A stretch of 64,000 nucleotides of DNA, from the IMG/VR virus record IMGVR_UViG_3300033149_003931, positions 1 through 64,000 of that record. One strand, given 5' to 3'. This document shows positions 1 through 64,000 of this stretch, one piece after another; position 1 is the first letter of the stretch, and each line of letters begins with the position of its first letter. The notes below the pieces were generated by a model. It ran no database searches, had not been told where the DNA came from, and saw only the letters and a program-made list of their open reading frames with translations. Made by a program: the position numbers and the translations under genes. Origin of the DNA: a virus.

Positions 1-250
1 TTTTGTTGTATTTTTCCCACTCAGCCTGTTCGATTTCGTTGTATTTTTCCTGCGCAGCCCGGTCGATTTCGTTGTATTTTTCCCACTCAGCCTGTTTGAT
101 TTCGTTGTATTTTTTCCGTGCAGCCCGGTCGATTTCGTTGTATTTTTCCCACTCAGCCTGTATGATTTCGTTGTATTTTTTCCGTGCAGCCCGGTCGATT
201 TCGTTGTATTTTTCCCACTCAGGCTGTTTGATTTTGTTGTATTTTTTCAA
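1..250. repeat. 33-bp tandem repeat (alternating 66-bp higher-order unit) encoding the KYNEI 11-aa repeat
   Basis: GATTTCGTTGTATTTTT recurs every 33 bp with alternating CCCACTCAGCCTG / CCGTGCAGCCCGG spacers. Confidence 0.95.
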
Positions 251-541
251 ACCCCCTTGATTCAAAATTTCAGGACAAACACCAATACCCGCAAAATTTC
301 CATTCTTTATATCCTCTACTATACAAACAGGAAAATTTTTTGGTGTACTAAAATCTGTACACTCCCAATGTTCGCCCGTAACTTCAGGATAAAAAAAACT
401 TATAGCGCCATGTCCGCAAATATCGACAATCCAATTTTTATTATATCTTTTAAATTTATTAAAGGTTTTTCCTTTCAAATCGTCTTTTGTTAAATAAAAA
501 TAATCGGTATCTTTTTTGATTACTGAAATAAACTCACACAT
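1..541 (-). CDS. Hypothetical early protein with C-terminal 11-aa repeats (runs off the window edge; not in ORF track)
   Basis: ATG at 541 preceded by AGGGG; open frame MCEFISVIKK...GGLKKYNKIKQPEWEKYNEIDRAARKKYNEI... continues to position 1. Confidence 0.8.
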   Translation of the reverse strand, partial: MCEFISVIKKDTDYFYLTKDDLKGKTFNKFKRYNKNWIVDICGHGAISFFYPEVTGEHWECTDFSTPKNFPVCIVEDIKNGNFAGIGVCPEILNQGGLKKYNKIKQPEWEKYNEIDRAARKKYNEIIQAEWEKYNEIDRAARKKYNEIKQAEWEKYNEIDRAAQEKYNEIEQAEWEKYNK

Positions 542-619
542 TTTAACCCCCTTTATTAAATAAATATTATTTAGTTATTACAGAATAAATTTTTCGTTTT
601 ACCCTCAAACCACTTCCGG

Positions 620-696
620 TAACATCTGACATGATTAAAAAACCCTTAATTTTTGGCTGGTGGCCCGACGGACACCGCCCGATCTTGTGAATACTT
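620..696. repeat. Diverged ~76-bp direct repeat, copy 1 (copy 2 at 1341-1416)
   Basis: TAACATCTGACATGATTAAA...TAATTTTTGG..GTGGCCCGAC...GAATACTT shared by both copies. Confidence 0.85.
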
Positions 697-984
697 GATA
701 GCCGGAGTCTCTAAGATACACCATTTTAACGGATCCATTTTCTAACCTATAATTAGGCACTACCAGTTTAAAGCTTTCTTTAATGCCCGGATTTCTGGTG
801 CAAAATCTTCCTCCATATCTGAATCTAAAATTAACGCCCGGTAAGCTTTAATACAAGCCAGCCTCAAACGTCGCTTTTCTTTCTGTAATTTTTTAAGAAG
901 TTTGAATTGATATAACTGTAAAATCATTGGTTTAACCTCCCAGCCTTTCTTTCTTCAATATGTTTTGTGTTAACCCTAGAAATA

Positions 985-1353
985 TTAATCCTCACCTTTT
1001 AACATAATTGTTATAACAGGTTCCAGATTATCACCCGGCCCGCATTGTGACCACATATCTATAGGCTTTGTAACGATCCTACCATTTGCGGCTTTACTGG
1101 CGAATAGCGGGGTAAAATTAAATCTATCACCCTTAGAGCTTCGGATGCCTAATTTAAAAATAGTCAGCATATCCCAAGCCCGGCCCTGAAAGTCTTGTCC
1201 TGTTACTTCAAGATTATTTAATACTGCATTTACTCCCGCTGTTATTGCTACCGGGAATTTGATCCCCGCCTCTGCCGCCATTTCTGATAAATCAATCAAT
1301 ACGCCGTCTTCAATGGCTTCTTTTCTAGTATATTTAAAAATAACATCTGACAT
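985..1353 (-). CDS. Conserved phage hypothetical protein (DUF6573-like)
   Basis: YTRKEAIEDGVLID N-terminus and CGPGD..EPVITIM..ED C-terminus are typical of this family. Confidence 0.7.
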   Translation of the reverse strand: MSDVIFKYTRKEAIEDGVLIDLSEMAAEAGIKFPVAITAGVNAVLNNLEVTGQDFQGRAWDMLTIFKLGIRSSKGDRFNFTPLFASKAANGRIVTKPIDMWSQCGPGDNLEPVITIMLKGED

Positions 1354-1416
1354 GATTAAACCCCGTTTAATTTTTGGTTAGTGGCCCGACTGTCACACCT
1401 GACCGCGCGAATACTT
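1341..1416. repeat. Diverged ~76-bp direct repeat, copy 2
   Basis: Aligns with 620-696. Confidence 0.85.
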
Positions 1417-1543
1417 TATTTAAGTCTACCCGTGCCTTTAATGATTTTATCCTACCCGTTAAATGAAGTGCGTTTATTGGATCAACGGTATTTGATAAAG
1501 CAAATTCTAAAAAGTCTCTCTCTTTGTTCAAATTCTTTTTCAT
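1367..1543 (-). CDS. Small hypothetical protein (58 aa, MKKNLNKERD...GPLTKN)
   Basis: Open frame with AAGGA upstream, same strand as neighbours; below ORF-track cutoff. Confidence 0.55.
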   Translation of the reverse strand: MKKNLNKERDFLEFALSNTVDPINALHLTGRIKSLKARVDLNKVFARSGVTVGPLTKN

Positions 1544-1616
1544 ATCAATATCCTTTGTCTATGTTTGTTTGTTGCTTCAAGCATACTATTTTATTTTCAG
1601 TTTGTTAAGTCTACCG

Positions 1617-1976
1617 TTAAACTTTTTCAATTTTAAAAGTTTCTTCCCGCTTGATCCCGGTTCTTGTCAAAGCGTCTTCTTCATTTCTGCAATTTCCAAT
1701 TAAGATTTTTTGACAAAAGGTATGTATTAAATATTTACTGTTTCTTTTTAACCGCTTGTCCCAATAAGGGGTGAAAGCAAAAGGAATATCAAACCAGCGC
1801 TCCCCGTCAATCTGACTCCTAAAACCCTGTACTGTCCAGCCGTCAAATTTTAAACCGTGTTTCGTGATAATCTTACGGCTTTTGTCTGTATCCTTAACAT
1901 ATAAGTCTGACTCATGATTATCGATCTCACATCCAGCCTCTTTTAATTCGTGATATAAATTTTTTTGATTTGGCAT
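1617..1976 (-). CDS. Phage hypothetical protein (HESDLYV motif)
   Basis: ATG 1976 preceded by GGAGG; motifs IDNHESDLYVK and W.DIPFAF.PYW. Confidence 0.7.
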   Translation of the reverse strand: MPNQKNLYHELKEAGCEIDNHESDLYVKDTDKSRKIITKHGLKFDGWTVQGFRSQIDGERWFDIPFAFTPYWDKRLKRNSKYLIHTFCQKILIGNCRNEEDALTRTGIKREETFKIEKV

Positions 1977-2005
1977 TTCTCGATCCTCCATTGCTTTATT
2001 ATTAA

Positions 2006-2365
2006 TTATACTAATAAAGTATAAACTTTCCTGTCCACTTCTTGAACTTGCGCACTGTAGGTTGCGGCCCACAGTCTACACTTTCCCCGCTTCCAGTCGT
2101 TTATTTGTTGTTTTGTTGCCACTGTGCCCTCTGAATCTTCCAATAATTGAAAGTCAATTCTTCCCGGTTCATCACAAGAGTTAAACAGATAGTTTTCTCT
2201 CTTGTCCTCGATTCCCAGAGAGTCACACACATTTTTAATTAATTCTGTTTGAGACTCTGCTTTAAATTCATCCTCTACAAAATAACTTCTTGTTGTGTCT
2301 GGTTGGCATCCCGTATCAAAAATATCTTCCTCAACAAATTTTAAAAAGCCGTTTATCTCTAGCAT
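2006..2365 (-). CDS. Hypothetical protein
   Basis: ATG 2365 with GGAGG SD; part of the minus-strand early cluster. Confidence 0.7.
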   Translation of the reverse strand: MLEINGFLKFVEEDIFDTGCQPDTTRSYFVEDEFKAESQTELIKNVCDSLGIEDKRENYLFNSCDEPGRIDFQLLEDSEGTVATKQQINDWKRGKCRLWAATYSAQVQEVDRKVYTLLV

Positions 2366-2405
2366 TTTCTGATCCTCCATTATGTCTTGAATTACTCATT
2401 ATAAT

Positions 2406-2705
2406 TTATCCTTTTACTGAATACTCGATAGCATCATTTAAAAAATCAAACTCAGCAATACAGGCGCCTATATTTTCATGTGATACTTGCCATTTTTTCC
2501 ATAAATGGTTATATTTTATTTCATAACCATTAACCAATTTCCCGTAATGAATTTTTGCTCCCGTTTCTGTAGAATGATGTTTGTTAAATTCTTCTTGCAA
2601 ATACTTTTCTGTTCGTTCTCCCGTGCAGACCATGCTCCAATTACCGCAAGAACATACTGCTTGAGCATCATGTAAACTAATTATAACTAATTCATGTCCT
2701 TTCAT
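2406..2705 (-). CDS. Hypothetical protein (CxC + H, possible Zn binding)
   Basis: AGGAGG SD; VCSCGNW...H motif. Confidence 0.65.
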   Translation of the reverse strand: MKGHELVIISLHDAQAVCSCGNWSMVCTGERTEKYLQEEFNKHHSTETGAKIHYGKLVNGYEIKYNHLWKKWQVSHENIGACIAEFDFLNDAIEYSVKG

Positions 2706-2787
2706 AGTTTAACCCTCCTGTCAATCTTTACTTCCGTTCCTGTTACTTTATTAATTATTATCTGGTCTCCTGTATGCCATAGGCTTT

Positions 2788-3003
2788 TTAAATTAGATCA
2801 ATTAATTTTTTATTTGCATCATATTTATTAATTAATTGATGTAATTCTTTTTCCACCAAATCAATATTAAAATTTTCTTCTGGTTCATACCCTTGCTCTA
2901 AACTATCTAATGCACTATTTAAAGTTGATGGAGATATACCGCCCGCTTTTTCATTATCAATTTCAGCTTTAAAAAATCTTTTGGTTTCTTTGCTAATTTT
3001 CAT
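2788..3003 (-). CDS. Hypothetical protein
   Basis: AGGGG SD; ORF in early cluster. Confidence 0.6.
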   Translation of the reverse strand: MKISKETKRFFKAEIDNEKAGGISPSTLNSALDSLEQGYEPEENFNIDLVEKELHQLINKYDANKKLIDLI

Positions 3004-3017
3004 TTTTAGCCCCTATA

Positions 3018-3042
3018 GGGCCGGGAATTTGAACACCCAGCC
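3018..3042. repeat. Intergenic GC-rich hairpin element, copy 1
   Basis: GGGCCGGGAATTTGAACACCCAGCC between a stop codon and the next RBS. Confidence 0.7.
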
Positions 3043-3048
3043 TGTGTT

Positions 3049-3561
3049 TTAATCTACTGTTATTAATAAAAACCTTTCTCCGCCTCTTAAAGAGACCCAA
3101 ACATGATTTCCACCTCTGCCAACAATAACCCGGCCACTGTGATATTTAAACCATTTTGTTAAATCTTGCTCTATCTCTTCGAGAGATGCAAAGGGTTTTT
3201 GCTCCTCATAATATTTTTTGATCTCAGCACTTCGCCAGTATGCTTCTTGATCCTCAATAATTACTGTCACTTTTCCGGCCTCTTCATGATCAAGCTCTAC
3301 TGTCAAGTTCTTTATTTCCGGCGGATCATTCCGCAAGTCGTCAATAAAATACTGCTTTGCTTTTTTCGCGTCCTTCGCATGGATAGCCCGTTCCAGTTTT
3401 ACAAGGTAAACCCCGCCCTGTGATTTTTTGGGATTATCCTCCTCAATAATATCATACTTATTAATAGCCTCAAATTTTGCAATAGGGTAAAAGGAGCCCT
3501 TACTTTTTTGGCAATCTTCGCATTGATGTAAAGTTCTATCCGCATAAGGTCTTTGCAACAT
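3049..3561 (-). CDS. Hypothetical protein with N-terminal CxxC
   Basis: 170-aa ORF, GAGG SD. Confidence 0.65.
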   Translation of the reverse strand: MLQRPYADRTLHQCEDCQKSKGSFYPIAKFEAINKYDIIEEDNPKKSQGGVYLVKLERAIHAKDAKKAKQYFIDDLRNDPPEIKNLTVELDHEEAGKVTVIIEDQEAYWRSAEIKKYYEEQKPFASLEEIEQDLTKWFKYHSGRVIVGRGGNHVWVSLRGGERFLLITVD

Positions 3562-3579
3562 TTTTTCTTTCCTCCTATT

Positions 3580-3603
3580 GGGCCGGGTTTAAATTCCCGG
3601 CCC
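3580..3603. repeat. Intergenic GC-rich hairpin element, copy 2 (loop in inverted orientation)
   Basis: GGGCCGGG-TTTAAATT-CCCGGCCC, perfect 8-bp stem. Confidence 0.75.
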
Positions 3604-3618
3604 TTGATTTTTAAAAAG

Positions 3619-4536
3619 TTAAGCCGCGGCGCTTACTGTTTCCCGTTCTTCGGCTTTCTCTTCTGTTCTTCTGCCTTGCATATAGTCAACCGCTTTCTGC
3701 GCTCTTCCTGAAGCAACAAAGATTAATTTCGGATCAGATTTTAACTTACTGATCCAGCCGTTAATATAAGCCTGCTGGTTTTCTTCTAGCTTTTCGTTAC
3801 TGATTCCAGTTAATGCACATATAAAAGCCGTTCCAATTTCCGCCGTTAATTCTTCCCGGCTGTATTGTTCCCTGCCGAATCCGTCCGACTCTGTGACGCC
3901 TTCCCGGTTTAATCTCTCTTTATGTCCTGTACTGTGGGTCAATTCGTGAAATAGTGTGCCGTAATATTCTGGCTCATTCTCGAATGTCTCCGGCTGTGGC
4001 ATCATAATAACATCATCTAATGGTCTATAACAGGCCCGGCTGCCGCCGTGGTTTACTGGTGGTTTATCCTTGAAATCGACAACAAACTTTTCCGCATTAT
4101 CGATCTGCTGGAATTCAGAAATCTGAATATTGTTAGTTTCGTATTTGATCCCCTCTGTTTGTTCAATATTAAATACCCGGTAATATTTGAGAAAGGGTAT
4201 TTTTTTCTTCTTCGGCTGGCCTGAGGCGTCCCGCTCTTCTGTCTCTCTGATTAACCATTGCCAGAATACTATTAGTTCAGACTTGGAACCCTTCTTGACC
4301 TTGCCGCCTAAGGTCTGAACCTGTTTAAATGTCAGGTAATAAGGACTTGAAAAACCCTTATCTATCAAGTTAAAGAACAGCACAAAAGCGTTGACTCCGC
4401 GATAGGGTTTCTTACTGATAAAATTCTTCGGCATTTCGCCCGCACCCTTCCAAGTTTTACGCCACGGGATTTTACCTTTTTCTAAACCATTAATGATACG
4501 ATCTGTAATTGCTCGATAAATATCTTTGTTTGTCAT
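3619..4536 (-). CDS. ardC: ArdC-like antirestriction / ssDNA-binding protein with C-terminal zincin metallopeptidase domain
   Basis: ITDRIINGLEKGKIPWRKTW, YRGVN, TFKQ...GGKVKKG, Y.VFNIEQTEG, HELTHSTGH..RLNR, YSREEL.AEIG. Confidence 0.9.
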   Translation of the reverse strand: MTNKDIYRAITDRIINGLEKGKIPWRKTWKGAGEMPKNFISKKPYRGVNAFVLFFNLIDKGFSSPYYLTFKQVQTLGGKVKKGSKSELIVFWQWLIRETEERDASGQPKKKKIPFLKYYRVFNIEQTEGIKYETNNIQISEFQQIDNAEKFVVDFKDKPPVNHGGSRACYRPLDDVIMMPQPETFENEPEYYGTLFHELTHSTGHKERLNREGVTESDGFGREQYSREELTAEIGTAFICALTGISNEKLEENQQAYINGWISKLKSDPKLIFVASGRAQKAVDYMQGRRTEEKAEERETVSAAA

Positions 4537-4552
4537 CTGTCCCCCTCTGTTG

Positions 4553-4577
4553 GGGCTGGGAATTTAAACACCAGGCC
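4553..4577. repeat. Intergenic GC-rich hairpin element, copy 3
   Basis: GGGCTGGGAATTTAAACACCAGGCC, matches copy 1. Confidence 0.7.
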
Positions 4578-4592
4578 TTGCTTTTTATAAAA

Positions 4593-5099
4593 TTAAGCCT
4601 TTGTAAGTTGTCTATCAATTACAGCGTGGCCGCCTTTGTATAGATCAGGATAAACAACGGCCCCGTCGCCCTCGTTATTCTCGAAAGCCAAAACAATAGC
4701 CTTGTTAAAATGCGGATTAAGCTGGCCCTTATCAATCCAAGCTTGGATTTGTTCCAGCGTTCCTATAAAATTATAACAAGCACCGCCTCTCATGGTCTGA
4801 CATGTTAAGCCAGACGTACTTAAGGTTCTGATCTTCGAGTCTGTGTCACATGTAAAAGGCTGATCCCATCCGGCAAAGATAGCATCCTTTAACGGAATTT
4901 CCGGCGCACTGGCGTATAATCTGCTCTTAAGTCTTAACTTGTACTTTTTGCGCTTTCCCTTTTCTGAAAAAATCGGGTTGCTTTCGGGGTCAATGTCTTT
5001 GATTATAATTTCTAATTTGTGGGTCATTGCCAGCATTGAATCAATTTTAAATAACGTATACTTTTCACCGGTTTTAAAAATCTCTGTTAACTCTTGCAT
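4593..5099 (-). CDS. Hypothetical protein
   Basis: 168-aa ORF with AAGGAG SD. Confidence 0.7.
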   Translation of the reverse strand: MQELTEIFKTGEKYTLFKIDSMLAMTHKLEIIIKDIDPESNPIFSEKGKRKKYKLRLKSRLYASAPEIPLKDAIFAGWDQPFTCDTDSKIRTLSTSGLTCQTMRGGACYNFIGTLEQIQAWIDKGQLNPHFNKAIVLAFENNEGDGAVVYPDLYKGGHAVIDRQLTKA

Positions 5100-5138
5100 G
5101 ATCTTTTCTCCTTGTAATGATTAATGATTACTGTTAAT

Positions 5139-5357
5139 TTAAACATCATATAAGCGCGTCATACTATTTTTAAATGCGTCCTGTCCAGCTAATCGTCCAC
5201 ACCCCGGCCCCATATACATATAATTTCCAGCGTAATTATTTGCTTTTGGGTTGTCTGAAAGTCTGCCGTTGTCGATTGCTTTTTTAAATGCGTCGCAGGC
5301 TTCGGTTCTGATCTCGTCAAAGACTTTTAATTCTTGTGTTAGCTCTGGCATGTTCAA
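5139..5357 (-). CDS. Hypothetical protein
   Basis: GGAGG SD; AF..AI..GRLS.......YAG.YMYMG motif seen in phage early proteins. Confidence 0.6.
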   Translation of the reverse strand: MNMPELTQELKVFDEIRTEACDAFKKAIDNGRLSDNPKANNYAGNYMYMGPGCGRLAGQDAFKNSMTRLYDV

Positions 5358-5605
5358 CCCTCCGTTGTTATTAAAAAAAATAATATGTTACTTCATGCTG
5401 TTTTAAATGTGCTTTGGCTTTTTTAAGTTCTTTCAAAATATTTTTTACCTCTGACCGGTTAAATTTTAGCTGCTCTTTATACTGTTTATTGTCATTTGTT
5501 TATTAGATAATGCGCCATAAATTTGATTCGTCAAGTTAAGTCAGTCATTTTTTAATATCATTTGTTTCATCTTTTGTGCCCCTTTTGTTTGCCTGAATTA
5601 ACTCA

Positions 5606-5634
5606 AGCATAGCACATCAACCGGCGTTTGTCAA
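5606..5634 (-). promoter_or_regulatory. Early sigma70-type promoter
   Basis: TTGACA-N17-TATGCT with TG extended -10 and A-tract UP element; near twin of the 8242-8270 promoter. Confidence 0.8.
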
Positions 5635-6113
5635 GACATCAGCAAAATATTTTTTTAAAAAACCCACAGACTCGACGGGAGAATTTAAGAAACTGAAGCG
5701 GCAAATATCAAACTGGATTTTGTAAAACCCGAAAGCTAAAACCAGAAAACCCAAAACGCCCAAAGCCTTAGCCTGTGGCCGCAGGATCAAGCCGGGAAGA
5801 TTCGAGCAGGCCCCTAAAGGAAACTATACAAAATGCCAAAGAAAACTTGAAACAAATCTCTAATATATTATATAAGTAAAACTGTAGACTTTTAATTCTA
5901 AGTTAGTTATGAATAACTGAACTATTTAGCCAGTCAAAAGAACAGAAAAGCCGGACGGCTCACAAAGGAAAGCCGGGAATGAGTCCATCAATATTAATAA
6001 TCTCTCAAGAGTAAAAGAGAATAGATAAGCTATAGTTAATCATAGGTTAATAGGACAATGGAGACGGGAAGCGAAAGGAATACGGGCATACTTAGAATCA
6101 GGGAACTTAATGG

Positions 6114-6263
6114 TATATATAAAAAAGGCCCGGTACTGTCTCTAAGGGGCTGCATATTCATAGTTTACTACATATTAAGCTATTACTGGACATAAAGAAG
6201 CCCGGCATCCCTGATTTAAGAGATTTACCGGGCTTTTTTATATAAGTATATGCTCCAGTAATG
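6114..6263 (-). terminator. Long inverted repeat / terminator with alternative pairings
   Basis: AAGCCCGG..CCGGGCTT stem extended by TTACTGGA/TCCAGTAA; alternative partner TATATAAAAAAGGCCCGGTA. Confidence 0.6.
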
Positions 6264-6361
6264 ATTTATGATTAATTCATTAGTGTATCACATCCTTTCT
6301 ATAGTTATTATGCCTTATAATAACCTTTTTATTTTACTTAAGTTTATATTATACCAATGAC

Positions 6362-6523
6362 TTAGATGTTGTCCCACGCTTCAGCCTCTTTGACGTTCTT
6401 AACAATGGTATTAGCTGCTTCTCTGCTTAATCTTTGGGTGATCTCTTGACCTGTAAAAGTATCTATCACATAATAGATAGGATATTTACTGTTTGTATTC
6501 TCAATGATCTTATAACGTTCCAT
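6362..6523 (-). CDS. Small hypothetical protein (53 aa, MERYKIIENT...)
   Basis: Open frame with AAGGG upstream; below ORF-track cutoff. Confidence 0.55.
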   Translation of the reverse strand: MERYKIIENTNSKYPIYYVIDTFTGQEITQRLSREAANTIVKNVKEAEAWDNI

Positions 6524-6545
6524 GATATACCCTTTTTTTATTAGA

Positions 6546-6851
6546 TTATATATGAGAGATTTTATCTTTGATTAATATGTCATATTTTTTTTTAAAGTTA
6601 TTGTAATTTGATAGAATACATTCCTGCGCTATTGAAAATTTTAATATTTGCAAAGTGTATGCTTTATCTATTCTGTTATAATATAACTGAACATCTTGAG
6701 AATTTGTAACAGCCAGTTTTTCAACATTCTGGCCGTTCAGAGAATTTTTGAAATAGGCAAGCATGGCAATACCGTATTTATCAGATTCTTTAATAATAAT
6801 ATATTGGATATTTTCTTCCCGTGTCTTACCTTCAATGTTTATTATCTTCAT
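6546..6851 (-). CDS. Hypothetical protein
   Basis: AGGGGG SD; early cluster. Confidence 0.6.
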   Translation of the reverse strand: MKIINIEGKTREENIQYIIIKESDKYGIAMLAYFKNSLNGQNVEKLAVTNSQDVQLYYNRIDKAYTLQILKFSIAQECILSNYNNFKKKYDILIKDKISHI

Positions 6852-6962
6852 TATTTTAACCCCCTATAATAGATTAATTTAAGCTTGGTTTACCTGGCGA
6901 ACATGTAAGACCTCTTCTACAGGATAATCATTATCTTGTATCCTTTGTTGATTAGTTATTAT

Positions 6963-7226
6963 TTAAGCCATATTATTATAAGCGAATAAAATATCTTTTA
7001 TGCTTGCATTTTCTAAGACCTCACAACCGGTTTCCCTTTCTAAACGTTGGATTTGATTGTTTTCATTTTTTAAAAAATGGTATAAGTTATTGTATTTATA
7101 TGAAAGCTTGTTAACAACCATCCCGCAACCAAAACTATTACCAATAATAGTATAAAAAGTCACTGTAATTTTTTCTTTTAATTTTGTATTATAGTTAATT
7201 GTAACATATTGACGTTCGTTTCTCAT
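6963..7226 (-). CDS. Hypothetical protein
   Basis: AGGAG SD. Confidence 0.6.
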   Translation of the reverse strand: MRNERQYVTINYNTKLKEKITVTFYTIIGNSFGCGMVVNKLSYKYNNLYHFLKNENNQIQRLERETGCEVLENASIKDILFAYNNMA

Positions 7227-7253
7227 TGTCTTATTCTCCTGTTAGTTAATAAA

Positions 7254-7466
7254 TTATAGTTCTATGGTATTTTTTATATTAAAAGCTATTGTTCGATTAC
7301 AGGCTTGAACTCTTGCCTTATGAGTACATCCTTTATATCCGTTTAAATTATCTCGGATTATATCTGTAATAATTAAACCGTGATCTCCGGCTCTATGAAA
7401 TTCTCCGCCTATTGGATGCCTTGTTGTTTCCCAATAACCATACCCCGGTTTAATTTTTAATAACAT
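7254..7466 (-). CDS. Hypothetical protein
   Basis: AGGGG SD. Confidence 0.55.
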   Translation of the reverse strand: MLLKIKPGYGYWETTRHPIGGEFHRAGDHGLIITDIIRDNLNGYKGCTHKARVQACNRTIAFNIKNTIEL

Positions 7467-7498
7467 ATTATAACCCCTAACAGTTAATAGTTTATAAA

Positions 7499-7780
7499 TT
7501 ATATCTCTTGCATTATTTTATTTAATGCCGTACGTAAATGAGTATCGTCTAAATATGTGTATAATACATCGCAAATAAATCTTGTTGAAGATAAACCGTC
7601 AATTATACTGCCACGCAAAAGATCGTAACAAGCCCGATCTTTATGTATGCGGCCTATGTTATTTTTTTGATAATACTCAATTAATTCTCGGATAGAATTA
7701 ATATTTTTGTTTTTTAATTTGTTTAATGCTTCTATCATTCCCGCCTTTAACATTGCATAATGTTCTTTTTTAATTTTCAT
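7499..7780 (-). CDS. Conserved phage hypothetical protein
   Basis: MKIK.EHY..LK ... LY.YL.D.H..TAL..I pattern; AAGGAG SD. Confidence 0.7.
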   Translation of the reverse strand: MKIKKEHYAMLKAGMIEALNKLKNKNINSIRELIEYYQKNNIGRIHKDRACYDLLRGSIIDGLSSTRFICDVLYTYLDDTHLRTALNKIMQEI

Positions 7781-7807
7781 TGTTTTAACTCCTTATAATT
7801 AAATAGT

Positions 7808-8002
7808 TTATAAAGCTACAGCAATAAAACAAGCTATTAGCATAAACACAAGGAAGAGAAGGAAGACTCCGAAACCAAGCGCCCCACATATAAACATACT
7901 GATCGTCATAATGCCCTCGGCCATAAGTCCCGTAAGCTTAATAATAATTTGACCAATGAATGATAAAATAGTTAACATGTGTCCAAAGATATTTGCTAAC
8001 AT
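7808..8002 (-). CDS. Small membrane protein
   Basis: Two long hydrophobic stretches; AAAGGA SD. Confidence 0.6.
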   Translation of the reverse strand: MLANIFGHMLTILSFIGQIIIKLTGLMAEGIMTISMFICGALGFGVFLLFLVFMLIACFIAVAL

Positions 8003-8056
8003 CTATTGATCCTTTCGTTCTGGATTTGATTTAGTATATAATAGTTTTGTTTGCAT

Positions 8057-8218
8057 TTATTTATTGATTCTTTCTTCTGAAGTCTCGATATAAAGAGCTT
8101 CAGCCTTTGTAATGGAATGAAGTATAACCAAAGCATTAAGCCAATAAAATGAGAGCTGCATGTCCCTGTAAAATTGTCTTGCCTCTTTGATTCTGATGTT
8201 TTCGTTTAGTCTTGTCAT
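8057..8218 (-). CDS. First early gene, hypothetical protein
   Basis: ATG 8218 lies just downstream of the 8242-8270 promoter. Confidence 0.55.
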   Translation of the reverse strand: MTRLNENIRIKEARQFYRDMQLSFYWLNALVILHSITKAEALYIETSEERINK

Positions 8219-8241
8219 TCGTCTGCCCGCCTTTTGATTCA

Positions 8242-8270
8242 ACCATAGCACACACCCAGCCACATGTCAA
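8242..8270 (-). promoter_or_regulatory. Early sigma70-type promoter
   Basis: TTGACA-N17-TATGGT with TG extended -10 and A-tract UP element. Confidence 0.8.
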
Positions 8271-8454
8271 GAGCTGTGCAAAATTTTTTTTGTTGCCCGT
8301 TGTTTCTCGTCGAGAGCGACACTGAAAGTTTTTTATTTTTTTTCTTGACACTCGTGATCACTCCGGCACTAAGCCCGGCCCAGCCAAAGCCTGGCATATT
8401 CCCACGAAAAGCAAGGGCTTAAAGTATAATTATAATTATATCTATATCTTATTT

Positions 8455-8580
8455 AACTTCTTAAGTCTTCTTAAGTCTTCCATAAACTTCCAGAAGACTT
8501 TAGAATAACTTCTTTATGCAAGCAGCAGATAAGCAATAAGAAGTTTACCAGAAGACTTACAGAAGTCTTCAGAAGATAAT
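8455..8580. repeat. Cluster of short AAGTCTTC / GAAGACTT repeats in AT-rich strand-switch region (candidate origin iterons)
   Basis: Multiple direct and inverted copies in a gene-free AT-rich tract between divergent modules. Confidence 0.45.
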
Positions 8581-8811
8581 ACACTAAGTAATAATAATCT
8601 AACATAAGTCATAACTCTATAGTAAGTCTCTTCTTAAATAAATTTTTATAAAGATATATAAAGAGTATTATAAACAAAAGAAGTATAAGACCTATAAGTA
8701 ATTGTCTCTGTACCAAGCATACGTTTACGCTTCCAATAAAATCGACTTCAAGGCAGATTGAGGATTCCAAAAATCCCGGGAAAATATTCCGGCCCATACA
8801 AAGATTACGAA

Positions 8812-8841
8812 TTGACAAAAGACCGGTCTCAAAAGTACAAT
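8812..8841 (+). promoter_or_regulatory. Sigma70-type promoter upstream of structured RNA A
   Basis: TTGACA-N18-TACAAT. Confidence 0.6.
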
Positions 8842-8894
8842 AAGCTGTACGGAATCATACATAAGAATGTACGAATACCAAAAAGGAACCCAAT

Positions 8895-9165
8895 ATTCCT
8901 TACCTGCCGGGCGCACCCCTGTAGTTACCATATAAAGTCGGCTGGGAGCCTCCTTGTTAGGTAACGAACCATTGTTGTGGTTCGGTAGCTCTCTTGTGTG
9001 AGGTATCGCAAAATGCGACCTCTTACCAAATCAAAGGGCCGAAAATGCTGGGAAATTTTCCGGATCTCAGGGGATTGTGTTTGCTGGTTTCAGCGTAGGG
9101 CCCCTGTGGCTCTCAGAAGACGCTCAAGCGATTATTTTAGGAATTCTGTAGTCTGGGCCGGCTCA
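8895..9165 (+). ncRNA. Candidate multibranch ncRNA A (unknown family)
   Basis: Nested stems CTGGGAGCC/GGCTCTCAG, GGTAA/TTACC, CGAACCA/TGGTTCG, GAGG..TCGCA/TGCGACCTC, GGGCC/GGCCC; G-U pairs favour the + strand. Confidence 0.55.
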
Positions 9166-9444
9166 TTGAATTCAATAATATATTAATAATCATAAATATA
9201 GTAATAGTAAGTACATAGGTAATTTTTCATAGGAGGTCGAGGGCGGCTCTGCCGGACGAGTTTCTCCTCATAAAAAAGAAGAAAAAAGCCGGCGATCACG
9301 AACAGAGTTCGTGAGGGCGGATTTATTCGGAAGATGTCCTTTTATTAGTAAAAAAAAAAAAAACAAAAAAGGATTAAAATTGATTTGTTTATTAATAATT
9401 AAGGATAAAAAATATGGGAAAGTGATTGTTTTTTCTCTCAGTCG

Positions 9445-9464
9445 TTATTTGTATTTAAGTATAG
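9445..9464 (+). promoter_or_regulatory. Putative late promoter motif TTATTTGTATTTAA-N3-TAG, copy 1
   Basis: Exact 14-mer repeated at 12872 and 21055, each just upstream of an RBS. Confidence 0.7.
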
Positions 9465-9480
9465 AGGGTGGATACTACCT

Positions 9481-9744
9481 ATGAGCAAAAAATTAACTTT
9501 AGCTGAGGATTATCAACAACTGGCCTATGCCTTATTCCAAGAGAAATTATTTAGTATGAGTGGTATGACTATGGAGGATAAGAAAGGTCTAATTGAAGAG
9601 TTTATTCCCAAATCTGAGATGATTGAAAAAGCTATTGAAGTATTAAACAAATTCGGGAGCCTTATGGCTACTGACAGGAGGCTTAATAATGAAATTGACT
9701 CCAGCGAGAGTGACGCGATACCTGAAGAGACAAAAACAGGTTAA
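9481..9744 (+). CDS. Hypothetical protein, first gene of the late block
   Basis: 87-aa ORF after late motif and GAGGGTGG. Confidence 0.65.
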   Translation: MSKKLTLAEDYQQLAYALFQEKLFSMSGMTMEDKKGLIEEFIPKSEMIEKAIEVLNKFGSLMATDRRLNNEIDSSESDAIPEETKTG

Positions 9745-9877
9745 TGATTATCTGCTTAAGATTACGACAAAGGATCGAGAGAGTTTAATTCTACTTTCCC
9801 GGGCTCGCGGCGATCTTCTTACCGGGGAACAAGTGCTTCGAAAATTGAATGAATACCTTGTAAATGGAGGTAAATGA
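9689..9877 (+). CDS. Hypothetical protein (start uncertain)
   Basis: Fills the gap between neighbours; ATGA coupling to the next gene. Confidence 0.4.
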   Translation: MKLTPARVTRYLKRQKQVNDYLLKITTKDRESLILLSRARGDLLTGEQVLRKLNEYLVNGGK

Positions 9878-10179
9878 TGGTAGAGAGTCCAATCTGTTTA
9901 AGCAAGAGTGGAATAATCTTTCCTTTGGAAAAGCTTGGTTTTATTAAAAGACCTTTCTTTTTTAAGTTGCGAGATGGCCGAGTGTTTCCGGTGGGTGAAA
10001 ATGAACAACCTATATTTTTTGTTAGGAAACGAATACGGGTTTCCAGCAAAGTTGGGATTAAGTCTCAGTATGTTCATAGATATTGTGTTGGCGTGAAACG
10101 CACTGATGGTAGTCAAGAGAAAAATTGGGTGTATCCCGATGGTTCTTTTGATATTACCGGCGAACAGCCAAGTATTTAA
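9874..10179 (+). CDS. Hypothetical protein
   Basis: GGAGG SD; co-oriented. Confidence 0.65.
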   Translation: MMVESPICLSKSGIIFPLEKLGFIKRPFFFKLRDGRVFPVGENEQPIFFVRKRIRVSSKVGIKSQYVHRYCVGVKRTDGSQEKNWVYPDGSFDITGEQPSI

Positions 10180-10211
10180 AATTTATTTAGTAAACTTGAG
10201 GAATTAATAAA

Positions 10212-10715
10212 ATGAGTTCTCTCATATCGGTTGTACAAAATGCAGGACAAAGTTATGCCGGGTATGCACAAGAGATAGCTAAGAATATTTCTTATATGTT
10301 ACCGATTGATAGCGCGACTGCCAATAAATCTGCCTATCCCATAACAATTCCAGATTCCGGAACAAGATACTCTTATGAGGTCTGGATTCGACTTCGTTGT
10401 GATTTAGCACCTTCGGATCGTGTTGAGAATATTAAAGCATGGTATGATTCTGGTTTACCTACTCCGGGTTTTACTTTAACAGTTAATAGTGATATAGTTT
10501 CTGTTTATGAGGCTCCAACCAATTTTCAATCTAGTCAAGGAATTCGTGTTGATTTCACTGCTAAAAATGCTGTGGGAAATTCAATTGCTTTGAATGGGAC
10601 TCTACAGAATGTTGGGGATTATTCGAGTTGGCTCTGCTTTCAATTGGAAATTATCAATACAGCATTACCCGGATTCGGTGATGTGGATTATATTTTCCAG
10701 TATGACGAATGGTAA
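10212..10715 (+). CDS. Putative virion structural protein
   Basis: Beta-rich; PI.IP....YSYE.W.R ... FQYDE pattern seen in phage structural modules. Confidence 0.6.
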   Translation: MSSLISVVQNAGQSYAGYAQEIAKNISYMLPIDSATANKSAYPITIPDSGTRYSYEVWIRLRCDLAPSDRVENIKAWYDSGLPTPGFTLTVNSDIVSVYEAPTNFQSSQGIRVDFTAKNAVGNSIALNGTLQNVGDYSSWLCFQLEIINTALPGFGDVDYIFQYDEW

Positions 10716-10763
10716 GTTCTTGTTAGGAAAGACTTTATGGATTAATATTTATTGGAGGTTTAA

Positions 10764-11084
10764 ATGGATTTTAGTCAAATTGCTTTAATCTTTAAAATTA
10801 TTAGTGGTATTATAGCTGTTTTAAATCTTATCGGAATTGTATTTTTATTTTTTGTAAATAAAGCGGCTTTTAATAAAATTGTTACGAATGATCTTCATCA
10901 TGTTGATTTAAAACTAACTTCTTTAACAGAAGAGACTAAAAAGACGAATGAAAAAGTTGGGGTTTTGGCTGAAGATATTGCGTATATTAAGGGAAAGTGT
11001 GCTGCGAATACCTGCGTACCTAAGAAAGCCTATAGGACTCGACGGGCGGCTTCAGTTAAAAAGGGTGTAAAAAAGAAAAGGTGA
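10764..11084 (+). CDS. Holin-like / XhlA-like membrane protein
   Basis: N-terminal TM helix, coiled coil ending IAYIKG, basic tail. Confidence 0.5.
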   Translation: MDFSQIALIFKIISGIIAVLNLIGIVFLFFVNKAAFNKIVTNDLHHVDLKLTSLTEETKKTNEKVGVLAEDIAYIKGKCAANTCVPKKAYRTRRAASVKKGVKKKR

Positions 11085-11091
11085 AAAAATA

Positions 11092-11271
11092 ATGGATTTT
11101 AAAATTTCTGCTGGTTCAGGAAAACAGGGTATGTGTCCCGAGTGTGGTAAGAAACTTTTGAATATGTTCAAGGGCGGAGTTAAACAGGTTGTTTGCTCTT
11201 GCGGCTGGAAACAGATTCTTACGACATATCCTCGGAATTCTATAAACCCTAAACAGATTAGTAAGAGTTAA
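11092..11271 (+). CDS. Small zinc-ribbon protein (59 aa)
   Basis: MDFKIS...CPECG...CSCGW; not in ORF track. Confidence 0.6.
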   Translation: MDFKISAGSGKQGMCPECGKKLLNMFKGGVKQVVCSCGWKQILTTYPRNSINPKQISKS

Positions 11272-11286
11272 ACGGAGGATTAAATC

Positions 11287-11535
11287 ATGGGTGCAAGTAA
11301 AAGAGGTGTAACTGATTATTTAGAGCTCGGCCCGGGAGTTTTCTTTTATCATAAAGAGGCTTTGGCTGAAAGTGGTTATAATTATACCGCATTTATGCAC
11401 AGGGGTGGAAATAGTTATATTATGCGTGAAACTATTTCAACCGGTGAAGCTCAATATGGAGATGGTGGGTTTAAGCTTTCTGAATGGGCTAATCGTGCAA
11501 CAACCGTTGTCTATTCAGATATTTCTGAGGTTTAA
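11287..11535 (+). CDS. Hypothetical virion protein
   Basis: GGAGG SD; W.NRAT..Y ending. Confidence 0.6.
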   Translation: MGASKRGVTDYLELGPGVFFYHKEALAESGYNYTAFMHRGGNSYIMRETISTGEAQYGDGGFKLSEWANRATTVVYSDISEV

Positions 11536-11550
11536 GGGGGCTAAGTAATT

Positions 11551-12801
11551 ATGTCAGATTTTCAAAGAATCATTAATAAATATACTGGAATGTCACAATT
11601 ATCTTTGAAACAAGAGGTTCTTGATACTTTTCGGGATATTATGATGGATAACGCCATAGCTGTTGCTGAGGCGGATGCGGCTATTAATTATGAGATGATT
11701 AATGGTTTTAGGGATGCTTATGAAGATCAAAGTAAGATAGATCTAATTAATTCTTCAAATATTCTTTATGATGTTGCGGGAAAGTATTATGAACCAGCTG
11801 TTTCTGGTGGGATTGATGCCTATACGGTTTTTCTTGCTCATATGAATGGTGCAGACGGGTCTCAAACATTCATAGATGATAGTAATTCTGCCCACGTAAT
11901 TACCGCACATGGTAATTTGCAGATTGATACTGCTTATTATAAATTTCCAACGGGTTCTGGTTTGTTTGATGGTATAGGAGATTATGGGTCAATGCCAGTT
12001 TCAGACGATTTTGATCTTGGTATTGGTAATTTTGTTGGGGAGTTTTGGATTAGACGTAGTGGTAATATCCCTGATTATGGTGGAGTTTTTTCAACCTCTG
12101 ATGGGACTACAAATGGCTGGGCAATTTATTTTGGAAACGGTGCGACTCAAAATTATTGCAAGTTTGCCGCAGCTACAGGTGGTTGGGGTGATAAATTGGT
12201 ATCGGATACTATTTTACCCGATAATACTTTGACACATTTTGCTATTGTACGGAGTGGAAATACTTTAAAAATGTATCAGGCAGGGCTTGAGGTGGCAAGT
12301 GCAGATGTTACGGGGTTAGATTTTGCTGATGGTACAAATAATCCGAATATTGGAAGATTGTTTGTGACTACGGATAATTATTATCTAAAAGCACATCTTG
12401 ATGAAATCCGGATTTCTAAAGGGATTGATCGGGGGTGGACAGGGTCTACGATTACTGTACCGACCTTTCCATACTCCGCCTCTAAGCATAATATGACATT
12501 AATATCTAAGGGTTTTTCTGTACCAGCCGTACCTTCTGCTGCTAGAATGTTACATAAAATTCAATATCTGACATCGGTTGAGTTAGACACTGATCTTAAG
12601 TTTTACTTATCCAGAAATGGGGATACAAATAGAATTAAAGGTACACCTGAATTACTTAGAACAATTGGTTTAAATAAATTAATTGGTGTGGATTTTAATT
12701 TATCGGGATTACCGTCCGGGACGGACATGGTTTATCGGACTGTATCTGATAATAATAAAAACTTTTATTCAAAAGCTCTTGCATGTCAGATAAAAACTTA
12801 A
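11551..12801 (+). CDS. LamG/concanavalin A-like domain virion protein
   Basis: LAHMNGADGSQTFID...FDG.GDY...EFWIR...HFAIVRSG.TL.MY..G...LDEIRISKG. Confidence 0.85.
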   Translation: MSDFQRIINKYTGMSQLSLKQEVLDTFRDIMMDNAIAVAEADAAINYEMINGFRDAYEDQSKIDLINSSNILYDVAGKYYEPAVSGGIDAYTVFLAHMNGADGSQTFIDDSNSAHVITAHGNLQIDTAYYKFPTGSGLFDGIGDYGSMPVSDDFDLGIGNFVGEFWIRRSGNIPDYGGVFSTSDGTTNGWAIYFGNGATQNYCKFAAATGGWGDKLVSDTILPDNTLTHFAIVRSGNTLKMYQAGLEVASADVTGLDFADGTNNPNIGRLFVTTDNYYLKAHLDEIRISKGIDRGWTGSTITVPTFPYSASKHNMTLISKGFSVPAVPSAARMLHKIQYLTSVELDTDLKFYLSRNGDTNRIKGTPELLRTIGLNKLIGVDFNLSGLPSGTDMVYRTVSDNNKNFYSKALACQIKT

Positions 12802-12871
12802 TAAATTTTTTGGGAGGCGACGCTCATAAGTTGATAAAATATACTAATAACGGAGGTTTTTCTTAAGGACG

Positions 12872-12891
12872 TTATTTGTATTTAATAGTAG
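12872..12891 (+). promoter_or_regulatory. Putative late promoter motif, copy 2
   Basis: TTATTTGTATTTAA-TAG-TAG before the tube/protease/capsid genes. Confidence 0.7.
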
Positions 12892-12911
12892 AAACCAAGG
12901 AGGAAATTAAT

Positions 12912-13310
12912 ATGGCGGATCTGAAGGCAAATGTGGGTAGGATCTTAGTTGGGTCTGGTTTAGACCAACATGAGATCGCTAACTGTGAAGGAATTGAGGT
13001 TGATTATGATTTCAACCCGATCAAGCACTTTGCAGCCGATAGACAATATCCGATTTTTGTTGCTCATGGAAATAGCGAGTTAACGATTACGGTGGACTGT
13101 GCGGAGTACAAAGCAGATAGCACTTATGCTATTGATACAATTGCTCAAAATGGTGTTCCGGTTACGGTTGAACTATTAGCTGGTTATCGTGGTGGTGGGA
13201 TTCCTGCTGCAACATATACTAATTGTGTGGTTGTTCAGTATACCGTTACCTCAAGACAGGGTGATGTGGTCAAAGCTCGGGTAATTCTGAGCAAGCAATC
13301 TGATACATAA
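12912..13310 (+). CDS. Probable major tail tube protein
   Basis: AAGGAGG SD, ATG 12912; 132 aa all-beta pattern (IEVDYDFN..........PI.VAHG..ELTITVD) typical of tube proteins; no tube gene at the usual position. Confidence 0.55.
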   Translation: MADLKANVGRILVGSGLDQHEIANCEGIEVDYDFNPIKHFAADRQYPIFVAHGNSELTITVDCAEYKADSTYAIDTIAQNGVPVTVELLAGYRGGGIPAATYTNCVVVQYTVTSRQGDVVKARVILSKQSDT

Positions 13311-13338
13311 TCAGATGGTAGCTAAGGAGGCTAATTTT

Positions 13339-14478
13339 ATGGAATTAAATAAAAAAAGAAAAGGTTTTCTCAGAACGTTCATCCGACAAGTAGATGAGGA
13401 AAATCTTACAATTACTCATACTATTAATACGAAGGCGCTAGATCGTTATAGTACCGTCGTGTTGCCAAAAGGGGCTGATGTCAAGCATTTTTTAAATAAT
13501 GCTGTCGTATTATGGTCACATAATATGGATGTAGCGACACCGAAAATCCCGATTGCTAAATGCGTCAGTTTAGATATTCGTGAGGAGGAAATAGAGGCGG
13601 TGACTGAGTTTAATAAAAAGGATCCTTTAGCGGTTAAAGTTTTTAACGCTTATCGGGATGGTTTTTTACATGCTTGGTCAATAGGTTTTATGCCTATGCA
13701 ATATAAACAGATTGATGAAGAAAATGTGGAAGACATTAATCAGAAATATGGTCTGAAGATTTCAAAAGACGATATTAATGATGCCGGTTATTGGGGTGTC
13801 TATCTTATTCTTAAATGGGAATTGCTTGAGTATTCAGCGGTACCCGTACCCGGAAATCCGGAAGCTTTATCTGCTGATGATGAAAGTACGTTTAAAAGAG
13901 AATTGGTTACCCGCGGTTTGGTTGATGAAAAGATTGCTAATTCGATGGATATTCGTGCTTCTTTAAAAAGAGATGAAGAGATACCGGTGGAAGAAACTCC
14001 GGCAGAGGAGGCACCTGTTGAAGAGACCCTAGCAGAAGAGGAAGAAGTACCTGCCGAAGAGACACCGGCAGGGGAAGTTCCGGCTGAGGAGACGCCGGCA
14101 GAAGAGGCCCCGGCAGAAGAAATGCCAGCTGAAGAGGAAGCTGAATCTACCGACTCAACGGAAGATAATACTGAATCTAATGATAACGTCGCTGAAGACA
14201 CCGATACTTCTGAAGAAGAGCAAGATACCAATACGGAAAGAAAGGCTCTCGAAAGTAAGATCGATGAACTCAATCAGAAGAATCAAGAATTATCGGAAAG
14301 ATTGACTAATCTTGAAACGAAACTGAATGAATTGTCAAATATGAATTCTGTTTTAGCAGAGATTAAGCAAAGTCTTGATGTTGATAATATAGAAAAAGTG
14401 AGGGAGGCAGCTCAGAAAAGAAAAGCGGGCCAGAATCCCGATACGTGGTTTAGTAATTACATACGCTCTGCTAAGTAA
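13339..14478 (+). CDS. HK97-type prohead protease fused to acidic linker and coiled-coil scaffold
   Basis: LDRY..VV.P.G, VLWSHN, WSIGF, LLEYSAVPVPGNPEAL; EETPA repeats then heptad coil; AAGGAGG SD. Confidence 0.9.
   Translation: MELNKKRKGFLRTFIRQVDEENLTITHTINTKALDRYSTVVLPKGADVKHFLNNAVVLWSHNMDVATPKIPIAKCVSLDIREEEIEAVTEFNKKDPLAVKVFNAYRDGFLHAWSIGFMPMQYKQIDEENVEDINQKYGLKISKDDINDAGYWGVYLILKWELLEYSAVPVPGNPEALSADDESTFKRELVTRGLVDEKIANSMDIRASLKRDEEIPVEETPAEEAPVEETLAEEEEVPAEETPAGEVPAEETPAEEAPAEEMPAEEEAESTDSTEDNTESNDNVAEDTDTSEEEQDTNTERKALESKIDELNQKNQELSERLTNLETKLNELSNMNSVLAEIKQSLDVDNIEKVREAAQKRKAGQNPDTWFSNYIRSAK
13975..14145 (+). repeat. ~15-bp imperfect tandem repeat encoding EE(T/A/V)PA
   Basis: EEIPVEETPAEEAPVEETLAEEEEVPAEETPAGEVPAEETPAEEAPAEEMPAEEE. 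Confidence 0.85.
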
Positions 14479-14536
14479 TTATAACGGAAAGAAAGAAGTA
14501 ACGAATCGTTTTAAATAAACAAGGAGGAACCTTAAT

Positions 14537-15475
14537 ATGGATTTTGTAATTCCTGCTGGTAGTGCTACTAATCTTCCAAAAGAATTAGTGGACAAGATTG
14601 TTGAAGACGCCATCGAAAAGTCTTTAGTTTTACGCATGGTCGATTCAAGGGATCAATTGATTGAGATCGTTAATGAGGGTACTATCCCGGTTATCGGTGA
14701 AGAGGATCTTGACAAAGTTTATCGTCTTGATAACACGGCTGATATTACTACATTGACTGAAATGAGTTTTGATATTAAGTCACCTGATTTGGAACCTGTT
14801 GAATTAGGTACTTATATCTATCTGAAGAAGAAACAGGTAGCTCAATATCCTGAACTCAAACTGGATCAATTGTTTCGTAATAAAATTAGTCGTGCGATTG
14901 CTCGTACAGCGGACAAGATGGCCCTTAAGGGTGACACAACTGCTGTTGGCGCAACGAATCCTCTGAATATTTCAGATGGTATCGAGAAACTGGCTAACAC
15001 GGCTAACGCCGCTAACGCCCCTGTTGAATATACGACTTCTAACGCACAGAACATTCTTGACGCTGTAGCTGAAGCACAGAGTGATCTTGGTGTTTATGGT
15101 TCTGAAGAAGATATGGAAGATTTAATTTTGCTTGGTTCTTCTGATTTCGTAACTGCCGCTAAGAAATCTGCATCTAAAGAGATGGTTGGTTATGATATTG
15201 AAGATGTACCTGCTATTAATCTTCGCCGAGTTGTTCATATTCATGGTATTCCATTGGTTCGTCGTCTAAATATTACGGGCGAAAAAGCCATTTTAGCAAA
15301 TATGAAAGGCGCTTTTGCTGGATATTATGGTAATATTGAAGTTGATGTTGAGCACAAAGCTGGCCGTCGGGCTGATCTCTTGGTTGTCACGTATTGGTTT
15401 GATTTTGTTTGGGCTTTTGTTAATGGCAGCAATAAGAGTGAGGGTTTGATTACTATTCAAAAAGCAAGTTCTTAA
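14537..15475 (+). CDS. Major capsid protein (HK97 fold)
   Basis: Follows protease; LPKEL.DKIVE...KSLV, AIAR..D..AL.GD, DGI.K; strong SD and downstream terminator. Confidence 0.88.
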   Translation: MDFVIPAGSATNLPKELVDKIVEDAIEKSLVLRMVDSRDQLIEIVNEGTIPVIGEEDLDKVYRLDNTADITTLTEMSFDIKSPDLEPVELGTYIYLKKKQVAQYPELKLDQLFRNKISRAIARTADKMALKGDTTAVGATNPLNISDGIEKLANTANAANAPVEYTTSNAQNILDAVAEAQSDLGVYGSEEDMEDLILLGSSDFVTAAKKSASKEMVGYDIEDVPAINLRRVVHIHGIPLVRRLNITGEKAILANMKGAFAGYYGNIEVDVEHKAGRRADLLVVTYWFDFVWAFVNGSNKSEGLITIQKASS

Positions 15476-15493
15476 TCTTTGATTGAAGATTAT

Positions 15494-15534
15494 CTGGTAG
15501 AGTTCTGGCTATTTTCGGAGCTCTACCAGTTTTT
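15494..15534 (+). terminator. Rho-independent terminator after capsid gene
   Basis: CTGGTAGAGTTCTG/CGGAGCTCTACCAG stem followed by TTTTT. Confidence 0.75.
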
Positions 15535-15643
15535 GTAAGCGTCATCTACCAAGTGTAGAAGGACATGCGGCGTCGTAGGAAATATCTTACGCTGCCGTTA
15601 ATTTTAAATATTGTTAATATCATAAAATTGATGAGGGAAACCC

Positions 15644-18022
15644 ATGGCGGCCTTCAGACTTATTTCAGATGAGATTATTACTTACATACCTAATCCTTTC
15701 GACAAAACTCTCATAAAACAAAAAAATTATATTATCCCAAAACCTAAAGGTAAATGTACCGTTGTCGGTTTTGTAAGCCATTTAAAGGGGCCCGCAGCAA
15801 TTCATCCTTTGGTATACTCTTTGGTTGAACAAGGTATAGGAATTGTTTATGTTTGTGATAAAATGCCTTCAGAACCCCTTATTGATGAACACATTCATTA
15901 CTTAGAATGTCCGGATAGATGGTTCATTCATACTCTCTTCCTAAACCCGCTTAATTTTGCCTCAGTTTTTTGTTCTTGCTCGCATCAAAAGTTAGCTTTG
16001 GCCTTTTCTGAATTCACTAAATATTATATTCCAATATTAAACACCATACGTGATGTTTTAAGATTATCAAAAAATTTCGATTCAAATAAAAACACTGTGC
16101 TGGTAGAAATTTTTGGTGGCGTCGGGGATCATCTTTTAACTATTCCCTCATTGAAAACTTTAGCAAGTAAAGGGAATAAGGTCTTTGTATTATGCGAGGA
16201 TCATCGTAAACCCTGTTTTAATAACCTGCCTTATATTAAAGGCTTTTTCTCAAAAAGAAGTGACGTTAATATTTCCAAATTTAAAAAAATTATTTATTTA
16301 CACTTTGGGCAATTATTAAATGATTACAGGAAAGATTTTAATAAACAAAATAGAATTTATTCTGTAGCTGAGTTGTGTGGATTCAGACCAGAAGATTTGG
16401 TTATAGATACGCCAGAAATTATCTTTACTAAAGAGGAGTTAGCTTTAGCCAGAAGTAAGTGGGCCCCGTATAAAAATAAAATATTCTTAGGGTATGATAG
16501 TGCTAGAATTGATTCTAAGCTCCCGAATAATATGGCACAGAGTCTTATCAATAAGTTTAAAGCCCGAGGTCATACAGTTTTCGTAGCCTCTATTAGGCGA
16601 CATTCCTTTGAGAATTGTATAGACCTGAGTAAAAAGACATCACTAAGAGAAATGTTTGCGTTAATCGCTATGGTGGATTGTGTAGTTACCGTAGATACCT
16701 CTTTTCTTCATGTAGCCGGTGCCTTGAATAAAAAAACTTTTTGTATGTTAAATTATTTTAAACCGGAATGGAGGTGTGGGACGTATAAAAACTGTTCTAC
16801 ATACACCCCAAATGTTCCTTGTTTCCCTTGTGTTGCAAAGCAATTTGTTTCCTCAAAGGACTGGCAATGTCATAGAAAATCTTGTTATGAGTTTCAGGAT
16901 GTGGATAAAATAATGAATGACGTTTCTCAGTTTTTAGATAAACGTATTTGTGATGGAAAAGAGATTTTACAAGGCTCTAATTTAATAGGCGTGGAAATAA
17001 ACTTACCCGATAAAATAGATAGGCGTTTACTTCCCGGGAAAGTGATTTCAGTAAGAAAAACCGGTGGTAAAAAAATCGCGGCTTTTTGGATGGGTGGTTT
17101 AGGCGATTCGATAATGCTGAGTTATCTTTGTCGGGCTATTAAAAGAAAATATCCTGAAGCTAATATAGACGCCTTTGTAAGGGATGCAAGACAGGTTCAA
17201 TTTTTTGTATTCGATTATCCGGATATTAAAGCGCAGTTTTCTAATTTAGATTGGAGAAGGCTTTTTAAGAAAATAAAAAATGACTATGATATTATTTATG
17301 AATTTCGTCCGTATCCGTATATTTGGCATAATGATGATCCCAGTTTAAATAAGAAATTTGATGCAGAGTTATATAATAATTGGCAAAAATCTACGGGATA
17401 CATTCTTAATAATTGGAATAAGCAGACATTCCTTTATTATGCACAGCAAACTGAGTTAAACTTGACTGAACAGGATATGCAAATCCCTCTTGTGCATAAA
17501 GTCGACCTATCAGGGTTTTTAAGAGATAAATATAATTTAGGAGAGAAATATTTAACAATCAGTTCTGGGTGTGACCAAAATGTTGGTTTACTTAAGCTGT
17601 GGCCCAATAAGAAATGGGCTGAATTAATTAGTAAGTTAAAAGCTGAGGGATATACTGTTATCCAGTTAGGGGATAAAATAGACCCGGTATTGGACGGGGC
17701 GCGAAAAGTTTGTTGTAGGAATCTTATTGATTTAATGTATGTTTTAAAGAGGAGTCAATTTCATATTGGGAATGAGGGTGGCCCCATTCATTTAGCTCAT
17801 GCGGTAGGGACTAAGAGTATTGCTTTATTTGGGCCGACTAATCCAACGCTTTATGGTTATCCAGACAATATCAATATTTATAATCAAAAATGTCCCTCTT
17901 GTTGGTGGCTGGTTCAGGGTTGGAGTCAAAACTGTAAGAAGGGGTATAAGTCTTGTATTAATCTTGATGAAATTAGTGTTAATCAAGTTTATGGTGGTGT
18001 TTTGGAAGCAACCCGGATTTAA
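15644..18022 (+). CDS. Tandem double GT9 (ADP-heptose:heptosyltransferase-like) glycosyltransferase
   Basis: Two GGxGD starts (GGVGD, GGLGD) and two GT9 C-motifs (VTVDTSFLHVAGAL; IGNEGGPIHLAHAVG...LFGPT), each followed by a CxPC-like Cys cluster. Confidence 0.88.
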   Translation: MAAFRLISDEIITYIPNPFDKTLIKQKNYIIPKPKGKCTVVGFVSHLKGPAAIHPLVYSLVEQGIGIVYVCDKMPSEPLIDEHIHYLECPDRWFIHTLFLNPLNFASVFCSCSHQKLALAFSEFTKYYIPILNTIRDVLRLSKNFDSNKNTVLVEIFGGVGDHLLTIPSLKTLASKGNKVFVLCEDHRKPCFNNLPYIKGFFSKRSDVNISKFKKIIYLHFGQLLNDYRKDFNKQNRIYSVAELCGFRPEDLVIDTPEIIFTKEELALARSKWAPYKNKIFLGYDSARIDSKLPNNMAQSLINKFKARGHTVFVASIRRHSFENCIDLSKKTSLREMFALIAMVDCVVTVDTSFLHVAGALNKKTFCMLNYFKPEWRCGTYKNCSTYTPNVPCFPCVAKQFVSSKDWQCHRKSCYEFQDVDKIMNDVSQFLDKRICDGKEILQGSNLIGVEINLPDKIDRRLLPGKVISVRKTGGKKIAAFWMGGLGDSIMLSYLCRAIKRKYPEANIDAFVRDARQVQFFVFDYPDIKAQFSNLDWRRLFKKIKNDYDIIYEFRPYPYIWHNDDPSLNKKFDAELYNNWQKSTGYILNNWNKQTFLYYAQQTELNLTEQDMQIPLVHKVDLSGFLRDKYNLGEKYLTISSGCDQNVGLLKLWPNKKWAELISKLKAEGYTVIQLGDKIDPVLDGARKVCCRNLIDLMYVLKRSQFHIGNEGGPIHLAHAVGTKSIALFGPTNPTLYGYPDNINIYNQKCPSCWWLVQGWSQNCKKGYKSCINLDEISVNQVYGGVLEATRI

Positions 18023-18033
18023 GGAGATTTATT

Positions 18034-18567
18034 ATGCGATCAATTTCTGAAAAAGATTTAATTTTACTGTCTAATAAAAAATCTGGGATGAGTATTGTTG
18101 AACTGATTGAGCTTTGTAAATTAATTGATATACATAAGCCTAAAAGAATTTTAGAGATTGGTACCAAGCACGGAAGGACTACGATTAATATGGCTAAGTT
18201 TAGTCCTGAAGATGCTGAGATATTCTCTGTTGATATTTTGGTCTTAGATAAGCCTGAGATTTGTGAGTTATCTGAATATAAAAAGATTACTTTTCTTCAG
18301 GGCGATACCCTGACGTTTGATTTTAGGACTGTAGGTAAAGATCAGTTTGATTTTATTTTGGTGGATGCCAACCATCTTGAAAAATTTGTGATTAATGATA
18401 CCAAGATCGCTTATCATTTAATTAAGCCTGAGGGAATTATTGTTTGGCATGACTATAATAAAGATCAGTCGTATAACAATCTTCAGGTAACTCAAGCATT
18501 GAACAGGCTGGGAATTAAGCCTAATGTTATTGGTAAAACATCGTTGGTTTGGTTAAAGGTAAAATAA
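18034..18567 (+). CDS. Class I SAM-dependent O-methyltransferase (Methyltransf_24-like)
   Basis: ILEIGT..G.T, FDFILVDANH, GIIVWHDY. Confidence 0.85.
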   Translation: MRSISEKDLILLSNKKSGMSIVELIELCKLIDIHKPKRILEIGTKHGRTTINMAKFSPEDAEIFSVDILVLDKPEICELSEYKKITFLQGDTLTFDFRTVGKDQFDFILVDANHLEKFVINDTKIAYHLIKPEGIIVWHDYNKDQSYNNLQVTQALNRLGIKPNVIGKTSLVWLKVK

Positions 18568-18569
18568 TT

Positions 18570-19271
18570 ATGAAAGTTGGCAGAAAAATATTATTTGCAG
18601 GAACAACTTCCTCGGGATCATCTGCTTTGTTTGATTATTTTAGATGCTTTAAAAATACCTGTGGGATGGTGACTGAGATGCCTAGGGTGTGGCGGAAGAA
18701 TCTGTATCCTAAATGGAAACAGGAGCGTTTTAATCATCCAGAGAAGTATAAAGTCTTATTGAATAACGGGATTGAACAAGAGGCTCGTAAGAGATTTGGT
18801 AAAAAATTGGAGGCTTCGGTCTTATTATTAAACAACGTTGTGACCTGTTTAACCTTACCCGGGATTAAACTCTTGGATAATACTTTAGTTTTTTGTGTGC
18901 TAAGAGATCCAAGATCCACTTGGTTAAGACGCCGGCAATTATGTATTGAATCTGGTTGGCCTGTAGATGTAAACCAGTTTATTAAAGATTATAGAGTGCA
19001 ACGAGAAACATTTTCTAATCATTTAAAAGGCTTAAAGACTAATCGTAATAAAATTTATGTGGTTAATTTTGAGGATTTTTTATTAGATTTAGCATTTAAG
19101 AGACGGGTCGTTGAAATTGCTGGATTCAATATTGAAGAATACCCAAGTAATCCGAAGTATGCGCCGATACCAAAAGAGCAATCTATTTTATGGCATCATT
19201 TTTATGTTAAACAAGATGAGATTGATCTAATTAAACAGGAGTTGTTGGAGTATTGTCATCCAAGGGTTTAA
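18570..19271 (+). CDS. Sulfotransferase-like P-loop protein
   Basis: G..SSGSSALFDY (5'-PSB-like), VLRDPRSTW (3'-PB-like), VNFEDF. Confidence 0.7.
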   Translation: MKVGRKILFAGTTSSGSSALFDYFRCFKNTCGMVTEMPRVWRKNLYPKWKQERFNHPEKYKVLLNNGIEQEARKRFGKKLEASVLLLNNVVTCLTLPGIKLLDNTLVFCVLRDPRSTWLRRRQLCIESGWPVDVNQFIKDYRVQRETFSNHLKGLKTNRNKIYVVNFEDFLLDLAFKRRVVEIAGFNIEEYPSNPKYAPIPKEQSILWHHFYVKQDEIDLIKQELLEYCHPRV

Positions 19272-19273
19272 CT

Positions 19274-19705
19274 ATGCAAGGTCATCTTAAAAAATTTAAA
19301 GTAGGTATTACCTTTGGTGGGTTTGACCTCTGCCACATTGGGCATTTGAATCTTTTAAAACAGGCGAAGAAATTGTGTGATTATTTAGTTGTTTGTGTTA
19401 GTAATGATAGTTATATAAAGAAAATAAAAAAGTATGCTTCTGTTATCCCGTTAAAAGATAGAATTGAAATTATAAAAGCCATACGTTATGTTGACGAAGT
19501 TGATATTCAAAAATTAAATTTTGGAAAAAAACCATTAATAAAAAAGTATGGCGCAGATGTTATTTTTGTTGGTAATGACTGGACACCCGAAACATTTACT
19601 GGGGAAAATCTTGGGGTACCCGTTGTTTATTTGGATAGAACTAAAGGAATAAGTTCGACTCAATTACGAGTTAAATATTTAATTAATGGGGTAGATTATG
19701 GATAG
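19274..19705 (+). CDS. HIGH-family nucleotidyltransferase (TagD / RfaE domain II-like)
   Basis: GGFDLCHIGH.NLL..AK, R.EI..AIRYVDEV, GNDW, RT.GISST. Confidence 0.9.
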   Translation: MQGHLKKFKVGITFGGFDLCHIGHLNLLKQAKKLCDYLVVCVSNDSYIKKIKKYASVIPLKDRIEIIKAIRYVDEVDIQKLNFGKKPLIKKYGADVIFVGNDWTPETFTGENLGVPVVYLDRTKGISSTQLRVKYLINGVDYG

Positions 19706-20198
19706 GCTAAATTTAGGCTGTGGAAATAAGAAGTTCTCAGATTTTTTAAACGTGGATATTAGACCTGAAGTGAAACCAGATATTATTTTAGATATTTCCG
19801 ATCTTTCTCAATTTGAAAATCAAACTTTTTCGTATATCTTGGCTATGGATATTCTTGAGCATTTTCCCCATGCTAGGGTTTGGCCCGTATTAACGGAATG
19901 GGTTAGATGCTTAAAAATTGGTGGACAGATTGAGATACAGGTACCGAGTATTGATCGAATATATAAAGATAGAGATAAGTTAGTTAATAATTATGATGGT
20001 GATTCTTCTTTACGGTTTTCTCAATTAATTTTTGGGGGCCAAGGTTATCAAGATAATTTTCATTGTGTATTTTTTACGCCGGAATTTTTTAAATTAATGC
20101 CTAAACGCTTAGGATTGGAAATTACAAAATACTTTCCTGAGATTGGGTTGTATAATCATAAAGTAATTATGACTAAGATATATGAAATTAAAAAATAA
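19698..20198 (+). CDS. SAM-dependent methyltransferase (type 11-like)
   Basis: LNLGCG...F.NVDI, ILEHF, EW.RCLK.GG.IEI.VP. Confidence 0.85.
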   Translation: MDRLNLGCGNKKFSDFLNVDIRPEVKPDIILDISDLSQFENQTFSYILAMDILEHFPHARVWPVLTEWVRCLKIGGQIEIQVPSIDRIYKDRDKLVNNYDGDSSLRFSQLIFGGQGYQDNFHCVFFTPEFFKLMPKRLGLEITKYFPEIGLYNHKVIMTKIYEIKK

Positions 20199-21036
20199 AA
20201 ATCTGCTTTGGCTCACGGACTACACGGTGAAAGAAGTTCCTGCGGGTGGCGCGGAGATTACGGATTCCTATGTGATTCAGGCTGGAAAGTCTTTAGGGTA
20301 TTCTATCCAAGTGTGTTGTCCGAGTAACTTGAGATCAAATATTTTAGAAAAAAGTGATTTGGTAATTTTTAGTAATTGTTATGAGTTTCCGAAACCGGCC
20401 AGACAGATGATTATGGAGGAGAAGCCTTATGTTGTTTACTCCCATGATTCCGGTCGTTGGATGGAGGTCGTTAAAAGAAGCCCAAATATGATGAAAAATG
20501 CTCAGGCAAATATTTTTCTATCTCCGTTACACAGGGATTGTTTTTCTAAATTTTTAGTTGGGGCCAAGAATATTTTGTTAGTCCCACCCCATATTCCCGT
20601 GGAGTTTTATGATCGCGGCGCACAGCGGGTTAATAAGATTATTTTTGTTGGAAATATTCACGAAGGTAAAGGTATTTGTGAGATCATTCAATATGCAAAA
20701 GATAATCCTTGCATGGTTTTTGATTTTTATTACAAAAGGGGTGTTAGTTACCTTATTCGTCAGCTTAAGGCTTTAAATAACTGCAATTTAGTGGGTTATG
20801 TACCCAAAGAGGCGATATATAATAATTATAATAAATATAAATATTTTATTCATATACCACAGCATTATGAGTCTTTTGGTCGGGCCGTTGGGGAGGCATA
20901 TTTGTGCGGTTGTGAAATCATTGTAAATAAAAGGGTTGGAGCAGTTTCTTATGATTGGGACTACCAAACTTTCAGGAAAAGGACTATGCACGCTCATTTT
21001 ATTTTTTGGGAAAAGCTATCTAAAGCTTTGGATTAA
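20182..21036 (+). CDS. GT-B glycosyltransferase (GT4-like)
   Basis: GGAE, FVGNI...KG, ESFGRAVGEAYLCGC (EX7E). Confidence 0.85.
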   Translation: MKLKNKNLLWLTDYTVKEVPAGGAEITDSYVIQAGKSLGYSIQVCCPSNLRSNILEKSDLVIFSNCYEFPKPARQMIMEEKPYVVYSHDSGRWMEVVKRSPNMMKNAQANIFLSPLHRDCFSKFLVGAKNILLVPPHIPVEFYDRGAQRVNKIIFVGNIHEGKGICEIIQYAKDNPCMVFDFYYKRGVSYLIRQLKALNNCNLVGYVPKEAIYNNYNKYKYFIHIPQHYESFGRAVGEAYLCGCEIIVNKRVGAVSYDWDYQTFRKRTMHAHFIFWEKLSKALD

Positions 21037-21054
21037 GTTGGTTTCTATAAGGGT

Positions 21055-21074
21055 TTATTTGTATTTAATAATAG
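21055..21074 (+). promoter_or_regulatory. Putative late promoter motif, copy 3
   Basis: TTATTTGTATTTAA-TAA-TAG before 21085. Confidence 0.7.
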
Positions 21075-21084
21075 GGGGTGTCTA

Positions 21085-21531
21085 ATGAAAGTGTTTCTTT
21101 ATGGTAAATACACAATAGGGGATAAGATAATCCTATCACATTTTCAGAGTATACTCAAGAATTGTGAATACTTGGGGGAAAAGGTTGACTTATCTCGAAT
21201 CAATCCGGAACAAGAAAATCTTATTGTAGTATCCAATTCTAGTCTATTTCATATAGATCAGGATAAGGTATTGGGATATATTAATAAGGATTTAACTAAG
21301 CCTTTAATGGTTGTTCGTAAAATCAAGACTTTTGGAACGGTTTTTTTTGAACCGAATTTTCGGGTAGAAAAGATTACGACTAACAAGGGATATAATTTTG
21401 CAGGAATGTTATTTCTGCCGAAGAAATATTTAAAGGCGTTAAAAACCGGGAAGAAAACCATATCGGAAATTTTTCGGACTGTACCTTACGAGGATTGGAG
21501 ATTTTATATAATTAATTCTAAAAGGAAATAA
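21085..21531 (+). CDS. Divergent sugar-phosphate nucleotidyltransferase-like protein
   Basis: FGTV......VEKI......NFAGMLFL resembles the NTP_transferase core; N-terminal GGxGTR motif absent. Confidence 0.45.
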   Translation: MKVFLYGKYTIGDKIILSHFQSILKNCEYLGEKVDLSRINPEQENLIVVSNSSLFHIDQDKVLGYINKDLTKPLMVVRKIKTFGTVFFEPNFRVEKITTNKGYNFAGMLFLPKKYLKALKTGKKTISEIFRTVPYEDWRFYIINSKRK

Positions 21532-21553
21532 TAAGTATATCAAAGGAGACATT

Positions 21554-21772
21554 ATGGAATTTTTAGCTTACCCTCAGTCTGTGCCTGTTGTCAATGATCA
21601 TTATCAGGTTGTCACAAAATTAAATGATCAGTATGAAGTTGTTGTGGGGCGTTATGACGTATCTGGTACTTGGTATAAGGTGGACGAGATTGCTGTAAAT
21701 TTGGAGAGCGGTGGAAAGATTGTTGCGGCCTTTTTGCCAAAACCTGAAGTACCCGAATGTGCAAAGATTTAA
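21554..21772 (+). CDS. Hypothetical protein
   Basis: AAAGGAG SD. Confidence 0.6.
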   Translation: MEFLAYPQSVPVVNDHYQVVTKLNDQYEVVVGRYDVSGTWYKVDEIAVNLESGGKIVAAFLPKPEVPECAKI

Positions 21773-21803
21773 TTTGAGAAATTATATCCGCGGTGGCCCC
21801 GCA

Positions 21804-21825
21804 AAAATAGGCTGCGGCCTATTTT
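21804..21825. terminator. Short symmetric terminator-like hairpin
   Basis: AAAATAGGC-TGCG-GCCTATTTT. Confidence 0.55.
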
Positions 21826-21862
21826 AAATAATATAAAATTATAAGAACACAGTGGAAATAAT

Positions 21863-23311
21863 ATGGATTACTTTACAAGTTCATTAGCTGGTGGCGGTGG
21901 TGTAGGGACAAAGGAAGATCCGTTTACATTAACGGAAGGACTTGCTTTTGCAAATGCTGGGTCTCTGCTGAATGATGAGACTCTATGGGTTAAGGGTGAT
22001 GGTATTTATCCAATGTCTGATTTTGCCTTAATATCTCCCGGTTTTTATACTCCGGTACCATCTTTTAAAAACATAAAGGGTTATACTTCTGTTATAACCG
22101 ATAATGGAAGAGCAACTATTCAAAGAAGTGGCGGAGCGGGTATATTATTTGATATACAAGCCAGTTATTGGAGAGTAGAAAATTTTAATATTGACGGACA
22201 AAATTTTGGAACAACCAATCTTGATCTTCAATCCGGAAACAATGTTGGAAGGAACATAGTTTCTTATAATGCCGGCACTTATGGATTTGACAATGGGATA
22301 TTATTTGACTGTTATTCACATGATAATGGTACTTACAATTACAATGCCGCTAATTGTCATAATACTATAAGTAAGAATAGTGGATCGATTGGATATTACG
22401 GTTGTAATTTAACAAATTTTGCTTCCTATAATGACACTCAAGATGCAGTAAGAGCTTTTAATGGTAGAAATATTATGAATGGTGTTATTGTTGGTGCTGG
22501 TGGGCATGGGATTGCTCAAGTGTATTATGGATGTGTTATTAAAAATATTTCTATTTCATATTGTGTGAATAATGCTTTAAACATTGATCGAGACGGAAGT
22601 ATTATTGAAAATATGAATTTTTATAAGAATGGTGGAATTTCAAATGAGATGGCTCAACTTGGAACTTATTATGAATTAGATCCACAATTCACAAACCCCG
22701 CTGTATTAGATTTTACTCGTACAGGGACAAATTTGGATGATAAAGGTTTTTCAACCATAGGAACTCTTGCGTTTAATTATAGAATAGATATAGGTATTGA
22801 CCAAAAGAGATCCCCTGATTATCCGGATAATGGAGAAGTTCTTTCTACGGCTACGTTTGATTATGGTAATCGGACAGGTACGTATGTAGAGGTGGTGATA
22901 GGTAAAGTAGTCTCCGGGATTCAATATGGGGAAGATGGGACGGAGCATACTGGCGTTTACGTTGAAACCCCGGTTGGAAAAGTAATTTTAGGAATAGGCT
23001 TTGGTGCTAATGGTACAGAAAAAACTGGAACCTATGTTGAGGTAGCAATAGGTAAGGTTATTTCTGGGATTCAATATGGTGCGGATGGTACGCAGCATAC
23101 CGGGGTTTATGTCGAGACCCCGGTTGGAAAAGTAATTTTAAGCACTGGCTTTGGGGCAAATGGTACGGAAAAAGACGGCACGTATGTAGAGGTTGCGGAA
23201 GTTGACGCAAGAGATGGTACGTTTTACGGTGCCGGCGGGACGGAAAAAGAAGGTTCTTTAGACGCACCCAAGTCAGTTCAGGAAATCGCGATTGCTGTGG
23301 AGGTGGAGTAA
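21863..23311 (+). CDS. Virion protein with beta-helix (pectin lyase-like) domain and C-terminal 25-aa repeats
   Basis: GxGT.EDPF.L N-terminus, Asn-ladder repeats (SYNAG.YG, SHDNG), DPQF.NPA..DF; TG.YVE...GKV..G..YG..GTE repeats. Confidence 0.7.
   Translation: MDYFTSSLAGGGGVGTKEDPFTLTEGLAFANAGSLLNDETLWVKGDGIYPMSDFALISPGFYTPVPSFKNIKGYTSVITDNGRATIQRSGGAGILFDIQASYWRVENFNIDGQNFGTTNLDLQSGNNVGRNIVSYNAGTYGFDNGILFDCYSHDNGTYNYNAANCHNTISKNSGSIGYYGCNLTNFASYNDTQDAVRAFNGRNIMNGVIVGAGGHGIAQVYYGCVIKNISISYCVNNALNIDRDGSIIENMNFYKNGGISNEMAQLGTYYELDPQFTNPAVLDFTRTGTNLDDKGFSTIGTLAFNYRIDIGIDQKRSPDYPDNGEVLSTATFDYGNRTGTYVEVVIGKVVSGIQYGEDGTEHTGVYVETPVGKVILGIGFGANGTEKTGTYVEVAIGKVISGIQYGADGTQHTGVYVETPVGKVILSTGFGANGTEKDGTYVEVAEVDARDGTFYGAGGTEKEGSLDAPKSVQEIAIAVEVE
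22875..23260 (+). repeat. 75-bp coding repeats with 150-bp higher-order duplication
   Basis: GGGATTCAATATGG and CCCCGGTTGGAAAAGTAATTTTA each recur 150 bp apart. Confidence 0.85.
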
Positions 23312-23649
23312 TGTCTATTACAATTAATAGCGTTGATACGCGTAGATTAACTCTGAAACAAAAAGAGGGCAAACGTTTAAAGTTTACCTATAATATTGCT
23401 GTCGATACAGCGACGTTTTCTCTTATCGTTAAAGATCGATCGGGGACGACGATTTTTACTAAGTCCGATTCAGATTTTGATAAAATTCTAATTGCGACCA
23501 AGATTGTAAAAGTTTATTTAACTGTGGCTGATCTGGATGTAGCCATAGACACCTATGTGATGGAGTTAAAAACGATATGGGATGCTGCGCTTAGTGTGGA
23601 TAAGACTGAAAATATAAAGTTAAAGATTAAAGAAAGTCTTCATTCTTAA
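23311..23649 (+). CDS. BppU-like Ig-fold virion protein
   Basis: Beta-sandwich pattern (ATFSLIVK, V.LT..DL....Y..EL); coupled to previous gene. Confidence 0.5.
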   Translation: MSITINSVDTRRLTLKQKEGKRLKFTYNIAVDTATFSLIVKDRSGTTIFTKSDSDFDKILIATKIVKVYLTVADLDVAIDTYVMELKTIWDAALSVDKTENIKLKIKESLHS

Positions 23650-23654
23650 GGAGG

Positions 23655-24242
23655 ATGATTATGATTTCTAAAGATACGATTGAAGAAATCCTTAGTATAT
23701 CAGAAGATGGTATTTCGGATTCAGTTTATTTATGGGCCCAGAAAAGGTTTTTTATTTTAACTGAGCTTCGTGAGGCCGAGGTATCTAAGACTTTTAGGAA
23801 GTTTGTAAATACCACGACTGTTTATATAAAGTTACCCCATACAAACATTAAATCTATAGATACCCTAACGGTGGATAACGAGGCGCAAGATTTCACTTTA
23901 TTTACTGATTTAAAGTTTAATCCAGGCACAGGGTTAGTGTCATATACCGGGGGCTTCGGTGGGGGTCAACTTGTAGAAGTGGCTTATACCTTAAAGAGTT
24001 ATACGCATGAAGATATTCATGATTATCTTGTTTCTTTATTAGTAACTAAGGCTATATCTATTTTTACTCCGGATCAATTAAATCAGGTTCGTATGATTAA
24101 AATTGGAAAATTTCAAAAACAGTTTGGTTCCGCTTCAGCTAATCTAAATGAATATATGAGAGTTTTAGATATGGAGATAGATAGGGCCATTGATTTGATT
24201 AATGATGATGACGGAAGTTTAACCATGGATATAGCAAACTAA
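23655..24242 (+). CDS. Head-tail adaptor/connector protein
   Basis: Position; LP..NI.SI..L.VD, VEV.Y, IKIG.F...F pattern. Confidence 0.65.
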   Translation: MIMISKDTIEEILSISEDGISDSVYLWAQKRFFILTELREAEVSKTFRKFVNTTTVYIKLPHTNIKSIDTLTVDNEAQDFTLFTDLKFNPGTGLVSYTGGFGGGQLVEVAYTLKSYTHEDIHDYLVSLLVTKAISIFTPDQLNQVRMIKIGKFQKQFGSASANLNEYMRVLDMEIDRAIDLINDDDGSLTMDIAN

Positions 24243-24251
24243 GGATCAATT

Positions 24252-24380
24252 ATGCCCGACAACACCTTTCAACATAAATTAAAGTGTTCTAAGTGTGGAA
24301 AGCGAAAAGTTTATCTTGTCGTTATTAATGATGGCTTTGAATATGTTTGTAAAGCCTGTGGGCATACTTGGAGGGCTTAA
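24252..24380 (+). CDS. Small zinc-ribbon protein (42 aa)
   Basis: CSKCG...CKACGHTW; TAATG coupling to next gene; not in ORF track. Confidence 0.6.
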   Translation: MPDNTFQHKLKCSKCGKRKVYLVVINDGFEYVCKACGHTWRA

Positions 24381-24730
24381 TGTCAGATTCAGTTTTTAAT
24401 TCTTTATTAACTCAGACCTGTGAAATTCAAAGAAGGGATCTTGATGACTCTACTTTGGATAAGTGGGGAGCATCGGACGAAACTTTTGTGACTATTTCTT
24501 CTGGGGAGCCTTGTCTATTCCAGCAGTCAGAGGAATTGATTGAATTTAGTCGGAGGGGAGAGAAGTTATTTACTCGTTTACTGGTTTTTATGAAACCGAC
24601 GGCAGACATTACTGAAGACGATATTTTAGTCTTCGGAGCTAAAAAATATCGAGTAGTTGGGGTAGATGATGCCGGGGGGCAAGGCCACCACTTTGAAGTG
24701 GCGGTAATAAATTTGGAAAATTCGGGTTAA
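24380..24730 (+). CDS. Head closure protein (SPP1 gp16-like)
   Basis: C.IQR.....D.WG, DI.EDD......KYRV..V.D..G..HH.EV. Confidence 0.8.
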   Translation: MSDSVFNSLLTQTCEIQRRDLDDSTLDKWGASDETFVTISSGEPCLFQQSEELIEFSRRGEKLFTRLLVFMKPTADITEDDILVFGAKKYRVVGVDDAGGQGHHFEVAVINLENSG

Positions 24731-24732
24731 TT

Positions 24733-24792
24733 ATGAAAAAGAATTATTGTATAGATTGTCATAAAGAGAGACATTTTGTGGGGAGTTTTTAA
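24733..24792 (+). pseudogene. Collapsed HNH endonuclease remnant (MKKNYCIDCHKERHFVGSF)
   Basis: Resembles a KNYCIDC N-terminus joined to a C..CH...H C-terminus. Confidence 0.35.
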
Positions 24793-24793
24793 T

Positions 24794-25324
24794 ATGGCTA
24801 GAGACTTCATGATAGATGACTCTCAGTTATCAAGGTATATAACCCAGCTTACCCGTGTTCCTAGAATGGTTGGTACTAGAAGTGCAAGATGGGTAAGGCG
24901 GTTGACTAATTTTACCGAGAGGAAAATGAAATCGTTTTCTAAATCGAAGAGTGATCGATCTACGGGTAATCTATCTTCGAGTATTTCTTCAAAATATAGT
25001 TTGACAAATAAATTTGTTCAGGGAACAGTGTATGTACCAGAAAGTGTAAAGTATCAGTTTGCTGCGGAATACGGTATTAAGCGCAATTTTATTATACAGG
25101 GTAATCCCAGAATGACTTTTCCTGTTGGGAGTTGGAAACGCGCAGGGGGCGGTGTTGTAGCTGTACCACACAGGGGTTATTTTGTTTTTACTCAGGTTAA
25201 GCGTGGAAAATATAAAGGAAGAAAATTTACACAAAGAGCTTTTGAAAGTTTGAAAAAACATTATGCCTCTAATGAGCGCAAAATACTTGATGATTTAGGA
25301 AAAGCAATTTTATTTGCGAGGTAA
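24794..25324 (+). CDS. HK97 gp10-like neck/tail completion protein
   Basis: TGNLSSSI, Y....EYG, G.KGRKF..RAFE. Confidence 0.75.
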   Translation: MARDFMIDDSQLSRYITQLTRVPRMVGTRSARWVRRLTNFTERKMKSFSKSKSDRSTGNLSSSISSKYSLTNKFVQGTVYVPESVKYQFAAEYGIKRNFIIQGNPRMTFPVGSWKRAGGGVVAVPHRGYFVFTQVKRGKYKGRKFTQRAFESLKKHYASNERKILDDLGKAILFAR

Positions 25325-25326
25325 TT

Positions 25327-25755
25327 ATGAATATTATTGGTCAACGTGTAATAGAATATTTAAAGGCAGATACAGTACTGGTAAACTTACTTGGTGATGC
25401 TCGGAATATTTATGCTCTGGGTTTAAACGAGATAGATAATCGACCGAGTAAATATGTTTGCGTTGAATGTAGTCCCGGAGAGGACTTAAATAATATTCCG
25501 GCTCAAAAAGATGATTTTGATGTTGAGATTGGGGTTAGCCGAAAGATTGAAAACTCTTTTGCTGTGATTATGGTTGTTGTAAGTAGAGTGGATGATCTGT
25601 TAAATAAGGGAGAAACGGGTTTAACTTCGGGATCATGGAAGGTAATTCATATGACTCGCGTAGGTTCCCCAACCAAAGGGCCCTTAATTGATGATAAAAA
25701 TAACGAATATTATTTTTCTTTGAAATATGAATACATCCTTGACGAAAGCAGTTAG
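25327..25755 (+). CDS. Tail terminator protein
   Basis: YLKAD..L..LLG...IY pattern; position after gp10-like gene. Confidence 0.65.
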   Translation: MNIIGQRVIEYLKADTVLVNLLGDARNIYALGLNEIDNRPSKYVCVECSPGEDLNNIPAQKDDFDVEIGVSRKIENSFAVIMVVVSRVDDLLNKGETGLTSGSWKVIHMTRVGSPTKGPLIDDKNNEYYFSLKYEYILDESS

Positions 25756-25808
25756 TTGTGGTAGAAAATTAGTTAAGTAAAGTGACCTACTAAAAAGGAG
25801 AGAGAATC

Positions 25809-26117
25809 ATGAGTGAAAAAATTTGTTTATCAAAGTCCACGGAATATGAATTAAGAGGTGGAGTATGTATTAAGGTTTTTCCTGCCAGCTTAGAAACATT
25901 ATCCCAATTAGATCCTAAACTCAAAAAATTAGATGAGGCGGCCACAGGCACCGATCTAAAAGTACAGACAACTGTGTTTGTTGATGTTGTTTATGATTTA
26001 ATTAAAGATGATAATGATATAAATAAGGCGGATTTAAAGAAAGCCCTAACGATTGAAGCTTGTACGAAAGTTATTGAGACAGCTATGGGATCATTGGGTT
26101 CTTTGTCCAGTAAATAG
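25809..26117 (+). CDS. Tail assembly chaperone
   Basis: Position two genes upstream of tape measure; strong SD. Confidence 0.6.
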   Translation: MSEKICLSKSTEYELRGGVCIKVFPASLETLSQLDPKLKKLDEAATGTDLKVQTTVFVDVVYDLIKDDNDINKADLKKALTIEACTKVIETAMGSLGSLSSK

Positions 26118-26125
26118 GTTATTCC

Positions 26126-26524
26126 ATGTCTAAAAATAATGATAAATTGTTAGGACTTTTAGATACTTTAATGTCAGAGTATGGTTGGACGTTGGAATAT
26201 TGCTTAAAGCTTCCCGGGGATGTTGTAACCGGTTTATATACAGCTATACAACTCCGTAAAGGTCGGGAGGCAAAGGTTTGGACTAAGCTTATTGGTGCTG
26301 CATGTGCGGCAGGTTTCGGTGGTAAATTAGACAAGCTTGATAAACTCTTTGATGCCGAAACTGAAACGGATACTACAGTGGATAAGGCTGCATGGAAAGG
26401 TCAGGTTAAGGGCCTTTGGATGCGTATGCAAACTAAGGCAAAGAAGTCGACCCCTGAGGATTATAAAAGGTTAAATGAAGAGTTTGAACTAAAATGGAAA
26501 AATGGTGAGAATATCGAGTTTTAG
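26126..26524 (+). CDS. Second tail assembly chaperone-like protein
   Basis: L..EYGWT.EY.L.LP motif; immediately before tape measure. Confidence 0.6.
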   Translation: MSKNNDKLLGLLDTLMSEYGWTLEYCLKLPGDVVTGLYTAIQLRKGREAKVWTKLIGAACAAGFGGKLDKLDKLFDAETETDTTVDKAAWKGQVKGLWMRMQTKAKKSTPEDYKRLNEEFELKWKNGENIEF

Positions 26525-26534
26525 GGTTTAAATT

Positions 26535-28862
26535 ATGGCACAGAAAAATTTACAAATTAATATTAGGGTTGGCTTGCAACAGGTACAGGCGGCTGTAGGA
26601 TCTTTAAGTCGAAGGTTCAATCTCTTAAGGTCTTCTTTACGTGCTGTTTTTCGTACCGGTGTAGTTGCGGGATTTTTTACAGCCCTTCGTAGTGGGATGA
26701 ATGTAATTAATAATCTTCAGAATATGATTAAATCTCTGGGGGCAGAATTTTTACAATTACGATTAAAGGCGACAGAAACCGCGGCCATTGTCACTAAGGG
26801 TGGTATGGGTTTTGCTGAGGCTTTTGCTGGGGCTTTAAGTATGTCCCGGGATTTGTCTACTCAAATCGGTTTTGCTGCTAAAGAGATTCAAGAGGGTATG
26901 GTAACGGCAGCAAGGTCTGGTTTACAATTGCAAGATTCTTTACGTGTTACGGATGCTGCCATGCAGTTAGCTACGTCGCATGGAGAGCAGTTTCAAACCA
27001 CGCTGAATAATTTAATTGGTGTTACTCGTGCTTTTGGTGTAGAGCTTTCTGAAATCCCGGTTTTTGCTGATGCGTTAACGACGGCTGTAACTGAATCAAA
27101 TGTGAGTCTTTCTGGGTTATTTGAAGGTTTGAAAAATGTGGCTTCAATCGCTGCTACGGCTTTTGGAGAAACCCGAGAGACTATTGTGGACACGACTGCC
27201 GCTTTAATGACCTTGAACGATGCAGGTATTCAGGGATCTAAAGCTGGTGTGCGTTTACGTGCTGCGTTTCAGAAACTTTTAGGTGGAACGGCGAAGACTA
27301 CTGCGGCTTTTACAAAATATGGGGTAAATTTATTTCAAGCGAGTGCGGAATCTCAAAGATTTTTACAGACTTTAACGAAGGGTCAGAGAGCCATGGCCGA
27401 CTCAGAAGAGGCTTTAAATCGTTTAAAAAATAAACAATTTGAACTAGCGATAGCTGGAAAAGAAAGTTCAGAGGAATTTACAAAAATACAGGGTGAAATT
27501 GAGGGTGTAACTGGAAAACTTTCGACATTAGAGGGTGGTTTGGATAATGTGTTTAGACAGTTTACTCTGGCTGGTGGTAAATTAAAACCTTTTTCAGATA
27601 TTTTGAGGGAGATTGGAGATAAGGCACCCCCTGAGGTTATTGGTCGGGCCTTTGGTATCCGTGGTGGAGAGGCTATTATGCGGTTGTTGAAGGATGTTAA
27701 TAAATTTGAAAAGTTTAAAACATCTATTGAGGGTTATGTTGAGGCTTCTCAAAGAGGTCAAAGTATTACTACGGATATGTATACCAGATTTTTAGATACA
27801 GTTTTAGTTGGGTGGATGAGGATCAGAAATACTGCTATGGCTATCTTAGGTGAAATTGCAGACGGGTTTTTTGGGGCGATTCAACCTTTAATTGGGCCGA
27901 TTCAAGGGGTGTTGGATGATCTCTTTAGGGGTATCAAAGATAATAGAGATTCTTTTAAGAAAATTTTTGAGGGGGTCATCGAGTTAGTTAAGCCCGCTAT
28001 GGGGTTTTTACAGGCTTGGGCACAACAGTTTGGGAATGTTATAACAGATGTGTTTACCCCGAATAAAACGGCTAAGATCCCATTCCTTAAAACACAAGAA
28101 GATGGTGGGTTAAGTTTGGGTACAGAGGAGGTTTCCGGATCTGTAGGAGATAAGGTAAGGGCACTTTTTAAATCGTTGGGTTCAGCGCTTGTTGAGCCTT
28201 TAGGGATGGCTTTACGAAGATTATCACCGGTATTTACTTTTTTAGCTCAAGTTTTTTCTGATGCTTTAGAGGCCGCTTTTAGGGCCAAGACAAAATTATG
28301 GGAAAGTATAGGGGTGTTAATTGCGGGGGCTATGGTTAAAGCTCTTGTTGTCGGTATAGCGAAAGAATTACCGTCTATTTTAAGAGGTGTTGGTGATTTA
28401 ATTCAAAACTTAGGATTACCTAAAAGTTTTACTATTGGTAAAGGGTTTAGTAAAATGGAAATACCATTACCAACTAAACAGGGTTTTGAGATGGCAGCAT
28501 CAACTTTAGAAGGTAGGGGAGGAGGGCCAAAAACCAAAAAAACTGAGTCTTCTTCGAATAATTTTGGGACGTTTTTAGATAAACTTTTAGGCGCAGGAAA
28601 GGGGGCCGAAGAAACAGGCAAAAAGGTTGAGCAGGTGGGTAAAGCTTTCATAGATTTTGGAAATGGCCTTCAAGAAGTAAATTTGACTGCGTTGAATAAG
28701 AGTGGTAGTGAAATGTCGGAAATATTTACTGATGTTCAAAAAAGTTCTGAAAATTTTTTAAGGGCTACTGAAGCCAGTAATTCAAAAGCGGAAAAGGCTT
28801 TAGCGAATTCTGAAAGGGCATTAAGACGCGTTTTTCAAATGAATTCGAAAGGAAAGAAATAA
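26535..28862 (+). CDS. Tail tape measure protein (TP901 family core)
   Basis: Ala/Gly-rich helical; T.AAL..L.DAGI.GS.AG..LR, AFG.RG. Confidence 0.92.
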   Translation: MAQKNLQINIRVGLQQVQAAVGSLSRRFNLLRSSLRAVFRTGVVAGFFTALRSGMNVINNLQNMIKSLGAEFLQLRLKATETAAIVTKGGMGFAEAFAGALSMSRDLSTQIGFAAKEIQEGMVTAARSGLQLQDSLRVTDAAMQLATSHGEQFQTTLNNLIGVTRAFGVELSEIPVFADALTTAVTESNVSLSGLFEGLKNVASIAATAFGETRETIVDTTAALMTLNDAGIQGSKAGVRLRAAFQKLLGGTAKTTAAFTKYGVNLFQASAESQRFLQTLTKGQRAMADSEEALNRLKNKQFELAIAGKESSEEFTKIQGEIEGVTGKLSTLEGGLDNVFRQFTLAGGKLKPFSDILREIGDKAPPEVIGRAFGIRGGEAIMRLLKDVNKFEKFKTSIEGYVEASQRGQSITTDMYTRFLDTVLVGWMRIRNTAMAILGEIADGFFGAIQPLIGPIQGVLDDLFRGIKDNRDSFKKIFEGVIELVKPAMGFLQAWAQQFGNVITDVFTPNKTAKIPFLKTQEDGGLSLGTEEVSGSVGDKVRALFKSLGSALVEPLGMALRRLSPVFTFLAQVFSDALEAAFRAKTKLWESIGVLIAGAMVKALVVGIAKELPSILRGVGDLIQNLGLPKSFTIGKGFSKMEIPLPTKQGFEMAASTLEGRGGGPKTKKTESSSNNFGTFLDKLLGAGKGAEETGKKVEQVGKAFIDFGNGLQEVNLTALNKSGSEMSEIFTDVQKSSENFLRATEASNSKAEKALANSERALRRVFQMNSKGKK

Positions 28863-29248
28863 TGGGAGTTAACGCCCCAAAAAGGGTTTTATGGAAATCT
28901 ATAGCACTTGGTGATTATGCCTTTGTTACTTTTGAGTATCAAGGAAATAATGAAGTAAGGATTATTCCGGAAGCAAAAGGCGTAAAAATCCGAGGCACAG
29001 ATGAGCTTGGTGGGGGCTTCTTAACAGTTAATGTTCAGGTATTACTCGCTAAAGACAGTCGGTTTGCTTTGGAACAATATTTTAATAATATGGATTCTAT
29101 TTTCTCACTTACCGTAAAGGGGGATTTAGCTATTTCGGATGAAAATGGGTCAATGACTTTGACTGATTGTTATTTAGATAGTTTTAGTCAGGGCGGAGAC
29201 GACCTAAAAGTGACAATGTTTAGTTTAAGATTTATAAAAAGTCTATAA
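28862..29248 (+). CDS. Distal tail (Dit-like) protein
   Basis: Small beta-rich ORF coupled to tape measure. Confidence 0.5.
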   Translation: MGVNAPKRVLWKSIALGDYAFVTFEYQGNNEVRIIPEAKGVKIRGTDELGGGFLTVNVQVLLAKDSRFALEQYFNNMDSIFSLTVKGDLAISDENGSMTLTDCYLDSFSQGGDDLKVTMFSLRFIKSL

Positions 29249-29263
29249 GATTGAGGTTATACT

Positions 29264-32119
29264 ATGGCTGGAATCAATAGTAATGTCGTCTTTATGTCCC
29301 ATTTTGATGGCCTTGATGGTTCTCAAACTATTATAGACGAAATAGGAAATGTCATTACCGCTAACGGTAATGCTCAAATAGATACTTCTGATTCTGTATT
29401 CGGTGGAGCCTCAGTATTATTTGATAATAATTCTGCTTCTAGGCTTACTATTCCGAATTCTCCTTCATTTAATCTTGGTTCACAAGATTTCAGGTTTGAT
29501 TTCCGAATTCAATATGTTGCAGTAGGTGGTACGCAGGCTATCTGGACACAATGGGGTGGCGGTGGATCAAACGGCTCATTCTATATTGTAACGCTTGGTG
29601 GAAATTTACGATTTTTTTATTCGCCAAATGGCTCTTCTGAAGTAGCAATATCTAGCACATATACTTTTGCTGATAGTAATTTTCATCATGTAGAGGTATC
29701 AAGAACCGGTAATACTCTTTATTTCTTTGTTGATGGGGTTGCTTATGGTACAGGAAATCTGACCGGGGTAACTATTAATAATTCTACAAGACCCCTGAAT
29801 ATTTCAACTTATGCAGATGGGGCCGGACAGCCTCTTAATGCTAGGGTTGACGAGGCTAGAATGTCGGTAGGAGAGGGCGGGCATACTTCACCATTTACAC
29901 CGCCGACTGAGCCTTATGATTTTGACAGACTTTTTCCCTCATTAGAGTGGTCGGCAACAGGAGATATTCAGTTAACTCCGGCGTTACAGTGGGAAGCTTC
30001 TCTCTTAGGTGAACTAACTCCGCAAGTTTCTTGGAATACTGAAATGGAACATAAGTTTGTTCCTAATGTGGTTAATTATCCATTTTATTTTGACCAACCC
30101 ACTGTTAAGAGTAGTTCAGTCCCGATGACCATATCCGGGTGTTTTGTGGGTTATTCTGTTTATTTAAAAAATACGGGGTCTAGTGGAACTACTGAAATTG
30201 AGATTTATGTGGACGGCCTTTTAAAGGATACTATAAGTATTGTTGCTTCGGGAGTCGTGCATAATGAAGTAAGATATTTTGATTTAGATCAAATGTTAAA
30301 TCCTCAGGGTATTTTTAAAGTAAAAGTAATTTCTGCGGCAGTAGCCTCGGATGATTTAAAAGTTAATATGTATTTGATGACATTTCCCTTTGAAATGGAT
30401 GTCTTATTTTATTCTAATATTTCCGACTCGGTAAATTTTACAGGTTTAAATAAAGAGTATTTATTCCAGTCAACAGACAATTGGTTGATCGATTTTAATC
30501 AACCCATATTAACGGTAGCTAGTGTGACCATCGAGGATGAAAATGGAGATGTTACTGACGTGCCCTATTCTGTTTTAGATGGAACCTTCTTTAATAGCAG
30601 GATTCAGTTAGCGGCCTATACTCAGGCTTTGCCTAAGAGTATTAAAATTAAAGTCCAAGATTATAATGAGAGGTATCAAATATTTGAATTAACTCCGACG
30701 ATAGCTCCGACTCTTGGGGAATATCCACCTTATGTGACAAGTATGACAAAAGAATTTGAGTTATTTATTGCTGCAACCGCTTTTCGATATAGTTTTGATG
30801 TAGGAAGTACATGGTCTAGTTGGGAGGCTGTGTCTAGTAGTAATACTGCTACCATAGATTTTAGTAGTCTCTCAAATGGAGAGAAGACTGTTAAGATACA
30901 ATACCAAATCGGATCTGATATGTTAGAGGGGGATTTTTCTCTTTATTATGTAATCGGAGATATTGATGTATCAATTTTATGGATTGGTGATTATGCGTTA
31001 GTCACGTATGCAGACACCGTGCCTTTAGATAGGATAGAGGTTTATTATGATGGTGCCTTGTCAGATACTTTATCTATCCCGGTTATTAATGGTTTTGATA
31101 CGTTTTCTTTAGACGTGGGTAATACTGAACTGGATATTGGTGTGGGTAGTGTATATTGGAATTCTGTTAAGTATGATTATGATGGATCTTCATGGTCTCT
31201 TGCGAGTTTGGATTTTGCGAGTTATGCTTATGCTATGCAATATCAAGCTGTTTTTGGTTTCGATACTGTAGAAAATAAATTTGATGTAAAAATTATTATA
31301 GATGAAAACCCGTCAAACGGTAATTTTGAAGAAAGATTTCCTTCGTTTGTAAGAATTTGGGCTTTAGATTTTCTAATTAATACGCAGGGCCTTGATTTTA
31401 GTCCCTATACTGTTCAGATAAGTAGTACACCGAAAAAGGTTTTTGAAGATGGAAGGGTTCAGGTTACTTTGGATGCTAGTAAAGAAATTATAATTAAATT
31501 GATTGATGTTTCTGGAAGAACATTAAGTTTTACACAAGAATTTTATAAAACTAAATATAATATTTGGCGGACAATTGTTATAACTAAGGAGAGTATTATT
31601 GGCAGCAGCTCTAATGGGTTACAATTGCCGCGATTAGCCATTGATGATTCGGATAGTTTTTGGACATCAAGTTTGAGTGAAGTTTTACCCGCATGGTTAC
31701 GTTATGAGTTTGGTTTAGAGACTAAACAAATAATTACTGAAGTTTCGATTAAACCAAATTTTTTTGGTGATGTGAATGGTGTACCAAAAGATTTTAAAAT
31801 TCAAGGAACTGATGATGGGGAGATTTGGGATGATTTATTAACCGTAGCTGGGGAGTCTTGGGTAGACGAAAACCCAAAGATTTATTCATTTTCAAACTCT
31901 GTAGCTTACGCTTTTTATAGACTTTATGTTACCGATACTTTTGGTGGTAGTTATGTTCAAATCAAGGAGTGGGAATTACGAGAAACTATCGGTGGGCCTG
32001 ATTTAGCATCATTTTTTGAGGTAGAAATATTTCCGGGTGAAATTCATCAAAGTAGCGATATAAAAATTGCTCTTGAAACAGAGGATTGGGGAGATGAACC
32101 CGATGGCCCAACAGAATAA
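29264..32119 (+). CDS. Large tail protein with N-terminal LamG and C-terminal F5/8 discoidin carbohydrate-binding domains
   Basis: HFDG.DGSQT..D...HHVEVSR.G.TL..FVDG; WLRYEF...PKDFKIQG.DDG..W..L...Y..YRLYV. Confidence 0.8.
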   Translation: MAGINSNVVFMSHFDGLDGSQTIIDEIGNVITANGNAQIDTSDSVFGGASVLFDNNSASRLTIPNSPSFNLGSQDFRFDFRIQYVAVGGTQAIWTQWGGGGSNGSFYIVTLGGNLRFFYSPNGSSEVAISSTYTFADSNFHHVEVSRTGNTLYFFVDGVAYGTGNLTGVTINNSTRPLNISTYADGAGQPLNARVDEARMSVGEGGHTSPFTPPTEPYDFDRLFPSLEWSATGDIQLTPALQWEASLLGELTPQVSWNTEMEHKFVPNVVNYPFYFDQPTVKSSSVPMTISGCFVGYSVYLKNTGSSGTTEIEIYVDGLLKDTISIVASGVVHNEVRYFDLDQMLNPQGIFKVKVISAAVASDDLKVNMYLMTFPFEMDVLFYSNISDSVNFTGLNKEYLFQSTDNWLIDFNQPILTVASVTIEDENGDVTDVPYSVLDGTFFNSRIQLAAYTQALPKSIKIKVQDYNERYQIFELTPTIAPTLGEYPPYVTSMTKEFELFIAATAFRYSFDVGSTWSSWEAVSSSNTATIDFSSLSNGEKTVKIQYQIGSDMLEGDFSLYYVIGDIDVSILWIGDYALVTYADTVPLDRIEVYYDGALSDTLSIPVINGFDTFSLDVGNTELDIGVGSVYWNSVKYDYDGSSWSLASLDFASYAYAMQYQAVFGFDTVENKFDVKIIIDENPSNGNFEERFPSFVRIWALDFLINTQGLDFSPYTVQISSTPKKVFEDGRVQVTLDASKEIIIKLIDVSGRTLSFTQEFYKTKYNIWRTIVITKESIIGSSSNGLQLPRLAIDDSDSFWTSSLSEVLPAWLRYEFGLETKQIITEVSIKPNFFGDVNGVPKDFKIQGTDDGEIWDDLLTVAGESWVDENPKIYSFSNSVAYAFYRLYVTDTFGGSYVQIKEWELRETIGGPDLASFFEVEIFPGEIHQSSDIKIALETEDWGDEPDGPTE

Positions 32120-32131
32120 TGGAGGTTGTTA

Positions 32132-34636
32132 ATGGCTATTACAAGTATTCTATTAGATGAAAATTCTGGATTTGTCGTAGAGGTTCCTGTAATTGTTCCG
32201 CTTAAATGGAGAACAAAGAGTATATCTACTGTTTTTTTGAAAGATCCACAAGATATTCGATCGAATAGTTACGCTGGTATGGCTCCCGGAACTACGGTGA
32301 GTTATAGCGGCTGGAATAGTGGGGGAGACACGGCGGTAAGTAGGGCTGTATGTAAGTGGCAGAATGGTTCAGGCTTCTTTTTTAGACGATCTATTGCTGT
32401 TATTTACAAACCGGGCGCTATGGTACCCCCCTATATCCATGTGTCTGCTCAGACGGCGATTCAAATTGAAGACGCAACACCTGAGATTGATTGGGAGGCT
32501 GTTATGGCAACCCTCAGATCTTCTTATGATCCGGCATCATATACAATTGGAGCAGTTAGGTTGTGTGATTCTTTGGGCGGTAATTGTGAAGATTTAGTAA
32601 AAGCTGGTCAAATGGATTTGAATGATTTAAATCAATATTATAAAGATACCGGTCATGCCGGTGAAGAGGCAAATGCCTCTTTATGGAGTTTTGTGACTGA
32701 GAGCTCATCAAGTCCAATAACTAAACCTTATGGGCCCGGAGACGCGGATGTCAAGTTTAATTATATGGATGAATTTACTGTTCGGGGGGTTAGTGATGAT
32801 GATGCAGGAAATAATTTTAATGATACTGCTCAAAGTTTACCAACGAATTCATGTGTTACGAATAGTCGTAGTATGCCCATGTATGCTAAGTTTTGGGTAA
32901 AGATGACTGTGATTGGAGGCGGGGCCTATCCCCCAGAAGCTACTGTTAATACTGAAGAAGAGCAAAAAGATCCGGAAGATTGGGGTAGTCTTAGCAGCGG
33001 AACTTCAGGTTTTACTGGAAAGGGTTCTGAAGATGAGGGTATGAATACGATGTATTCAACTTATGGTAATTCCAGACTACCTTTTGATTCCGTTTATTTA
33101 ACCGGAGCAAATTATAATAGTTTTGTTTCTGCGGGAGGCGGTGTGGTTGCAGAATCCGGAGCGTTTTCTATTTCTGATACGCTCTATATTGAGAAAATAA
33201 GGCTGGATATTGAGGGCAGCACCATGACGATAGTTGAAGTTGTGGATTACGATGCAACACCCTCTCTGAATTTAAGTGAAAAGATTTATGGATATATTTT
33301 TAATGAATTTAATCAGAGTAAGCCCACATTTTCTGGGTTTGTAATTAGCCGTAGAAGGCGTTTAAATTCAGGAACCAAAGAAATCGTTTATGAGTGTAGA
33401 GATTTAACTTATTTTTTAGATCAGTTATATAGTCCCTCTCATTATATCTATCGACCGCCATCAATTCATGGTCGAGGATCTTTTAAAACTTATGACAGGG
33501 TATTAAAAGAGATTTTGGGTGTGGCAGGACTGCCAGATTCTATTGTTGATTTACCCCTCTATACGGCCCCGCCCACGAGTTGGGTTTATCAGGATTTAAG
33601 GAGTGTGTTGGAGTGGGTGGTGAAATTTTTTGGTAAATACATGTATTATATTGACAGATATGGAAGGTTAAATGTTCGGGCCACGGATTCATTAACGAAT
33701 GTTAAAACATATACCATTGGTGATAAGTCGGGGGAAATTTCTATAGAGAGTTTTGAACCTATGACAGATTTTTCTAGGTCTCGTAGTAGGGTTATTTTAA
33801 CTGGTGACTTTGCAATTACAGAACGTGAAGCTGTAGCTAATTATCTTTTAGGCGGACAATTACATCCAGAAGATAATGTGAATCAGACAGGTATTTTTTG
33901 GTTTCAGCAAACGATAGAAGGAAAAACTTATAAGTTTTATTATTTTATGTTGAAGCCCGGACAAACTTTAAACGATAAGTTATTATCAGATCCGGCGAAA
34001 TCCGCGGATGTCGTTTTATTAAAACAGGCAAATTCACCCACAAGTCCTAATTCGAATTGGATTGATGATCCTAAAGAATTAAATATTCGAGTTTTTAAAA
34101 CACACCCGGGAGATAGTGAAATTTATGTTGAAGACCCTATTTTAAATTATAAAAATTATCAATTAATTAGAATACGATATGCAACACGGACAGATTCACC
34201 AATTCAAGTTAGCGTAGATACGGGATTAGCTGGTGGAACGGAGGTTGTTCGTAGACCAGAGTTTAAAAAGGCTGTTGGCCCACAAGGATCCGTAGATGAT
34301 ACAGCTTTGATGGCCCAATATCTAGCTAAAATTAAGGATTTTTTTACCCCGGTTTATGGCGGGCAATTAGTCCTTGATGGTTTAGATACGCAAATTTATT
34401 TGTTAGCAAAGGTCTCAATTGCGGGATCGGATTTATCCTCGACGGAGACTGATGATTTAATTTGTTATTCTATTGAGTATAATATACCAGCTAAGAGAAC
34501 ATCGGTAGAATTGTCGAATAAAGTTTATGAGGATCTACCTTTCTTTGATGTTATGCGGGAGCGTTCAAGAGAGCATAATGAAATGTTAGCAAAGATGGGC
34601 ATTGTGGAAGAATTGGAACTTTACCAAAGAGCTTAA
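32132..34636 (+). CDS. Tail tip / baseplate hub protein
   Basis: FSGFV........I.YECRD...L, YYID..GRL.V, SIEY.......VELSN: hub-like pattern. Confidence 0.65.
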   Translation: MAITSILLDENSGFVVEVPVIVPLKWRTKSISTVFLKDPQDIRSNSYAGMAPGTTVSYSGWNSGGDTAVSRAVCKWQNGSGFFFRRSIAVIYKPGAMVPPYIHVSAQTAIQIEDATPEIDWEAVMATLRSSYDPASYTIGAVRLCDSLGGNCEDLVKAGQMDLNDLNQYYKDTGHAGEEANASLWSFVTESSSSPITKPYGPGDADVKFNYMDEFTVRGVSDDDAGNNFNDTAQSLPTNSCVTNSRSMPMYAKFWVKMTVIGGGAYPPEATVNTEEEQKDPEDWGSLSSGTSGFTGKGSEDEGMNTMYSTYGNSRLPFDSVYLTGANYNSFVSAGGGVVAESGAFSISDTLYIEKIRLDIEGSTMTIVEVVDYDATPSLNLSEKIYGYIFNEFNQSKPTFSGFVISRRRRLNSGTKEIVYECRDLTYFLDQLYSPSHYIYRPPSIHGRGSFKTYDRVLKEILGVAGLPDSIVDLPLYTAPPTSWVYQDLRSVLEWVVKFFGKYMYYIDRYGRLNVRATDSLTNVKTYTIGDKSGEISIESFEPMTDFSRSRSRVILTGDFAITEREAVANYLLGGQLHPEDNVNQTGIFWFQQTIEGKTYKFYYFMLKPGQTLNDKLLSDPAKSADVVLLKQANSPTSPNSNWIDDPKELNIRVFKTHPGDSEIYVEDPILNYKNYQLIRIRYATRTDSPIQVSVDTGLAGGTEVVRRPEFKKAVGPQGSVDDTALMAQYLAKIKDFFTPVYGGQLVLDGLDTQIYLLAKVSIAGSDLSSTETDDLICYSIEYNIPAKRTSVELSNKVYEDLPFFDVMRERSREHNEMLAKMGIVEELELYQRA

Positions 34637-34639
34637 ATT

Positions 34640-35197
34640 ATGAAATCAAAACATGCGACTATAACTATTTCGGATAGTGTTTGGACGGAGTTAGAGGAGA
34701 CTTTTGATGTTCTATTTTGGGCGGTCTATGCTGATGTAGCTATTTATGTTCAGGAATATGGTATAGCTGGTTGGAATACAAGTATTTCTGTTTCGGCAGA
34801 GGCCTCATATTCGGTAAATACTTCGGTTAAGAAAATACGGGTAAAATCTCAGTCCGGAAATGCGGATGTAAATTATAGTTTATTGGGTTTTATCACTTTT
34901 CGGCTCGGTGGAAAGGAACCGACAATACAACCAGTAAGCATAAAAACAAATGATTATACCCTTACAGAATTAGATTATAGTCTTGTAATTGATGCAACAA
35001 GTAATCCTGTAACAATTACACTTCCATTAAATCCAAAGATAGGCCAAGTATATAATCTTGCTTGTTTAAATAGTGATAATGCTGTGGAGATTAATTTTAA
35101 TGGAAAAAACTTTTATGATAGTTCTTCAAATGGGATTCTTTTTAAGGGTGAAAATTTAACGATTCAATATGATGGAACACAATATATAGGAGCATAA
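34640..35197 (+). CDS. Tail fibre-associated protein
   Basis: T.DYTLT..DY...IDAT....TITLP....G..Y, L..GE.LT...DGT motif. Confidence 0.6.
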   Translation: MKSKHATITISDSVWTELEETFDVLFWAVYADVAIYVQEYGIAGWNTSISVSAEASYSVNTSVKKIRVKSQSGNADVNYSLLGFITFRLGGKEPTIQPVSIKTNDYTLTELDYSLVIDATSNPVTITLPLNPKIGQVYNLACLNSDNAVEINFNGKNFYDSSSNGILFKGENLTIQYDGTQYIGA

Positions 35198-35198
35198 A

Positions 35199-35984
35199 AT
35201 GAGTTTATTTGGTGTAATACGAGATGCTTTAACTGGAATTACTGCAAGTGTTGAAAGCGAGGGTAATTTAGCTGTAATCGCTAAAAATCAGCATTGGCCA
35301 ATTATTGATTTATTTATGCACAAACATCAATTAACTATAACAATTGATGGTACAACTTCTATCGGTGATAAGATAGTTACTCTTGTTGCTGGACATGGTG
35401 TTATTAATGGAAATTGGGTGGGTTTTGAACAGGCCGGAAACTTTTATGAAGGTGTTGTAATTAATGTATCAGTAAATGATATTGAACTTGATTCCCCTTT
35501 AGATTATGCTTTTGATAGTAATGCTGTAGCCTATATACATTCTAGGGATATGAATATTGATGGTTCTACTACAACACAAATATTTCATATTCATCCACCA
35601 ACGGGGCAGAAATGGGATATTACTGGATTAACTTTTACTTTAGAGGATAATGTAATTATGGATTCTTCTAAATTTGGCGGAATTACAGCCTTAACTGAGG
35701 GGGTTGTATTACGGGTAGAAAATAGTACAATTAAAAATATTTTTAATGTTAAAACAAATGGGGGTTTTTCCGCAAGATCATGTTTTTCAGAATATGATGC
35801 CAAAGCCCCCGCAGGTGTATATGGTTTTCGTATATGTACTGTTTTTGCGGGGCAGGAAAATCGGGGTGTAACTATTCGTTTAAACGGAGATGTTGATGAT
35901 GAATTACAACTACTTATTCAAGATGATTTATCAGCTTTAAGTAGATTTACCTGTATTGCTCATGGGCATATAGTAATTGAATAA
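35199..35984 (+). CDS. Putative virion protein
   Basis: M..DGS.T..IF, FGGI.ALT.GV, L...IQDDLS.L..F...AHG family pattern. Confidence 0.55.
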   Translation: MSLFGVIRDALTGITASVESEGNLAVIAKNQHWPIIDLFMHKHQLTITIDGTTSIGDKIVTLVAGHGVINGNWVGFEQAGNFYEGVVINVSVNDIELDSPLDYAFDSNAVAYIHSRDMNIDGSTTTQIFHIHPPTGQKWDITGLTFTLEDNVIMDSSKFGGITALTEGVVLRVENSTIKNIFNVKTNGGFSARSCFSEYDAKAPAGVYGFRICTVFAGQENRGVTIRLNGDVDDELQLLIQDDLSALSRFTCIAHGHIVIE

Positions 35985-35994
35985 ACCGGTATAA

Positions 35995-36351
35995 ATGGAC
36001 GGAGTACTTATGATTAAATGTAGAAATTGTGGTTTTGAATTTGATGATTTAAAACAATCTGAGGTTGTTATGGGTGGAGTAAAATGCCCTAAATGTAATG
36101 CTATTGTGGATCAAGAGGGGAATGTTTTTAAAAAGGCTGGGGTTAATTTTTTCTCCCATTTGGTTAAAATTAGAAAACCTTATTTAGATACAAGAGGTAC
36201 ATATACGTGTGAGTGTATTGATTGTGCCTATGTTAAGGAGTCTAAAAAGCACTGTAAAGATATTAAATGTCCCAAGTGTGGGGGTGAAATGCGAAGAAAA
36301 AATCGTCCGGGTTCGGGAAAGAAGGCTGAGGGAATTGAAAGCGGAAGCTAA
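35995..36351 (+). CDS. Multi-CxxC zinc-finger protein
   Basis: CRNC, CPKC, CIDC, HC...CPKCGG.MRR..RPG.G. Confidence 0.7.
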   Translation: MDGVLMIKCRNCGFEFDDLKQSEVVMGGVKCPKCNAIVDQEGNVFKKAGVNFFSHLVKIRKPYLDTRGTYTCECIDCAYVKESKKHCKDIKCPKCGGEMRRKNRPGSGKKAEGIESGS

Positions 36352-36507
36352 AGAACGGAGTTAGCGAGATATTCTCTACAAGGTAGAGTTGTTGGCATTT
36401 CTTGGGATTGTTGGCCCAAAAATAACAGTCCTTGAATTTACAAAGGAGGGTTTATGTTTTTAAAAGGAGGTACGTCATGATGTAGAAACCGAAAGGAGGT
36501 ATACGTC

Positions 36508-36678
36508 ATGGCTAAAGCCCAAAAATGTAAAAGCGGGAATAAAGCCAAAGGTCGTCAGTCTGATCGCCATAAGATCGAGTATGAACGTCAAAGAATTCGT
36601 ACCGAAGCCAACAAGCGTAAAAGACGCCGAAGACATTTGGAAAAACACCTGAATGATTTGCAAGCTCAAAATGTATAA
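36508..36678 (+). CDS. Small highly basic protein (56 aa)
   Basis: Perfect AAAGGAGGT SD; MAKAQKCKSG...NKRKRRRRHLEKHLNDLQA; not in ORF track. Confidence 0.75.
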   Translation: MAKAQKCKSGNKAKGRQSDRHKIEYERQRIRTEANKRKRRRRHLEKHLNDLQAQNV

Positions 36679-36751
36679 AATGGGGTGGGGATTCCCGCCC
36701 GTCCGGAGGGTCTGAAATACGGCTTGACTGTGTGGTAGGACTAACTCCGTT

Positions 36752-36778
36752 TAGGGGCACCTTTCGGGGTGTCCCTTA
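36752..36778 (+). terminator. Stable UUCG-tetraloop hairpin at the end of the late block
   Basis: AGGGGCACCT-TTCG-GGGTGTCCCTT. Confidence 0.65.
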
Positions 36779-37094
36779 TGACTGAACCCTGAATGTTCAC
36801 TAAAAGGTAAACATTAGGTTCTGAGTATACATTATGATACCCGCCCGGGGCCATCCGGCCCACCTTCAATATTATAATTATTTATTATTAATACTATACA
36901 GCCTGCCTGATCGGGTATAAAATATCAAAATTGATGCGTTAAGGCCCGATTTCCCGATTAATACAGCATAAAAGCGATATTAACCAACCTCGACCCGGCC
37001 AAAGGCCGCCCCTCGGTTGAGAGTAAACCATTAAAATCTATCAATATTATGGAAATTAATACATAATCAGTCTTAGCCGCTTTTTAAAATAAGT

Positions 37095-37450
37095 GGGCAG
37101 ACTTGATACTTACCTGTGCGGTGGAACGTCCTCCGGAGGCAGCCTCGGGAATCGCTCCGCTCTCCCTCGGCGCCTTCCGGTTCTGATCCGTCTATTCTGG
37201 ACAGGAATCTGGACAATATGTCCAGTTACCGGATTCGTCCACTATTTAGTGGACATTACCAGTTATTTATGGGGTACCAGCAAGCCTGACCGCCTGCTGG
37301 CGGTAGACTTCCGGCATATTCGGAATGGGGCCCAGATCCGGAAGAGAGGCCTACAGAAGGCATCCTGAAGCGATTGGAGGCTATAATCGTGTCATAATCT
37401 GAAGCGTTTAGAGATCCAAATCGGGGCGACGGCGTAGCCGGAGACACGTA
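37095..37450 (+). ncRNA. Candidate large multibranch ncRNA B (unknown family)
   Basis: GC-rich island with nested stems CTCCGG/CCGGAG, AGCCTC/GAGGCT, AATCGCT/AGCGATT, GCCTTC/GAAGGC plus internal hairpins. Confidence 0.55.
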
Positions 37451-37505
37451 TTTGATAGGAATATAGCCTGTAATAGGGAATTATAAGGAATATGGGTGGA
37501 AGACC

Positions 37506-37603
37506 TGCTGGAGGGTAGGATTTTTACCTACTAGCTTGTCGTTGATTGCTTAAAGACTTGAAGTACAGATTACTCCGTGCGTGTTCATCACGCCACCTCT
37601 GGC
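37506..37603 (-). ncRNA. Degenerate tRNA-like element
   Basis: GGTGGCG..CGC D-arm-like, GTAGG-TAAAAAT-CCTAC T-arm-like, closing stem; no valid anticodon arm or TTC loop. Confidence 0.35.
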
Positions 37604-37733
37604 AAGGCTTTCTTTGGTCAGACGGTGCTTTCCCAACATCACATTAAGCAGTTATCATATGTTCTGTTTAACTTCCTTATCCCACCGCCGAAATCCGGAA
37701 GAATTAGATAGTTGGGAGTCTAATATAAATAAT

Positions 37734-38081
37734 CTACATATTTCTTAACTGATCGCCGGCTTTTGATCCACGAATACCTGAATTATTTAACACGATTAAA
37801 CTCGGTGATATTTCAGAATACTTTTTAAGAATATCTCCATGACAGGGTTTGGGGGCGCACCAACAGGCGATTACCTTGTTTCTAAGTTCTGGGAGGGCCT
37901 TAAGGAGATCCGGGCGGGATAAAAGGTATTTCTCGTATTTTTGAATGACTTCGGCACGATCACCGTCTTTTCCAATAACGAAGGGATTAGCCCATTTACT
38001 ATTGATAGGAAATCGAGGATTCCAACGTCCAATATAAATATCAAATTTTTCTCTATAACAATGAACTATTTTAATTGACAT
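37734..38081 (-). CDS. DUF4326 domain protein
   Basis: DIYIGR...SKW.NPF.IGKDG.R.EVI..Y...L.CWCAPKPCHGD.L. Confidence 0.88.
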   Translation of the reverse strand: MSIKIVHCYREKFDIYIGRWNPRFPINSKWANPFVIGKDGDRAEVIQKYEKYLLSRPDLLKALPELRNKVIACWCAPKPCHGDILKKYSEISPSLIVLNNSGIRGSKAGDQLRNM

Positions 38082-38181
38082 ATTTTCTCCAAATATTGAT
38101 TAGTTTGCGGCTTTTCCGCAAGAAAGATATATTTTATGGTTTTGTCAATCTTAGACTGAGTTTTATCTAAAAGTTTTATAG

Positions 38182-38400
38182 TCATTTTGCTTTTGCCTTA
38201 ATAATATTTGTTAATGCTCGAACAGCGTCAGCACACGAGACACCACATTGTCCCAAACCTTTGGCTACTGTAATAATACTGGATTCAATAACCTCATCGG
38301 AAATGTCAGATAAATCATAACCAAAGTCTTTAAGAGATTTTCGGATATTCTTTAATATTTTCTTTCGTCTGAATTCCTGTAATTTTTTTATTATAAACAT
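38182..38400 (-). CDS. Hypothetical protein
   Basis: AAAGGAG SD. Confidence 0.6.
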   Translation of the reverse strand: MFIIKKLQEFRRKKILKNIRKSLKDFGYDLSDISDEVIESSIITVAKGLGQCGVSCADAVRALTNIIKAKAK

Positions 38401-38909
38401 TTGGATCTCCTTTGTTCATCATATTTAAACATTAAACCTTGTAATTCCAAAGTCCTACAGCTTGAAAGCCGTTTTAAAAGCTTTTGTTTAAAATTAACAT
38501 TACTATATTCATTATGTAGGCTTCTTGCCCTTCGTTCAACCCAAATTGCATCAACGGATCGGCTTTTACCAAGATAAACAAAGAGACCATATTTTTTATT
38601 TGTTCTATCAATCCACTGTTTTGCGACCCCGACTAAACTTTCCGGAACGCATAAAGCAAATTTATTAGTCCGACCTATCGGCCAATGATCGTGCTTATTA
38701 CAACCACATTCGACTTTTCTCTCTTCGCCGTTTAATAAGTCACTCTTGGTAACTTTTATTTCCACTTCCATTGTCCATTTACCTGTATCCACCAAAATAT
38801 CTGTAATAAAAAATCCACTATATATTTCATCCGCACAAATCCACTGTCTTTTGTATCGGAAGTAATCCATCAAACCATACTTTAGATGTAGGGAGGTAAT
38901 TTTTTGCAT
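38391..38909 (-). CDS. MmcB-like PD-(D/E)XK endonuclease
   Basis: E.....DI......EVEIKVTKSDL, F..CVPE.L, YGL. Confidence 0.7.
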   Translation of the reverse strand: MQKITSLHLKYGLMDYFRYKRQWICADEIYSGFFITDILVDTGKWTMEVEIKVTKSDLLNGEERKVECGCNKHDHWPIGRTNKFALCVPESLVGVAKQWIDRTNKKYGLFVYLGKSRSVDAIWVERRARSLHNEYSNVNFKQKLLKRLSSCRTLELQGLMFKYDEQRRSKCL

Positions 38910-38944
38910 AAGTTTCTTTTAGGTTTAATTAATATTAGAAATGC

Positions 38945-39208
38945 CTAGTCTGACTATGCTTTTTTAACACAGAATAAACCATAAACGATTGTATAACCCC
39001 ATACTGTATGTGTCCGTATGCGACTGAGCTGATTGTTATACTACCCAAACCTGTTGGTGTTACGTGTCCCACGCCTCTCGCTTTAACCTTCAGGTATCCC
39101 GACGATTTGTTTATGGTATCAGACCACGCGCTACTCACCCGAATTTCTTGTATGTGATTCGAACTTATAAAGAGAGATAACCTCGGGCCTAAGCCTTGTC
39201 TGTCTGAT
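38945..39208 (-). ncRNA. Candidate structured ncRNA C (unknown family)
   Basis: ATCAGAC/GTCTGAT, CCCGAG/TTCGGG, ACCATAAAC/GTTTATGGT, ACCTG/CAGGT, GTATAAC/GTTATAC, CATAC/GTATG; G-U pairs favour the minus strand. Confidence 0.55.
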
Positions 39209-39209
39209 G

Positions 39210-39713
39210 TTAACTCTCCTTAGCATGATGAATCGTTTGCTGAGAATCTAACCAAATGGCTGTATTAATCAATATTTGGTTTACCTCATTGGAGTATTTG
39301 AATCTCTTTTGATTTATTTCAATACTTTTTAAAAGATTGCCGTCATTATGCCGCATAGAGGCCGCTTTCCAATCACAAATTAATTCGATTAAATCAATTA
39401 ATGTCATATCTTTAATACCATTAACATGATGTTCTGGATGATGGCGGTTGTTAGCGTGGTGATGTTCAACAGCCGGCTTTAATTTTTTCATACACTTTTT
39501 ATATTCTGTGGAACCATAAGTAATCCCTCGAAGCTCTTTAGTATACTTATCAAAAATCTCTATTTCCGGAGTTTGTAATTTGGTCTGATCGTGATGCTCT
39601 CCCCGGAATAAGATTTCTTTTACAACAGTATTCAAATAATTTCTTACAGTTTCCATGTGACGCATAGTTTTGAAAATTGAAATTTCTTTAATTTTCATTG
39701 ACTTTTCCTCCAA
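39210..39713 (-). CDS. DUF5662 family HD-like protein
   Basis: T..H...V, HD.TKL..PE, HH...NRHHPEH, M.L.DL.E..CDW.AA. Confidence 0.8.
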   Translation of the reverse strand: MEEKSMKIKEISIFKTMRHMETVRNYLNTVVKEILFRGEHHDQTKLQTPEIEIFDKYTKELRGITYGSTEYKKCMKKLKPAVEHHHANNRHHPEHHVNGIKDMTLIDLIELICDWKAASMRHNDGNLLKSIEINQKRFKYSNEVNQILINTAIWLDSQQTIHHAKES

Positions 39714-39801
39714 GCTAACCGGAGAACATAGATAAAGCCTCCGTATTTGTGCTTTTTAAATTCACCCGGAATTCTTTTAAAAAAATTTATTATTTTTATA
39801 A

Positions 39802-40257
39802 TTAATTCCAATCAATTACCGTAACATTTGGACAGTATGTTTCAAGAATTGGCCTAACTTGTGACCACGCTAATTTACCACAACCACAACCCACCTTTGG
39901 TATATACACAGGACGATTAATCCCGTAAGCAGTGCGTTCTTCCAATGTTTGAGGCTTTATGGCTCGATTCAAAAGTTGTGCGCTTCGAGTAATCAATTTT
40001 AAATCCGCAGGAGCCTTCCAATAATATTTAACGGGGAAAGTAATGATTGCTTGTTTATGAAAATACCCGGGAACATTTCCAATAGTAGATAAATGCCAGC
40101 CCAATAAAAGGGGAAACTTTGGATATTTTTGTTTTGTTTGAAGAGCTAAACCTCGCCCCATGACAGCTTTGCCTTGCTTCGTAATAAACCCATTGGTCGG
40201 AACTACAACATATCCTTTTAGGTGGTATTCCCAAATGTTACCTTTAATTATCCGCAT
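39802..40257 (-). CDS. Macro domain (ADP-ribose binding) protein
   Basis: VVPTNG......AVMGRG.A, FPVK..W...ADL.LI, P.VGCG.G.L.W..V. Confidence 0.85.
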   Translation of the reverse strand: MRIIKGNIWEYHLKGYVVVPTNGFITKQGKAVMGRGLALQTKQKYPKFPLLLGWHLSTIGNVPGYFHKQAIITFPVKYYWKAPADLKLITRSAQLLNRAIKPQTLEERTAYGINRPVYIPKVGCGCGKLAWSQVRPILETYCPNVTVIDWN

Positions 40258-40413
40258 CTTTAAACTCCTGCTTAAGTTTATTAAAAAAATTAGTCATAAA
40301 ATTAATGGAATTATTCTTAACTGATAAACTTCGAATATCTTGTTTACAAATATAACAATAGGTTCCAAGAATATACCCTCCGCATAAAGGACAAATATGT
40401 GCCTCAGTCATCT

Positions 40414-40947
40414 TTAAAACTCCTGTAACATTCTTCGATAAATAAGAAAAGTATTTCTAGCGTCATCACATGCTTGATGTTTCTTACCTTTGAATTCCAT
40501 ATTAAATTTTATTAGGGCTTTGGATAAGCCTGCCTGATATTGTTGATTACGGGCAAACCTTAAAGAAACAAAAATAGTTTTCGCGTCAATCCAGCGTCTT
40601 CCAAATAAGTAAATTTCATCATCTGAATAATTTAATTGTTTTTTAAGTTCAATAGAATCACCACCGCCCCAGCATAAACAATTCCGGAAACATTCATGAC
40701 GTTTGTGCATTTGGGTTAATTGTTCATATGCTTGTTCAAGACTAATTCCCCGATCTGTATCTTTTTGTCGAATTCCCGTAAGATTTATGATATATTCACT
40801 AATTTGTTCATCAACCTTAATATGAGCGGAATATTCTTCTAAGATTTCCCCGGAATCCAAATTACCTACAACAGCCCCAACCTGAATAATTGATCCAGAG
40901 GGCTGATTGTGTTCCAAATCTAAGGCTATAAAATTACGATTAATCAT
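40414..40947 (-). CDS. DEDDh 3'-5' exonuclease
   Basis: ALDLE, IIQVGA, LTGI, WG.GD, H.A.DDA.NT. Confidence 0.9.
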   Translation of the reverse strand: MINRNFIALDLEHNQPSGSIIQVGAVVGNLDSGEILEEYSAHIKVDEQISEYIINLTGIRQKDTDRGISLEQAYEQLTQMHKRHECFRNCLCWGGGDSIELKKQLNYSDDEIYLFGRRWIDAKTIFVSLRFARNQQYQAGLSKALIKFNMEFKGKKHQACDDARNTFLIYRRMLQEF

Positions 40948-41519
40948 TTTTTATAAACCAACATATATTCTGAACTCTGAAGTAAGTACAAATAAAGGAG
41001 ATGTGTTGTTAGCTCAGTATGCGTTTTTGTACCGAAGGTCACACATAAAACTTCTTTGTACCAGTAAGCAACCCGATTAATACAAATCTCGGCCCGGGGC
41101 CATTCCAAATAACGACCAAAAAGCTGAATCCCCGTCAACCATGTTAAGGTCTTACCAAGGATATTTAATACATCATATCCCCGGCCAATATCTTCAAGAG
41201 CGATTGTTTTCAAAGTCTGTAATTGTTCACTTGTTAAATTCCTTTTACGAAAGATAATCTGGTGAGTCTTTGGATTCCAATCAGCCAGTTCTACCTTAGT
41301 CTGTTGTTCGATAATATCCGTCTTACCCGTGAAACCACTAAAACCGTTATTAATTATCATAGCAACATGATAATAGTTTACTATGTCCTGTTTTCGAATA
41401 ATCGCCCGCCAAAGATACTGGTACCATGTTGGGGCGGTCATAAAAAATTTAACAATCTTTGCAGCAGTTTTATTCGAGTCCTCTAAAATAATATCACCTA
41501 TCTGAGGCACATAATCCAT
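40944..41519 (-). CDS. Permuted papain-like NlpC/P60 (YiiX/YaeF-like) amidase
   Basis: GDIIL, YHVAM, IG..YD, IC...VA..Y (His before Cys). Confidence 0.65.
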   Translation of the reverse strand: MDYVPQIGDIILEDSNKTAAKIVKFFMTAPTWYQYLWRAIIRKQDIVNYYHVAMIINNGFSGFTGKTDIIEQQTKVELADWNPKTHQIIFRKRNLTSEQLQTLKTIALEDIGRGYDVLNILGKTLTWLTGIQLFGRYLEWPRAEICINRVAYWYKEVLCVTFGTKTHTELTTHLLYLYLLQSSEYMLVYKK

Positions 41520-41787
41520 GATCTCTCCTTTGTTCTTTTCCGCATACCGGGCAAATGATCTCTCCGGCAGAGATTAAAGAATCACAATGAATACAGGTTG
41601 TGGTTTCATTTTCCATCATTTAAACTCTTTTTAAATTTTTCCAAAACTCGATTTTTTATAAAAAAGGACATTGAATAATCTGTATTCTTTTTTACTTCCT
41701 TGTTATCTAAATATAATGTTAATTTTCCCTTTTCAGAAACCAGAACAAAATGAATAATAGGTATTTTTGCCATAACCCAATCTCCTG

Positions 41788-42012
41788 TTAATTATCTTTA
41801 CAGTGTAAAAATTGATAAACAATATTATCTAAAGTTTCTTTATTGCGATTATGACACATCAATAAATGTAATGCCGTATCTATTGAATCCACTTGAAGTA
41901 TTAACGCATAAATTCTTTCTGTTGAAGCCAGATTAAAATACACATGAATCGCTTTTGAAATTTGTTTTAATTCTGTACGTGTAAACTTAAAGAGTATTTT
42001 TCTTTCATTCAT
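41788..42012 (-). CDS. Hypothetical protein
   Basis: Co-oriented ORF. Confidence 0.5.
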   Translation of the reverse strand: MNERKILFKFTRTELKQISKAIHVYFNLASTERIYALILQVDSIDTALHLLMCHNRNKETLDNIVYQFLHCKDN

Positions 42013-42158
42013 AATAAATAGACAGAGAGTCTTTGGTTGTTAATTAATTTTTTCTATCGTTTTACCTTCAGCATTAAGTAAATAAACAATTTTATTTGTA
42101 TAAATTGTTTGAGTAGACCTTTTATTTTCAGGGACAATTTTAATCATTACTCGATATT

Positions 42159-42341
42159 TCATAATAAGTTCATCCCATCATTTGAAAGCGCGACCATAAC
42201 TATTACCGGATTTTCTTCGGCAGAGATACCCACACTTAAGGTTGTTGGCGAAACGGACGCCCCTAAATAACCATATTTTAATACGAGGGCCAAGAGCTCC
42301 TGTTCAAATGCTTTGGTTTTTCCATCTTTCTTTTTAGGCAT
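42159..42341 (-). CDS. Hypothetical protein
   Basis: Co-oriented ORF, AGGA SD. Confidence 0.5.
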   Translation of the reverse strand: MPKKKDGKTKAFEQELLALVLKYGYLGASVSPTTLSVGISAEENPVIVMVALSNDGMNLL

Positions 42342-42350
42342 AATAAAATC

Positions 42351-42602
42351 CTATTCTTGAGTCGTTAATTCTTTAATAACTTTTGCCAGAAGAATTTCTC
42401 GGGCCTCTTTTATTTTTACGGTATCTCGGATATTCTCAGGTGCAATATACTGAAGGGTTCCATAAAAGAGTCCTTGATAAGCTGCTTCCAAAATATAAAA
42501 TCCACCTAAACAAGTTTGAGGAAACTTTTTAACCCGTTTTCCTTTACTGTTTATATAAAGCAAACCCTCTTCCAAAATATTAATATCTTTTTTTAAGAGC
42601 AT
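42351..42602 (-). CDS. Hypothetical protein
   Basis: GGAGG SD within the upstream gene. Confidence 0.55.
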   Translation of the reverse strand: MLLKKDINILEEGLLYINSKGKRVKKFPQTCLGGFYILEAAYQGLFYGTLQYIAPENIRDTVKIKEAREILLAKVIKELTTQE

Positions 42603-43591
42603 AATTCCTCCGGTGTTACTACCGCTGTACCCATTTTGGAAACGACTATGCCAGCAGCTTTGTTAGCGAGTTTCGCTGCATCTAAGGGTTTCATTCTCAC
42701 GGATAAAGCTAAGGTATAAACCGCAATAACAGTATCTCCCGCTCCGGTGACATCAACAATATCTTGTTTTTCCGCAGATAAATGATTAACCCCATCATCT
42801 GAGAATAGGCATACACCTTGAGAGCTCATTGTTATCAAAAGTGTTTCTAACTCATAAGTCGTTCGTATAACCGCACCACGAAATTTAAGTTGATTTATTT
42901 CATGTGAATATTTATCCTTGCCTAAAATAGCAAATTCGGTAAGATTTGGGGTTATTGCAGTAAAATGCCGGAATAATTCCAAATCTGTTTTATGCGTATC
43001 TGCCGTAACAATCTTCTTATATTGCTTCTGTAAACAACTTATATGTTGTAAAAGCTCAGGATATACAACCCCTTTGTTGTAATCTGAAATAATAATAGCA
43101 TCAAAATATCTCATATGTCTATCCAAGTTTGCATGAAGAGCCTCTTTAAATTCAAGATTCTCTTCAACAGATGTTTTATTCTCATAATCAACCCTGAGTA
43201 ATTGATGATTCTCTGAAATAAACCGAGTTTTGATACTGGTTGGAACAGTTGTGTCTTTCATTAAGAGATCAATATTAATCTTTGATAAACTCAACAAATT
43301 CTTAATAACTAAGCCCGCCGGATCATCTCCAATACGCCCAATAAGCCAAACCTTTGCTCCAAGACTACTGAGGTTTCTTGCAACATTAGTGGCCCCACCT
43401 AACCGATAATACTGTTTCTTTTTATCAAGGATTGGAATTGGCGCTTCGGGCGAGACTCGTGTTACCGAGCCTTCGATATATTCATCTAAGATCACATCTC
43501 CAATCACCAAAATTTTTTGATTAGAAAAATCAATCAGATGTCGTTTCTTATACCTTATCATAGCTTTTTTATGTTTTTGCATATCACACAT
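42593..43591 (-). CDS. rfaE1: D-glycero-beta-D-manno-heptose-7-phosphate kinase (RfaE/HldE domain I, PfkB family)
   Basis: VIGDVILDEY..G.V.RVSPEAPIP, GGA.NVA.N, QLLRVD.E, ISDY.KG, TPN..E, DVTGAGDTV, AN.AAG.VV.K.GTA.V. Confidence 0.92.
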   Translation of the reverse strand: MCDMQKHKKAMIRYKKRHLIDFSNQKILVIGDVILDEYIEGSVTRVSPEAPIPILDKKKQYYRLGGATNVARNLSSLGAKVWLIGRIGDDPAGLVIKNLLSLSKINIDLLMKDTTVPTSIKTRFISENHQLLRVDYENKTSVEENLEFKEALHANLDRHMRYFDAIIISDYNKGVVYPELLQHISCLQKQYKKIVTADTHKTDLELFRHFTAITPNLTEFAILGKDKYSHEINQLKFRGAVIRTTYELETLLITMSSQGVCLFSDDGVNHLSAEKQDIVDVTGAGDTVIAVYTLALSVRMKPLDAAKLANKAAGIVVSKMGTAVVTPEELCS

Positions 43592-43825
43592 TTATTTTCT
43601 CATTTCCTTTTCATAATAGTCAGAGTCTTTATTTAAGCGGGATTTCCCGTCTTTATTCATATTCCAAGGATCAGAAACCTCTTTCATAATCGGTAAGATT
43701 TCCTTATCCTGTTCTAAGGCTACTTTAGATTTTCGTCTTAATCTTCGATTATTTTTCCGCTTATCGAATTTTTCACTATCCCCACCATGACCAGAAAAGG
43801 GACGGTTTTTTCTTGACCTACTCAT
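43592..43825 (-). CDS. Small basic conserved hypothetical protein
   Basis: MSRSRK..P.....SEK.DK...NRR.RR...S.PW.M.KDGK. Confidence 0.75.
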   Translation of the reverse strand: MSRSRKNRPFSGHGGDSEKFDKRKNNRRLRRKSKVALEQDKEILPIMKEVSDPWNMNKDGKSRLNKDSDYYEKEMRK

Positions 43826-43835
43826 GTCTTCTCCA

Positions 43836-43864
43836 AGTATACCATATTAATTTTGATTTGTCAA
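43836..43864 (-). promoter_or_regulatory. Sigma70-type promoter
   Basis: TTGACA-N17-TATACT with TG; shares AATATGGTATACT with the 55197 promoter. Confidence 0.8.
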
Positions 43865-44127
43865 GAAATATCTTTGGCAACTCGCCAAGCAATTGCCTGA
43901 CGGCCCTCTTTCTTAACATAAGCCTTTTTGACTAAGCCTTTACCTCTAAGTTCTTTGACCCTCGGAGTAACACAATTAATTGGCAGTCCGGTAAGGTGGG
44001 CTATCTCCAAATTGGTTACCGGAAAAGGATGGTTAATTAAGGCTTTCATAACCTGTGCTTGTTGCTTATTAATCTTTCCGGTTTTAATTAAGTCTTCATA
44101 TGATATAAAAAACGTATTTTGTAACAT
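43861..44127 (-). CDS. Winged-helix DNA-binding protein
   Basis: T..EIA..TGLPIN.VTPRV.EL...GLV. Confidence 0.8.
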   Translation of the reverse strand: MLQNTFFISYEDLIKTGKINKQQAQVMKALINHPFPVTNLEIAHLTGLPINCVTPRVKELRGKGLVKKAYVKKEGRQAIAWRVAKDIS

Positions 44128-44160
44128 TTGATTCCTCCTATTATGTGTTATAATTGACGT

Positions 44161-44604
44161 TTAAGTCAACTTTGACTTATATTCACCCGGGTTTAATTTC
44201 CGGGACTCTGTAATACGGTAACTGTCTTCATCTTTATGCGTCGTTGAAATCTCAAGAATTTTAGAAGCAAAAGTTCGAGAACGGAATTTATGAGCAAGAT
44301 ATGGTTTGATTCTTATTTGATCTTTGTGTTTTAAAACTCTCATCTTTATTTTGGTTAAGTCAATTGAGGCTGTGGCTTGGAGAATATTTCCCTTCACTGA
44401 CCATTTACTATCAGCAGATTTCCTTAAATCAAGATAGTATAATTCTACCTCGCCACAAAGAATATAAAATGTTTCATCTTTTTTAATATGATAGTGTAAA
44501 CTGCACTCATAACCGCTATTTAGATTGAGATATTTTGAACAGTAGAATTCAGTATTTATTAACCAATCTTCACTACCCCAGATTTTTTCAACATGGTTAA
44601 TCAT
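44161..44604 (-). CDS. Cupin-fold sugar-phosphate isomerase-like protein (mannose-6-phosphate isomerase type II-like)
   Basis: VEK.WG.E.W..N..FYC.K, SLHYH..KDETFY.L.G, H.F, LE.ST.H..EDSYR. Confidence 0.8.
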   Translation of the reverse strand: MINHVEKIWGSEDWLINTEFYCSKYLNLNSGYECSLHYHIKKDETFYILCGEVELYYLDLRKSADSKWSVKGNILQATASIDLTKIKMRVLKHKDQIRIKPYLAHKFRSRTFASKILEISTTHKDEDSYRITESRKLNPGEYKSKLT

Positions 44605-44743
44605 TGATCTTCTCCTTTACTCCAATTTCTTAGAATGTTTTCTGCTTCATGAATAACACCCGAAGATTTTGATAATGTTCCCGTTATGAATAATCGGTAA
44701 TATACTGGTATTAATAGGATTGAAATTATAAAGATAATCCAGA

Positions 44744-44959
44744 TCATGTTAATTCTTTTTTAATCATAGCATTTATTACTTCAAGAGTTTTCTTACAATA
44801 AATCTGAATGGCTTGAATTTTATGTCTATCTGAATCGAAAGTTTGAGTAATCGTTAGTATGTGTTTCATTGGTTGTACGCAGGCCGCATCTAAACTCTTT
44901 GTAAGAGCATTTTTCATCTTTGGTGTAATTTTTACTGACACGCCTAAATCTTTTCCCAT
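44744..44959 (-). CDS. Hypothetical protein
   Basis: GGAGG SD. Confidence 0.55.
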   Translation of the reverse strand: MGKDLGVSVKITPKMKNALTKSLDAACVQPMKHILTITQTFDSDRHKIQAIQIYCKKTLEVINAMIKKELT

Positions 44960-44963
44960 TAGA

Positions 44964-47171
44964 TTAACCCTCCAAATAAGTTAAAAATTGGCCTTGTTTT
45001 AAAGCCTCTGTTTCTCGCTCGTTACACTCAATTAATCTATTATTATTAAAATTAAATTTATAAAACAGTGATCCATGTTCTAAATCACCAGTTTGATTTT
45101 TTGAAACAAATAATTCAAGGATTGGATGATACTTGCCCGCATCATCTTTCCAATGATAGTTTGTATCATGTTTATTTTTTGCGGTATGGAAGTTTGAATA
45201 AATTCCTGCCACAAATCTTGCAGCATACCAAAAATCACAAGTATCCTTAATATCCTTTCCTGACGGTTTATCATTAGCGGATTTGGGTACTTCAGCCGTT
45301 GCAATCACCGGACAATTCATTTTTTGTGGAAGAGTCTTTAAATAAGAGGCTATTCGTTGAGCATTCTGCGTTGACTCTAACTCTCTTTTACCGGAGGCTC
45401 GTAAATCATGAATATTATCAATCACAAGTATAAAACGCTTTCCCCTATCCTCCGATATAGTTGAGTGAATCTTTACAAAATTATCTAAACTGTCAGTTGT
45501 TTGAATATCTGAACCGTCTTTAATAATTAGATTTTCTTTTAAAATCTGTAATTTTTTCATTCCATTAAACCATTGTTCTTCATATTTTTTATCGGGTTGA
45601 CGAATATTTCGGGAACTTAAATTAGCGGCAATACTCATTAAACGGGGAATAATTGATCTTTTTGCTCCATCATCTAATGAATAAAAAGCGACAAAGTTGT
45701 CTTTACTCTGAACAAGGTTGTAGACGAAATTAAGAAGAAACGCTGATTTACCCTGTTCTGGATGTCCGATAAATAAATATAGGGTATCCTCAAAACCACC
45801 AAATTTTTTATCAAAGATTGGAAAACCCGAAGTTCTTCCGGCAAAATTTTTATTCCAAGCCAACTCAGTAAAATCTTCTAAGAGTTCATCATAAGAATCC
45901 TTCTCCTGAACATATTGAATCATGTTGAAAGAGTCTTTATTATCACTTATATCATCAATGGATCGTGTTAGTTGTCTTTTACCAATATTTAAAACTTTCG
46001 CACACTCATTGATATAACCCTCTTTACGAATAAGATTCGGACAGCCGGCGATAAAATCATAAATTTTGTTAGCTTTGATTAGGCCCTTATCATAATTTTG
46101 TAAGAGGTAAGTAATTGCCGGAATCTTCGGAAGATTATTAAACTCCTCCAAAGTGTGCTTCTTCATATATTCATCTGGATCTGGTTTTGGTTCTCCCTCA
46201 ATAATTGGTACTTTAATAATTGAGATTTCCGTATCCAAATTCTTCATTCGTAATATAGTTCTTAAAAAGCCGTCCCGGGCCGTTCCTTTATAGAGGTTAT
46301 CCGGATCAAGAGATAATCTGATTTTCTTTAGATTCATCTCAGCAATCTTTTCTAAATTCGAGTCATTTACAACATTGGTAAGACAGGCCACGACATTCTG
46401 CTGTGGGTGTAAGGCAACGGCGTCGAATACACCTTCCACAATAGTTAGCTCCTCTTTCCCGCGAACTCTTTCAATATTAAATAAATTGCTTCCTTTAATA
46501 CAGATCTTGATATAAGGGTCATTATCCGTTGTATCAAACATTCGGATAATAATTCCAGTATATTGTTTATTCTCATCCCAGATAGGAATAACTAAACCCG
46601 ATTTATGAAATACCTGAAGTAATCTATAATCAAAGAGCATTTTAGATTCTTTGTTCATTTCCGAGGTAATATCTTCTGGGGATAAGTACCCGATTTTCCA
46701 AGCTTGGATTTTCTCTTTTGTCAATCCGCGGCGTTTATAAAAAGGAACACCTTTACTCGGGTTTGGTTTTGTGCAAGAAAGCTTATGCAGCTTTTCAAGA
46801 AAATTTCTTTGTCTTTGATAAGCCTTCTCCTTTGCTGAGTATTCATATTCCTCATCAATAGGAATCCTATATTTTTTTGCCAAATCTTTAACAACGGAAA
46901 AAAAGCTTGAACCCTTAATGGCCTTCCCCGTCTTTAAAGAGTAGACATCAAAAATATCATAAGACCTACACTCAACAAAACAATAAATCAATTTATTTTG
47001 AGAATCAGGCAAAAAGGCTGCGGAAAGCTTTCCCTCATCACCGTGATCGTGAGCCTCTGTATGCGGACATTGTACCTTAGTTCCGTTGGTTTTACAACCA
47101 AGTTCACTAAGGTATTCTGGTAATTTTGCCCGAATAAGTTCTTTTATCTTATTCAGATTTTTAATTCTCAC
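44964..47171 (-). CDS. Bifunctional DNA primase-helicase (Zn finger + TOPRIM + DnaB-like)
   Basis: CP...H...CF..C; IVEGVFD, LDPD, DPDE; Walker A GHPEQGKS, FYSLDD, VIDNIH, KNQTG. Confidence 0.92.
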   Translation of the reverse strand: MRIKNLNKIKELIRAKLPEYLSELGCKTNGTKVQCPHTEAHDHGDEGKLSAAFLPDSQNKLIYCFVECRSYDIFDVYSLKTGKAIKGSSFFSVVKDLAKKYRIPIDEEYEYSAKEKAYQRQRNFLEKLHKLSCTKPNPSKGVPFYKRRGLTKEKIQAWKIGYLSPEDITSEMNKESKMLFDYRLLQVFHKSGLVIPIWDENKQYTGIIIRMFDTTDNDPYIKICIKGSNLFNIERVRGKEELTIVEGVFDAVALHPQQNVVACLTNVVNDSNLEKIAEMNLKKIRLSLDPDNLYKGTARDGFLRTILRMKNLDTEISIIKVPIIEGEPKPDPDEYMKKHTLEEFNNLPKIPAITYLLQNYDKGLIKANKIYDFIAGCPNLIRKEGYINECAKVLNIGKRQLTRSIDDISDNKDSFNMIQYVQEKDSYDELLEDFTELAWNKNFAGRTSGFPIFDKKFGGFEDTLYLFIGHPEQGKSAFLLNFVYNLVQSKDNFVAFYSLDDGAKRSIIPRLMSIAANLSSRNIRQPDKKYEEQWFNGMKKLQILKENLIIKDGSDIQTTDSLDNFVKIHSTISEDRGKRFILVIDNIHDLRASGKRELESTQNAQRIASYLKTLPQKMNCPVIATAEVPKSANDKPSGKDIKDTCDFWYAARFVAGIYSNFHTAKNKHDTNYHWKDDAGKYHPILELFVSKNQTGDLEHGSLFYKFNFNNNRLIECNERETEALKQGQFLTYLEG

Positions 47172-47560
47172 CTATACCTCCGAGTATTTTTAGTCTTTTC
47201 TATAAATCTACAATTTGAGTATTCATAATTTCCATCAGAGTCTTCTCGATCTATGCTTGCCCAAGTTAAAAACCGGGCTTTATCCCTAAACCAGAGTTTC
47301 TTAATTTCTTCTTTAGTCAAAAGAAATTTGATCCCTCTACCACCATAATTTTTATACTGTTTATGCTTAGGATTAGTACACCTGTATTTAGCATGTCGCC
47401 AAGAATTCAACCAAGGTTGTTTAGCACGATATAATCGGTTCTTTTCTAAAAGAATTTCTTTATTTCTTCTATAGTATTCCCGAAAATAGTTTCCAAAGTA
47501 TTCTGGATAGTCTTCTCTATATTTCTTTTGATAAATTTTATACTTTGCTTTATCTCGCAC
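47168..47560 (-). CDS. HNH-like homing endonuclease
   Basis: RC.NP....YKNYGGRGI, SIDR.DS.G.Y...NCRF. Confidence 0.8.
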   Translation of the reverse strand: MRDKAKYKIYQKKYREDYPEYFGNYFREYYRRNKEILLEKNRLYRAKQPWLNSWRHAKYRCTNPKHKQYKNYGGRGIKFLLTKEEIKKLWFRDKARFLTWASIDREDSDGNYEYSNCRFIEKTKNTRRYR

Positions 47561-47581
47561 AGTAATTAACCTTTCACCAAA

Positions 47582-48184
47582 TTATTTAATAAAGACGAGA
47601 CCATCATCCTTACCTTCATCAAATCCGCTGTCATTCTCAAAAGCATCAGAGTAGGGGTCAGATAAGCCTTTATAAGATTTTTTCCTCCCGCTTTCCTTTG
47701 GCTGGTTGTCCCGAGAGCTTTCAAGACCATACTTGGCTCTAAGAATATCCCCTAAAGAAGTCTCATCAGGAGCTCGACCGGAGACGGGTTTACGTCCATT
47801 TTTACGGATATCCGAATCTCCTCGGGGTGGTTTCGGGTTAATTATCTTTTGAGTTGGTGCATCTGGACGCTTGGCTGTCTTAACTATAGGCTGGACTTTA
47901 GGTTTTAAAGGCTTCTGAATAACCCTTTTATCCGGTTCCTTGACCTCAACCTTTTTAACAGGTATGGGCTGGACAGGTGTTTTTACCAGAGTTACCGGAG
48001 CCTTAGTAATAACTGGTACAGGTTTTATTTCCGGAAATGGTTGAGCCTTAACAAAGGTTACAGAACCTTTTAAAATTTTTTTACAGGTGACACAATAAGT
48101 ATACTGAACGAGAATTGGCTCCGCATACTTTTTAGTGTGAACAAATTTATTTGCAAAATTTTTATGTAGACATTTTTTAGGCAT
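47582..48184 (-). CDS. Hypothetical protein with Zn-binding N-terminus and Pro/Lys-rich disordered region
   Basis: C.H...C..C then low-complexity PVK-rich tract and acidic tail. Confidence 0.65.
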   Translation of the reverse strand: MPKKCLHKNFANKFVHTKKYAEPILVQYTYCVTCKKILKGSVTFVKAQPFPEIKPVPVITKAPVTLVKTPVQPIPVKKVEVKEPDKRVIQKPLKPKVQPIVKTAKRPDAPTQKIINPKPPRGDSDIRKNGRKPVSGRAPDETSLGDILRAKYGLESSRDNQPKESGRKKSYKGLSDPYSDAFENDSGFDEGKDDGLVFIK

Positions 48185-48197
48185 CAGATTCCCCTAA

Positions 48198-48602
48198 TTA
48201 AACAATTAATTTTGACCAACTATAAATCTCTACTGTCACCTTTTCGTTAGTCTCAATATTCTGTAATTTGGATTCTCGGCCCTCTGCTTTTAGTGGAAAT
48301 TTTTTGTAATCCACAGGTTTGGCTTGATCTTTATGTTTTTCAACAGCCAAGAGAATCCCATTCAGTATTTTTCCATATAACTCTTTCATTGCAGCCTTGT
48401 CCAAAATCATTGCGGATTTTACGGTTAAGGGAATAACCGCCGCATATCCGGTACTTTGTTCAGCCACAGTAATGTGGTATGAAGGATTTCTCCCTCTAAA
48501 GGGGTTAAAATAGCAGTATGTCCTTCCATGAAACTTTGTCGTTTGAAAGATTAACTCAATAAAAGCCTCTTTACAAACAAGATTTAATTCTTGTGGCAGC
48601 AT
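48198..48602 (-). CDS. Hypothetical protein
   Basis: GGAGG SD; coupled. Confidence 0.65.
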   Translation of the reverse strand: MLPQELNLVCKEAFIELIFQTTKFHGRTYCYFNPFRGRNPSYHITVAEQSTGYAAVIPLTVKSAMILDKAAMKELYGKILNGILLAVEKHKDQAKPVDYKKFPLKAEGRESKLQNIETNEKVTVEIYSWSKLIV

Positions 48603-48847
48603 TATGATCCCTCCGTATTATTTGGTCTTAATTGAAAGTCTCCATGAATTATTGCTGTTAAAAAAGATCTGTCGTTTGTGGTAATATTTTCGTCGTTTAT
48701 GATAATATTTCCGTTAGAATCAAGTATAACAACTCCACACATACCCAATTTAATATTAACCCAACAGACATTAGGGATTACTTGACCCGTCCATTGACTT
48801 ACTACAATAAACTTTTTAAAATCTGGATGATCTAGATCGATAAACAT
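48602..48847 (-). CDS. Hypothetical protein
   Basis: GAGG SD. Confidence 0.6.
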   Translation of the reverse strand: MFIDLDHPDFKKFIVVSQWTGQVIPNVCWVNIKLGMCGVVILDSNGNIIINDENITTNDRSFLTAIIHGDFQLRPNNTEGS

Positions 48848-49002
48848 TATTTCCTCACTTTATCCCAACGGGATATTTGTACACGCCCGCGTTTTTAGAG
48901 TCTCCCGATGTTCTATACGGTACGCTTCGGCATATCTCAAAGACTTAAGCTTATGTTTTAACCGATAAGCCTCTTGATACCGACTTCTCTCGATTTAAAG
49001 CT

Positions 49003-49227
49003 CTATGTGGCCTCTTTATCCATGGACTGATACATCTCAGCCTCTTTTTTAGTTGTTTCGTAAAAACCATCACCTTTAAAAATTACCCCAGATCCGGTTC
49101 CGATAAAGCGATCTACCTCCGTAGACCCACATTTCGGACACTGCGTTTCATTTCGTTTAGACATGGGTTTAAACTCCTCATATCTATGATGACATTTTTT
49201 ACACTCATAAGGATATGTTGGGCACAT
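49003..49227 (-). CDS. FmdB-family zinc ribbon protein
   Basis: PTY.YEC..C.H.YE.......CPKCGS...R.I....VIFKG.GFY.T. Confidence 0.88.
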   Translation of the reverse strand: MCPTYPYECKKCHHRYEEFKPMSKRNETQCPKCGSTEVDRFIGTGSGVIFKGDGFYETTKKEAEMYQSMDKEAT

Positions 49228-49323
49228 TTATTTTCTCCTTTAGAATAACATAATGATTTTGTAAATACCCTACAGTTAAGATTTTATGATACGTTAGCAT
49301 AACACTTCCTTATTAAGCGGGCC

Positions 49324-49818
49324 CTAGTCAACTTCTATTTCGTCTGAATTACCCGCTCCATACTTCTTTTCATCATTATTCTTGATATTCCTACAGGTAC
49401 GAATCAATTCTGTGGCTGATTCCAAACTACCCTGTAATTTATCCCTTAAACGTCTTTCTGCGGCTACGGCTAAACTAGCCTCGGGTTCCGCCGCCGCTGC
49501 GATATATTTGGCATTTTCGGCTTCGGCCTTATTCTTGAGTAACATCTTATAAGCAGCATTTTTATTCTTTACTAAACCACAAAGCTGATAATAATAGTCC
49601 GCCACGAAAGCTTTGTGTCCCGTAATCTGTTTTTGAAAATCATCGACCTTATCAACATTCTTATGATCAAGTTTTATCATCAATTTGGAACCATTTCGGA
49701 TAGCTTTTTGACTGGCCTCAGTAATCTTTTCAATCTTAACCAAAGACTTAGAGTTATCCTTATTAAATTGTTCTACTAATTTTTCTAAAGCCATTGTATT
49801 TTCCTCCGATTTATACAA
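49324..49818 (-). CDS. Helical hypothetical protein (possibly UvsY-like)
   Basis: All-alpha coiled-coil pattern; function weakly inferred. Confidence 0.55.
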   Translation of the reverse strand: MYKSEENTMALEKLVEQFNKDNSKSLVKIEKITEASQKAIRNGSKLMIKLDHKNVDKVDDFQKQITGHKAFVADYYYQLCGLVKNKNAAYKMLLKNKAEAENAKYIAAAAEPEASLAVAAERRLRDKLQGSLESATELIRTCRNIKNNDEKKYGAGNSDEIEVD

Positions 49819-49824
49819 TCAATT

Positions 49825-51045
49825 TTATTTCGATTTTTTCTCATCCTTAGGCTTGTCTTTCTCCGCTTTGGGCTCTAAGTTGAAAAATAATTTACGAGCT
49901 TCTGTAACAGTTAAAAGCCCTTCTTCACTACCGACTAAAAGATTTGCAATTCTGGCCCGGTCATAATTTAACTTGGTACCTAAAACCGGAGAAGTAATTT
50001 CTGTATCTAATTTCTTAAAGCCACGTCTTACCAAAACCATATTATAAATATAGGCTTCGTATTCCAAGATAGGCATGACAACATTTTCTAAGAAACGAGA
50101 TTTTTGTTCCCGAGCATTTAACGAACCAACATCTTGAACAAGGTTTAACATAAACGGAGGAACTTTGTATACAGAGGCTATCTTCAGACCAATCCATCTC
50201 TGTATCTCAATTATGTCTTTCGAGTCCCAATGGGGGATTTCTTTCAGATCAACCTCTTTATTGATCCCGAGAATCTTCGCCCCTTCGACCATTAAACCGT
50301 TAAGATATTCGATAAACTCCATTAAATCCTTTTTGTTAACACTGGCACCCTTTTTAAAGGAGATAAACGCTGGCTTATAAAAACCCCGCTTAATAAACTC
50401 AACAACCTTCTTTGTAGATTCTTTATCTGAAACAATATCATTGTAAGCACGTTCAATTGGACTACGAGCCAACGTAGAATCACTGTCAGAGTCGATAGCG
50501 AAGTGCATGAGTTCTTGATTGGTTAACTGAATCACCTCCTTAGCATCATTTTTTTTGAATTCAGAAGAGCTTCCAAGCTTTAAAAATTTATACTGTGGTG
50601 GATTATCATCCGTAAGACGCAGAGTATATCCCGGAGCCACAACGAGTTCTATGGGTTTTCCGGACTTCGATTCAATAATACAAACACCGTTACCCCATCT
50701 CAACATGTCTTTTAGATATTTTTTTCTAACCATGAAGAGTGGATCTCTTTCAGACGGGTACTTTAAAAAAGCATCAATCTTCTCATTCGTGGGAGTCGTA
50801 TATAGGGGGTATTTTACGACCTCATCAACAATAGTGTTAATACAAGTTTCGGCCCAAACCGTCGTCAGAATAAGCGCCCGAATCTGTTCAACCGAAAGAT
50901 TTATTAAAGGTTCATAAGTTGCACCTACGGTACCAAAACCTACGGCATCCTTTTTCCTGTCCCTAACCTGTTCTGTTGACTTCAACCGTGTGGAAGGTTT
51001 TTTTACCCTTCTAGTTGAAGTTGTTCTTTTCTTTTTAACAGCCAT
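49825..51045 (-). CDS. Portal protein (HK97-like)
   Basis: CIN.I.D.V..YP, DML.WGNG, SPIE, KIA.VY.VPP.ML, F....V.P.L, LT..EAR; follows terminase. Confidence 0.9.
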   Translation of the reverse strand: MAVKKKRTTSTRRVKKPSTRLKSTEQVRDRKKDAVGFGTVGATYEPLINLSVEQIRALILTTVWAETCINTIVDEVVKYPLYTTPTNEKIDAFLKYPSERDPLFMVRKKYLKDMLRWGNGVCIIESKSGKPIELVVAPGYTLRLTDDNPPQYKFLKLGSSSEFKKNDAKEVIQLTNQELMHFAIDSDSDSTLARSPIERAYNDIVSDKESTKKVVEFIKRGFYKPAFISFKKGASVNKKDLMEFIEYLNGLMVEGAKILGINKEVDLKEIPHWDSKDIIEIQRWIGLKIASVYKVPPFMLNLVQDVGSLNAREQKSRFLENVVMPILEYEAYIYNMVLVRRGFKKLDTEITSPVLGTKLNYDRARIANLLVGSEEGLLTVTEARKLFFNLEPKAEKDKPKDEKKSK

Positions 51046-51106
51046 TAGCTTTCTCCTCCCATTGTTTTGCACAAAGTGTTTGTTTCTTTTTGTCTTTATA
51101 TGGCAT
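51035..51106 (-). pseudogene. Endonuclease N-terminal remnant (MPYKDKKKQ...W)
   Basis: 23-aa ORF between terL and portal with a start typical of phage HNH proteins. Confidence 0.35.
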
Positions 51107-51108
51107 AA

Positions 51109-52878
51109 TTATTTACCTGCGACCGCTAAAGGTTCTCCATCGCTTTCTTCAGTTATAGAAGCTACTATTCCAGCTAAGCAGTCAGAAATATCCTTACTTC
51201 CTAAATTAAGCCCTTCCTCACGCATCCGCCATTTACTCTTGCGAGGGTGGTCAATTTTTTTCTTATCAGTAAATATCAATTCCGTTAATTCTCGAACAAC
51301 GGGCGGATAAAGATAATACACTATATCCTTTCGGTATATAAAATCTTTAAGGGTATCATAGGGCACCGTATCTCTTTCTAACGAAATAGTCTTGGCCTCT
51401 ATCCCATGTTTCTCACAGATATTAAGAAATAGTTTAGAGTTCCAACCGTCAGCGGTTATTTTGACAATTGGAAAATTCAACTTTTTTAATAAGGTTTTAA
51501 TAACAAAATCAAGGATGTCGTTTAAATCAATTTCTTTTGGTTTTCCCTCCTCCGGTTCCGGAGCTCTGATTTGTAACATTAGATCAATATAAACTTTTGT
51601 CTTATCTAAAATACGATAAGTGTGACCCATAGCAATACCAGCACAGTCAACTACTCCACGGGAAAGATCAATATGAATATAATATTGAGCACTCTCATGT
51701 CTCTCTTTTTCCAATTTAATTCTGTTTTCTAAATCTTCCGAAGGCTTTGCTTCGTATTCTCTTTCCAATCTTTCGATTGTATGGGTGTGAAAAGGCCGGA
51801 ACCAATGCTCAAACTCCTCCTCTCTAATATCCCTTGACCAAACCCTTTGATACCCGTCCTCACCTAAAGAGTCCGGAAAAATAATTGGAGATGAGTTCTC
51901 ATAATTAATACAATCTGTTATCCTATCCGCTCGTTTTAAGAAATTATTTGATCGAAATTTCGGTATTTTACATTCATACATTAACATAGCATTAGCAGGA
52001 TCTTCGTCATATTCTTCTTGATAAGTCGCTTTATGAACAACATAAGGTTTTAATTCTTCTGGACAATTTTTCTCTGCGCGAATATCCCAAGTGGCTGCGC
52101 GGTCAAAGTATGTTCTTCCAGAACCACCCTCTTCTGCATGATCGATTAAATATGCCATGTAATCATTCGGTGAAGTTAAAAACGAGATGTAAAAAAGTTT
52201 GTAATATTTTGGACATCGCGTTCTGGCGGAAGTACGAATATGCTTGCGGATATTCTGGGCATTATCAAATCGAAATGACCCAATCTCATCAAAGATACCC
52301 AACACAACATTTTTACCTTCAGCTTTGTGCTCCTTGGAGTTTAACGACCAAGCTCTAATATTTTTAGGAAATAAAACATGATTCCTAATAATATCTCGGT
52401 CAATATTCATACCCAACTCCTCAAAAAAGTTTTTTCCGGTATCCGGATCGATCGTCTTTCTAACCATTCGAATAAACTTTTCAAAGAACACAGACTTTGC
52501 CTGATCCCCATCAAAGGCCACATTGACGACATCAATAGGCTCTCCACTCTTAATACCTAAAGTTTCTTGTGGATCATTTAAACAGCATAGCCAATAAATC
52601 ATATAACAGAGAAGACAGGCAATAGTTAAATCTTTCCCTGAACCTTTTCCCCAAGCCAAAACAAATTCCGTAAACTTATCACTTAACATACTGGAATTTT
52701 GGTTAAAAGCGGCATTTACAGCTTTTTGTTGCCGAGGAAACAAAGGAGTATCTAACCAGTCGCTAAAAAAGATTTCTGCTGTCACCGGCTTCTGGGCAAA
52801 CTTACCAGATTTCTGTTCAGAAATATCTACCGCGTCTGACCAAAAATCATTCCATGTGTCTAAACATTCTTTAGCCAT
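51109..52878 (-). CDS. terL: Terminase large subunit
   Basis: Walker A WGKGSGKD, Walker B GIFDE, nuclease HIDLS...D, DGWNS, KKIDHP...SKDISD. Confidence 0.93.
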   Translation of the reverse strand: MAKECLDTWNDFWSDAVDISEQKSGKFAQKPVTAEIFFSDWLDTPLFPRQQKAVNAAFNQNSSMLSDKFTEFVLAWGKGSGKDLTIACLLCYMIYWLCCLNDPQETLGIKSGEPIDVVNVAFDGDQAKSVFFEKFIRMVRKTIDPDTGKNFFEELGMNIDRDIIRNHVLFPKNIRAWSLNSKEHKAEGKNVVLGIFDEIGSFRFDNAQNIRKHIRTSARTRCPKYYKLFYISFLTSPNDYMAYLIDHAEEGGSGRTYFDRAATWDIRAEKNCPEELKPYVVHKATYQEEYDEDPANAMLMYECKIPKFRSNNFLKRADRITDCINYENSSPIIFPDSLGEDGYQRVWSRDIREEEFEHWFRPFHTHTIERLEREYEAKPSEDLENRIKLEKERHESAQYYIHIDLSRGVVDCAGIAMGHTYRILDKTKVYIDLMLQIRAPEPEEGKPKEIDLNDILDFVIKTLLKKLNFPIVKITADGWNSKLFLNICEKHGIEAKTISLERDTVPYDTLKDFIYRKDIVYYLYPPVVRELTELIFTDKKKIDHPRKSKWRMREEGLNLGSKDISDCLAGIVASITEESDGEPLAVAGK

Positions 52879-53699
52879 TAAATATCAATCTCCTCATCAT
52901 CCGTGCCCGAGGAGTCTTCAGGTTTCTCTGTTTCATCCACCTTTGGTTTCTTTGGTCGTTGGTCTTGAAATTCTGCATCAACAACCTCTTCTCCACCAAG
53001 GGCTTGAATATCAATAGTTTTTAAACGCTTAAATGCGTAGAGCCTTTTTTCTTCTGGAATTAAATCCATAATAATAGTACGGAAAATTTCCATGACACCC
53101 TTTAACACGTCAATTGAAATATAGTTCTTATCAATTAATGCTTGAGGATTGAACAAACTTAGGAGCTTAGATTCCTTGTCTACACGATCAAGAATAGCTT
53201 TTAAAGCATCTATACGCGCTGTCACATAGGTTGGATACTTTGGCTCCCTGCTAATATAATCATATTTTTTCCTCATCTCACGAACTTGAATACGGTTCTC
53301 TTTATTGCGTGTTGTTTCATAAGCCAATTCGGCCTTATCCAATTTTTCTTTAACTTCCTTTGCCTCTTTTCCCCATGCGTTTAATTTTGTTTTATTTTCA
53401 ACAACCTTATCTTGAATCTCTTTATAAAGCGTCCAATACTCATCTTTCAAAATATTGACTTCATCTAATAACTGTTCAACCCGGGCCAATTGTCTTTTTG
53501 CCAATTGAGAGTTTTTAATAATCAAACTGGTGTACCGGGCCTGTAGATATTGAACGTCAGCTAACGCAGTATTATAATGAACGCTTAATTCCTTAGCTAT
53601 TTGATGCGGAGTCTTCCCCTTTAAAAAGAGAAGTCTAGTCTTCTCTCTCCGCTCCGCTATCTCCGTCTTTGATGGTCTTCCGCCACTTGAGTTTGTCAT
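52878..53699 (-). CDS. terS: Terminase small subunit (HTH + coiled coil)
   Basis: N-terminal HTH (RR....L.L.G.T..QIA.EL.V...T...D), coupled directly upstream of terL. Confidence 0.75.
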   Translation of the reverse strand: MTNSSGGRPSKTEIAERREKTRLLFLKGKTPHQIAKELSVHYNTALADVQYLQARYTSLIIKNSQLAKRQLARVEQLLDEVNILKDEYWTLYKEIQDKVVENKTKLNAWGKEAKEVKEKLDKAELAYETTRNKENRIQVREMRKKYDYISREPKYPTYVTARIDALKAILDRVDKESKLLSLFNPQALIDKNYISIDVLKGVMEIFRTIIMDLIPEEKRLYAFKRLKTIDIQALGGEEVVDAEFQDQRPKKPKVDETEKPEDSSGTDDEEIDI

Positions 53700-54018
53700 G
53701 AATTAATCTCCTAATAAATTTTTTACAATCAATCCAGCCTTTTAAATAATCCGTACTAGGAATATTCTCAGGAAAAATTTGACATTCAACTAATTGATAT
53801 GTCGCCAGAACTCTTCCCAAATCTACTAACTCATTCATAATAAGGCTGCGACTAAACTTCGTATATACAGCAATATCCTGAATGGTATAGTTTGCAAGAA
53901 TACACTTAAGTAGGATTCTCTGTTTTTTAGAGAGATACTTAGTGAGCTCTTCCGGTAATTGTAATTCCAATTTATTCAGGGGCTCACAATCCTGTTTATT
54001 TCTGAATCTTTTTCCCAT
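53635..54018 (-). CDS. Sigma70 region 4-like HTH protein
   Basis: L..YLSKKQR.LL......YT.QDIA.....SRS.I...L. Confidence 0.6.
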   Translation of the reverse strand: MGKRFRNKQDCEPLNKLELQLPEELTKYLSKKQRILLKCILANYTIQDIAVYTKFSRSLIMNELVDLGRVLATYQLVECQIFPENIPSTDYLKGWIDCKKFIRRLIHDKLKWRKTIKDGDSGAERED

Positions 54019-54020
54019 GA

Positions 54021-54299
54021 TTAAGATCGAGATTCTTTAGCAAGGTTATCAATAATTTTTCGCTCGTTTACACGTCGATTATATTTATTTGTTAACCGGC
54101 TCTTAAAGAAAACAAACCACTGATCTTTATTGTTTGGGTCGATTTTCCCGCTATCTAAATTTTCCAAATATAACACAACCAAATCATTATACAGATCAGA
54201 CTTATCTTGAATCGGATCTTTCATTGACTCGGCAAAGGTATAAGATAAATAACTCATGATTTCACTGATCTCTTCTGGGATTTGCTTAGTAGTCGTCAT
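54021..54299 (-). CDS. Sigma70 region 2-like protein
   Basis: D.SDLYNDL...YLE........F..RL.N.Y.RR; GGAGG SD. Confidence 0.55.
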   Translation of the reverse strand: MTTTKQIPEEISEIMSYLSYTFAESMKDPIQDKSDLYNDLVVLYLENLDSGKIDPNNKDQWFVFFKSRLTNKYNRRVNERKIIDNLAKESRS

Positions 54300-55032
54300 T
54301 TGATTTGTCCTCCACAATATTTATCGAACTCGTTCCAACCCTTTGAACGCCCAATTTAATTAGAGCTTTAACTTGTTTTTCTGTCCGGATGCCGCCAGAG
54401 GCTTTGATTTTCATAGGAATATCTGCATCCTTCATTAAGACCTGCGTATATATAAGTGCCATCAAGAGCTTGTCAAAATCTTGTTTAATTAATCCAGTAT
54501 TTGTTTTAAAATAATCTACCCCGGATTGTCGTAAGAGATCAATAATCTCATAAATAGGTACAGATTTATTAAAAATGGTTCCTAATTCAACGATGACTTT
54601 TACCGGTCGTTTATACCGATCTTTTATCCCCTTTAAAAATTTATAAATTCTTAAAAAATTCCCACGCATATACCAATAGATGGGGAAGACCAAATCTAAT
54701 TCATCAGCTAAACCACTGTCAATTACATATTTAATATTATCTATAGCTTCCTCATTGTAAAGACCTAAAGCTAATTGAATCCGTTTATTCTTACCATCAG
54801 CAAAATATTTAAAAGAATGTAATGGAGGAAAACCCGCAATAGTAATTAATTTCAAATCAGGTCTTCGATATTTAACCGCAACGGGTAGGGCACCCCAAGG
54901 TAAACAAACGCCCAGATAACCCTTGTCGTTGGCTGTCTCTACAAAAGTACGAATCTCTTTAGAATTCATTCCCTTTATATTTGTATACTCGATGTACTTA
55001 GAATACTCGACAATTTTAACTTTGTCTTCCAT
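54286..55032 (-). CDS. deoC: Deoxyribose-phosphate aldolase (DeoC-like)
   Basis: GVC.P, GFP, ADELDLV, VKVIVE, D.FKTNTG (Schiff-base Lys), KIKASGGIRT, RVGTSS. Confidence 0.85.
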   Translation of the reverse strand: MEDKVKIVEYSKYIEYTNIKGMNSKEIRTFVETANDKGYLGVCLPWGALPVAVKYRRPDLKLITIAGFPPLHSFKYFADGKNKRIQLALGLYNEEAIDNIKYVIDSGLADELDLVFPIYWYMRGNFLRIYKFLKGIKDRYKRPVKVIVELGTIFNKSVPIYEIIDLLRQSGVDYFKTNTGLIKQDFDKLLMALIYTQVLMKDADIPMKIKASGGIRTEKQVKALIKLGVQRVGTSSINIVEDKSNDDY

Positions 55033-55033
55033 G

Positions 55034-55189
55034 CTATGCCTCCCAGCAAATTACTCCCCTATTAAACAAACCTAAACCAATAACTAAAATTATTATAAAA
55101 ATTAATGTCGGAAGAATTACCAGAGTCAAACAAAACGCCCCGCAAGGTATTAAGATAAACCCAGCAATTTTACTTTTTAATTTTAGCAT
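55034..55189 (-). CDS. Small membrane protein (51 aa), probably leaderless
   Basis: Hydrophobic ORF; ATG 8 nt from the -10 box; not in ORF track. Confidence 0.55.
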   Translation of the reverse strand: MLKLKSKIAGFILIPCGAFCLTLVILPTLIFIIILVIGLGLFNRGVICWEA

Positions 55190-55196
55190 TATTATA

Positions 55197-55225
55197 AGTA
55201 TACCATATTTTTAAACGTTTGTCAA
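55197..55225 (-). promoter_or_regulatory. Sigma70-type promoter upstream of deoC-sigma-terminase-portal operon
   Basis: TTGACA-N17-TATACT with TG. Confidence 0.8.
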
Positions 55226-55672
55226 GCCAGAGTTCTTATCATACCATTTTAAATAATTATCAATTCCCCGTTTACCAAACTTTTCATAAAGATAATCATA
55301 AGCTCTACGGTGTAAAGAGTTATGTTTTGATACAGTAAGAGACATGACCTCAGGAGAATTTTGTTTCAAATAAATATGATGCCTTACTTTTTTGACTTTC
55401 ATTTTATATCCGGGGTGTCCCATCAAAGATTAACTAATCCTTAAGCGTTGTTTAGTTGACTGGCTTTTACCTGTTCTGCCCATATTCTTCCCTGTAGCCC
55501 AAGCCGATTGAAGAGCCTGTTTATGCTCTTTAGATTTTGGTTTTCCTCTTGATGCCTTAGAGATTTTTAAAGCAATTTGTTTTTTATAATCCAAATTTTG
55601 CCAACGCTCTTTACTTGTTTGAGCAATTTTTCTTTTAGTTTTTTCAGTATGCCGATAACCAAGAGTTCCCAT
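55211..55672 (-). pseudogene. NUMOD3-HNH homing endonuclease interrupted by one in-frame TAA
   Basis: HTEKTKRKI / KSKEHK repeats, IS*SLMGH at 55432-55430, then RHHI...HN.LH in the same frame. Confidence 0.7.
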
Positions 55673-55673
55673 A

Positions 55674-56825
55674 TTATGTCCTAAGATCCAGTTTATACGA
55701 CCAAGTTTCCACACGCTTTTTATTGCAACCAAAAAAATGTTGTCGTGGAACGGAGTATCTTTTGAAATGCTTAAAGGCCCAATTATCTCTCCAAACCCAA
55801 CAACCATTTTGTTTAACGATAACCTTATCTGAAATTTCTCTTTCTCGAAGTTGATGAAAATGACCTAAATGCAAACAGTCAAAGCCACCCATTTCACGAT
55901 AAAGATCATTGATTTGTTTTTCCAACGCATTTTCAGATTGCCCTTTAATTAAATCCCCATGTTCGAGTAAATGACGCCAAGGCCCTATTTTAACGATAGC
56001 CCTGTGGGAATCCGGAACATTGATTTTGATTCGTTTACTCTCTTGAAATTGTTTTTCCCAAGTTTTATAAACAAAATATTCAAAATTGTTTTCCACGGGC
56101 TCCTCATATTGAAACTGAGACCGGCCATGATTCCCGACAACGCAATTAACCTCTACCTCGTCATAAACACGAAGGAGATCCTTAAAGAATTGAGCAAAGG
56201 CGGGAATAGTTCTCCACATTTGCCGACCAACACATTCTTCAATTTCAAAGACCTGTTCAGGAAAAATACGGTCATTCGTAATGATGTCTCCCAAAATATT
56301 AATATAAATCTTTCTCAATTGATAAGAATTCGATAAGATTCTATGAATACCTATAATCCCGTGTTCCAGATTATTCAATTCTTGAAAGAAAATTTTATTA
56401 TTATAGGTGATAATAGTTTTACAGCTTTTATTGTCATAGGTTTTATTAATCATACCACCATGAACATCACTTATATCCAAGATAGAAAATTCTTCCGGCT
56501 TACCCTTAACAAATCGACATTTTGGTTCATCCAACTTTACGACTTTAAAATTATTATACAATTGAGCACCGAGGTATTTAATTAATTGATCTGCTTCAAC
56601 TTTTGTAACACGTTTACGTTTCACCTCTTTAATAAGAATTTCGTCACTAACAACAATTTTTCTTTCTTTACGGTATTTTACAAGACCGTAATTATTAATC
56701 ATGCGTTCCATGGCCTTTACAGTGGTTTTAAACTCTAAAGCCAACTCAGGGTTTGTAGCACCAAATTTAAGACCAAAGATTACCTTCTCACGTTTAGCCT
56801 CAGTCCATATATTTTTCTTAAGCAT
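55674..56825 (-). CDS. Calcineurin-like metallophosphoesterase with N-terminal HTH
   Basis: SDVH.G, LGDI, GNHGR, HGD, GHFH. Confidence 0.88.
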   Translation of the reverse strand: MLKKNIWTEAKREKVIFGLKFGATNPELALEFKTTVKAMERMINNYGLVKYRKERKIVVSDEILIKEVKRKRVTKVEADQLIKYLGAQLYNNFKVVKLDEPKCRFVKGKPEEFSILDISDVHGGMINKTYDNKSCKTIITYNNKIFFQELNNLEHGIIGIHRILSNSYQLRKIYINILGDIITNDRIFPEQVFEIEECVGRQMWRTIPAFAQFFKDLLRVYDEVEVNCVVGNHGRSQFQYEEPVENNFEYFVYKTWEKQFQESKRIKINVPDSHRAIVKIGPWRHLLEHGDLIKGQSENALEKQINDLYREMGGFDCLHLGHFHQLREREISDKVIVKQNGCWVWRDNWAFKHFKRYSVPRQHFFGCNKKRVETWSYKLDLRT

Positions 56826-56900
56826 TTATACATCTCCCGTTTTAAGATATTCCCATCTATAACCAAAAGCTGTGGGTCTTTTATTTAAACAACACCGATA
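56826..56900 (-). pseudogene. Orphan NUMOD1 C-terminal fragment
   Basis: YRCCLNKRPTAFGYRWEY resembles CCRNKLKTAYGFIWRY of 58493-58969; no start codon. Confidence 0.6.
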
Positions 56901-56962
56901 CCGCCTATAGCTTTATCTGTACCGTTTCCTCGGCAAGAGCCGTCTACATAGACTTCTAACAT
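56885..56962 (-). pseudogene. rnhA: Truncated ribonuclease HI (first 25 aa only)
   Basis: MLEVYVDGSCRGNGTDKAIGGIGVV* with GGAGGT SD matches the RNase HI N-terminal DGS..GN motif. Confidence 0.7.
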
Positions 56963-57114
56963 TATTTACCTCCGCATATTGGGATGTCACATTCTTATAC
57001 CACTCTTTAAACCCTCTTGATATGCTTTTCTTAGAATTTTCTGATCACTCAATAAACTGACAATTTTTCTTAACTGCTTTTAAAGGTTTTCGTTTCTTAT
57101 ACATCTTACAAACT

Positions 57115-57774
57115 TTAGTATTCAAGACTTGTAATTTCATTTCCACTTTCCAATGTCCATAAAAACCAGTCAAGATGTGCCGGAGCCATATTGAATTCTT
57201 TTCTGGCCCACTCGATAAAGTATTTTTCAATTTCCAAGTATTTACTTGGACTACTCGGTTGATAGTGTTGTTTATTTTTCGGCATAAAGTGGGGCTTATA
57301 CTTTAATACGTGAGTATCAATAATTGCTAAATCTTGAATACCTAAGTTTCTTAAAAAATGACTGGCTGTTTTATAACCGAAACCTTTGACGCGTAAGATT
57401 AAATAATCTCTTAACATGGATGAGTCCGTCTGTGTCTTCATTAAAGACCGAAGACCTTTAATAAAATTTTTAGACACCCTGTTAAAACTATGCAGCCGAA
57501 TTGCTTTTTGCCGTGGGAATCGAACATAGGGCCGTATACACGAGTAAAGAGTTATATCATCAATTGGTTTATTAAAGTAATCCAGTTCAGATAATCTTTG
57601 GACTGCCTTATCTGTCTGTTTTGCATTTCCAGCGGGAACTAATAAACAGAAAACTATTTGATAGAAAAGTTTCGTATCATCAAGATCAGCTAAAGTAAAC
57701 ATTGTCCCACAATGCTTTAAGCCAACCTCTCGGTATTTATTTACATAATTTTTTAATTCTGTAATCTCGACCAT
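57115..57774 (-). CDS. ogg: 8-oxoguanine DNA glycosylase/AP lyase (OGG2-type, HhH-GPD)
   Basis: FCLL, VRF...KA, VKG.G.K.ASHFLRN.G..DLAIID.HVL, Y.EIE, LD...W. Confidence 0.9.
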   Translation of the reverse strand: MVEITELKNYVNKYREVGLKHCGTMFTLADLDDTKLFYQIVFCLLVPAGNAKQTDKAVQRLSELDYFNKPIDDITLYSCIRPYVRFPRQKAIRLHSFNRVSKNFIKGLRSLMKTQTDSSMLRDYLILRVKGFGYKTASHFLRNLGIQDLAIIDTHVLKYKPHFMPKNKQHYQPSSPSKYLEIEKYFIEWARKEFNMAPAHLDWFLWTLESGNEITSLEY

Positions 57775-57787
57775 GAAATTTCTCCTT

Positions 57788-57816
57788 AGTATAACATATT
57801 TTTAACGTTAAGTCAA
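57788..57816 (-). promoter_or_regulatory. Sigma70-type promoter
   Basis: TTGACT-N17-TATACT with TG; AATATGTTATACT. Confidence 0.75.
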
Positions 57817-58503
57817 ATCTAAATCGCCAATATCCAAAAGTATCTGGAATAATTGCCTTAACAACATAAATATTTTTCTGAAAATAATTTCCTCATCAAC
57901 AGTGTTTATATAAATTTCCCAAACCTTTTTCTTATCCCGAGGTAACAAAATAATTCCCGATTTTACTTCTTTGACATCAAGACCCTTTTGTTTACAATAC
58001 ATGTCTCGATAGATACAAGTCTGAATTTTATGTGAGAGTCTAATTGCTTTCGATGTTTTAATATCAAATAGAATTTTTATATGAGAACATGACCCAATTA
58101 AATCCGCTGTCCCAGCACTCTTATAATCCTCATTGTCCCAGACAGTATGTTCTATTAAATCACACTTAAATCCGGATTGAAGCTCAAATTTTTTATATCG
58201 CTCTAAGGCATTATGCTCGGATTTCTTACCTGTCCTTATATAGTCTTGAACGATATTATGAATATTGGTTCCTTCTTGAGATAACGAATCTAATAATTTT
58301 TTATGAAAAACAAAACCCAAAGAAGTAGATGTCTTTGAAAGATCTCCACGGGATTTTAAAAATTTAATCGTATTTGATACGGCCCATAAAATTAATTTAG
58401 GTTTAGGTAATAAACCCAGAATAGTTGTCACAGATGGTAGGGTTATTTGATCCCCTATATCATAAAATCTATAAGCCCCCCGCTTATATTTTTTAATCTG
58501 CAT
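57808..58503 (-). CDS. PD-(D/E)XK exonuclease (Cas4/RecB-like phage family)
   Basis: PSVTTIL...PKP.L..WA, GT.IH, AGTADL, DIKTS, Q...Y. Confidence 0.85.
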   Translation of the reverse strand: MQIKKYKRGAYRFYDIGDQITLPSVTTILGLLPKPKLILWAVSNTIKFLKSRGDLSKTSTSLGFVFHKKLLDSLSQEGTNIHNIVQDYIRTGKKSEHNALERYKKFELQSGFKCDLIEHTVWDNEDYKSAGTADLIGSCSHIKILFDIKTSKAIRLSHKIQTCIYRDMYCKQKGLDVKEVKSGIILLPRDKKKVWEIYINTVDEEIIFRKIFMLLRQLFQILLDIGDLDLT

Positions 58504-58969
58504 CTTTATACCTCCATATAAAACCATAAGCCGTTTTTAATTTATTTCTGCAACATTGACTAATGTGCCCGTTTCCGCGAAAGTTTAGCGCTCTTTCAAT
58601 CTGATTACAGCTTTTCCACTCTTTAATAAAATTTCCAGATAAATCGTATTGAAAAACAATTTTGCTGCATACTCTTATATTTCTTTCGGTAATATTTTTT
58701 GTGAGTTCAATAAATCGACAATTATCAAAAGTATAATCTTTAGTTGAATCCTCTCGATCAATCGAAGGCTGTCTTAAATTAAAAGCCTTATCTCTGAACC
58801 AAAGTTTCTTTAATTCTTTTTCGGTAATTTTACATTGGATGCCTTTACCACCGTAATATTTATAATCTTTATTTGTTTTACAATTACATCTGGAATTAAT
58901 TCGATATAAATGGAATACCCAAGGCTTGTTTTGTCTCTTTTTAATATAATGTTTTTTATGCCTATTCAT
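58493..58969 (-). CDS. HNH-like homing endonuclease with NUMOD1 domain
   Basis: RC......YKYYGG.GI, SIDREDS, NCRF; V.QYDL.G.FIKEW.S, CC.....TAYGFIW. Confidence 0.85.
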   Translation of the reverse strand: MNRHKKHYIKKRQNKPWVFHLYRINSRCNCKTNKDYKYYGGKGIQCKITEKELKKLWFRDKAFNLRQPSIDREDSTKDYTFDNCRFIELTKNITERNIRVCSKIVFQYDLSGNFIKEWKSCNQIERALNFRGNGHISQCCRNKLKTAYGFIWRYKDAD

Positions 58970-59402
58970 TCCACTCTCCGAGTTCTTTTAAGGCCCGCTT
59001 ATAACCATCAATATGAATTTTTTCTTGCCCAGAATATTTAATAGCTGTCTTAGCTTGATGAATCATTCTTTTGTAATGTTTCGGATATTCTTTTTTCGCT
59101 GTTTTTAATGCGAACAATTCCGCATTATATTCGTGTTCTGTGGCGTTATTATATCGAAAGTCATAGGTCAAGTGTCCGAGTTCATGTAGAATAACATGTA
59201 AAATATCAACCCTGTTCGATAGAATCTTTGTGCTATAATTAATGATATATTCATTGGTACTGTCACAACGGTAAACAGAAGCTCTGTTACTAATTCGGTT
59301 GTCTTTAACTAAACGAATCTTGTATCTCTTATCTAAACCGAGTTTAACGATCCAATAATGACAGTACCTTGTGAATATATTTATTTTCGTTAGTTCTTTC
59401 AT
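58962..59402 (-). CDS. Zincin metallopeptidase-like protein (ImmA/IrrE-like)
   Basis: LHELGH...E..AE.FA. Confidence 0.7.
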   Translation of the reverse strand: MKELTKINIFTRYCHYWIVKLGLDKRYKIRLVKDNRISNRASVYRCDSTNEYIINYSTKILSNRVDILHVILHELGHLTYDFRYNNATEHEYNAELFALKTAKKEYPKHYKRMIHQAKTAIKYSGQEKIHIDGYKRALKELGEWNE

Positions 59403-60550
59403 TTTTCAGGGATAATTGCCACTAATTTGCCGGTTTCAAAATTTGCTTTTTCCGCCAGATTATTGAGATCCTCAAGAGTTATGTTCTGCATATTTCTTTC
59501 ATAATTTTTGATGTACATCTCGTAATCTTGTTCGGCCAATGTAGAGTCAATTAATAACTTTGCTATAGTTGATTTCTTATCCAAATTTAGTTCATGCTTA
59601 CCAAGCCATTTGCGACGGGCAAATTCCATCTCTTCTTCGGTAACGGGTTTTGCCAACTGCTCTCGCATAAGCTTAGTTGCTAATTCAACCTTACTCGGCA
59701 TTAGTCCGGCGTAGCCCCAATATTGGACTGTTCCACAACTATGCACTTGATAGTAAAGACTGGTATGATAAACCAAATTATTTTGTTCCCGGATAACATC
59801 AAAGAATCTCCCGGAAAACCCGTTCATAATGGCTGAGAATAACTCAATAGTAAAATAATCCTTTATCTCGTTTAGTTGGATCAAACCTGTTACCACCATA
59901 TTGGCCTGATTAACCCCTTTGCGTTTGATAATATAATCATCATGAGAGTAATCAAGGCTTTCCTGCGAGAAATCCGGCTTGGCATAGACTCTGTTTCTTG
60001 CCTCGCTAGGAATACCACCAATGTCTAAATCAATTTTAGATTGATAATGCTTCTCATAATATTCAACTAAAGTCTCCCGAGTAATCCCGGAAACCGTTTC
60101 TCTGGTACCGATAATTGGAATATGAAGACCAGAGCCTTCTTTATAGACCGTTTGTTGCGCCAAAGAAAAGATGTGAGACTGTGGGTTATCTTCATACATT
60201 TCCAATTCCTGTAAGACCACCTGCTTTTCCTTTTCCAACTCTTCGGCAGGAAAAATTGAATTATTAACCATATCACTTATGACTTCCCGGGCCACATCAG
60301 CATACTTGTTACTAATAAGCGCATAATAGAAGGTATGCTCCTCTGAAGTCCAAGCATTAAACTGAGCCCCGTATTTTTCCATAGCATATTTCAGGTCATT
60401 TTTATTCCGAGTTGTCGTACCCTTAAATAACATATGCTCTAAAAAATGTGATATTCCCTTTATTGAATCGGGGTCATTTCTTGACCCAACCGGGATCATC
60501 GTTCCCACCAAAGTAGAATTACCGCCTGTCTTAATTTTAATTTCAGCCAT
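59399..60550 (-). CDS. M16 (insulinase/pitrilysin) family peptidase
   Basis: VGSR.D....GISHFLEHMLFKGT, FNAWTS.E.T.YY, EKEK.VV.QE, PIIGT.E, R.F..IRE...LVY. Confidence 0.92.
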   Translation of the reverse strand: MAEIKIKTGGNSTLVGTMIPVGSRNDPDSIKGISHFLEHMLFKGTTTRNKNDLKYAMEKYGAQFNAWTSEEHTFYYALISNKYADVAREVISDMVNNSIFPAEELEKEKQVVLQELEMYEDNPQSHIFSLAQQTVYKEGSGLHIPIIGTRETVSGITRETLVEYYEKHYQSKIDLDIGGIPSEARNRVYAKPDFSQESLDYSHDDYIIKRKGVNQANMVVTGLIQLNEIKDYFTIELFSAIMNGFSGRFFDVIREQNNLVYHTSLYYQVHSCGTVQYWGYAGLMPSKVELATKLMREQLAKPVTEEEMEFARRKWLGKHELNLDKKSTIAKLLIDSTLAEQDYEMYIKNYERNMQNITLEDLNNLAEKANFETGKLVAIIPEK

Positions 60551-61452
60551 CAGTTTCTCTCCTTAATTTGTTTTAAGATATGTGTAATAACGTCTACTGT
60601 CCAACCATTTCCTAAACATTTGTATCTTTGAGTGTTAGAAACCCCCCAAGTATAATCATCGGGAAGAGTTTGTAAGCGTTCACATTCTAAGGGACTAAGT
60701 TTACGAGTATAACTACCATCTGAAACCAATAACCCAAACTTTTTACGTTTTAACATACTTTTTGGATTCTCTTTATAGATTGTTGCTAACAAAGTTTGGG
60801 CTTTATCTGTAAAAACCAATTGTTTTCTTGCCCTCCTAAAATATTGATCTAAATTGCCGCCTTTGTAATAATTAGCATCAATACAATATGATTTATCTCT
60901 ATCTACTGCATCATCTTCAATAATATCCTTTAAATAAATATGTTTATCTTTAGGTTGAGTAACATTAGGAATATTTGTCCAGTATAATCTCTTTCTGTTT
61001 TGAGCCGAAACTAAAGCAGAATTTATTAAAATTGGTTCAGTTCCAAAAAGACCATTAATATATTCTATAAACTCCTTTTTCATTCTAACATTTTCAAATA
61101 AAAATTTAACATTCGGATTTTTCATTGTTATTTCTTGCCAAATATCAATTAAATCATGAACCAATGCGCCTCTAGGGTCGTTATCACCTTTTTGTTTACC
61201 AGCAATTGACCAAGCCTGACAAGGGAATCCTGCTACCAATAAATCAATTTGACTAAAATCAACATCCCATTCTTTCCATTTAGTAAGATCTCCTAATTGA
61301 ATTGTATTAGGATAATTCTTTTGGGCAATTTTATTAGCATACTTATCAATTTCAGAAGAATAATAATTATTAATAGGAATATATAATCTGTCTAATGCGA
61401 CATTAAGACACGAAATCCCATTAAACAAACTCATTACATTAATTGGTTTCAT
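60550..61452 (-). CDS. dcm: DNA (cytosine-5) methyltransferase
   Basis: SLFNG, SEID, GFPCQ, FENV, Q.RKRLYW, R.L.P.ECERLQT.PD.YT, LGNGW. Confidence 0.92.
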   Translation of the reverse strand: MKPINVMSLFNGISCLNVALDRLYIPINNYYSSEIDKYANKIAQKNYPNTIQLGDLTKWKEWDVDFSQIDLLVAGFPCQAWSIAGKQKGDNDPRGALVHDLIDIWQEITMKNPNVKFLFENVRMKKEFIEYINGLFGTEPILINSALVSAQNRKRLYWTNIPNVTQPKDKHIYLKDIIEDDAVDRDKSYCIDANYYKGGNLDQYFRRARKQLVFTDKAQTLLATIYKENPKSMLKRKKFGLLVSDGSYTRKLSPLECERLQTLPDDYTWGVSNTQRYKCLGNGWTVDVITHILKQIKERN

Positions 61453-61453
61453 T

Positions 61454-62884
61454 TTATTCCCCTATTTTATGAAGTTCAACATAATGTACTTGGTCTTGTG
61501 TTTTTAAAACATCCTTATGTGTTACCATGATTACCTGTTTAAGAAAACCCATGTCCATAAAATTTTCAAATAAAGATAATACTTTTAAACAATTATCATC
61601 GTCAACCTTTTCCAAACCCTCATCAATTAGCATGAAATCAATACAAGTATTACACAACTGTTTAAAGATTACCATAATACCTAAACGAAAACATAGATTA
61701 ACTAATACCCTCTCCGAGCCTGATAAATCCCCCATTTCTAAAATTTTATCTCCTCTATGAATAAAAGGCTTAAAGTCTGGCCTGTTAGATTCCGGGCGTT
61801 CTGTTCTAATGTCTACAATAGTGTCAGGAAAAATAATACTCAATAGTTGATTCGCTGTTTGTGTTATTACAGGAATATAGGTCTTTAATAAATACGAAGG
61901 AAAACCCTTGGGATCAAAAATCGGGATAAGCTGTTCTAGCTCTTTCAGCCGAACTTTGTTAACTGTAGGCTGCTGTTTAGCCCTCTCCTGTAGAATAACT
62001 AATATCCTTCGGGCCCGATTAATCTTAGAGTCGATTTTACCCATAATTTTATTGCATTTGGTCGACTTAATCCCAACCTCTTTTTGTTTTTTTGTTAAAA
62101 TTGCCTCTTGTTGCTGTATAGCCTTGAAAACAGTTTTGACTCTTTTTAATCCGGCCTCAATATGCTTCTTATCATAGGGTCGAGCACACTCAGAACACTT
62201 CCCCGATTTGAGTAAAGCAAATTCTTTTTTTAGGCCCTGTTTTTTAAATGAGTATTCTGATTCCTTCTTAGAAATCTGATTTAAAATGCTTCGTATTTTG
62301 TTGTCGATAATTTCATATTTTTCTAAATTCTTCTTATACCCAGAACAAAGACCCTTGACTTTAACAAAACGCTTTTTAATTAAGGGGAGATTAACGGCTT
62401 TTATCTCGACATTCACGGCACTCAGTCCCGCATACTCTACTTTAAGTCTTTGATAAATCGTTGAATATTTGTCCAAGTTAAAAATAGAAATTAAAAATTG
62501 TCTCAAGTAAGTCGGATCAAATAAGCTTTTTTGTTCATGTGAGGAGATATAAAAAATACTCAGGAACTCCTGATAATTTAAGTGTAAGAAATTCTCCAAT
62601 TCTAATTTTTTTATTCCACTTAAAACGGAACCGCTATTTGTACGACTTCTGGATACATTGAATTCAGTTAAAGATAAGTCTACTGTGGCTTTATTTGAGT
62701 CAAAATTAATGATTTTTTCCAGTTTAGAATTCTGTGTTTTTCCGTGAAGCCCAAAACAAATACCTTCCATAATATGAGTCTTGCCCGTCCTATTGGCCCC
62801 AATGAGGGCATTAATGCCCGGCTGGAAATTAATCTCTAAAGATTTGTGTATTCCGAAACTATCAAGATTTATTTTCTTTAGCAT
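61454..62884 (-). CDS. SbcC/Rad50-like SMC ATPase
   Basis: Walker A GANRTGKT, CSEC zinc hook in coiled coil, LSGSE, IDEG..VD, VTH. Confidence 0.9.
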   Translation of the reverse strand: MLKKINLDSFGIHKSLEINFQPGINALIGANRTGKTHIMEGICFGLHGKTQNSKLEKIINFDSNKATVDLSLTEFNVSRSRTNSGSVLSGIKKLELENFLHLNYQEFLSIFYISSHEQKSLFDPTYLRQFLISIFNLDKYSTIYQRLKVEYAGLSAVNVEIKAVNLPLIKKRFVKVKGLCSGYKKNLEKYEIIDNKIRSILNQISKKESEYSFKKQGLKKEFALLKSGKCSECARPYDKKHIEAGLKRVKTVFKAIQQQEAILTKKQKEVGIKSTKCNKIMGKIDSKINRARRILVILQERAKQQPTVNKVRLKELEQLIPIFDPKGFPSYLLKTYIPVITQTANQLLSIIFPDTIVDIRTERPESNRPDFKPFIHRGDKILEMGDLSGSERVLVNLCFRLGIMVIFKQLCNTCIDFMLIDEGLEKVDDDNCLKVLSLFENFMDMGFLKQVIMVTHKDVLKTQDQVHYVELHKIGE

Positions 62885-63203
62885 TTTTACTCCAATAAAT
62901 GGGATAATATTTTTTGAATAAAAGGTCTGTTATTTTAATAACCTGTAGTTCGTCTTTATAACGATTATCTTTGTATCTCCAATAAAGCATCCAATGAACC
63001 AGTTCATGTAATAAAACTTTGACAAATTTTTCTCTATCTTCAATATAGTCTTGCCATAAGATTATTGTGCTACTTTTTATACAGATAGCACCGGGTCTCT
63101 TCTTATAATGTCTATCAGCCAACTTAACCCACAATGTTGGGAGCTTTAATTTTCCACACCAAAAATTAATAAAATCCTGAGCTTTATAACAATATTTATA
63201 CAT
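62862..63203 (-). CDS. SprT-like zincin protein
   Basis: VLLHELVH. Confidence 0.65.
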   Translation of the reverse strand: MYKYCYKAQDFINFWCGKLKLPTLWVKLADRHYKKRPGAICIKSSTIILWQDYIEDREKFVKVLLHELVHWMLYWRYKDNRYKDELQVIKITDLLFKKYYPIYWSKNAKENKS

Positions 63204-63831
63204 CTTTGATTAACCCGGATAATGCGAGAAGAAAAGCGTCTGCAAGATTGTCATCATCAATTGATAAATCAAACTTATCCTCCACAAAGTTAATAATCTG
63301 AGCCTTTAATTTTAGTGGTTTCCTATCCCAAACTTTTTTTCTTTTAAGCTCGTCTTTAACAATAATATTTTCATAGTGAAACTTACCCATGTCTGCGATA
63401 AAACCTATCTTCTTTCTTACAGATGTTGGCTGTATCGGATCGGGGGCCTCATCTGCCCACTTATTAAATATGAAGAAAGATACCGTTGCGTATTTTGCTA
63501 AAACCTTTGTTGTCCAAACAGACATACCAAAATAACAATCTTCAATAATTAAACGCTTAACTAAAGTCTTTGAGAACTCGGGAAGAATTTTACGAATCTC
63601 TCGACATTTTTGAAGATATTCAATAAGCTTTACGTGGAGCTTTCCTTTACTAACCCCCTTTATATCAATACTATAAAAGTTTTCGACATAAAGTTTGTTC
63701 TTTGTTGTCCGGATAAGACAGATACCCGTCCGTTTCTGGGCGCCATCAATTCCCAGACTCAGTGTATTAGATCTGATTTCTTTGTTTAATATATCACAGA
63801 CTTCTGAAATGTCAATAATTTTTTCAGCCAT
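63196..63831 (-). CDS. ruvC: RuvC-like Holliday junction resolvase
   Basis: LGID....TG, IIED, P..VRK, DDN.ADA. Confidence 0.8.
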   Translation of the reverse strand: MAEKIIDISEVCDILNKEIRSNTLSLGIDGAQKRTGICLIRTTKNKLYVENFYSIDIKGVSKGKLHVKLIEYLQKCREIRKILPEFSKTLVKRLIIEDCYFGMSVWTTKVLAKYATVSFFIFNKWADEAPDPIQPTSVRKKIGFIADMGKFHYENIIVKDELKRKKVWDRKPLKLKAQIINFVEDKFDLSIDDDNLADAFLLALSGLIKDV

Positions 63832-63843
63832 AGTAATCCTTAA

Positions 63844-64000
63844 TTAACCCCACTGTTCTGCCATAGCGTCAGCAATTCCTTGAAATGTTAAACTCCGCTT
63901 TTTCCAACCACCATAAAGCACAGGTAATTTAGAGGGCGTTCTTGTTCCGTCCTTTTTCTTTCCACCCCGGGTACTCCCACTATGCCAACTTGCAATAGGC
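63844..64000 (-). CDS. C-terminus of a second putative DNA cytosine methyltransferase (partial)
   Basis: Ends W.KRSLTFQGIADAMAEQWG*, the hallmark tail of a common phage methyltransferase family. Confidence 0.75.
   Translation of the reverse strand, partial: PIASWHSGSTRGGKKKDGTRTPSKLPVLYGGWKKRSLTFQGIADAMAEQWG

What the first reader, a model, noticed from the sequence alone, without database searches (positions are those of the whole stretch)
15644..21531. Seven-gene glycan-building cassette placed directly behind the major capsid gene
Seen: tandem double GT9, O-methyltransferase, sulfotransferase-like protein, HIGH nucleotidyltransferase, second methyltransferase, GT4 and a divergent NTP-transferase are tightly packed between the capsid gene and the neck genes on the late strand. 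Known: GT9 enzymes (WaaC/WaaF family) transfer heptose from ADP-heptose, and some phages glycosylate virion proteins. Inference: late co-expression suggests the particle is decorated with a heptose-containing, methylated and possibly sulfated LPS-mimicking glycan. Remodelling of the host surface receptor is the alternative.
Basis: partly seen in the sequence, partly recalled or inferred. Interest (0 to 1): 0.85.

Follow-up and report, generated by a model that had tools for sequence, protein, structure and literature searches.

The report
Variable sugar-coating island behind phage capsid gene
An uncultured 92-kb phage and all its known relatives carry, right behind the capsid gene, a strain-variable set of sugar-building enzymes that most likely coats the phage particle with a modified heptose-type glycan; no chemistry yet shows what receives the sugar.

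Summary
The cassette is real. Six of the seven gene calls hold: a double GT9 with an extra N-terminal domain, two SAM methyltransferases, a sulfotransferase-fold protein, a HIGH-motif nucleotidyltransferase and a GT4-like enzyme. The seventh (orf148, "NTP-transferase") is unproven and appears to start the next late transcription unit.

The nucleotidyltransferase is TagD-like (a CTP-dependent cytidylyltransferase), not a heptose adenylyltransferase. The sulfotransferase-fold protein lacks the usual catalytic Lys/Arg and is always inherited together with that nucleotidyltransferase.

In at least 12 related contigs (capsid protein 64-94% identical) the island sits in the same slot. It has a fixed frame (NTD+GT9a first, GT4-like and orf148 last) and a mosaic middle: APS kinase plus a canonical sulfotransferase, LicD modules, a pyruvyl transferase, a phosphonate module, a FucNAc-type pathway, inteins and homing endonucleases. 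All enzymes are soluble, and there is no flippase, polymerase or ligase.

A phage HldE-type heptose kinase supports heptose as the sugar. The "LPS mimicry" idea has no support.

The best reading is glycosylation of the virion surface (about 0.5). Rivals are remodelling of the host envelope and DNA glycosylation.

This scan already found the same kind of island in a related 92-kb phage (e1-5961144, e1-5961147).

The parts
14537..15475 (+). Major capsid protein (HK97 fold), 312 aa, ends in ...KASS
   Evidence: PF05065 at 29.6 bits, phrog_10. It is 64-94% identical in relatives, and the C-terminal residue is Ser or Thr in all nine aligned sequences.
15494..15529 (+). Strong intrinsic-terminator-like hairpin (15-bp stem plus T run) directly after the capsid gene
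   Evidence: A comparable hairpin plus T run follows the capsid gene in all relatives examined.
15644..18022 (+). 792-aa three-part enzyme: Rossmann-like N-terminal domain (aa 1-145), GT9a (aa ~146-440) and GT9b (aa ~478-792)
   Evidence: PF01075 matches twice. The G-D, K and D/E-x-G-x-x-H motifs align with E. coli WaaC D13, K192, D261 and H266 in both modules. A CxxC...C...C cluster is conserved after each module. NTD+GT9a is the conserved part and GT9b is exchangeable. The Atlas model shows the NTD as Rossmann-like.
18034..18567 (+). MT1: class I SAM-dependent O-methyltransferase-like protein, 177 aa
   Evidence: PF13578 E 1e-12 and PF01596 E 1e-8. The best real PDB match is the SAM-dependent O-methyltransferase 3r3h.
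18570..19271 (+). orf240/233: sulfotransferase-fold protein, closest to TPST, with a non-canonical PSB loop (GTTSSGSS); always paired with the nucleotidyltransferase
   Evidence: AF2 pLDDT 90.8. Foldseek gives TPST2 at E 1e-6. VIA gives Z 15.5, rmsd 3.4 over 220 residues, against 12.5 for other sulfotransferases. hhalign places a Ser where a canonical sulfotransferase has Lys.
19274..19705 (+). NT: TagD-like cytidylyltransferase (HxGH and RTKGISST motifs); the only PF01467 gene in the genome
   Evidence: PF01467 at 70 bits. TIGR01518 86 bits against TIGR02199 73 bits, both below their cut-offs. PDB: TagD 78 bits, TarD 77 bits, HldC 25 bits. E. coli HldE domain II: 33% identity, 58 bits. Single copy in the genome.
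19698..20198 (+). MT2: second SAM methyltransferase, 166 aa; present even in the minimal cassette of relative L033
   Evidence: PF08241 at 25 bits against a cut-off of 21.2, and PF13489. 63% identical copy in L033.
20182..21036 (+). GT4-like GT-B glycosyltransferase, 284 aa; the conserved last enzyme of the island
   Evidence: PF00534 at 35.9 bits against 26.4. Present in all relatives, including the distant L034 (38% identity).
21042..21080 (+). Repeated late-operon motif (core TTATTTGTATTTAA), probably a promoter or processing site, just upstream of orf148
   Evidence: Three copies in the window, at 9432, 12859 and 21042. A copy precedes the orf148 homologue in every relative.
21085..21531 (+). 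orf148: small conserved protein of unknown function; always follows the GT4-like gene and starts the connector gene unit
   Evidence: 66-78% identical in relatives. The family has 12 representatives, all 109-149 aa. Invariant D35, S37, N100, K101. No family or PDB hit. AF2 pLDDT 54. ESM lead to NTP_transf_3 clusters at 0.92.
42593..43591 (-). [quoted passage not shown]
   Evidence: TIGR02198 at 323 bits, E 1.5e-96. 38% identical to E. coli HldE residues 2-308. Present in relatives G001-G003 and absent from the complete relative G007.
44161..44604 (-). Cupin sugar-isomerase-like protein, a candidate first step of the heptose route
   Evidence: PF07385 D-lyxose isomerase at 21.8 bits against a cut-off of 20.8. 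The lead came from earlier finding e1-6063637.

Best explanation
The region is a virion-glycosylation island of a clade of roughly 85-96-kb uncultured tailed phages.

Proposed mechanism:
1. Transcription reads through the terminator behind the capsid gene and yields low, catalytic amounts of soluble enzymes.
2. The conserved first enzyme (N-terminal domain plus GT9a) puts a heptose on a conserved phage protein in the cytoplasm. The capsid protein is the most likely acceptor; another head protein is possible.
3. The heptose donor is an NDP-heptose. Its supply is boosted by the phage's own HldE-type kinase and cupin isomerase and completed by host enzymes.
4. GT9b and the GT4-like enzyme extend the glycan, and the two methyltransferases O-methylate it.
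5. The co-inherited pair of TagD-like cytidylyltransferase and sulfotransferase-fold protein adds a charged substituent, either glycerol-phosphate from CDP-glycerol or sulfate.
6. Related phages swap the middle of the island for other tailoring chemistries, which gives strain-specific particle surfaces.

Shown here: the gene identities, intact catalytic motifs, the conserved position and frame, the mosaic middle, and the absence of membrane or export functions. Inferred: the acceptor, the donor sugars, the order of steps and the timing of expression.
For: 1. Position. In all 12 or more related contigs that cover the region, the island lies between the capsid gene and orf148/connector genes. 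This includes a relative whose capsid protein is only 64% identical, where the island is about 14.8 kb.
2. Fixed frame, variable middle. NTD+GT9a comes first; its identity (47-72%) declines broadly together with that of the capsid protein. The GT4-like gene and orf148 come last.
3. Contents of the middle. Relatives carry APS kinase plus Sulfotransfer_1, an FkbM MT, a pyruvyl transferase, a GT2, a UGDH-like protein, SDR+NT+LicD, a PEP-mutase-NT fusion plus Fe-ADH, and an FnlA/B/C-like set. This is the tailoring repertoire of exposed surface glycans.
4. No export machinery. None of the cassette proteins has a transmembrane segment, and there is no flippase, polymerase, priming transferase or ligase. 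This fits direct stepwise glycosylation of a cytoplasmic acceptor.
5. Both GT9 modules keep the catalytic Asp, the Lys and the acidic-Gly-x-x-His motif.
6. A heptose-7-P kinase is encoded by this phage and by three relatives.
7. NTD+GT9a forms a lineage of 34 clusters seen only on contigs of 96 kb or less. In two relatives an intein sits inside its CxxC motif, as is usual for genes a phage cannot lose.
8. Precedent. Phage-encoded glycosyltransferases glycosylate capsid and tail-tube subunits of mycobacteriophages (Freeman et al. 2023, known here only as cited in PMC11256854 and PMC12619734).
Against: - No direct evidence for the acceptor.
- The capsid protein has no obvious Ser/Thr-rich tag, only a conserved ...KASS end. 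The 142-aa neck/tail protein has no conserved Ser/Thr end.
- Characterised GT9 enzymes mostly act on LPS. HMM scores are below every heptosyltransferase equivalog cut-off, including the protein-directed TibC family.
- A conserved terminator precedes the cassette, the cassette lacks the late-operon motif, and expression timing is unknown.
- The heptose route in the phage is incomplete: no GmhB and no clear heptose nucleotidyltransferase. One complete relative has the GT9 pair but no kinase.
- The host is unknown.
Confidence: 0.5

Rival explanations
1. The island remodels a glycan of the host envelope (LPS inner core, a teichoic-acid-like polymer or a capsule precursor) at the cytoplasmic face. 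Host transporters then export the product. This masks the receptor, so it excludes superinfecting phages or keeps progeny from sticking to debris.
For: GT9 is the LPS heptosyltransferase family, and the best NCBIfam hits are heptosyltransferases II, I and III. TagD, LicD, pyruvyl transferase, phosphonate and FucNAc-type genes are classic cell-envelope glycan functions. LPS-core transferases are themselves soluble or peripheral, so the lack of membrane proteins does not exclude this reading.
Against: The island sits inside the head module of a lytic-type phage with terminal repeats, not in an early or lysogeny module. Envelope remodelling started late in infection would have little time to reach the surface. 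The NTD+GT9a lineage is phage-only and scores far below the LPS equivalog cut-offs. Relatives with almost the same capsid protein, which probably infect similar hosts, carry very different chemistries.
Confidence: 0.2
2. The enzymes hypermodify the phage DNA by building a heptose-containing glycan on a modified base. Some phage gene clusters are reported to do this with a cytidylyltransferase plus a GT-B enzyme that put one or two heptoses on 5hmC.
For: The bioRxiv preprint 10.1101/2023.12.21.572611 reports heptosylated 5hmC made by a phage HAD/APH enzyme plus cytidylyltransferase plus GT-B. It also notes such clusters in neighbourhoods with structural genes. This phage has a C5 cytosine methyltransferase at 60550-61452. 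Its heptose kinase lies in the replication module.
Against: No thymidylate-synthase-like hydroxymethylase was found. No Tet/JBP match was found either, although the control for that search did not ring, so it is a weak negative. The neighbours of the methyltransferase are a peptidase, SbcC-like, SprT-like and Ogg-like proteins, not oxygenases. Sulfate, pyruvate, phosphonate and LicD-type decorations and multi-sugar chains are not known on DNA. The position between capsid and connector genes is atypical for DNA-modification clusters.
Confidence: 0.07
3. The island glycosylates something else, or makes a soluble or lipid-bound glycoconjugate: a non-structural phage protein, a host protein, or a small molecule with a role in takeover or defence evasion. 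Its place in the head module would then be a historical accident of a recombination hot spot.
For: Homing endonucleases and inteins crowd the region: LAGLIDADG, an HNH fusion and an endonuclease I-like gene. A tRNA gene is inserted in two relatives. These features mark the slot as a cargo insertion site. NDP-heptoses have roles beyond LPS (PMC11573728).
Against: A pure cargo slot would not keep the same first and last enzymes in every member of the clade. It would also not keep an intein-bearing gene.
Confidence: 0.1

Closest known systems
Mycobacteriophage virion glycosylation (Che8 and other cluster F1 phages; Freeman et al. 2023, Cell Host Microbe 31:1216; known here only through PMC11256854 and PMC12619734)
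   Same: Phage-encoded glycosyltransferases act in the cytoplasm on phage structural proteins and give the particle a glycan coat. Methyltransferases and several transferases work together.
   Different: There the transferase genes lie near the right genome end (PMC11256854), whereas here they sit directly behind the capsid gene. The enzyme families differ: GT9 plus heptose kinase, a TagD-like enzyme and a sulfotransferase fold. The host is unknown and not actinobacterial by composition (36% GC). Glycosylation here is not demonstrated.
LPS inner-core heptosyltransferases WaaC/WaaF/WaaQ (CAZy GT9, PF01075)
   Same: Same fold and donor-binding C-lobe. The G-D catalytic base, the Lys and the D/E-x-G-x-x-H motifs align.
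   Different: Scores are 54-65 bits against cut-offs of 135-185. Here two modules are fused behind an extra Rossmann-like domain, Cys4 clusters are present that the E. coli enzymes lack, and the lineage is phage-only.
Bacterial autotransporter heptosyltransferases TibC/Aah (BAHT; PMC4358343)
   Same: A GT9-type enzyme that O-heptosylates a protein in the cytoplasm from ADP-heptose. It has a four-Cys metal finger in the C-lobe and an extra N-terminal domain.
   Different: TIGR04414 scores only 22 bits against a cut-off of 200. TibC's N-terminal domain is a beta-barrel, whereas the domain here looks Rossmann-like. The Cys spacing differs. Neither a dodecamer nor iron binding can be tested.
TagD/TarD glycerol-3-phosphate cytidylyltransferase (PDB 1COZ, 2B7L)
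   Same: Best structural-database matches of the NT (78 and 77 bits). HxGH, the two Lys of the substrate loop, the (D/N)DW motif and RTxGIS(T/S)T are all present.
   Different: Below the TIGR01518 cut-off (86 against 165). No TagB/TagF-type or LicD-type transferase is present in this phage to use CDP-glycerol. The gene sits beside a heptose-type system, so an NDP-heptose product is not excluded.
Tyrosylprotein sulfotransferases TPST1/2 (PDB 3AP3, 5WRJ) and other PAPS sulfotransferases
   Same: Whole-chain fold match (Z 15.5, 220 of 233 residues). There is an RD-x-R motif where TPSTs bind the 3'-phosphate and an invariant Glu about 22 residues after the P-loop-like turn (the motif positions are from my own knowledge of TPST2).
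   Different: 12-13% identity and no Pfam hit. The Lys/Arg of the 5'-phosphosulfate loop is Ser. The gene is always coupled to a cytidylyltransferase.
Chlorovirus PBCV-1 capsid glycosylation machinery (A064R and partners; from my own knowledge, mentioned)
   Same: Virus-encoded, cytoplasmic, multi-domain transferase plus methyltransferase enzymes build an unusual methylated glycan on the major capsid protein.
   Different: That is a eukaryotic giant virus with GT-A folds and N-linked glycans. There is no sequence relationship.
Phage DNA glycan hypermodification clusters (bioRxiv 10.1101/2023.12.21.572611)
   Same: A phage cytidylyltransferase plus a GT-B transferase can install heptose.
   Different: Those clusters hold 5mC methyltransferase/5mYOX or ThyA-like genes. 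None was found next to this island or, for the ThyA-like and Tet-like families, anywhere in the genome.

Membership tests
CAZy GT9 / Pfam PF01075 Glyco_transf_9 | Profile score above the gathering threshold | tested here: met
   91.2 bits against 22, in two stretches. The six-frame search gives 57.5 and 37.2 bits.
CAZy GT9 / Pfam PF01075 Glyco_transf_9 | Catalytic Asp in the N-terminal G-D motif, the phosphate-binding Lys and the D/E-x-G-x-x-H motif (WaaC D13, K192, D261, H266) | tested here: met
   All align in GT9a and GT9b (GT9b has Glu for D261) in a MAFFT alignment with E. coli WaaC, WaaF, WaaQ and WaaU. Identity is only 17-24%, so the register is moderately reliable.
CAZy GT9 / Pfam PF01075 Glyco_transf_9 | Uses ADP-heptose (or another NDP-heptose) as donor | not testable with these tools
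   Indirect only. A phage HldE-type kinase is present, but one complete relative with the GT9 pair lacks it.
LPS heptosyltransferase I/II/III equivalogs (TIGR02193, TIGR02195, TIGR02201) | Score above the curated equivalog cut-off | tested here: not met
   57.1 against 185.3, 65.3 against 134.6, and 54.5 against 170.2.
BAHT protein O-heptosyltransferases (TibC/Aah, TIGR04414) | Score above the curated cut-off | tested here: not met
   22.4 bits against 200.
BAHT protein O-heptosyltransferases (TibC/Aah, TIGR04414) | Four-Cys iron finger inserted in the C-lobe (TibC C339, C342, C358, C370; PMC4358343) | tested here: inconclusive
   CxxC-x12-C-x4-C after GT9a and CxxC-x10-C-x6-C after GT9b. GT9a's four are invariant in all nine aligned relatives; GT9b's are kept in all but L006, whose GT9b module is a divergent one. 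Homology of these clusters to the TibC finger was not tested.
BAHT protein O-heptosyltransferases (TibC/Aah, TIGR04414) | N-terminal beta-barrel domain | tested here: inconclusive
   The Atlas model of residues 1-148 resembles Rossmann-like half-GT-B domains (TM 0.53-0.60), but the model's pLDDT is only 0.65.
TagD-type glycerol-3-phosphate cytidylyltransferase (TIGR01518) | Score above the equivalog cut-off | tested here: not met
   86.4 bits against 165.4. It is nevertheless the best-scoring NCBIfam model.
TagD-type glycerol-3-phosphate cytidylyltransferase (TIGR01518) | HxGH, the paired Lys of the substrate loop, (D/N)DW and RTxGIS(T/S)T motifs | tested here: met
   The alignment to 1COZ and 2B7L shows all four.
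Heptose-1-phosphate nucleotidyltransferase (HldE domain II / HldC, TIGR02199) | Score above the cut-off; (F/L)xxGRSTT 'STTR5' motif of promiscuous heptose nucleotidyltransferases (PMC11573728) | tested here: not met
   73.4 bits against 181.5. 25 bits to HldC 5X9Q. 33% identity to E. coli HldE domain II. The motif here reads RTKGISST, without the Arg.
PAPS-dependent sulfotransferases | Sulfotransferase fold | tested here: met
   Foldseek E 1e-6 and VIA Z 15.5 to TPST2. All top 49 VIA rows are sulfotransferases.
PAPS-dependent sulfotransferases | Lys/Arg in the 5'-phosphosulfate-binding loop | tested here: not met
   The loop reads GTTSSGSS. hhalign puts a Ser opposite the Lys of the canonical sulfotransferase of relative L004. 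In the 12 homologues this position is Ser in 11 and Ala in one, never Lys/Arg.
PAPS-dependent sulfotransferases | Sequence-profile membership (Pfam Sulfotransfer_1 to Sulfotransfer_5) | tested here: not met
   No Pfam, NCBIfam or PHROG hit. No PDB sequence hit even with a profile.
GT4 / Pfam PF00534 Glycos_transf_1 | Profile score above the gathering threshold | tested here: met
   35.9 bits against 26.4, C-lobe only (residues 150-253). No clear PDB sequence relative.
Phage virion glycosylation systems (mycobacteriophage type) | Glycan covalently bound to capsid or tail-tube subunits | not testable with these tools
   Needs virions. No sequencing run or culture is available.
Phage virion glycosylation systems (mycobacteriophage type) | Ser/Thr-bearing C-terminal ends on capsid and tail-tube proteins | tested here: inconclusive
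   The capsid protein ends in KASS, KAST or KSAS in all nine relatives. The 142-aa protein after Neck1 has no conserved Ser/Thr end. The tail tube protein was not identified.
Phage DNA sugar-hypermodification clusters | Enzyme that makes 5hmC or 5hmU (5mYOX/TET or ThyA-like hydroxymethylase) in the genome | tested here: not met
   PF00303: none. PF12851: none, but the control did not ring. The neighbours of the C5 methyltransferase are unrelated proteins.

The most novel reading that the evidence does not exclude
A whole clade of roughly 90-kb phages gives its capsids 'serotypes'. A fixed initiating GT9 enzyme heptosylates a head protein. A recombination-prone island then decorates the glycan with methyl, sulfate, glycerol- or ribitol-type phosphate, pyruvate, phosphonate or FucNAc-type groups. 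This would be a chemical diversity so far known only from bacterial surfaces. Within the island, the sulfotransferase-fold protein that lacks the catalytic Lys/Arg and is always paired with a TagD-like cytidylyltransferase would be a new kind of transferase, using a CDP-activated donor instead of PAPS.
Probability: 0.35. Interest if true: 0.82.

Novelty: new variant of a known kind. Interest (0 to 1): 0.68.

Why it matters
Particle glycosylation by phage-encoded enzymes has been shown only for mycobacteriophages, where it changes antibody recognition.

If this reading is right, a head-module island with a fixed frame and interchangeable chemistry would show that environmental phages diversify their particle surface much as bacteria diversify O-antigens. 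That bears on phage-phage and phage-host recognition, particle stability, grazing and immune clearance, and phage engineering.

The island also offers:
- a phage-only GT9 lineage that may be protein-directed;
- a physiological context for NDP-heptose genes in viruses, whose roles the literature calls unknown (PMC11573728);
- an odd sulfotransferase-fold enzyme coupled to a cytidylyltransferase.

All of these are directly testable by heterologous expression.

Tried and rejected
- **Cultured relatives.** Megablast of 13000-24000 and tblastn of the capsid protein against 50,697 GenBank phage records found nothing. The GT9 protein hit only 11 Caulobacter jumbo phages weakly. In CcrBL9 that gene lies beside an FkbM methyltransferase after a tail gene.
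- **orf148 as NTP-transferase.** No Pfam, NCBIfam, PHROG or PDB hit. A profile search of 1.84 billion representatives returned only 12 small homologues. The AF2 model was too poor (pLDDT 54) to search with, so I ran no fold search on it.
- **NT as the missing half of HldE.** Rejected on scores and motifs. In addition, a complete relative has the kinase and GT9 but no PF01467 gene.
- **C-terminal Ser/Thr tags on tail proteins** (a lead from earlier findings). Not consistent.
The count is 3 times the mononucleotide expectation but equals the Markov expectation.
- **A promoter for the cassette itself.** The conserved ATAAA(A/T)TTG box upstream of the GT9 start is not a repeated element in the window. 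The sigma-70 scan is no better than shuffles.
- **Host identification.** A genome-contig scan with the kinase found no relative. Cluster names gave only an Armatimonadota MAG GT9 and a probably mis-binned Novosphingobium MAG contig.
- **Expression.** No sequencing run was listed for the region; none was listed, which does not mean none exists.
- **GmhB.** Not found in the phage.

Full report
**Setting.** The window is the first 64 kb of a complete 92,567-bp virus record with direct terminal repeats. It has no close relative among 50,697 GenBank phage records. A plus-strand late operon runs from about 9.4 to 37 kb. It holds:
- a prohead protease/scaffold protein at 13315-14478 (PHROG head protease and major head families);
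- an HK97-type major capsid protein at 14537-15475;
- a head-tail adaptor and Neck1 at 24368-25324;
- a tape measure protein at 26535-28862 and tail proteins with lectin-like domains.

**The observation.** Between the capsid and neck genes lie tightly packed genes.
- 15644-18022 encodes 792 aa with two PF01075 (GT9) stretches.
- 18034-18567 is an O-methyltransferase-like class I enzyme.
- 18570-19271 has no sequence-family hit at all. It folds with confidence (pLDDT 91) into a sulfotransferase fold. The best matches are tyrosylprotein sulfotransferases: Foldseek E 1e-6, and VIA Z 15.5 over 220 of 233 residues against 12.5 for the next sulfotransferase class.
- 19274-19705 is a PF01467 HIGH-motif nucleotidyltransferase.
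- 19698-20198 is a second methyltransferase.
- 20182-21036 has a GT4-type C-lobe.

The seventh gene, orf148 (21085-21531), could not be shown to be an NTP-transferase. It has no profile or PDB hit, and its family has only 12 small members among 1.84 billion representatives. The AF2 model is poor. The ESM-feature similarity of 0.92 to NTP_transf_3 clusters is only a lead.

**Transcription signals.** A 15-bp-stem terminator hairpin follows the capsid gene (15494-15529). A 14-nt core motif occurs three times in the late operon, and its third copy sits immediately before orf148. Both signals are conserved in the relatives. The enzyme block 15644-21036 is therefore bracketed. It is probably read at a low level by terminator read-through, and orf148 starts the connector gene unit. 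This is inference; expression could not be measured.

**Anatomy of the double GT9.** Aligned with E. coli WaaC, WaaF, WaaQ and WaaU, both modules keep three motifs: the G-D motif (WaaC Asp13, the catalytic base), the Lys before the W/L-P turn (Lys192), and the acidic-x-Gly-x-x-His motif (Asp261/His266; GT9b has Glu).
- Scores are far below the cut-offs of every heptosyltransferase equivalog, including the protein-directed TibC/Aah family.
- Each module is followed by a conserved CxxC...C...C cluster. This recalls the iron finger of TibC (PMC4358343), but homology was not tested.
- An extra N-terminal domain of about 145 residues looks Rossmann-like in the Atlas model.

**The nucleotidyltransferase is TagD-like.** Its best matches among solved structures are B. 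subtilis TagD (78 bits) and S. aureus TarD (77 bits). They are followed by ethanolamine- and choline-phosphate cytidylyltransferases; Burkholderia HldC scores 25 bits.
- It has the HxGH motif, the paired Lys of the substrate loop, the NDW motif and RTKGISST.
- E. coli HldE domain II is 33% identical and reads ...EDGCSTT at that last place.
- The (F/L)xxGRSTT motif of promiscuous heptose nucleotidyltransferases (PMC11573728) is absent.
- It is the only PF01467 gene in the genome.
- A complete relative (G002) has the heptose kinase and the GT9 pair but no PF01467 gene.

I conclude that it most likely makes a CDP-alcohol such as CDP-glycerol (about 0.6). An NDP-heptose product remains possible (about 0.3), because a phage cytidylyltransferase is reported to take part in heptosylation of DNA.

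**Heptose.** The phage encodes an HldE-domain-I-type heptose-7-phosphate kinase at 42593-43591 on the minus strand (323 bits; 38% identical to E. coli HldE). A cupin with a weak D-lyxose-isomerase match lies at 44161-44604. An earlier finding (e1-6063637) had noted both. The kinase is present in three relatives. It is absent from the complete relative G007, which still has the GT9 pair, and the phage has no GmhB. Heptose is therefore the most likely GT9 sugar, but the route depends on the host.

**The sulfotransferase-fold protein.** Its P-loop-like turn reads GTTSSGSS. A profile-sequence alignment puts a Ser where the canonical sulfotransferase of relative L004 has its Lys. Among the 12 homologues this position is Ser in 11 and Ala in one, never Lys/Arg. 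It keeps an invariant RDPRSTW block and an invariant Glu 22 residues after the loop. From my own knowledge of TPST2 (RDGR 3'-phosphate motif, Glu99 base), these match the TPST arrangement.

The gene is always adjacent to the TagD-like gene in eight loci. That includes a pair diverged to 35-37% identity with reversed order. Both genes are absent together in three loci. This looks like a two-gene module. Either it is a real sulfotransferase with an unusual loop, or it uses the cytidylyltransferase product. I cannot decide between these.

**Relatives.** Capsid-protein and orf148 searches of IMG/VR gave more than 12 related contigs with capsid identity of 64-94%.
- *Position.* In every one that covers the region, the island lies between the capsid gene and orf148.
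- *Fixed parts.* NTD+GT9a comes first. Its identity (47-72%) falls broadly together with that of the capsid protein. In the distant G006 it stands alone as a 436-aa protein. The GT4-like gene and orf148 come last.
- *Smallest island.* G007: GT9x2, MT2, GT4-like.
- *Other relatives add or swap:*
  - APS kinase, a canonical Sulfotransfer_1 and an HNH-NT fusion (L004);
  - a GT2 fused to the GT9 pair, an FkbM methyltransferase and a pyruvyl transferase (L006);
  - UGDH-like genes;
  - short-chain dehydrogenase plus a second cytidylyltransferase plus LicD (L007, L011, L015);
  - in G006, a 14.8-kb island with a cytidylyltransferase-PEP-mutase fusion, an Fe-alcohol dehydrogenase, a HAD protein, GT32-like and GT2 enzymes and an FnlA/B/C-like set.
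- *Mobile elements.* Inteins with LAGLIDADG endonucleases sit inside the CxxC motif of GT9a in two phages. Free-standing homing endonucleases and a tRNA-Met gene are scattered in the slot.
- *Lineage.* NTD+GT9a forms 34 clusters at 90% identity, all on contigs of 96 kb or less. It is a phage lineage.

**Interpretation.** None of the cassette proteins has a membrane segment, and there is no flippase, polymerase, priming transferase or ligase. A set of soluble transferases and tailoring enzymes fits stepwise glycosylation of a cytoplasmic acceptor when it has these three features:
- a fixed place in the head module;
- vertically inherited first and last enzymes;
- a middle that changes between phages with nearly identical capsids.

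The variable chemistries are those of exposed glycans under diversifying selection. The precedent is mycobacteriophage virion glycosylation. I know it only through citing papers (PMC11256854, PMC12619734), because the original could not be opened. I put this reading at about 0.5.

**Arguments against it, and the rivals.**
- *Against.* No acceptor tag is evident. The capsid protein merely ends in KASS in all relatives, and a lead from earlier findings about Ser/Thr ends on tail proteins did not hold for the 142-aa neck/tail protein. Timing of expression is unknown.
- *Host-envelope remodelling (0.2).* It is favoured by the usual substrates of GT9, TagD and LicD enzymes. It is disfavoured by the position in a lytic-type head module and by the phage-only lineage.
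- *DNA glycosylation (0.07).* There is a real precedent for heptose, and the phage has a C5 methyltransferase. However, no hydroxymethylase or TET-like enzyme was found, and such decorations are unknown on DNA.
- *'LPS mimicry'.* It has no support. The host is unknown, and the TagD-like and sulfotransferase-fold genes point away from an LPS-core copy.

**Novelty and earlier findings.** Virion glycosylation by phage enzymes is known, so this is a new variant. The new elements are the GT9/heptose-based island in a fixed head-module slot, the interchangeable tailoring chemistry, and the unusual sulfotransferase-fold/cytidylyltransferase pair. The scan has already reported the same kind of island in a related 92-kb phage (e1-5961144, e1-5961147) and many other capsid-linked transferase cassettes. 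Those are unchecked notes and are not counted as evidence here.

Noticed in passing
L003:8997-12491 and L006:11217-15500: In two related phages an intein of about 370 aa with a LAGLIDADG endonuclease is inserted exactly between the two Cys of the CxxC motif of GT9a. The extein junctions read ...CFP | C...HN | CVA... In L006 the protein additionally carries a C-terminal GT2 domain (1427 aa).
   Followed up: partly
L037:2018-6466 (minus strand) and L034:87-8957: The distant relative G006 has a 14.8-kb island. It holds GT9a alone, a HAD protein, an Fe-alcohol dehydrogenase and a cytidylyltransferase-PEP-mutase fusion (phosphonate-type), a GT32-like enzyme, a GT2, an FnlA/B/C-like UDP-L-FucNAc-type set, a PRK-like kinase and the GT4-like gene.
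   Followed up: partly
L004:11094-15312: Relative L004 carries an APS kinase (PF01583, E 6e-59) and a canonical Sulfotransfer_1 protein next to the orf240 homologue. It also has an HNH endonuclease fused to the TagD-like gene. A 142-aa ORF with a weak HIGH-motif match precedes the APS kinase.
   Followed up: no
L033:4944-5017 and L006:11066-11136: A tRNA-Met (CAT) gene with near-consensus sigma-70-like promoters lies between the capsid gene and the GT9 gene in two relatives. The window's phage has no tRNA in its first 64 kb.
   Followed up: partly
window 21863-23311: This 482-aa protein has a Gly/Asn-rich N-terminal part, which I guessed to be beta-helix-like, and three 150-nt tandem repeats (22874-23323). 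It occupies a second variable slot between orf148 and the 195-aa connector-side protein. Relatives have other large proteins there: an 804-aa Laminin_G_3 protein in L005 and a DUF2793 protein in L010. It may be a head fibre or decoration protein.
   Followed up: partly
window 11551-12801: A 416-aa protein with a concanavalin-A-like lectin domain (PF13385, E 3.5e-14) lies inside the head module, upstream of the protease. The same domain occurs in the 951-aa tail protein at 29264-32119, which also has an F5/8 type C domain.
   Followed up: no
window 39802-40257 (minus strand): A 151-aa protein matches the macrodomain of the DarG antitoxin (NF048014, E 3e-14). It is a possible counter-defence against DarT-type DNA ADP-ribosylation.
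   Followed up: no
whole genome G000; window 60550-61452 (minus strand): A C5 cytosine methyltransferase is present (PF00145, E 7e-43). CCWGG occurs only 5 times in 92.6 kb. CCGG (302 occurrences) is 3 times the base-composition expectation but matches the trinucleotide Markov expectation.
   Followed up: partly
window 15615-15631 and the same place in L003-L033: A conserved ATAAA(A/T)TTG box lies 8-20 nt upstream of the GT9 start codon in all relatives. It is not a repeated element elsewhere in the window, and its meaning is unknown.
   Followed up: partly
L039:6086-7474 (Caulobacter phage CcrBL9 gp178-gp179): The only GenBank phages with a GT9-like hit are Caulobacter jumbo phages. In CcrBL9 the 285-aa GT9-like gene sits next to an FkbM methyltransferase, between a tail protein gene and the lysozyme gene.
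   Followed up: no

Follow-up and report, generated by a model that had tools for sequence, protein, structure and literature searches.

The tRNA cluster of phage T4 encodes small stable RNAs, referred to as species 1 and 2, and few large non-coding RNAs (ncRNAs) are known from phages. The GOLLD and ROOL RNAs have often been found near tRNAs and in prophages (PMC5737381). At the locus considered here, a stretch of a phage genome (37095-37450) had been proposed, from inspection of its letters, to encode a further RNA of this kind, i.e., a novel ncRNA of ~350 nt with a GC-rich, deeply nested architecture, in which four long-range helices enclose a series of hairpins. Our analysis leads to a different picture, in which the stretch is part of a fast-evolving, hairpin-dense and GC-rich untranslated junction that holds small local functional modules instead of one 350-nt fold; this reading is our foremost candidate and is held tentatively, as it falls a little short of being probable.

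Genomic Setting and Anatomy of the Spacer

The source is an uncultured tailed phage of 92.5 kb, represented by a virus record of 92,567 bp with 36% GC and direct terminal repeats. The first 64 kb of this record make up the window, i.e., the whole stretch of DNA that was presented for analysis and in which positions are counted here. The phage has no close relative in GenBank, where the best matches of its primase-helicase are Bacillota phages with at most 27% identity, and no DNA match to the spacer has been found among GenBank phages. The plus-strand genes on the left encode a tape-measure protein, tail proteins, a zinc-ribbon protein (35995-36351) and an Arg/Lys-rich ORF of 56 aa (36508-36678), which belongs to the DUF7022/PF22887 family with ~27 clusters in the protein collection and forms the left flank of the spacer. 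The right flank is a DUF4326 gene on the minus strand (37734-38081), the first in a series that continues with an RNase T-like exonuclease and extends up to the primase-helicase (44964-47171). The spacer is the convergent junction between the late/structural operon on the plus strand and the replication-side operon on the minus strand. The cumulative GC skew peaks at this spacer, with gene orientation as a confounder. Upstream of the Arg-rich ORF (36352-36507), three AAGGAGG sites and micro-ORFs have been noticed, a layout kept in the related contigs L020 and L029. Shortly 5' of start codons, the plus strand carries the 14-mer TTATTTGTATTTAA three times without mismatch (9445, 12872 and 21055), and no copy with fewer than three mismatches lies within the spacer. 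For a neighboring protein of 261 aa, no relatives have been found among the viral contigs.

The spacer, delimited by ORF lists, composition and flanking genes, is free of ORFs, rich in GC and 1,055 nt long (36679-37733), and the reported stretch is its GC-richest core. The GC content amounts to 0.50-0.545 in 37100-37500 compared to 0.36 genome-wide, and across the entire 92.5 kb it peaks at 37001-37600. The island that had been described as far richer in GC than its flanks is therefore present, but the ORF-free GC-rich unit is wider than the ~350 nt assigned to it. The absence of a credible ORF has likewise been borne out, as just two chance frames are found (91 aa with a GTG start, and 63 aa), neither of which matches Pfam; no frame is opened by code 4 or by reading TAG as Q, and the six-frame pieces are also without Pfam matches.

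Several local features are distributed over the spacer. Near its left edge, a plus-strand segment (36708-36743) is common to L020 at 80% identity, where it lies within a terminator composed of a hairpin and a U6 tract, whereas the window copy has no U tract. It is followed by a module common to L029 (36788-36836), which consists of a AATGTTCAC hairpin and GTATACATT, by two AT-rich tracts (36860-36935 and 37020-37095) and, between these, by a hairpin (36985-37020) with the same 2x2 loop layout as the conserved hairpin described below (AACC-TC...TC-GGTT on the plus strand, CC-GA...GA-GG on the minus strand). To the right of the core, a TATAAT is found on the minus strand (37476-37481), and a plus-strand terminator-like hairpin followed by ATTTTTA (37504-37530) is the sole match in the spacer to the simple consensus of an intrinsic terminator, i.e., a GC-rich stem-loop and then a U tract. 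At the right edge, the DUF4326 ORF has a C-terminal extension of ~20 aa that is absent from its homologues of 85-95 aa, and this tail beyond all homologue ends (37734-37800) points to an indel or to the loss of a stop codon.

Folding of the Core

The segments from which the nested architecture had been drawn are present. The four long-range complements CTCCGG/CCGGAG (H1), AGCCTC/GAGGCT (H2), AATCGCT/AGCGATT (H3) and GCCTTC/GAAGGC (H4) have been located, and the four hairpins (CTGGACA, GTCCACTA, CCAGCA and TTCCGG) can be read in the sequence at their claimed positions. Minimum free energies (MFE) of 37095-37450 have been compared with dinucleotide shuffles for each strand separately. The minus strand reaches -136.2 kcal/mol, with z = -3.72 (100 shuffles) and z = -4.39 (400 shuffles, none of which is as good), vs -128.9 kcal/mol on the plus strand, with z = -0.98 (100 shuffles) and z = -1.07 (400 shuffles, 60 as good). 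The expected excess of folding is thus significant on the minus strand and not on the plus strand, with similar numbers of G.U pairs in the two MFE structures (11 and 13). The complementarity of the outer arms to each other is marginal on the minus strand (z = -1.94, 41 of 1000) and has z = -0.91 on the plus strand.

Regarding the individual helices, the pair probabilities of H1-H4 are ~0 on the plus strand, where a local hairpin at 37133-37180 dominates with 0.5-0.9 in wider contexts. On the minus strand, H2 (0.47-0.94) and H3 (0.63-0.98) are predicted, with H3 lengthening to 9 bp by inclusion of one G.U, while H1 stays at or below 0.06 and H4 at 0. Together, H2 and H3 form an interrupted helix of 13-15 bp with high probability, predicted on the minus strand only, whose 5' arm in plus coordinates (37141-37158) overlaps the conserved local hairpin and pairs with 37367-37382; the latter arm holds the first copy of CTGAAGCG, a second one being located at 37399-37406. 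A 12-bp minus-strand helix, CTTCCGGTTCTG/CAGATCCGGAAG (37174-37185 with 37333-37344, probability 0.69-0.89), supplants both H4 and the TTCCGG hairpin, and in the resulting minus-strand fold, H2+H3 and the 12-bp helix close off a multibranched domain. The palindromes CTGGACA and GTCCACTA are paired with probabilities of 0.86-0.94 on both strands, and the CCAGCA hairpin with 0.02-0.33. From the single nested structure, H2, H3 and the two TGGAC palindromes hence survive in the ensemble, but H1, H4 and the TTCCGG hairpin do not. As the segments are real and the minus-strand folding is exceptional, with the drawn architecture predicted just in part, the original prediction is partly confirmed as an observation.

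Relatives at the Same Junction

Five related phage contigs (L019, L020, L029, L030 and L031) have been found by scanning the collections with the neighboring proteins. In the closest syntenic relative, L020 (primase-helicase 77% identical), the junction is fully syntenic and the distance from the Arg-rich ORF to DUF4326 is ~285 nt vs 1,055 nt here; only 36708-36743 and the local hairpin align, and ~800 nt of the spacer are missing. L029 (primase-helicase 76% identical) has a spacer of ~600 nt and shares with the window the module at 36788-36836 and a core at 37108-37262, which corresponds to the reverse complement of L029 14697-14862 with ~75% of the window positions identical. The alignment of this core includes six indels of 1, 1, 2, 2, 4 and 6 nt, and the fact that just the 6-nt one is a multiple of three, together with the lack of Pfam matches, argues against coding. 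In L019 (57% identical), the spacer of ~760 nt (20270-21035) reaches up to 62% GC and contains an irregular hairpin of ~90 nt, but has no alignable similarity, and no copy has been found in the complete or near-complete records of L030 and L031 (57 and 62%). The core 37108-37262 is absent from L019, L020, L030 and L031 according to BLAST and to a covariance model derived from the alignment of the window with L029, and the 3' half of the stretch (37262-37450) has no alignable counterpart in the relatives, its only shared pieces being the 8-mer CTGAAGCG, present in L029, and a patch that resembles GGCYTACAGARGGC by eye.

Searches beyond these contigs have been negative for the core. Loci found via DUF4326 belong to unrelated phages without the element, and a metagenome scan with the Arg-rich ORF returned seven loci, none of which has the core. 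The pattern GTCCACTATTTAGTGGAC gave no match, GTCCACTATNNANTGGACAT matched only L029 and, by chance, an AT-rich coding region of L043, and TCGGCG-N1-2-CTTCCGGTT gave 120 chance matches among genome contigs, in high-GC bacteria, none of which fits the core HMM.

On the 155-nt core, the structure conservation index from RNAalifold stays at 0.39-0.49 whichever strand is used, even with the register of the inner hairpin stem corrected, and the minus strand has 0.45-0.48, which argues for local rather than global structure; this index and the covariation described below are based on two or three homologues. The spacers of the relatives are GC-rich as well, and each reaches, on one strand or both, a z-score between -2.0 and -3.5. 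In L019, the strand of the replication genes folds better (z = -2.85 vs -1.24). Length and content of the junction change from relative to relative, and the right flank has undergone rearrangement. Taking into account that GC-rich, well-folding spacers recur with differing content, the junction appears as a conserved kind of place whose content changes quickly. Directly 3' of the Arg-rich ORF, L020 and L029 have a canonical terminator with a hairpin and a U6 tract.

A Conserved Local Hairpin

The search for homologues and covariation, by which the proposed RNA was to be checked, has indeed revealed covariation, but it is confined to one hairpin of 48 nt (37133-37180), and the long-range helices are not conserved among the two or three homologues available. 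The hairpin has the same three-part architecture in the window, L029 and L020. Its outer stem Pa (37133-37139/37174-37180) reads GGAGG/CCUUC, GGAAGC/GCUUCC and GAGA/UCUC across the three phages and is followed by a bulge of 1-2 nt, which is the A at 37141 in the window. The stem Pb, GCC/GGC (37142-37144/37169-37171), is invariant, as is the adjoining 2x2 internal loop (37145-37146/37167-37168), which is UC/UC on the plus strand and a tandem GA/GA on the minus strand. The inner stem Pc (GGGA/TCCC, 37147-37150/37163-37166) closes a terminal loop of 12 nt and varies as GGGA/UCCC, AGAU/AUCU and GGCCCGGGG/CCCCGGCC, with L029 differing from the window by three double compensatory changes, which implies selection. 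The hairpin pattern occurs once per genome, save for one much longer coincidental match at 49478, and a relaxed scan for tandem-GA hairpins has been unspecific (50 matches vs ~35 in shuffles).

The hairpin occupies the 5' arms of H2 and H3 and one arm of H4, and consequently the hairpin and the originally drawn nest are mutually exclusive. The idea of a deeply nested RNA of ~350 nt is weakened by this covariation in favor of a competing local hairpin, by the 3' half without counterpart and by the L020 spacer of merely ~285 nt. The minus-strand version of the hairpin gains 4-7 kcal/mol in stability. On its 3' side, UUUUGGUUU is found in L029 and UUCUGAU in the window, and L020 has no U tract; as neither the window nor L020 has a U tract here, the hairpin is not a plain intrinsic terminator. 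A kink-turn has also been considered and rejected, as the minus-strand loop is a symmetric 2x2 GA/GA flanked by GCC/GGC and has no 3-nt bulge. The most likely role of the hairpin is in RNA or protein binding, or in processing, within the untranslated 3' tail of one of the converging transcripts.

TGGAC/GTCCA Repeats

Five TGGAC/GTCCA motifs are clustered within 57 nt of the core (37197-37254), at the only site of the 92.5 kb genome with at least three TGGAC per 80 nt. They include two perfect palindromes, CTGGACA-ATA-TGTCCAG (37209-37225) and GTCCACTA-TT-TAGTGGAC (37237-37254). The second one contains GTCCA-N8-TGGAC, which is retained in L029 with its half-sites, its spacing and the flanking CG...ATT, while three inner pairs of the 8-bp palindrome stem of the window are lost there with no compensation. 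Besides this inverted repeat, which is probably a protein-binding site, the window has three further TGGAC copies. In addition, a 9-mer family, [AT]ATGT[ACT][CT]A[CG], which was defined post hoc after the sites had been seen, occurs five times in 465 nt here vs 22 times genome-wide, and five times in the L029 spacer; the two 9-mers of the 36788-36836 module are duplicated in L029, and L020 and L019 are without any of the motifs.

Tests against Known RNA Classes

The statement that the stretch belongs to no known RNA family has held up. Rfam gives no hit at the gathering score in the 64 kb, and there is no match to the models of GOLLD, ROOL, RNase P, tmRNA, SRP, group I/II introns or riboswitches; with Rfam 15 at E <= 10, the region 36300-38100 yields two chance C/D-box matches (E = 4-7), both outside the stretch. 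No tRNA is found in the window or in the 92,567 bp genome by ARAGORN and Rfam, nor is there any similarity to the tRNA array of L036 described below, and the relatives L020, L029 and L031 carry one or two tRNA genes each, located elsewhere. The L020 tRNA (14903-14987) lies just past the homologue of a 172-aa gene that borders a 300-nt gap of the window (38910-39209), and the gene order differs beyond it; the gap has no Rfam match and no similarity to this tRNA. ARAGORN reports no tmRNA at its default threshold. At the 80% threshold, a permuted tmRNA is called at 37109-37644, with an atypical tag of 25 aa that ends in SLSLIA and is marked 'not identified'; its T-loop-like GGTTCTGATCC is absent from L029 and the Rfam tmRNA models are silent, so that the call is regarded as a false positive, as is a similar sub-threshold call at a non-homologous position of the L029 spacer. 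A retron or DGR ncRNA has been rejected with no RVT_1 match in the 92.5 kb, control genomes being positive, and a group I or II intron with no intron model match and with flanks that are two separate, complete genes on opposite strands.

Competing Interpretations

In the reading that we tentatively prefer, the junction is a quickly changing, hairpin-rich untranslated region with local modules. The 48-nt hairpin, located in the tail of one of the converging transcripts, would probably be a site of recognition or processing, GTCCA-N8-TGGAC and the extra TGGAC copies would be likely protein-binding sites, and the other strong hairpins would halt or dampen converging transcription and shield 3' ends. 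The anatomy, the strand-specific excess of folding, the patchy conservation and the hairpin covariation are observed, and the putative transcription of the core, the strand used and the terminator, insulator or binding roles are inferred. The canonical plus-strand terminators located before the hairpin in L020 and L029 favor minus-strand transcription of the core, whereas the plus-strand ensemble favors the conserved hairpin. Several observations speak against the reading of local modules: a minus-strand z of -4.4 over 356 nt exceeds what is usual for independent hairpins, H2+H3 is predicted with high probability on that strand, 50-54% GC over hundreds of bases is more than terminators need, and the conserved hairpin is not a plain intrinsic terminator. 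A first rival is a stand-alone, lineage-specific minus-strand ncRNA that would run from ~37470 leftwards to 37095 in the multibranched H2+H3/12-bp fold and act, e.g., as a decoy or scaffold, which we consider somewhat unlikely. The difference between the strands (-4.39 with 0 of 400, vs -1.07), the persistence of H2/H3 (0.47-0.98) and the 12-bp helix (0.69-0.89) even in a 1 kb context, the coincidence with the GC maximum of the genome, the higher minus-strand stability of the conserved hairpin with its tandem GA/GA loop and the better folding of the equivalent strand in L019 all point to such an RNA, as do the TATAAT at 37476-37481 and the 21 tRNAs around the Arg-rich ORF homologue of L036, given the location of GOLLD and ROOL near tRNAs (PMC5737381). 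However, its long-range helices have no counterpart in L029 and L020 and face competition from the conserved local hairpin, the minus-strand structure conservation index amounts to 0.45-0.48, and L020 lacks ~800 nt of the spacer. Moreover, the TATAAT has no -35 box, no terminator is found at the 3' end, the complementarity between the arms is marginal (p ~0.04), and the stretch was picked for looking structured, which introduces a selection bias. The interpretation as a novel large ncRNA is thus partly supported, by the lack of a family match and of a coding signal, the GC island and the minus-strand z-score, while its extent and nesting are not upheld by the relatives.

The alternative that the element acts at the DNA level, as a protein-binding array (origin, fork or transcription barrier, operators) composed of TGGAC/GTCCA and AATGTNNAC 9-mers in both orientations, is distinctly improbable in our view; the GC-rich hairpins would then be incidental or form cruciforms. 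It draws on the genome-unique cluster of five TGGAC in 57 nt, on perfect palindromes with 3- and 2-nt centers, the latter being too small for the loop of an RNA hairpin, and on L029, which keeps the half-sites and spacing of GTCCA-N8-TGGAC with three inner pairs lost uncompensated and has two of the 9-mers duplicated. The density of the 9-mer family (5 in 465 nt vs 22 genome-wide), the adjoining AT-rich tracts at 36860-36935 and 37020-37095 and the replication genes that start at the right flank are further consistent with it. Yet the family was defined after the sites had been seen, L020 and L019 have no motifs and presumably replicate alike, the GC skew peak fits a terminus rather than an origin, with gene orientation confounding, and the compensatory changes in the 37133-37180 hairpin stay unexplained; in addition, the half-site geometry of the two palindromes is opposite, and therefore one dimer could not read both. 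An equally poor chance is given to largely functionless, decaying DNA, i.e., an indel hot spot that could derive from a lost RNA-gene array or from horizontally acquired GC-rich DNA, with the hairpins as leftovers and the long-range complements arising by chance. Such decay would be in line with a junction that differs in length and content in every relative next to a rearranged right flank, with the 20-aa tail of DUF4326 as the mark of an indel at the right edge, with the absence of tRNAs here vs 1-21 in relatives, and with the element missing from four related genomes. But comparisons with tRNAs, the L036 array and protein families reveal no residual similarity, neutral DNA should drift toward AT in a phage of 36% GC, whereas all four relatives retain a GC-rich spacer, and decay leaves the compensatory changes of the hairpin and the minus-strand z of -4.4 unaccounted for. 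The preferred reading of a junction with local modules and its three rivals overlap in part.

If the preferred reading is true, the locus is an ordinary but well-resolved example of a fast-evolving, hairpin-rich junction of converging phage operons, with one unusual feature, a possible recognition site in the form of the small hairpin with covarying stems around an invariant internal loop. A true minus-strand RNA would add a new large ncRNA to the few known from phages and would tie large ncRNAs to the tRNA-array slot and to the DUF7022 family of Arg-rich proteins. The case also illustrates that a strong single-sequence folding score and a GC island are insufficient, as the relatives have changed which helices are credible.

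Comparison with Known Systems

The Arg-rich ORF at the left flank provides a link to RNA-gene clusters. Its best metagenomic homologue (75% identity) is located inside an array of 21 tRNAs on the same strand in the otherwise unrelated contig L036 (1355-3925), and another homologue adjoins a tRNA-Met in L037 (1453-1528). Since homologues of this ORF are found amid tRNAs elsewhere, the position of the spacer corresponds to an RNA-gene slot of other phages. The ORF is the most mobile piece of the neighborhood and may encode an RNA-associated protein that travels with RNA-gene clusters. With GOLLD and ROOL, the stretch has in common that it is large, GC-rich compared to its surroundings, non-coding, phage-borne and placed in a tRNA-array slot, which makes an analogy and not a membership. 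It differs from them by the lack of an Rfam match at E <= 10, the structure conservation index of 0.4-0.5, the genome without tRNAs and the threefold variation of the region in length and content among relatives. By this analogy, a minus-strand RNA of ~370 nt of no known family in the tRNA-array slot might be a young or fast-evolving functional analogue of GOLLD and ROOL, which we regard as unlikely. Species 1 and 2 of T4 are likewise structured non-tRNA RNAs in a phage RNA-gene cluster, whereas the present phage has neither a tRNA cluster nor identified processing signals.

Arrays of iterons or inverted repeats resemble the locus in their motifs in both orientations, palindromes with 2-3 nt centers, AT-rich tracts and nearby replication genes. 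However, the putative array here comes without an identified initiator or repressor, its motifs are missing from L020 and L019, the GC skew has its peak at this position, and the half-sites are mixed. Bidirectional terminators and stabilizing hairpins of 3'-UTRs share with the spacer the convergent junction, the series of strong GC-rich hairpins and the rapid turnover of sequence with hairpins kept; canonical hairpin-plus-U6 terminators are found at the left edge in L020 and L029, and a consensus match at 37504-37530 here. In contrast to terminators, the spacer extends over 1 kb with a GC content beyond the needs of termination, and a U tract is missing from the conserved hairpin both in the window and in L020; its 12-nt loop and invariant internal loop are instead features of a recognition element.

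Follow-up and report, generated by a model that had tools for sequence, protein, structure and literature searches.

Gene content of the locus

The window, a 64,000-nt stretch of DNA from an uncultured phage, carries a sugar kinase gene and a cupin gene on the minus strand in a replication-side module, among replication genes. The module comprises the following features.

42593..43591 (−): predicted stand-alone heptose-7-phosphate kinase of the HldA/HldE-domain-I type, 332 aa (TIGR02198, PfkB, HldA 4e84)
43592..43825 (−): 77-aa ORF that opens the transcription unit of the kinase, no Pfam match
43836..43864 (−): predicted sigma70-like promoter with an extended −10 element (TTGACA-N17-TG-TATACT), preceding both the 77-aa ORF and the kinase gene
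43861..44127 (−): 88-aa ORF between the cupin and the kinase, weak winged-helix/HTH similarity
44161..44604 (−): 147-aa metal-binding cupin, D-lyxose/D-mannose isomerase type, proposed sedoheptulose-7-phosphate isomerase

The complete genome of this ~92-kb phage is 92,567 bp long, carries direct repeats at its termini and has a completeness rating of 100%. The initial annotation had reported that GmhA and GmhB were not visible in the window and had called for a search of the remaining genome for gmhA, gmhB and hldD. The absence extends to the complete 92,567-bp genome, which has no match to TIGR00441 or PF13580 (SIS_2) for GmhA, to TIGR00213 for GmhB or to PF01370 for HldD and SDR epimerases; a PF00483 nucleotidyltransferase is likewise absent from the complete genome. 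The HMM scores of the matches that were obtained, for the kinase, the cupin and the GT9 protein described below, are far beyond chance. A megablast comparison of the region with cultured phages gave no match, the helicase matched distant phages only and a tRNA search found none, so that these searches yielded no host assignment.

The kinase is kept in all three relatives of the phage clade that are represented by long contigs. One relative (77% complete) has the kinase, but a cupin could not be detected in it, and the cupin of another relative is broken by a stop. The 77-aa ORF is absent between the two genes in relative L005, where they lie 192 nt apart. The 88-aa ORF scores 17.8 bits with HTH_IclR and 16.6 bits with HTH_24, each below the cut-off.

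The kinase

The ORF at 42593–43591, which had been annotated as a stand-alone RfaE domain I kinase, matches TIGR02198 (rfaE_dom_I) over essentially the full length of the model (323.3 bits, model positions 3–311 of 315), just below the NCBIfam equivalog cut-off of 345. It also scores 141 bits with PfkB; after TIGR02198, the next-ranking family is ribokinase, at 83 bits. Among PDB entries, only Burkholderia HldA (4e84, 180 bits) matches strongly, and the protein is 38% identical to the kinase half of Escherichia coli HldE. Both the PfkB catalytic motifs (GAGD with the catalytic Asp, and NxxE) and the N-terminal lid motifs of heptose kinases (GD..LD and SPEAP) are present and invariant in the alignment (A4; residues D280, G283, G285, D286, N216, E219, G31, D36, P48, E49, A50 and P51). 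Every sequence test points to a heptose-7-phosphate kinase. The protein is not one half of a split gene either, its cellular relatives being stand-alone HldA-type kinases.

The capsid-side cassette and the tandem GT9 protein

As the initial annotation had pointed out, the GT9 heptosyltransferase gene lies 23 kb from the kinase and cupin. It belongs to a plus-strand unit with the following features.

12859..12897 (+): repeated motif, candidate late promoter, heading a unit of scaffold/protease, capsid and glycan-cassette genes
14537..15475 (+): HK97-like major capsid protein (Phage_capsid 29.6 bits, phrog_10), immediately upstream of the GT9 gene
15644..18022 (+): tandem GT9 (heptosyltransferase) protein with two modules, 792 aa (PF01075)
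18034..18567 (+): SAM-dependent (O-)methyltransferase (Methyltransf_24 49 bits, Methyltransf_3 35 bits)
18549..19271 (+): sulfotransferase-like protein (ESM Atlas; no Pfam match)
19274..19705 (+): TagD-family cytidylyltransferase, probable CDP-glycerol synthase (1coz, TIGR01518, tree)
19698..20198 (+): second SAM-dependent methyltransferase (Methyltransf_11 25 bits, cut-off 21.2)
20182..21036 (+): GT4-type (Glycos_transf_1) glycosyltransferase (PF00534 35.9 bits)
21085..21531 (+): 148-aa protein conserved in all relatives, weak NTP-transferase-clan lead

The capsid protein is 82–94% identical across 13 related viral contigs, and the GT9 gene lies directly 3′ of it in every relative whose sequence covers that stretch. 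Within the clade the capsid gene followed by the double GT9 gene is constant and the tailoring genes are variable; a pyruvyl transferase is found among the GT9 companions in one relative. The GT9 protein scores 91.2 bits with PF01075 (gathering score 22) in two stretches, at about residues 313–374 and 616–738, which indicates two GT9 modules, and its best PDB match is heptosyltransferase II (1psw). From its family membership, the donor would be ADP-heptose. The sulfotransferase-like protein resembles sulfotransferase clusters of the ESM Atlas both in features (0.96–0.97) and in structure (TM 0.72–0.79). For the 148-aa protein (66–78% identity in relatives, including the relative without the TagD-like gene) a divergent NTP-transferase is a lead (ESM Atlas features 0.90–0.92; AF2 model pLDDT 42); its family has only 12 clusters among 1.8 billion proteins and is too small to be tied to a known family.

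The most likely acceptor of the heptose would be a virion protein. An alternative, of a kind long proposed for the 'LPS genes' of cyanophages, is that the phage remodels the host envelope (the LPS core or another heptose glycan) during infection, for example to block superinfection or to alter how receptors are displayed. Characterized GT9 enzymes are mostly LPS heptosyltransferases, in keeping with the best PDB match here, and cyanophages possess a homologous kinase–nucleotidyltransferase–phosphatase–cupin–epimerase cassette with no adjacent GT9 gene; indeed, a GT9 gene was found near the cupin in none of 80 viral cupin loci. In the present phage, however, the GT9 gene is fixed behind the capsid gene in a late structural unit, which would be late for altering the surface of a host near lysis, and no lysogeny genes were seen in the annotated parts of the genome. 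We consider envelope remodelling unlikely.

The nucleotidyltransferase

The HIGH-motif nucleotidyltransferase that had been placed at 19274–19705 is present; the longest ORF spans 19253–19705 and the called protein begins at the ATG at 19274. The initial annotation had cast it as the heptose-1-phosphate adenylyltransferase half of a split HldE, with the protein at 42593 as the kinase half and the two expressed late and early, respectively, while cautioning that its GNDW motif might instead mark a TagD-like enzyme. The caution was well placed. The protein aligns over its full length with Bacillus subtilis TagD (1coz, 78 bits, query residues 10–133 to chain residues 3–124), with the HxGH, RYVDEV, GNDW and RTKGISST blocks aligned, the last of these corresponding to the RTxGISTT block of the TagD signature. 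Its score with the TagD model TIGR01518 (86.4 bits) is below the equivalog cut-off of 165.4, and it is therefore filed as TagD-like and not as TagD.

Several observations favour the split arrangement: the protein belongs to the superfamily of HldE domain II, is 33% identical to the C-terminal half of E. coli HldE over 128 residues and scores 73.4 bits with TIGR02199 (HldE domain II; cut-off 181.5), its gene lies in the cassette of the GT9 gene, homologous nucleotidyltransferases abut the kinase in cyanophages, and some HldE-type enzymes use several NTPs (PMC11573728). The TIGR02199 score is nevertheless below that of the TagD model, and the PDB matches (78 bits for TagD versus 25 for HldC 5x9q and 35 for an RfaE-II-like protein) and the motifs also place the protein nearer to TagD. 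In a tree, it falls outside the kinase-linked clade that contains E. coli HldE-II and the DPANN-operon and cyanophage enzymes. Instead of tracking the GT9 gene or the kinase, the nucleotidyltransferase gene travels with the sulfotransferase-like gene, to which it is adjacent wherever a relative carries it, and the complete relative G043 retains kinase, cupin and GT9 with zero PF01467 proteins. Taken together, these comparisons make a split HldE unlikely, and identify the protein by sequence as a TagD-family cytidylyltransferase, not HldE domain II, with CDP-glycerol synthase as its probable function. What survives of the phage ADP-heptose pathway put forward initially is the kinase, the cupin as a relative of sugar aldose–ketose isomerases and the GT9 protein, which together uphold a phage heptose route, but not the transferase role of the protein at 19274. 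A weak nucleotidyltransferase-like match at 55752–55910 was traced to the GHxH motif of a metallophosphoesterase-like protein and is not a transferase.

Promoter-like motifs and the replication-side module

The predicted promoter at 43836–43864 is a consensus match only (11 of 12 positions), and near-identical copies lie at 55197–55225 and 57788–57816 on the same strand. The repeated motif that heads the capsid unit (repeat family D1, common sequence GTTATTTGTATTTAA) occurs in three copies on the late strand (9432–9470, 12859–12897 and 21042–21080) and is a candidate late promoter. These promoter-like motifs are consistent with a possible early-versus-late split between the two modules.

The placement of kinase and cupin among replication genes could also be taken to mean that the heptose is destined for the phage DNA, as a hypermodification. 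Reconstituted phage clusters that attach mono- and di-heptose to 5-hydroxymethylcytosine are a precedent: a cluster combining a HAD/kinase fusion with a cytidylyltransferase and a GT-B enzyme yielded 5-heptosyl- and di-heptosyl-methylcytosine (bioRxiv 10.1101/2023.12.21.572611). The GT9 family is likewise of the GT-B fold, two such modules in tandem would suit a di-heptose, and a C5-cytosine methylase is encoded at 60550–61452. However, searches of the complete genome revealed neither a TET/JBP dioxygenase nor a thymidylate-synthase-like hydroxymethylase, although several ORFs of ~200 aa without assignment could include a divergent oxygenase. In addition, the GT9 gene is part of the capsid operon and its companions (O-methyltransferases, a sulfotransferase and the pyruvyl transferase of the relative) are typical glycan-tailoring enzymes. 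DNA heptosylation thus appears improbable.

The cupin as a candidate replacement for GmhA

The gene at 44161–44604 had been described as a cupin sugar isomerase-like gene, and the ORF there scores 21.8 bits with Lyx_isomer (PF07385; cut-off 20.8). The protein has a His-His-Glu-His metal site whose second His and Glu flank a conserved Lys, and residues H37, H39, K42, E44 and H105 are invariant in an alignment of 24 sequences. The best Foldseek matches of the AF2 model (pLDDT 90) are D-lyxose isomerases (22–24% identity), and the family profile matches the isomerases 2y0o (5e-11) and 7nzo (3e-10). The cupin fold is unrelated to that of GmhA and the protein has no SIS_2 domain; it is not a member of the GmhA family, yet it may work in a GmhA-like way.

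The family has at least 589 viral and at least 186 prokaryotic matches, and its genomic context points to heptose synthesis. Among 80 viral loci anchored on the HldA-type kinase, the cupin adjoins the kinase in 48. It is present without GmhA in 47, GmhA occurs alone in eight and both are found in one (Fisher p = 0.002, a value that overstates independence since the loci are phylogenetically related). The 80 prokaryotic cupin loci have, within 8 kb, the kinase in 39, the nucleotidyltransferase in 35, GmhB in 27, an HldD-like epimerase in 24, GT9 in 24 and GmhA in one. Kinase and cupin form a single fused ORF in ten of the 39 prokaryotic loci having both, and DPANN archaea have a recurrent same-strand operon (cupin–HldD–kinase–GmhB–nucleotidyltransferase) with the cupin in the GmhA slot. 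The small gene labelled 'phosphoheptose isomerase' in viral cassettes is a mini HAD phosphatase according to member-wise Pfam and PDB-profile searches (its family aligns very weakly with single E. coli GmhB and GmhA sequences in hhalign), which leaves the cupin as the only candidate isomerase there. On the strength of the viral co-occurrence with the kinase, the GmhA slot in DPANN operons and the kinase fusions, the cupin is probably a non-orthologous sedoheptulose-7-phosphate isomerase that substitutes for GmhA, the substrate being suggested by gene context. The replacement is not a clean one, because a SIS_2 protein of GmhA size is encoded outside the cluster in about 14 of 38 genomes with a cupin–kinase cluster; the remaining genomes are incomplete MAGs. 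Our literature search found no paper linking cupin, sedoheptulose 7-phosphate, isomerase and heptose, and this reading of the cupin was not found described.

A proposal that we regard as improbable is that host GmhA performs step one and the cupin acts in later sugar tailoring, for example by epimerizing NDP-heptose at C3/C5 in the manner of the Campylobacter cupins: the GDP-mannoheptose C3,5-epimerases 7ani and 7an4 do appear in the fold-match list and the SIS_2 proteins noted above would fit, but the two epimerases rank lower in that list, no dehydrogenase accompanies the cupin although Campylobacter-like epimerases require a 4-keto intermediate, the best profile matches, top identities and shared catalytic Lys/Glu pattern all point to aldose–ketose isomerases, and the near mutual exclusion with GmhA beside viral kinases and the ten kinase fusions also argue against it.

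Proposed pathway

In our proposal, nucleotide-heptose synthesis begins with two committed steps that the phage itself supplies. The cupin, in a GmhA-like role, would isomerize sedoheptulose 7-phosphate in the first step and the stand-alone HldA-type kinase would then form the β-1,7-bisphosphate. Since the phage-encoded pathway would end at the bisphosphate, host GmhB and HldC or HldE would be needed; the 7-phosphatase, heptose-1-phosphate nucleotidyltransferase and epimerase steps could be carried out by host enzymes or by a phage protein not yet recognized. The cupin and kinase steps most likely feed the double heptosyltransferase behind the capsid gene: ADP-heptose would be consumed by the tandem GT9 protein, seemingly co-transcribed with the capsid gene, and the product could be tailored by the two methyltransferases, the sulfotransferase, the TagD-like CDP-glycerol synthase and the GT4 enzyme. 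The analysis establishes gene identities from sequence and fold, absences across the whole genome, and statistics on conservation and context; we infer the cupin substrate, the provision of the absent steps by the host, the timing and the virion-protein acceptor. Taken as a whole, the model seems to us somewhat more probable than not.

A bolder version is offered tentatively, as a possibility that we would not expect to hold in full. The capsid or another virion protein would be coated with a methylated, sulfated and glycerophosphorylated heptose glycan, the supply of its precursor being raised by the cupin isomerase, an enzyme of a new type, together with the HldA-type kinase. Hundreds of marine phages, as well as many DPANN archaea and CPR bacteria, would then possess in the cupin a first heptose enzyme that has gone unrecognized.

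Heptose nucleotides are building blocks of the LPS core and strong innate-immune agonists, and to our knowledge GmhA is regarded as the enzyme with which their synthesis universally begins and as a drug target. If true, a second, unrelated isomerase would alter the way in which genomes are judged for heptose capacity; at present the cupin carries wrong labels, cysteine dioxygenase among them. A tandem heptosyltransferase next to the capsid gene, accompanied by tailoring enzymes that can be exchanged, suggests that virion glycan coats may occur beyond the actinophages. For annotation, a HIGH-motif transferase near a GT9 gene is not automatically HldE domain II.

Comparison with known systems

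The phage genes resemble the bacterial heptose pathway in that the kinase is a clear homologue of HldA and HldE domain I and GT9-type enzymes act as the consumers; a stand-alone kinase is moreover a normal bacterial form, as in Burkholderia HldA. They differ in that only the kinase is orthologous, with the cupin in the isomerase slot, in that the phage lacks genes for the phosphatase, the heptose nucleotidyltransferase and the epimerase, and in that the GT9 modules are fused and lie in the capsid operon.

The D-lyxose/D-mannose isomerases (B. subtilis YdaE 2y0o, Thermofilum 7nzo and E. coli Z5688 3kmh) share with the phage cupin the fold, the metal ligands and the YCxKxL and HxH..K.E motifs. 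They catalyse manno-type aldose–ketose isomerization, which the GmhA reaction also requires. The cupin family is shorter (112–147 versus ~170–225 aa) and has its own N-terminal KxWGxE and C-terminal EDSYR motifs. As the cupin is tied genomically to a sugar-phosphate pathway, a phosphorylated seven-carbon substrate would be expected. The protein at 19274 resembles TagD (1coz) in its full-length alignment and in the HxGH, RYVDEV, GxDW and RTxGISTT blocks, but scores below the equivalog cut-off and lies in a capsid-side glycan cassette beside a sulfotransferase.

A viral heptose kinase and nucleotidyltransferase are already known (Tang et al., Science 2024, as summarized in PMC11573728). The cassette of cyanomyophages (T4-GC 304–308; P-SSM2, S-SSM7) contains homologues of the phage kinase, cupin and nucleotidyltransferase that are 30–36% identical. 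Cyanophages have the nucleotidyltransferase, kinase, mini-HAD, cupin and epimerase together, whereas the present phage retains only the cupin and kinase of this set, and its nucleotidyltransferase lies in another module and on a different, TagD-like branch. Two labels used in cyanophages, 'cysteine dioxygenase' for the cupin and 'phosphoheptose isomerase' for the mini-HAD protein, are contradicted by Pfam and profile tests and by Pfam and PDB-profile searches, respectively.

Protein O-heptosylation by GT9-like enzymes, the bacterial autotransporter heptosyltransferases, is established chemistry. The search for PDB matches found no specific similarity of the phage GT9 protein to TibC or Aah, and we know of no description of a heptose-based virion glycan. 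In mycobacteriophages with glycosylated virions, glycosyltransferase genes lie beside capsid genes (cited in PMC11256854); the present phage shares this arrangement, its link to the capsid being one of position.

Genome layout and conservation

The virus record is complete (92,567 bp with direct terminal repeats), and the window covers its first 64 kb. The four minus-strand ORFs of the stretch under study, the kinase and cupin genes with two small ORFs between them, are listed here with the plus-strand genes discussed below; the kinase, cupin, HIGH-motif transferase and GT9 are present as the initial annotation described.

14537-15475, plus strand: major capsid protein
15644-18022, plus strand: 792-aa protein with two GT9 modules
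19274-19705, plus strand: HIGH-motif nucleotidyltransferase
42593-43591, minus strand: PfkB kinase, 332 aa
Between kinase and cupin, minus strand: two small ORFs, 77 and 88 aa
44161-44604, minus strand: cupin, 147 aa

The plus-strand genes run in the order protease/scaffold, capsid, double GT9, methyltransferase, 240-aa protein, nucleotidyltransferase, second methyltransferase and GT4. The long minus-strand block around the kinase and cupin also carries the primase-helicase (44964-47171), an exonuclease, the portal and probably the terminase. Because replication and structural genes are mixed in this way, strand alone cannot sort early from late genes.

Several other genes were observed. At 3619-4536 (minus strand) an ArdC-like anti-restriction N-terminal domain is fused to a zincin-like metallopeptidase (123 bits each), and a two-domain, full M16 (insulinase-type) peptidase at 59399-60550 (minus strand) adjoins a C5-cytosine DNA methylase (60550-61452). 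Beyond the window, genome positions 66393-67067 and 88204-88755 (L003:2393-3067 and L004:10205-10756) encode, as separate genes, a PF18909 protein (N-terminal domain of dATP/dGTP diphosphohydrolase, 53 bits) and a MazG-like pyrophosphohydrolase, which hint at nucleotide-pool editing like that of phages with non-canonical bases. A family-A DNA polymerase at 72893-75418 (L003:8893-11418) has an N-terminal uracil-DNA-glycosylase-superfamily domain and a 3'-5' exonuclease domain. An RNA-repair set at 77461-83573 (L003:13461-19573), comprising a PNKP kinase-phosphatase, an RlaP-type nucleotidyltransferase and two RNA ligases, may answer a host tRNA-cleaving defence.

The capsid protein is 82-94% identical in 13 related viral contigs, and the double GT9 (55-69% identical) lies 3' of the capsid gene in every relative covering that stretch; the genes beyond it vary. 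In the complete relative IMGVR_UViG_3300014204_000149 (G043) the GT9 protein (L188:11217-15500; 1427 aa) contains an intein with a LAGLIDADG/homing-endonuclease core within the GT9 region and a fused C-terminal GT2 domain; after its gene come those for methyltransferases, some of FkbM type, and for a pyruvyl transferase. It is unusual for a glycosyltransferase gene to carry an intein, and this points to the gene being important to the phage. The kinase is present in each of the three long-contig relatives; the cupin is intact in one, interrupted by a stop in another and not seen in the third, which is 77% complete. What stays constant in the clade is the capsid and tandem GT9, together with the kinase and in most cases the cupin. 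As the cupin and kinase are only 192 nt apart in the nearest relative, the 77- and 88-aa ORFs represent an insertion.

An HldA-type kinase and a putative isomerase

The rfaE_dom_I equivalog model spans the whole kinase with 323 bits against a cut-off of 345; the runner-up family scores 83 bits. Among solved structures, only Burkholderia HldA, a heptose-7-phosphate kinase, gives a strong match (180 bits). The kinase aligns with its relatives from cells and viruses without any change in the PfkB catalytic motifs or the subfamily-typical N-terminal motifs. Judged by its sequence, this is an HldA-type gene and not a fragment of a broken HldE; the proposal that it is the detached half of a split enzyme is not borne out.

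The cupin belongs to a family with at least 589 viral and at least 186 prokaryotic hits. H37-x-H39-x-x-K42-x-E44 ... H105 is invariant, together with KxWGxE and EDSYR motifs common to 24 members. AlphaFold models the cupin with confidence (pLDDT 90), and the model's best Foldseek matches, also the highest in identity (22-24%), are D-lyxose/D-mannose isomerases; phosphomannose isomerase is among the list. With the family profile as query, 2y0o and 7nzo, both lyxose isomerases, are matched at about 1e-10, and the alignment pairs the YCxKxL, HxH..K.E, His and E-x-S positions. Lyxose/mannose isomerases catalyse a manno-type aldose-ketose isomerisation, the same type as the GmhA step needs.

Gene context provides the strongest argument for the cupin as a predicted isomerase. 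Within 8 kb of 80 prokaryotic cupin loci we counted a heptose kinase at 39, a nucleotidyltransferase at 35, GmhB at 27, an HldD-like epimerase at 24 and GT9 at 24, with GmhA at only one. Many DPANN archaea have a same-strand cupin-HldD-kinase-GmhB-nucleotidyltransferase operon (for example L039, L068, L075 and L092), and kinase and cupin form a single ORF of 412-441 aa in ten of the 39 loci with both genes. Among 80 kinase-anchored viral loci, 47 have the cupin only, eight GmhA only, one both and 24 neither (Fisher p = 0.002, a value inflated by the relatedness of the viral loci). Counting against a clean replacement of GmhA by the cupin, roughly 14 of 38 genomes with both cupin and kinase encode an SIS_2 protein of GmhA size elsewhere, the others being incomplete MAGs; two of the 38, the unpublished G027 and G031 (loci L070 and L079), count in the context tallies only, and none of the conclusions needs them. 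A literature search found no description of a cupin sedoheptulose-7-phosphate isomerase.

The presence of GT9 near 24 of the 80 prokaryotic loci ties the two phage modules, cupin-kinase and GT9, functionally. The heptose route of the initial annotation is thus retained in another form: not a split HldE, but a predicted cupin isomerase and HldA-type kinase that probably supply the capsid-side tandem GT9, with a TagD-like transferase apart.

The nucleotidyltransferase and the missing steps

Bacillus subtilis TagD aligns with the 19274 protein over its full length at 78 bits, including the HxGH, RYVDEV, GNDW and RTKGISST blocks, versus 25 bits for HldC and 35 bits for an RfaE-II-like protein. The NCBIfam models rank likewise (TagD 86 bits, rfaE_dom_II 73 bits), both under their cut-offs. 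In a tree of 97 nucleotidyltransferases, one clade holds those adjoining heptose kinases (E. coli HldE-II, DPANN operon genes and cyanophage genes); the 19274 protein falls outside it, with stand-alone enzymes named by their sources as glycerol-3-phosphate cytidylyltransferase. In the relatives, this type of nucleotidyltransferase is always adjoined by the 240-aa protein, which groups with sulfotransferases in the ESM Atlas (features 0.96-0.97, structure TM 0.72-0.79). G043 (87 kb) has no PF01467 protein, though kinase, cupin and double GT9 are kept there. Taken together, these observations lead us to read the 19274 protein as a glycan-cassette tailoring enzyme, most likely a CDP-glycerol synthase. 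They leave its assignment as the other half of HldE without support, and the caveat attached to that assignment, that it might be TagD-like, was correct.

In some relatives the tandem GT9 is directly followed by a further cytidylyltransferase-like gene, a divergent one (L180:8790-9170, L183:10385-10777 and L184:6983-7387; 34-39% identical to 19274). It is missing from the phage studied; by position, it is a stronger candidate for a heptose-related transferase than 19274.

GmhA, GmhB, an SDR epimerase and a PF00483 transferase have no match in the whole 92,567-bp genome, so that the absence of the first two, remarked on for the window, holds throughout. With neither a heptose nucleotidyltransferase nor an epimerase in the phage genome, and its HAD enzymes limited to an NT5C-type 5'-nucleotidase and PNKP, these steps are left to the host or to an unrecognised phage protein, for which the conserved 148-aa ORF at 21085-21531 is one candidate.

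Acceptor and timing

The position of the GT9 gene, like that of the capsid-adjacent mycobacteriophage glycosyltransferases, argues for a virion protein as the heptose acceptor. A serious rival is that heptose is added to DNA: there is a precedent in a reconstituted phage cluster whose enzymes attach mono- and di-heptose to 5-hydroxymethylcytosine (bioRxiv 10.1101/2023.12.21.572611), and this phage encodes a C5-cytosine methylase, but searches of the phage found neither TET/JBP nor a hydroxymethylase. Remodelling of the host envelope by the heptose enzymes is possible.

A sigma70-like promoter match with an extended -10 (TTGACA-N17-TG-TATACT) lies at 43836-43864 (minus strand), just upstream of the 77-aa ORF and kinase. 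With near-identical minus-strand copies at 55197-55225 and 57788-57816, it looks like a promoter class of replication-side genes. Another repeated motif has three plus-strand copies (9432, 12859 and 21042), positions which place the glycan cassette in one unit with the scaffold and capsid genes. As consensus matches, the motifs would fit a scheme in which host polymerase transcribes the precursor genes and the transferases are transcribed late.

Comparison with cyanophage cassettes

Cyanophages carry a cassette of a nucleotidyltransferase, a kinase, a 111-114-aa 'phosphoheptose isomerase', a cupin labelled 'cysteine dioxygenase' and an epimerase. Both labels were rejected. The small protein (T4-GC 306; L013:6716-7060, P-SSM2 PSSM2_311, and L014:7685-8020, S-SSM7 SSSM7_130, each with a T4-GC 307 neighbour) is a minimal HAD phosphatase with DxDGT, TAR and K..DD motifs; it matches only HAD-superfamily families in Pfam, and the structure of a 134-aa 'capsule biosynthesis protein' at 9e-17. 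T4-GC 307 is a member of the lyxose-isomerase-like cupin family. As the small protein is a phosphatase, the cupin is left as the sole isomerase candidate in the cyanophage cassette.
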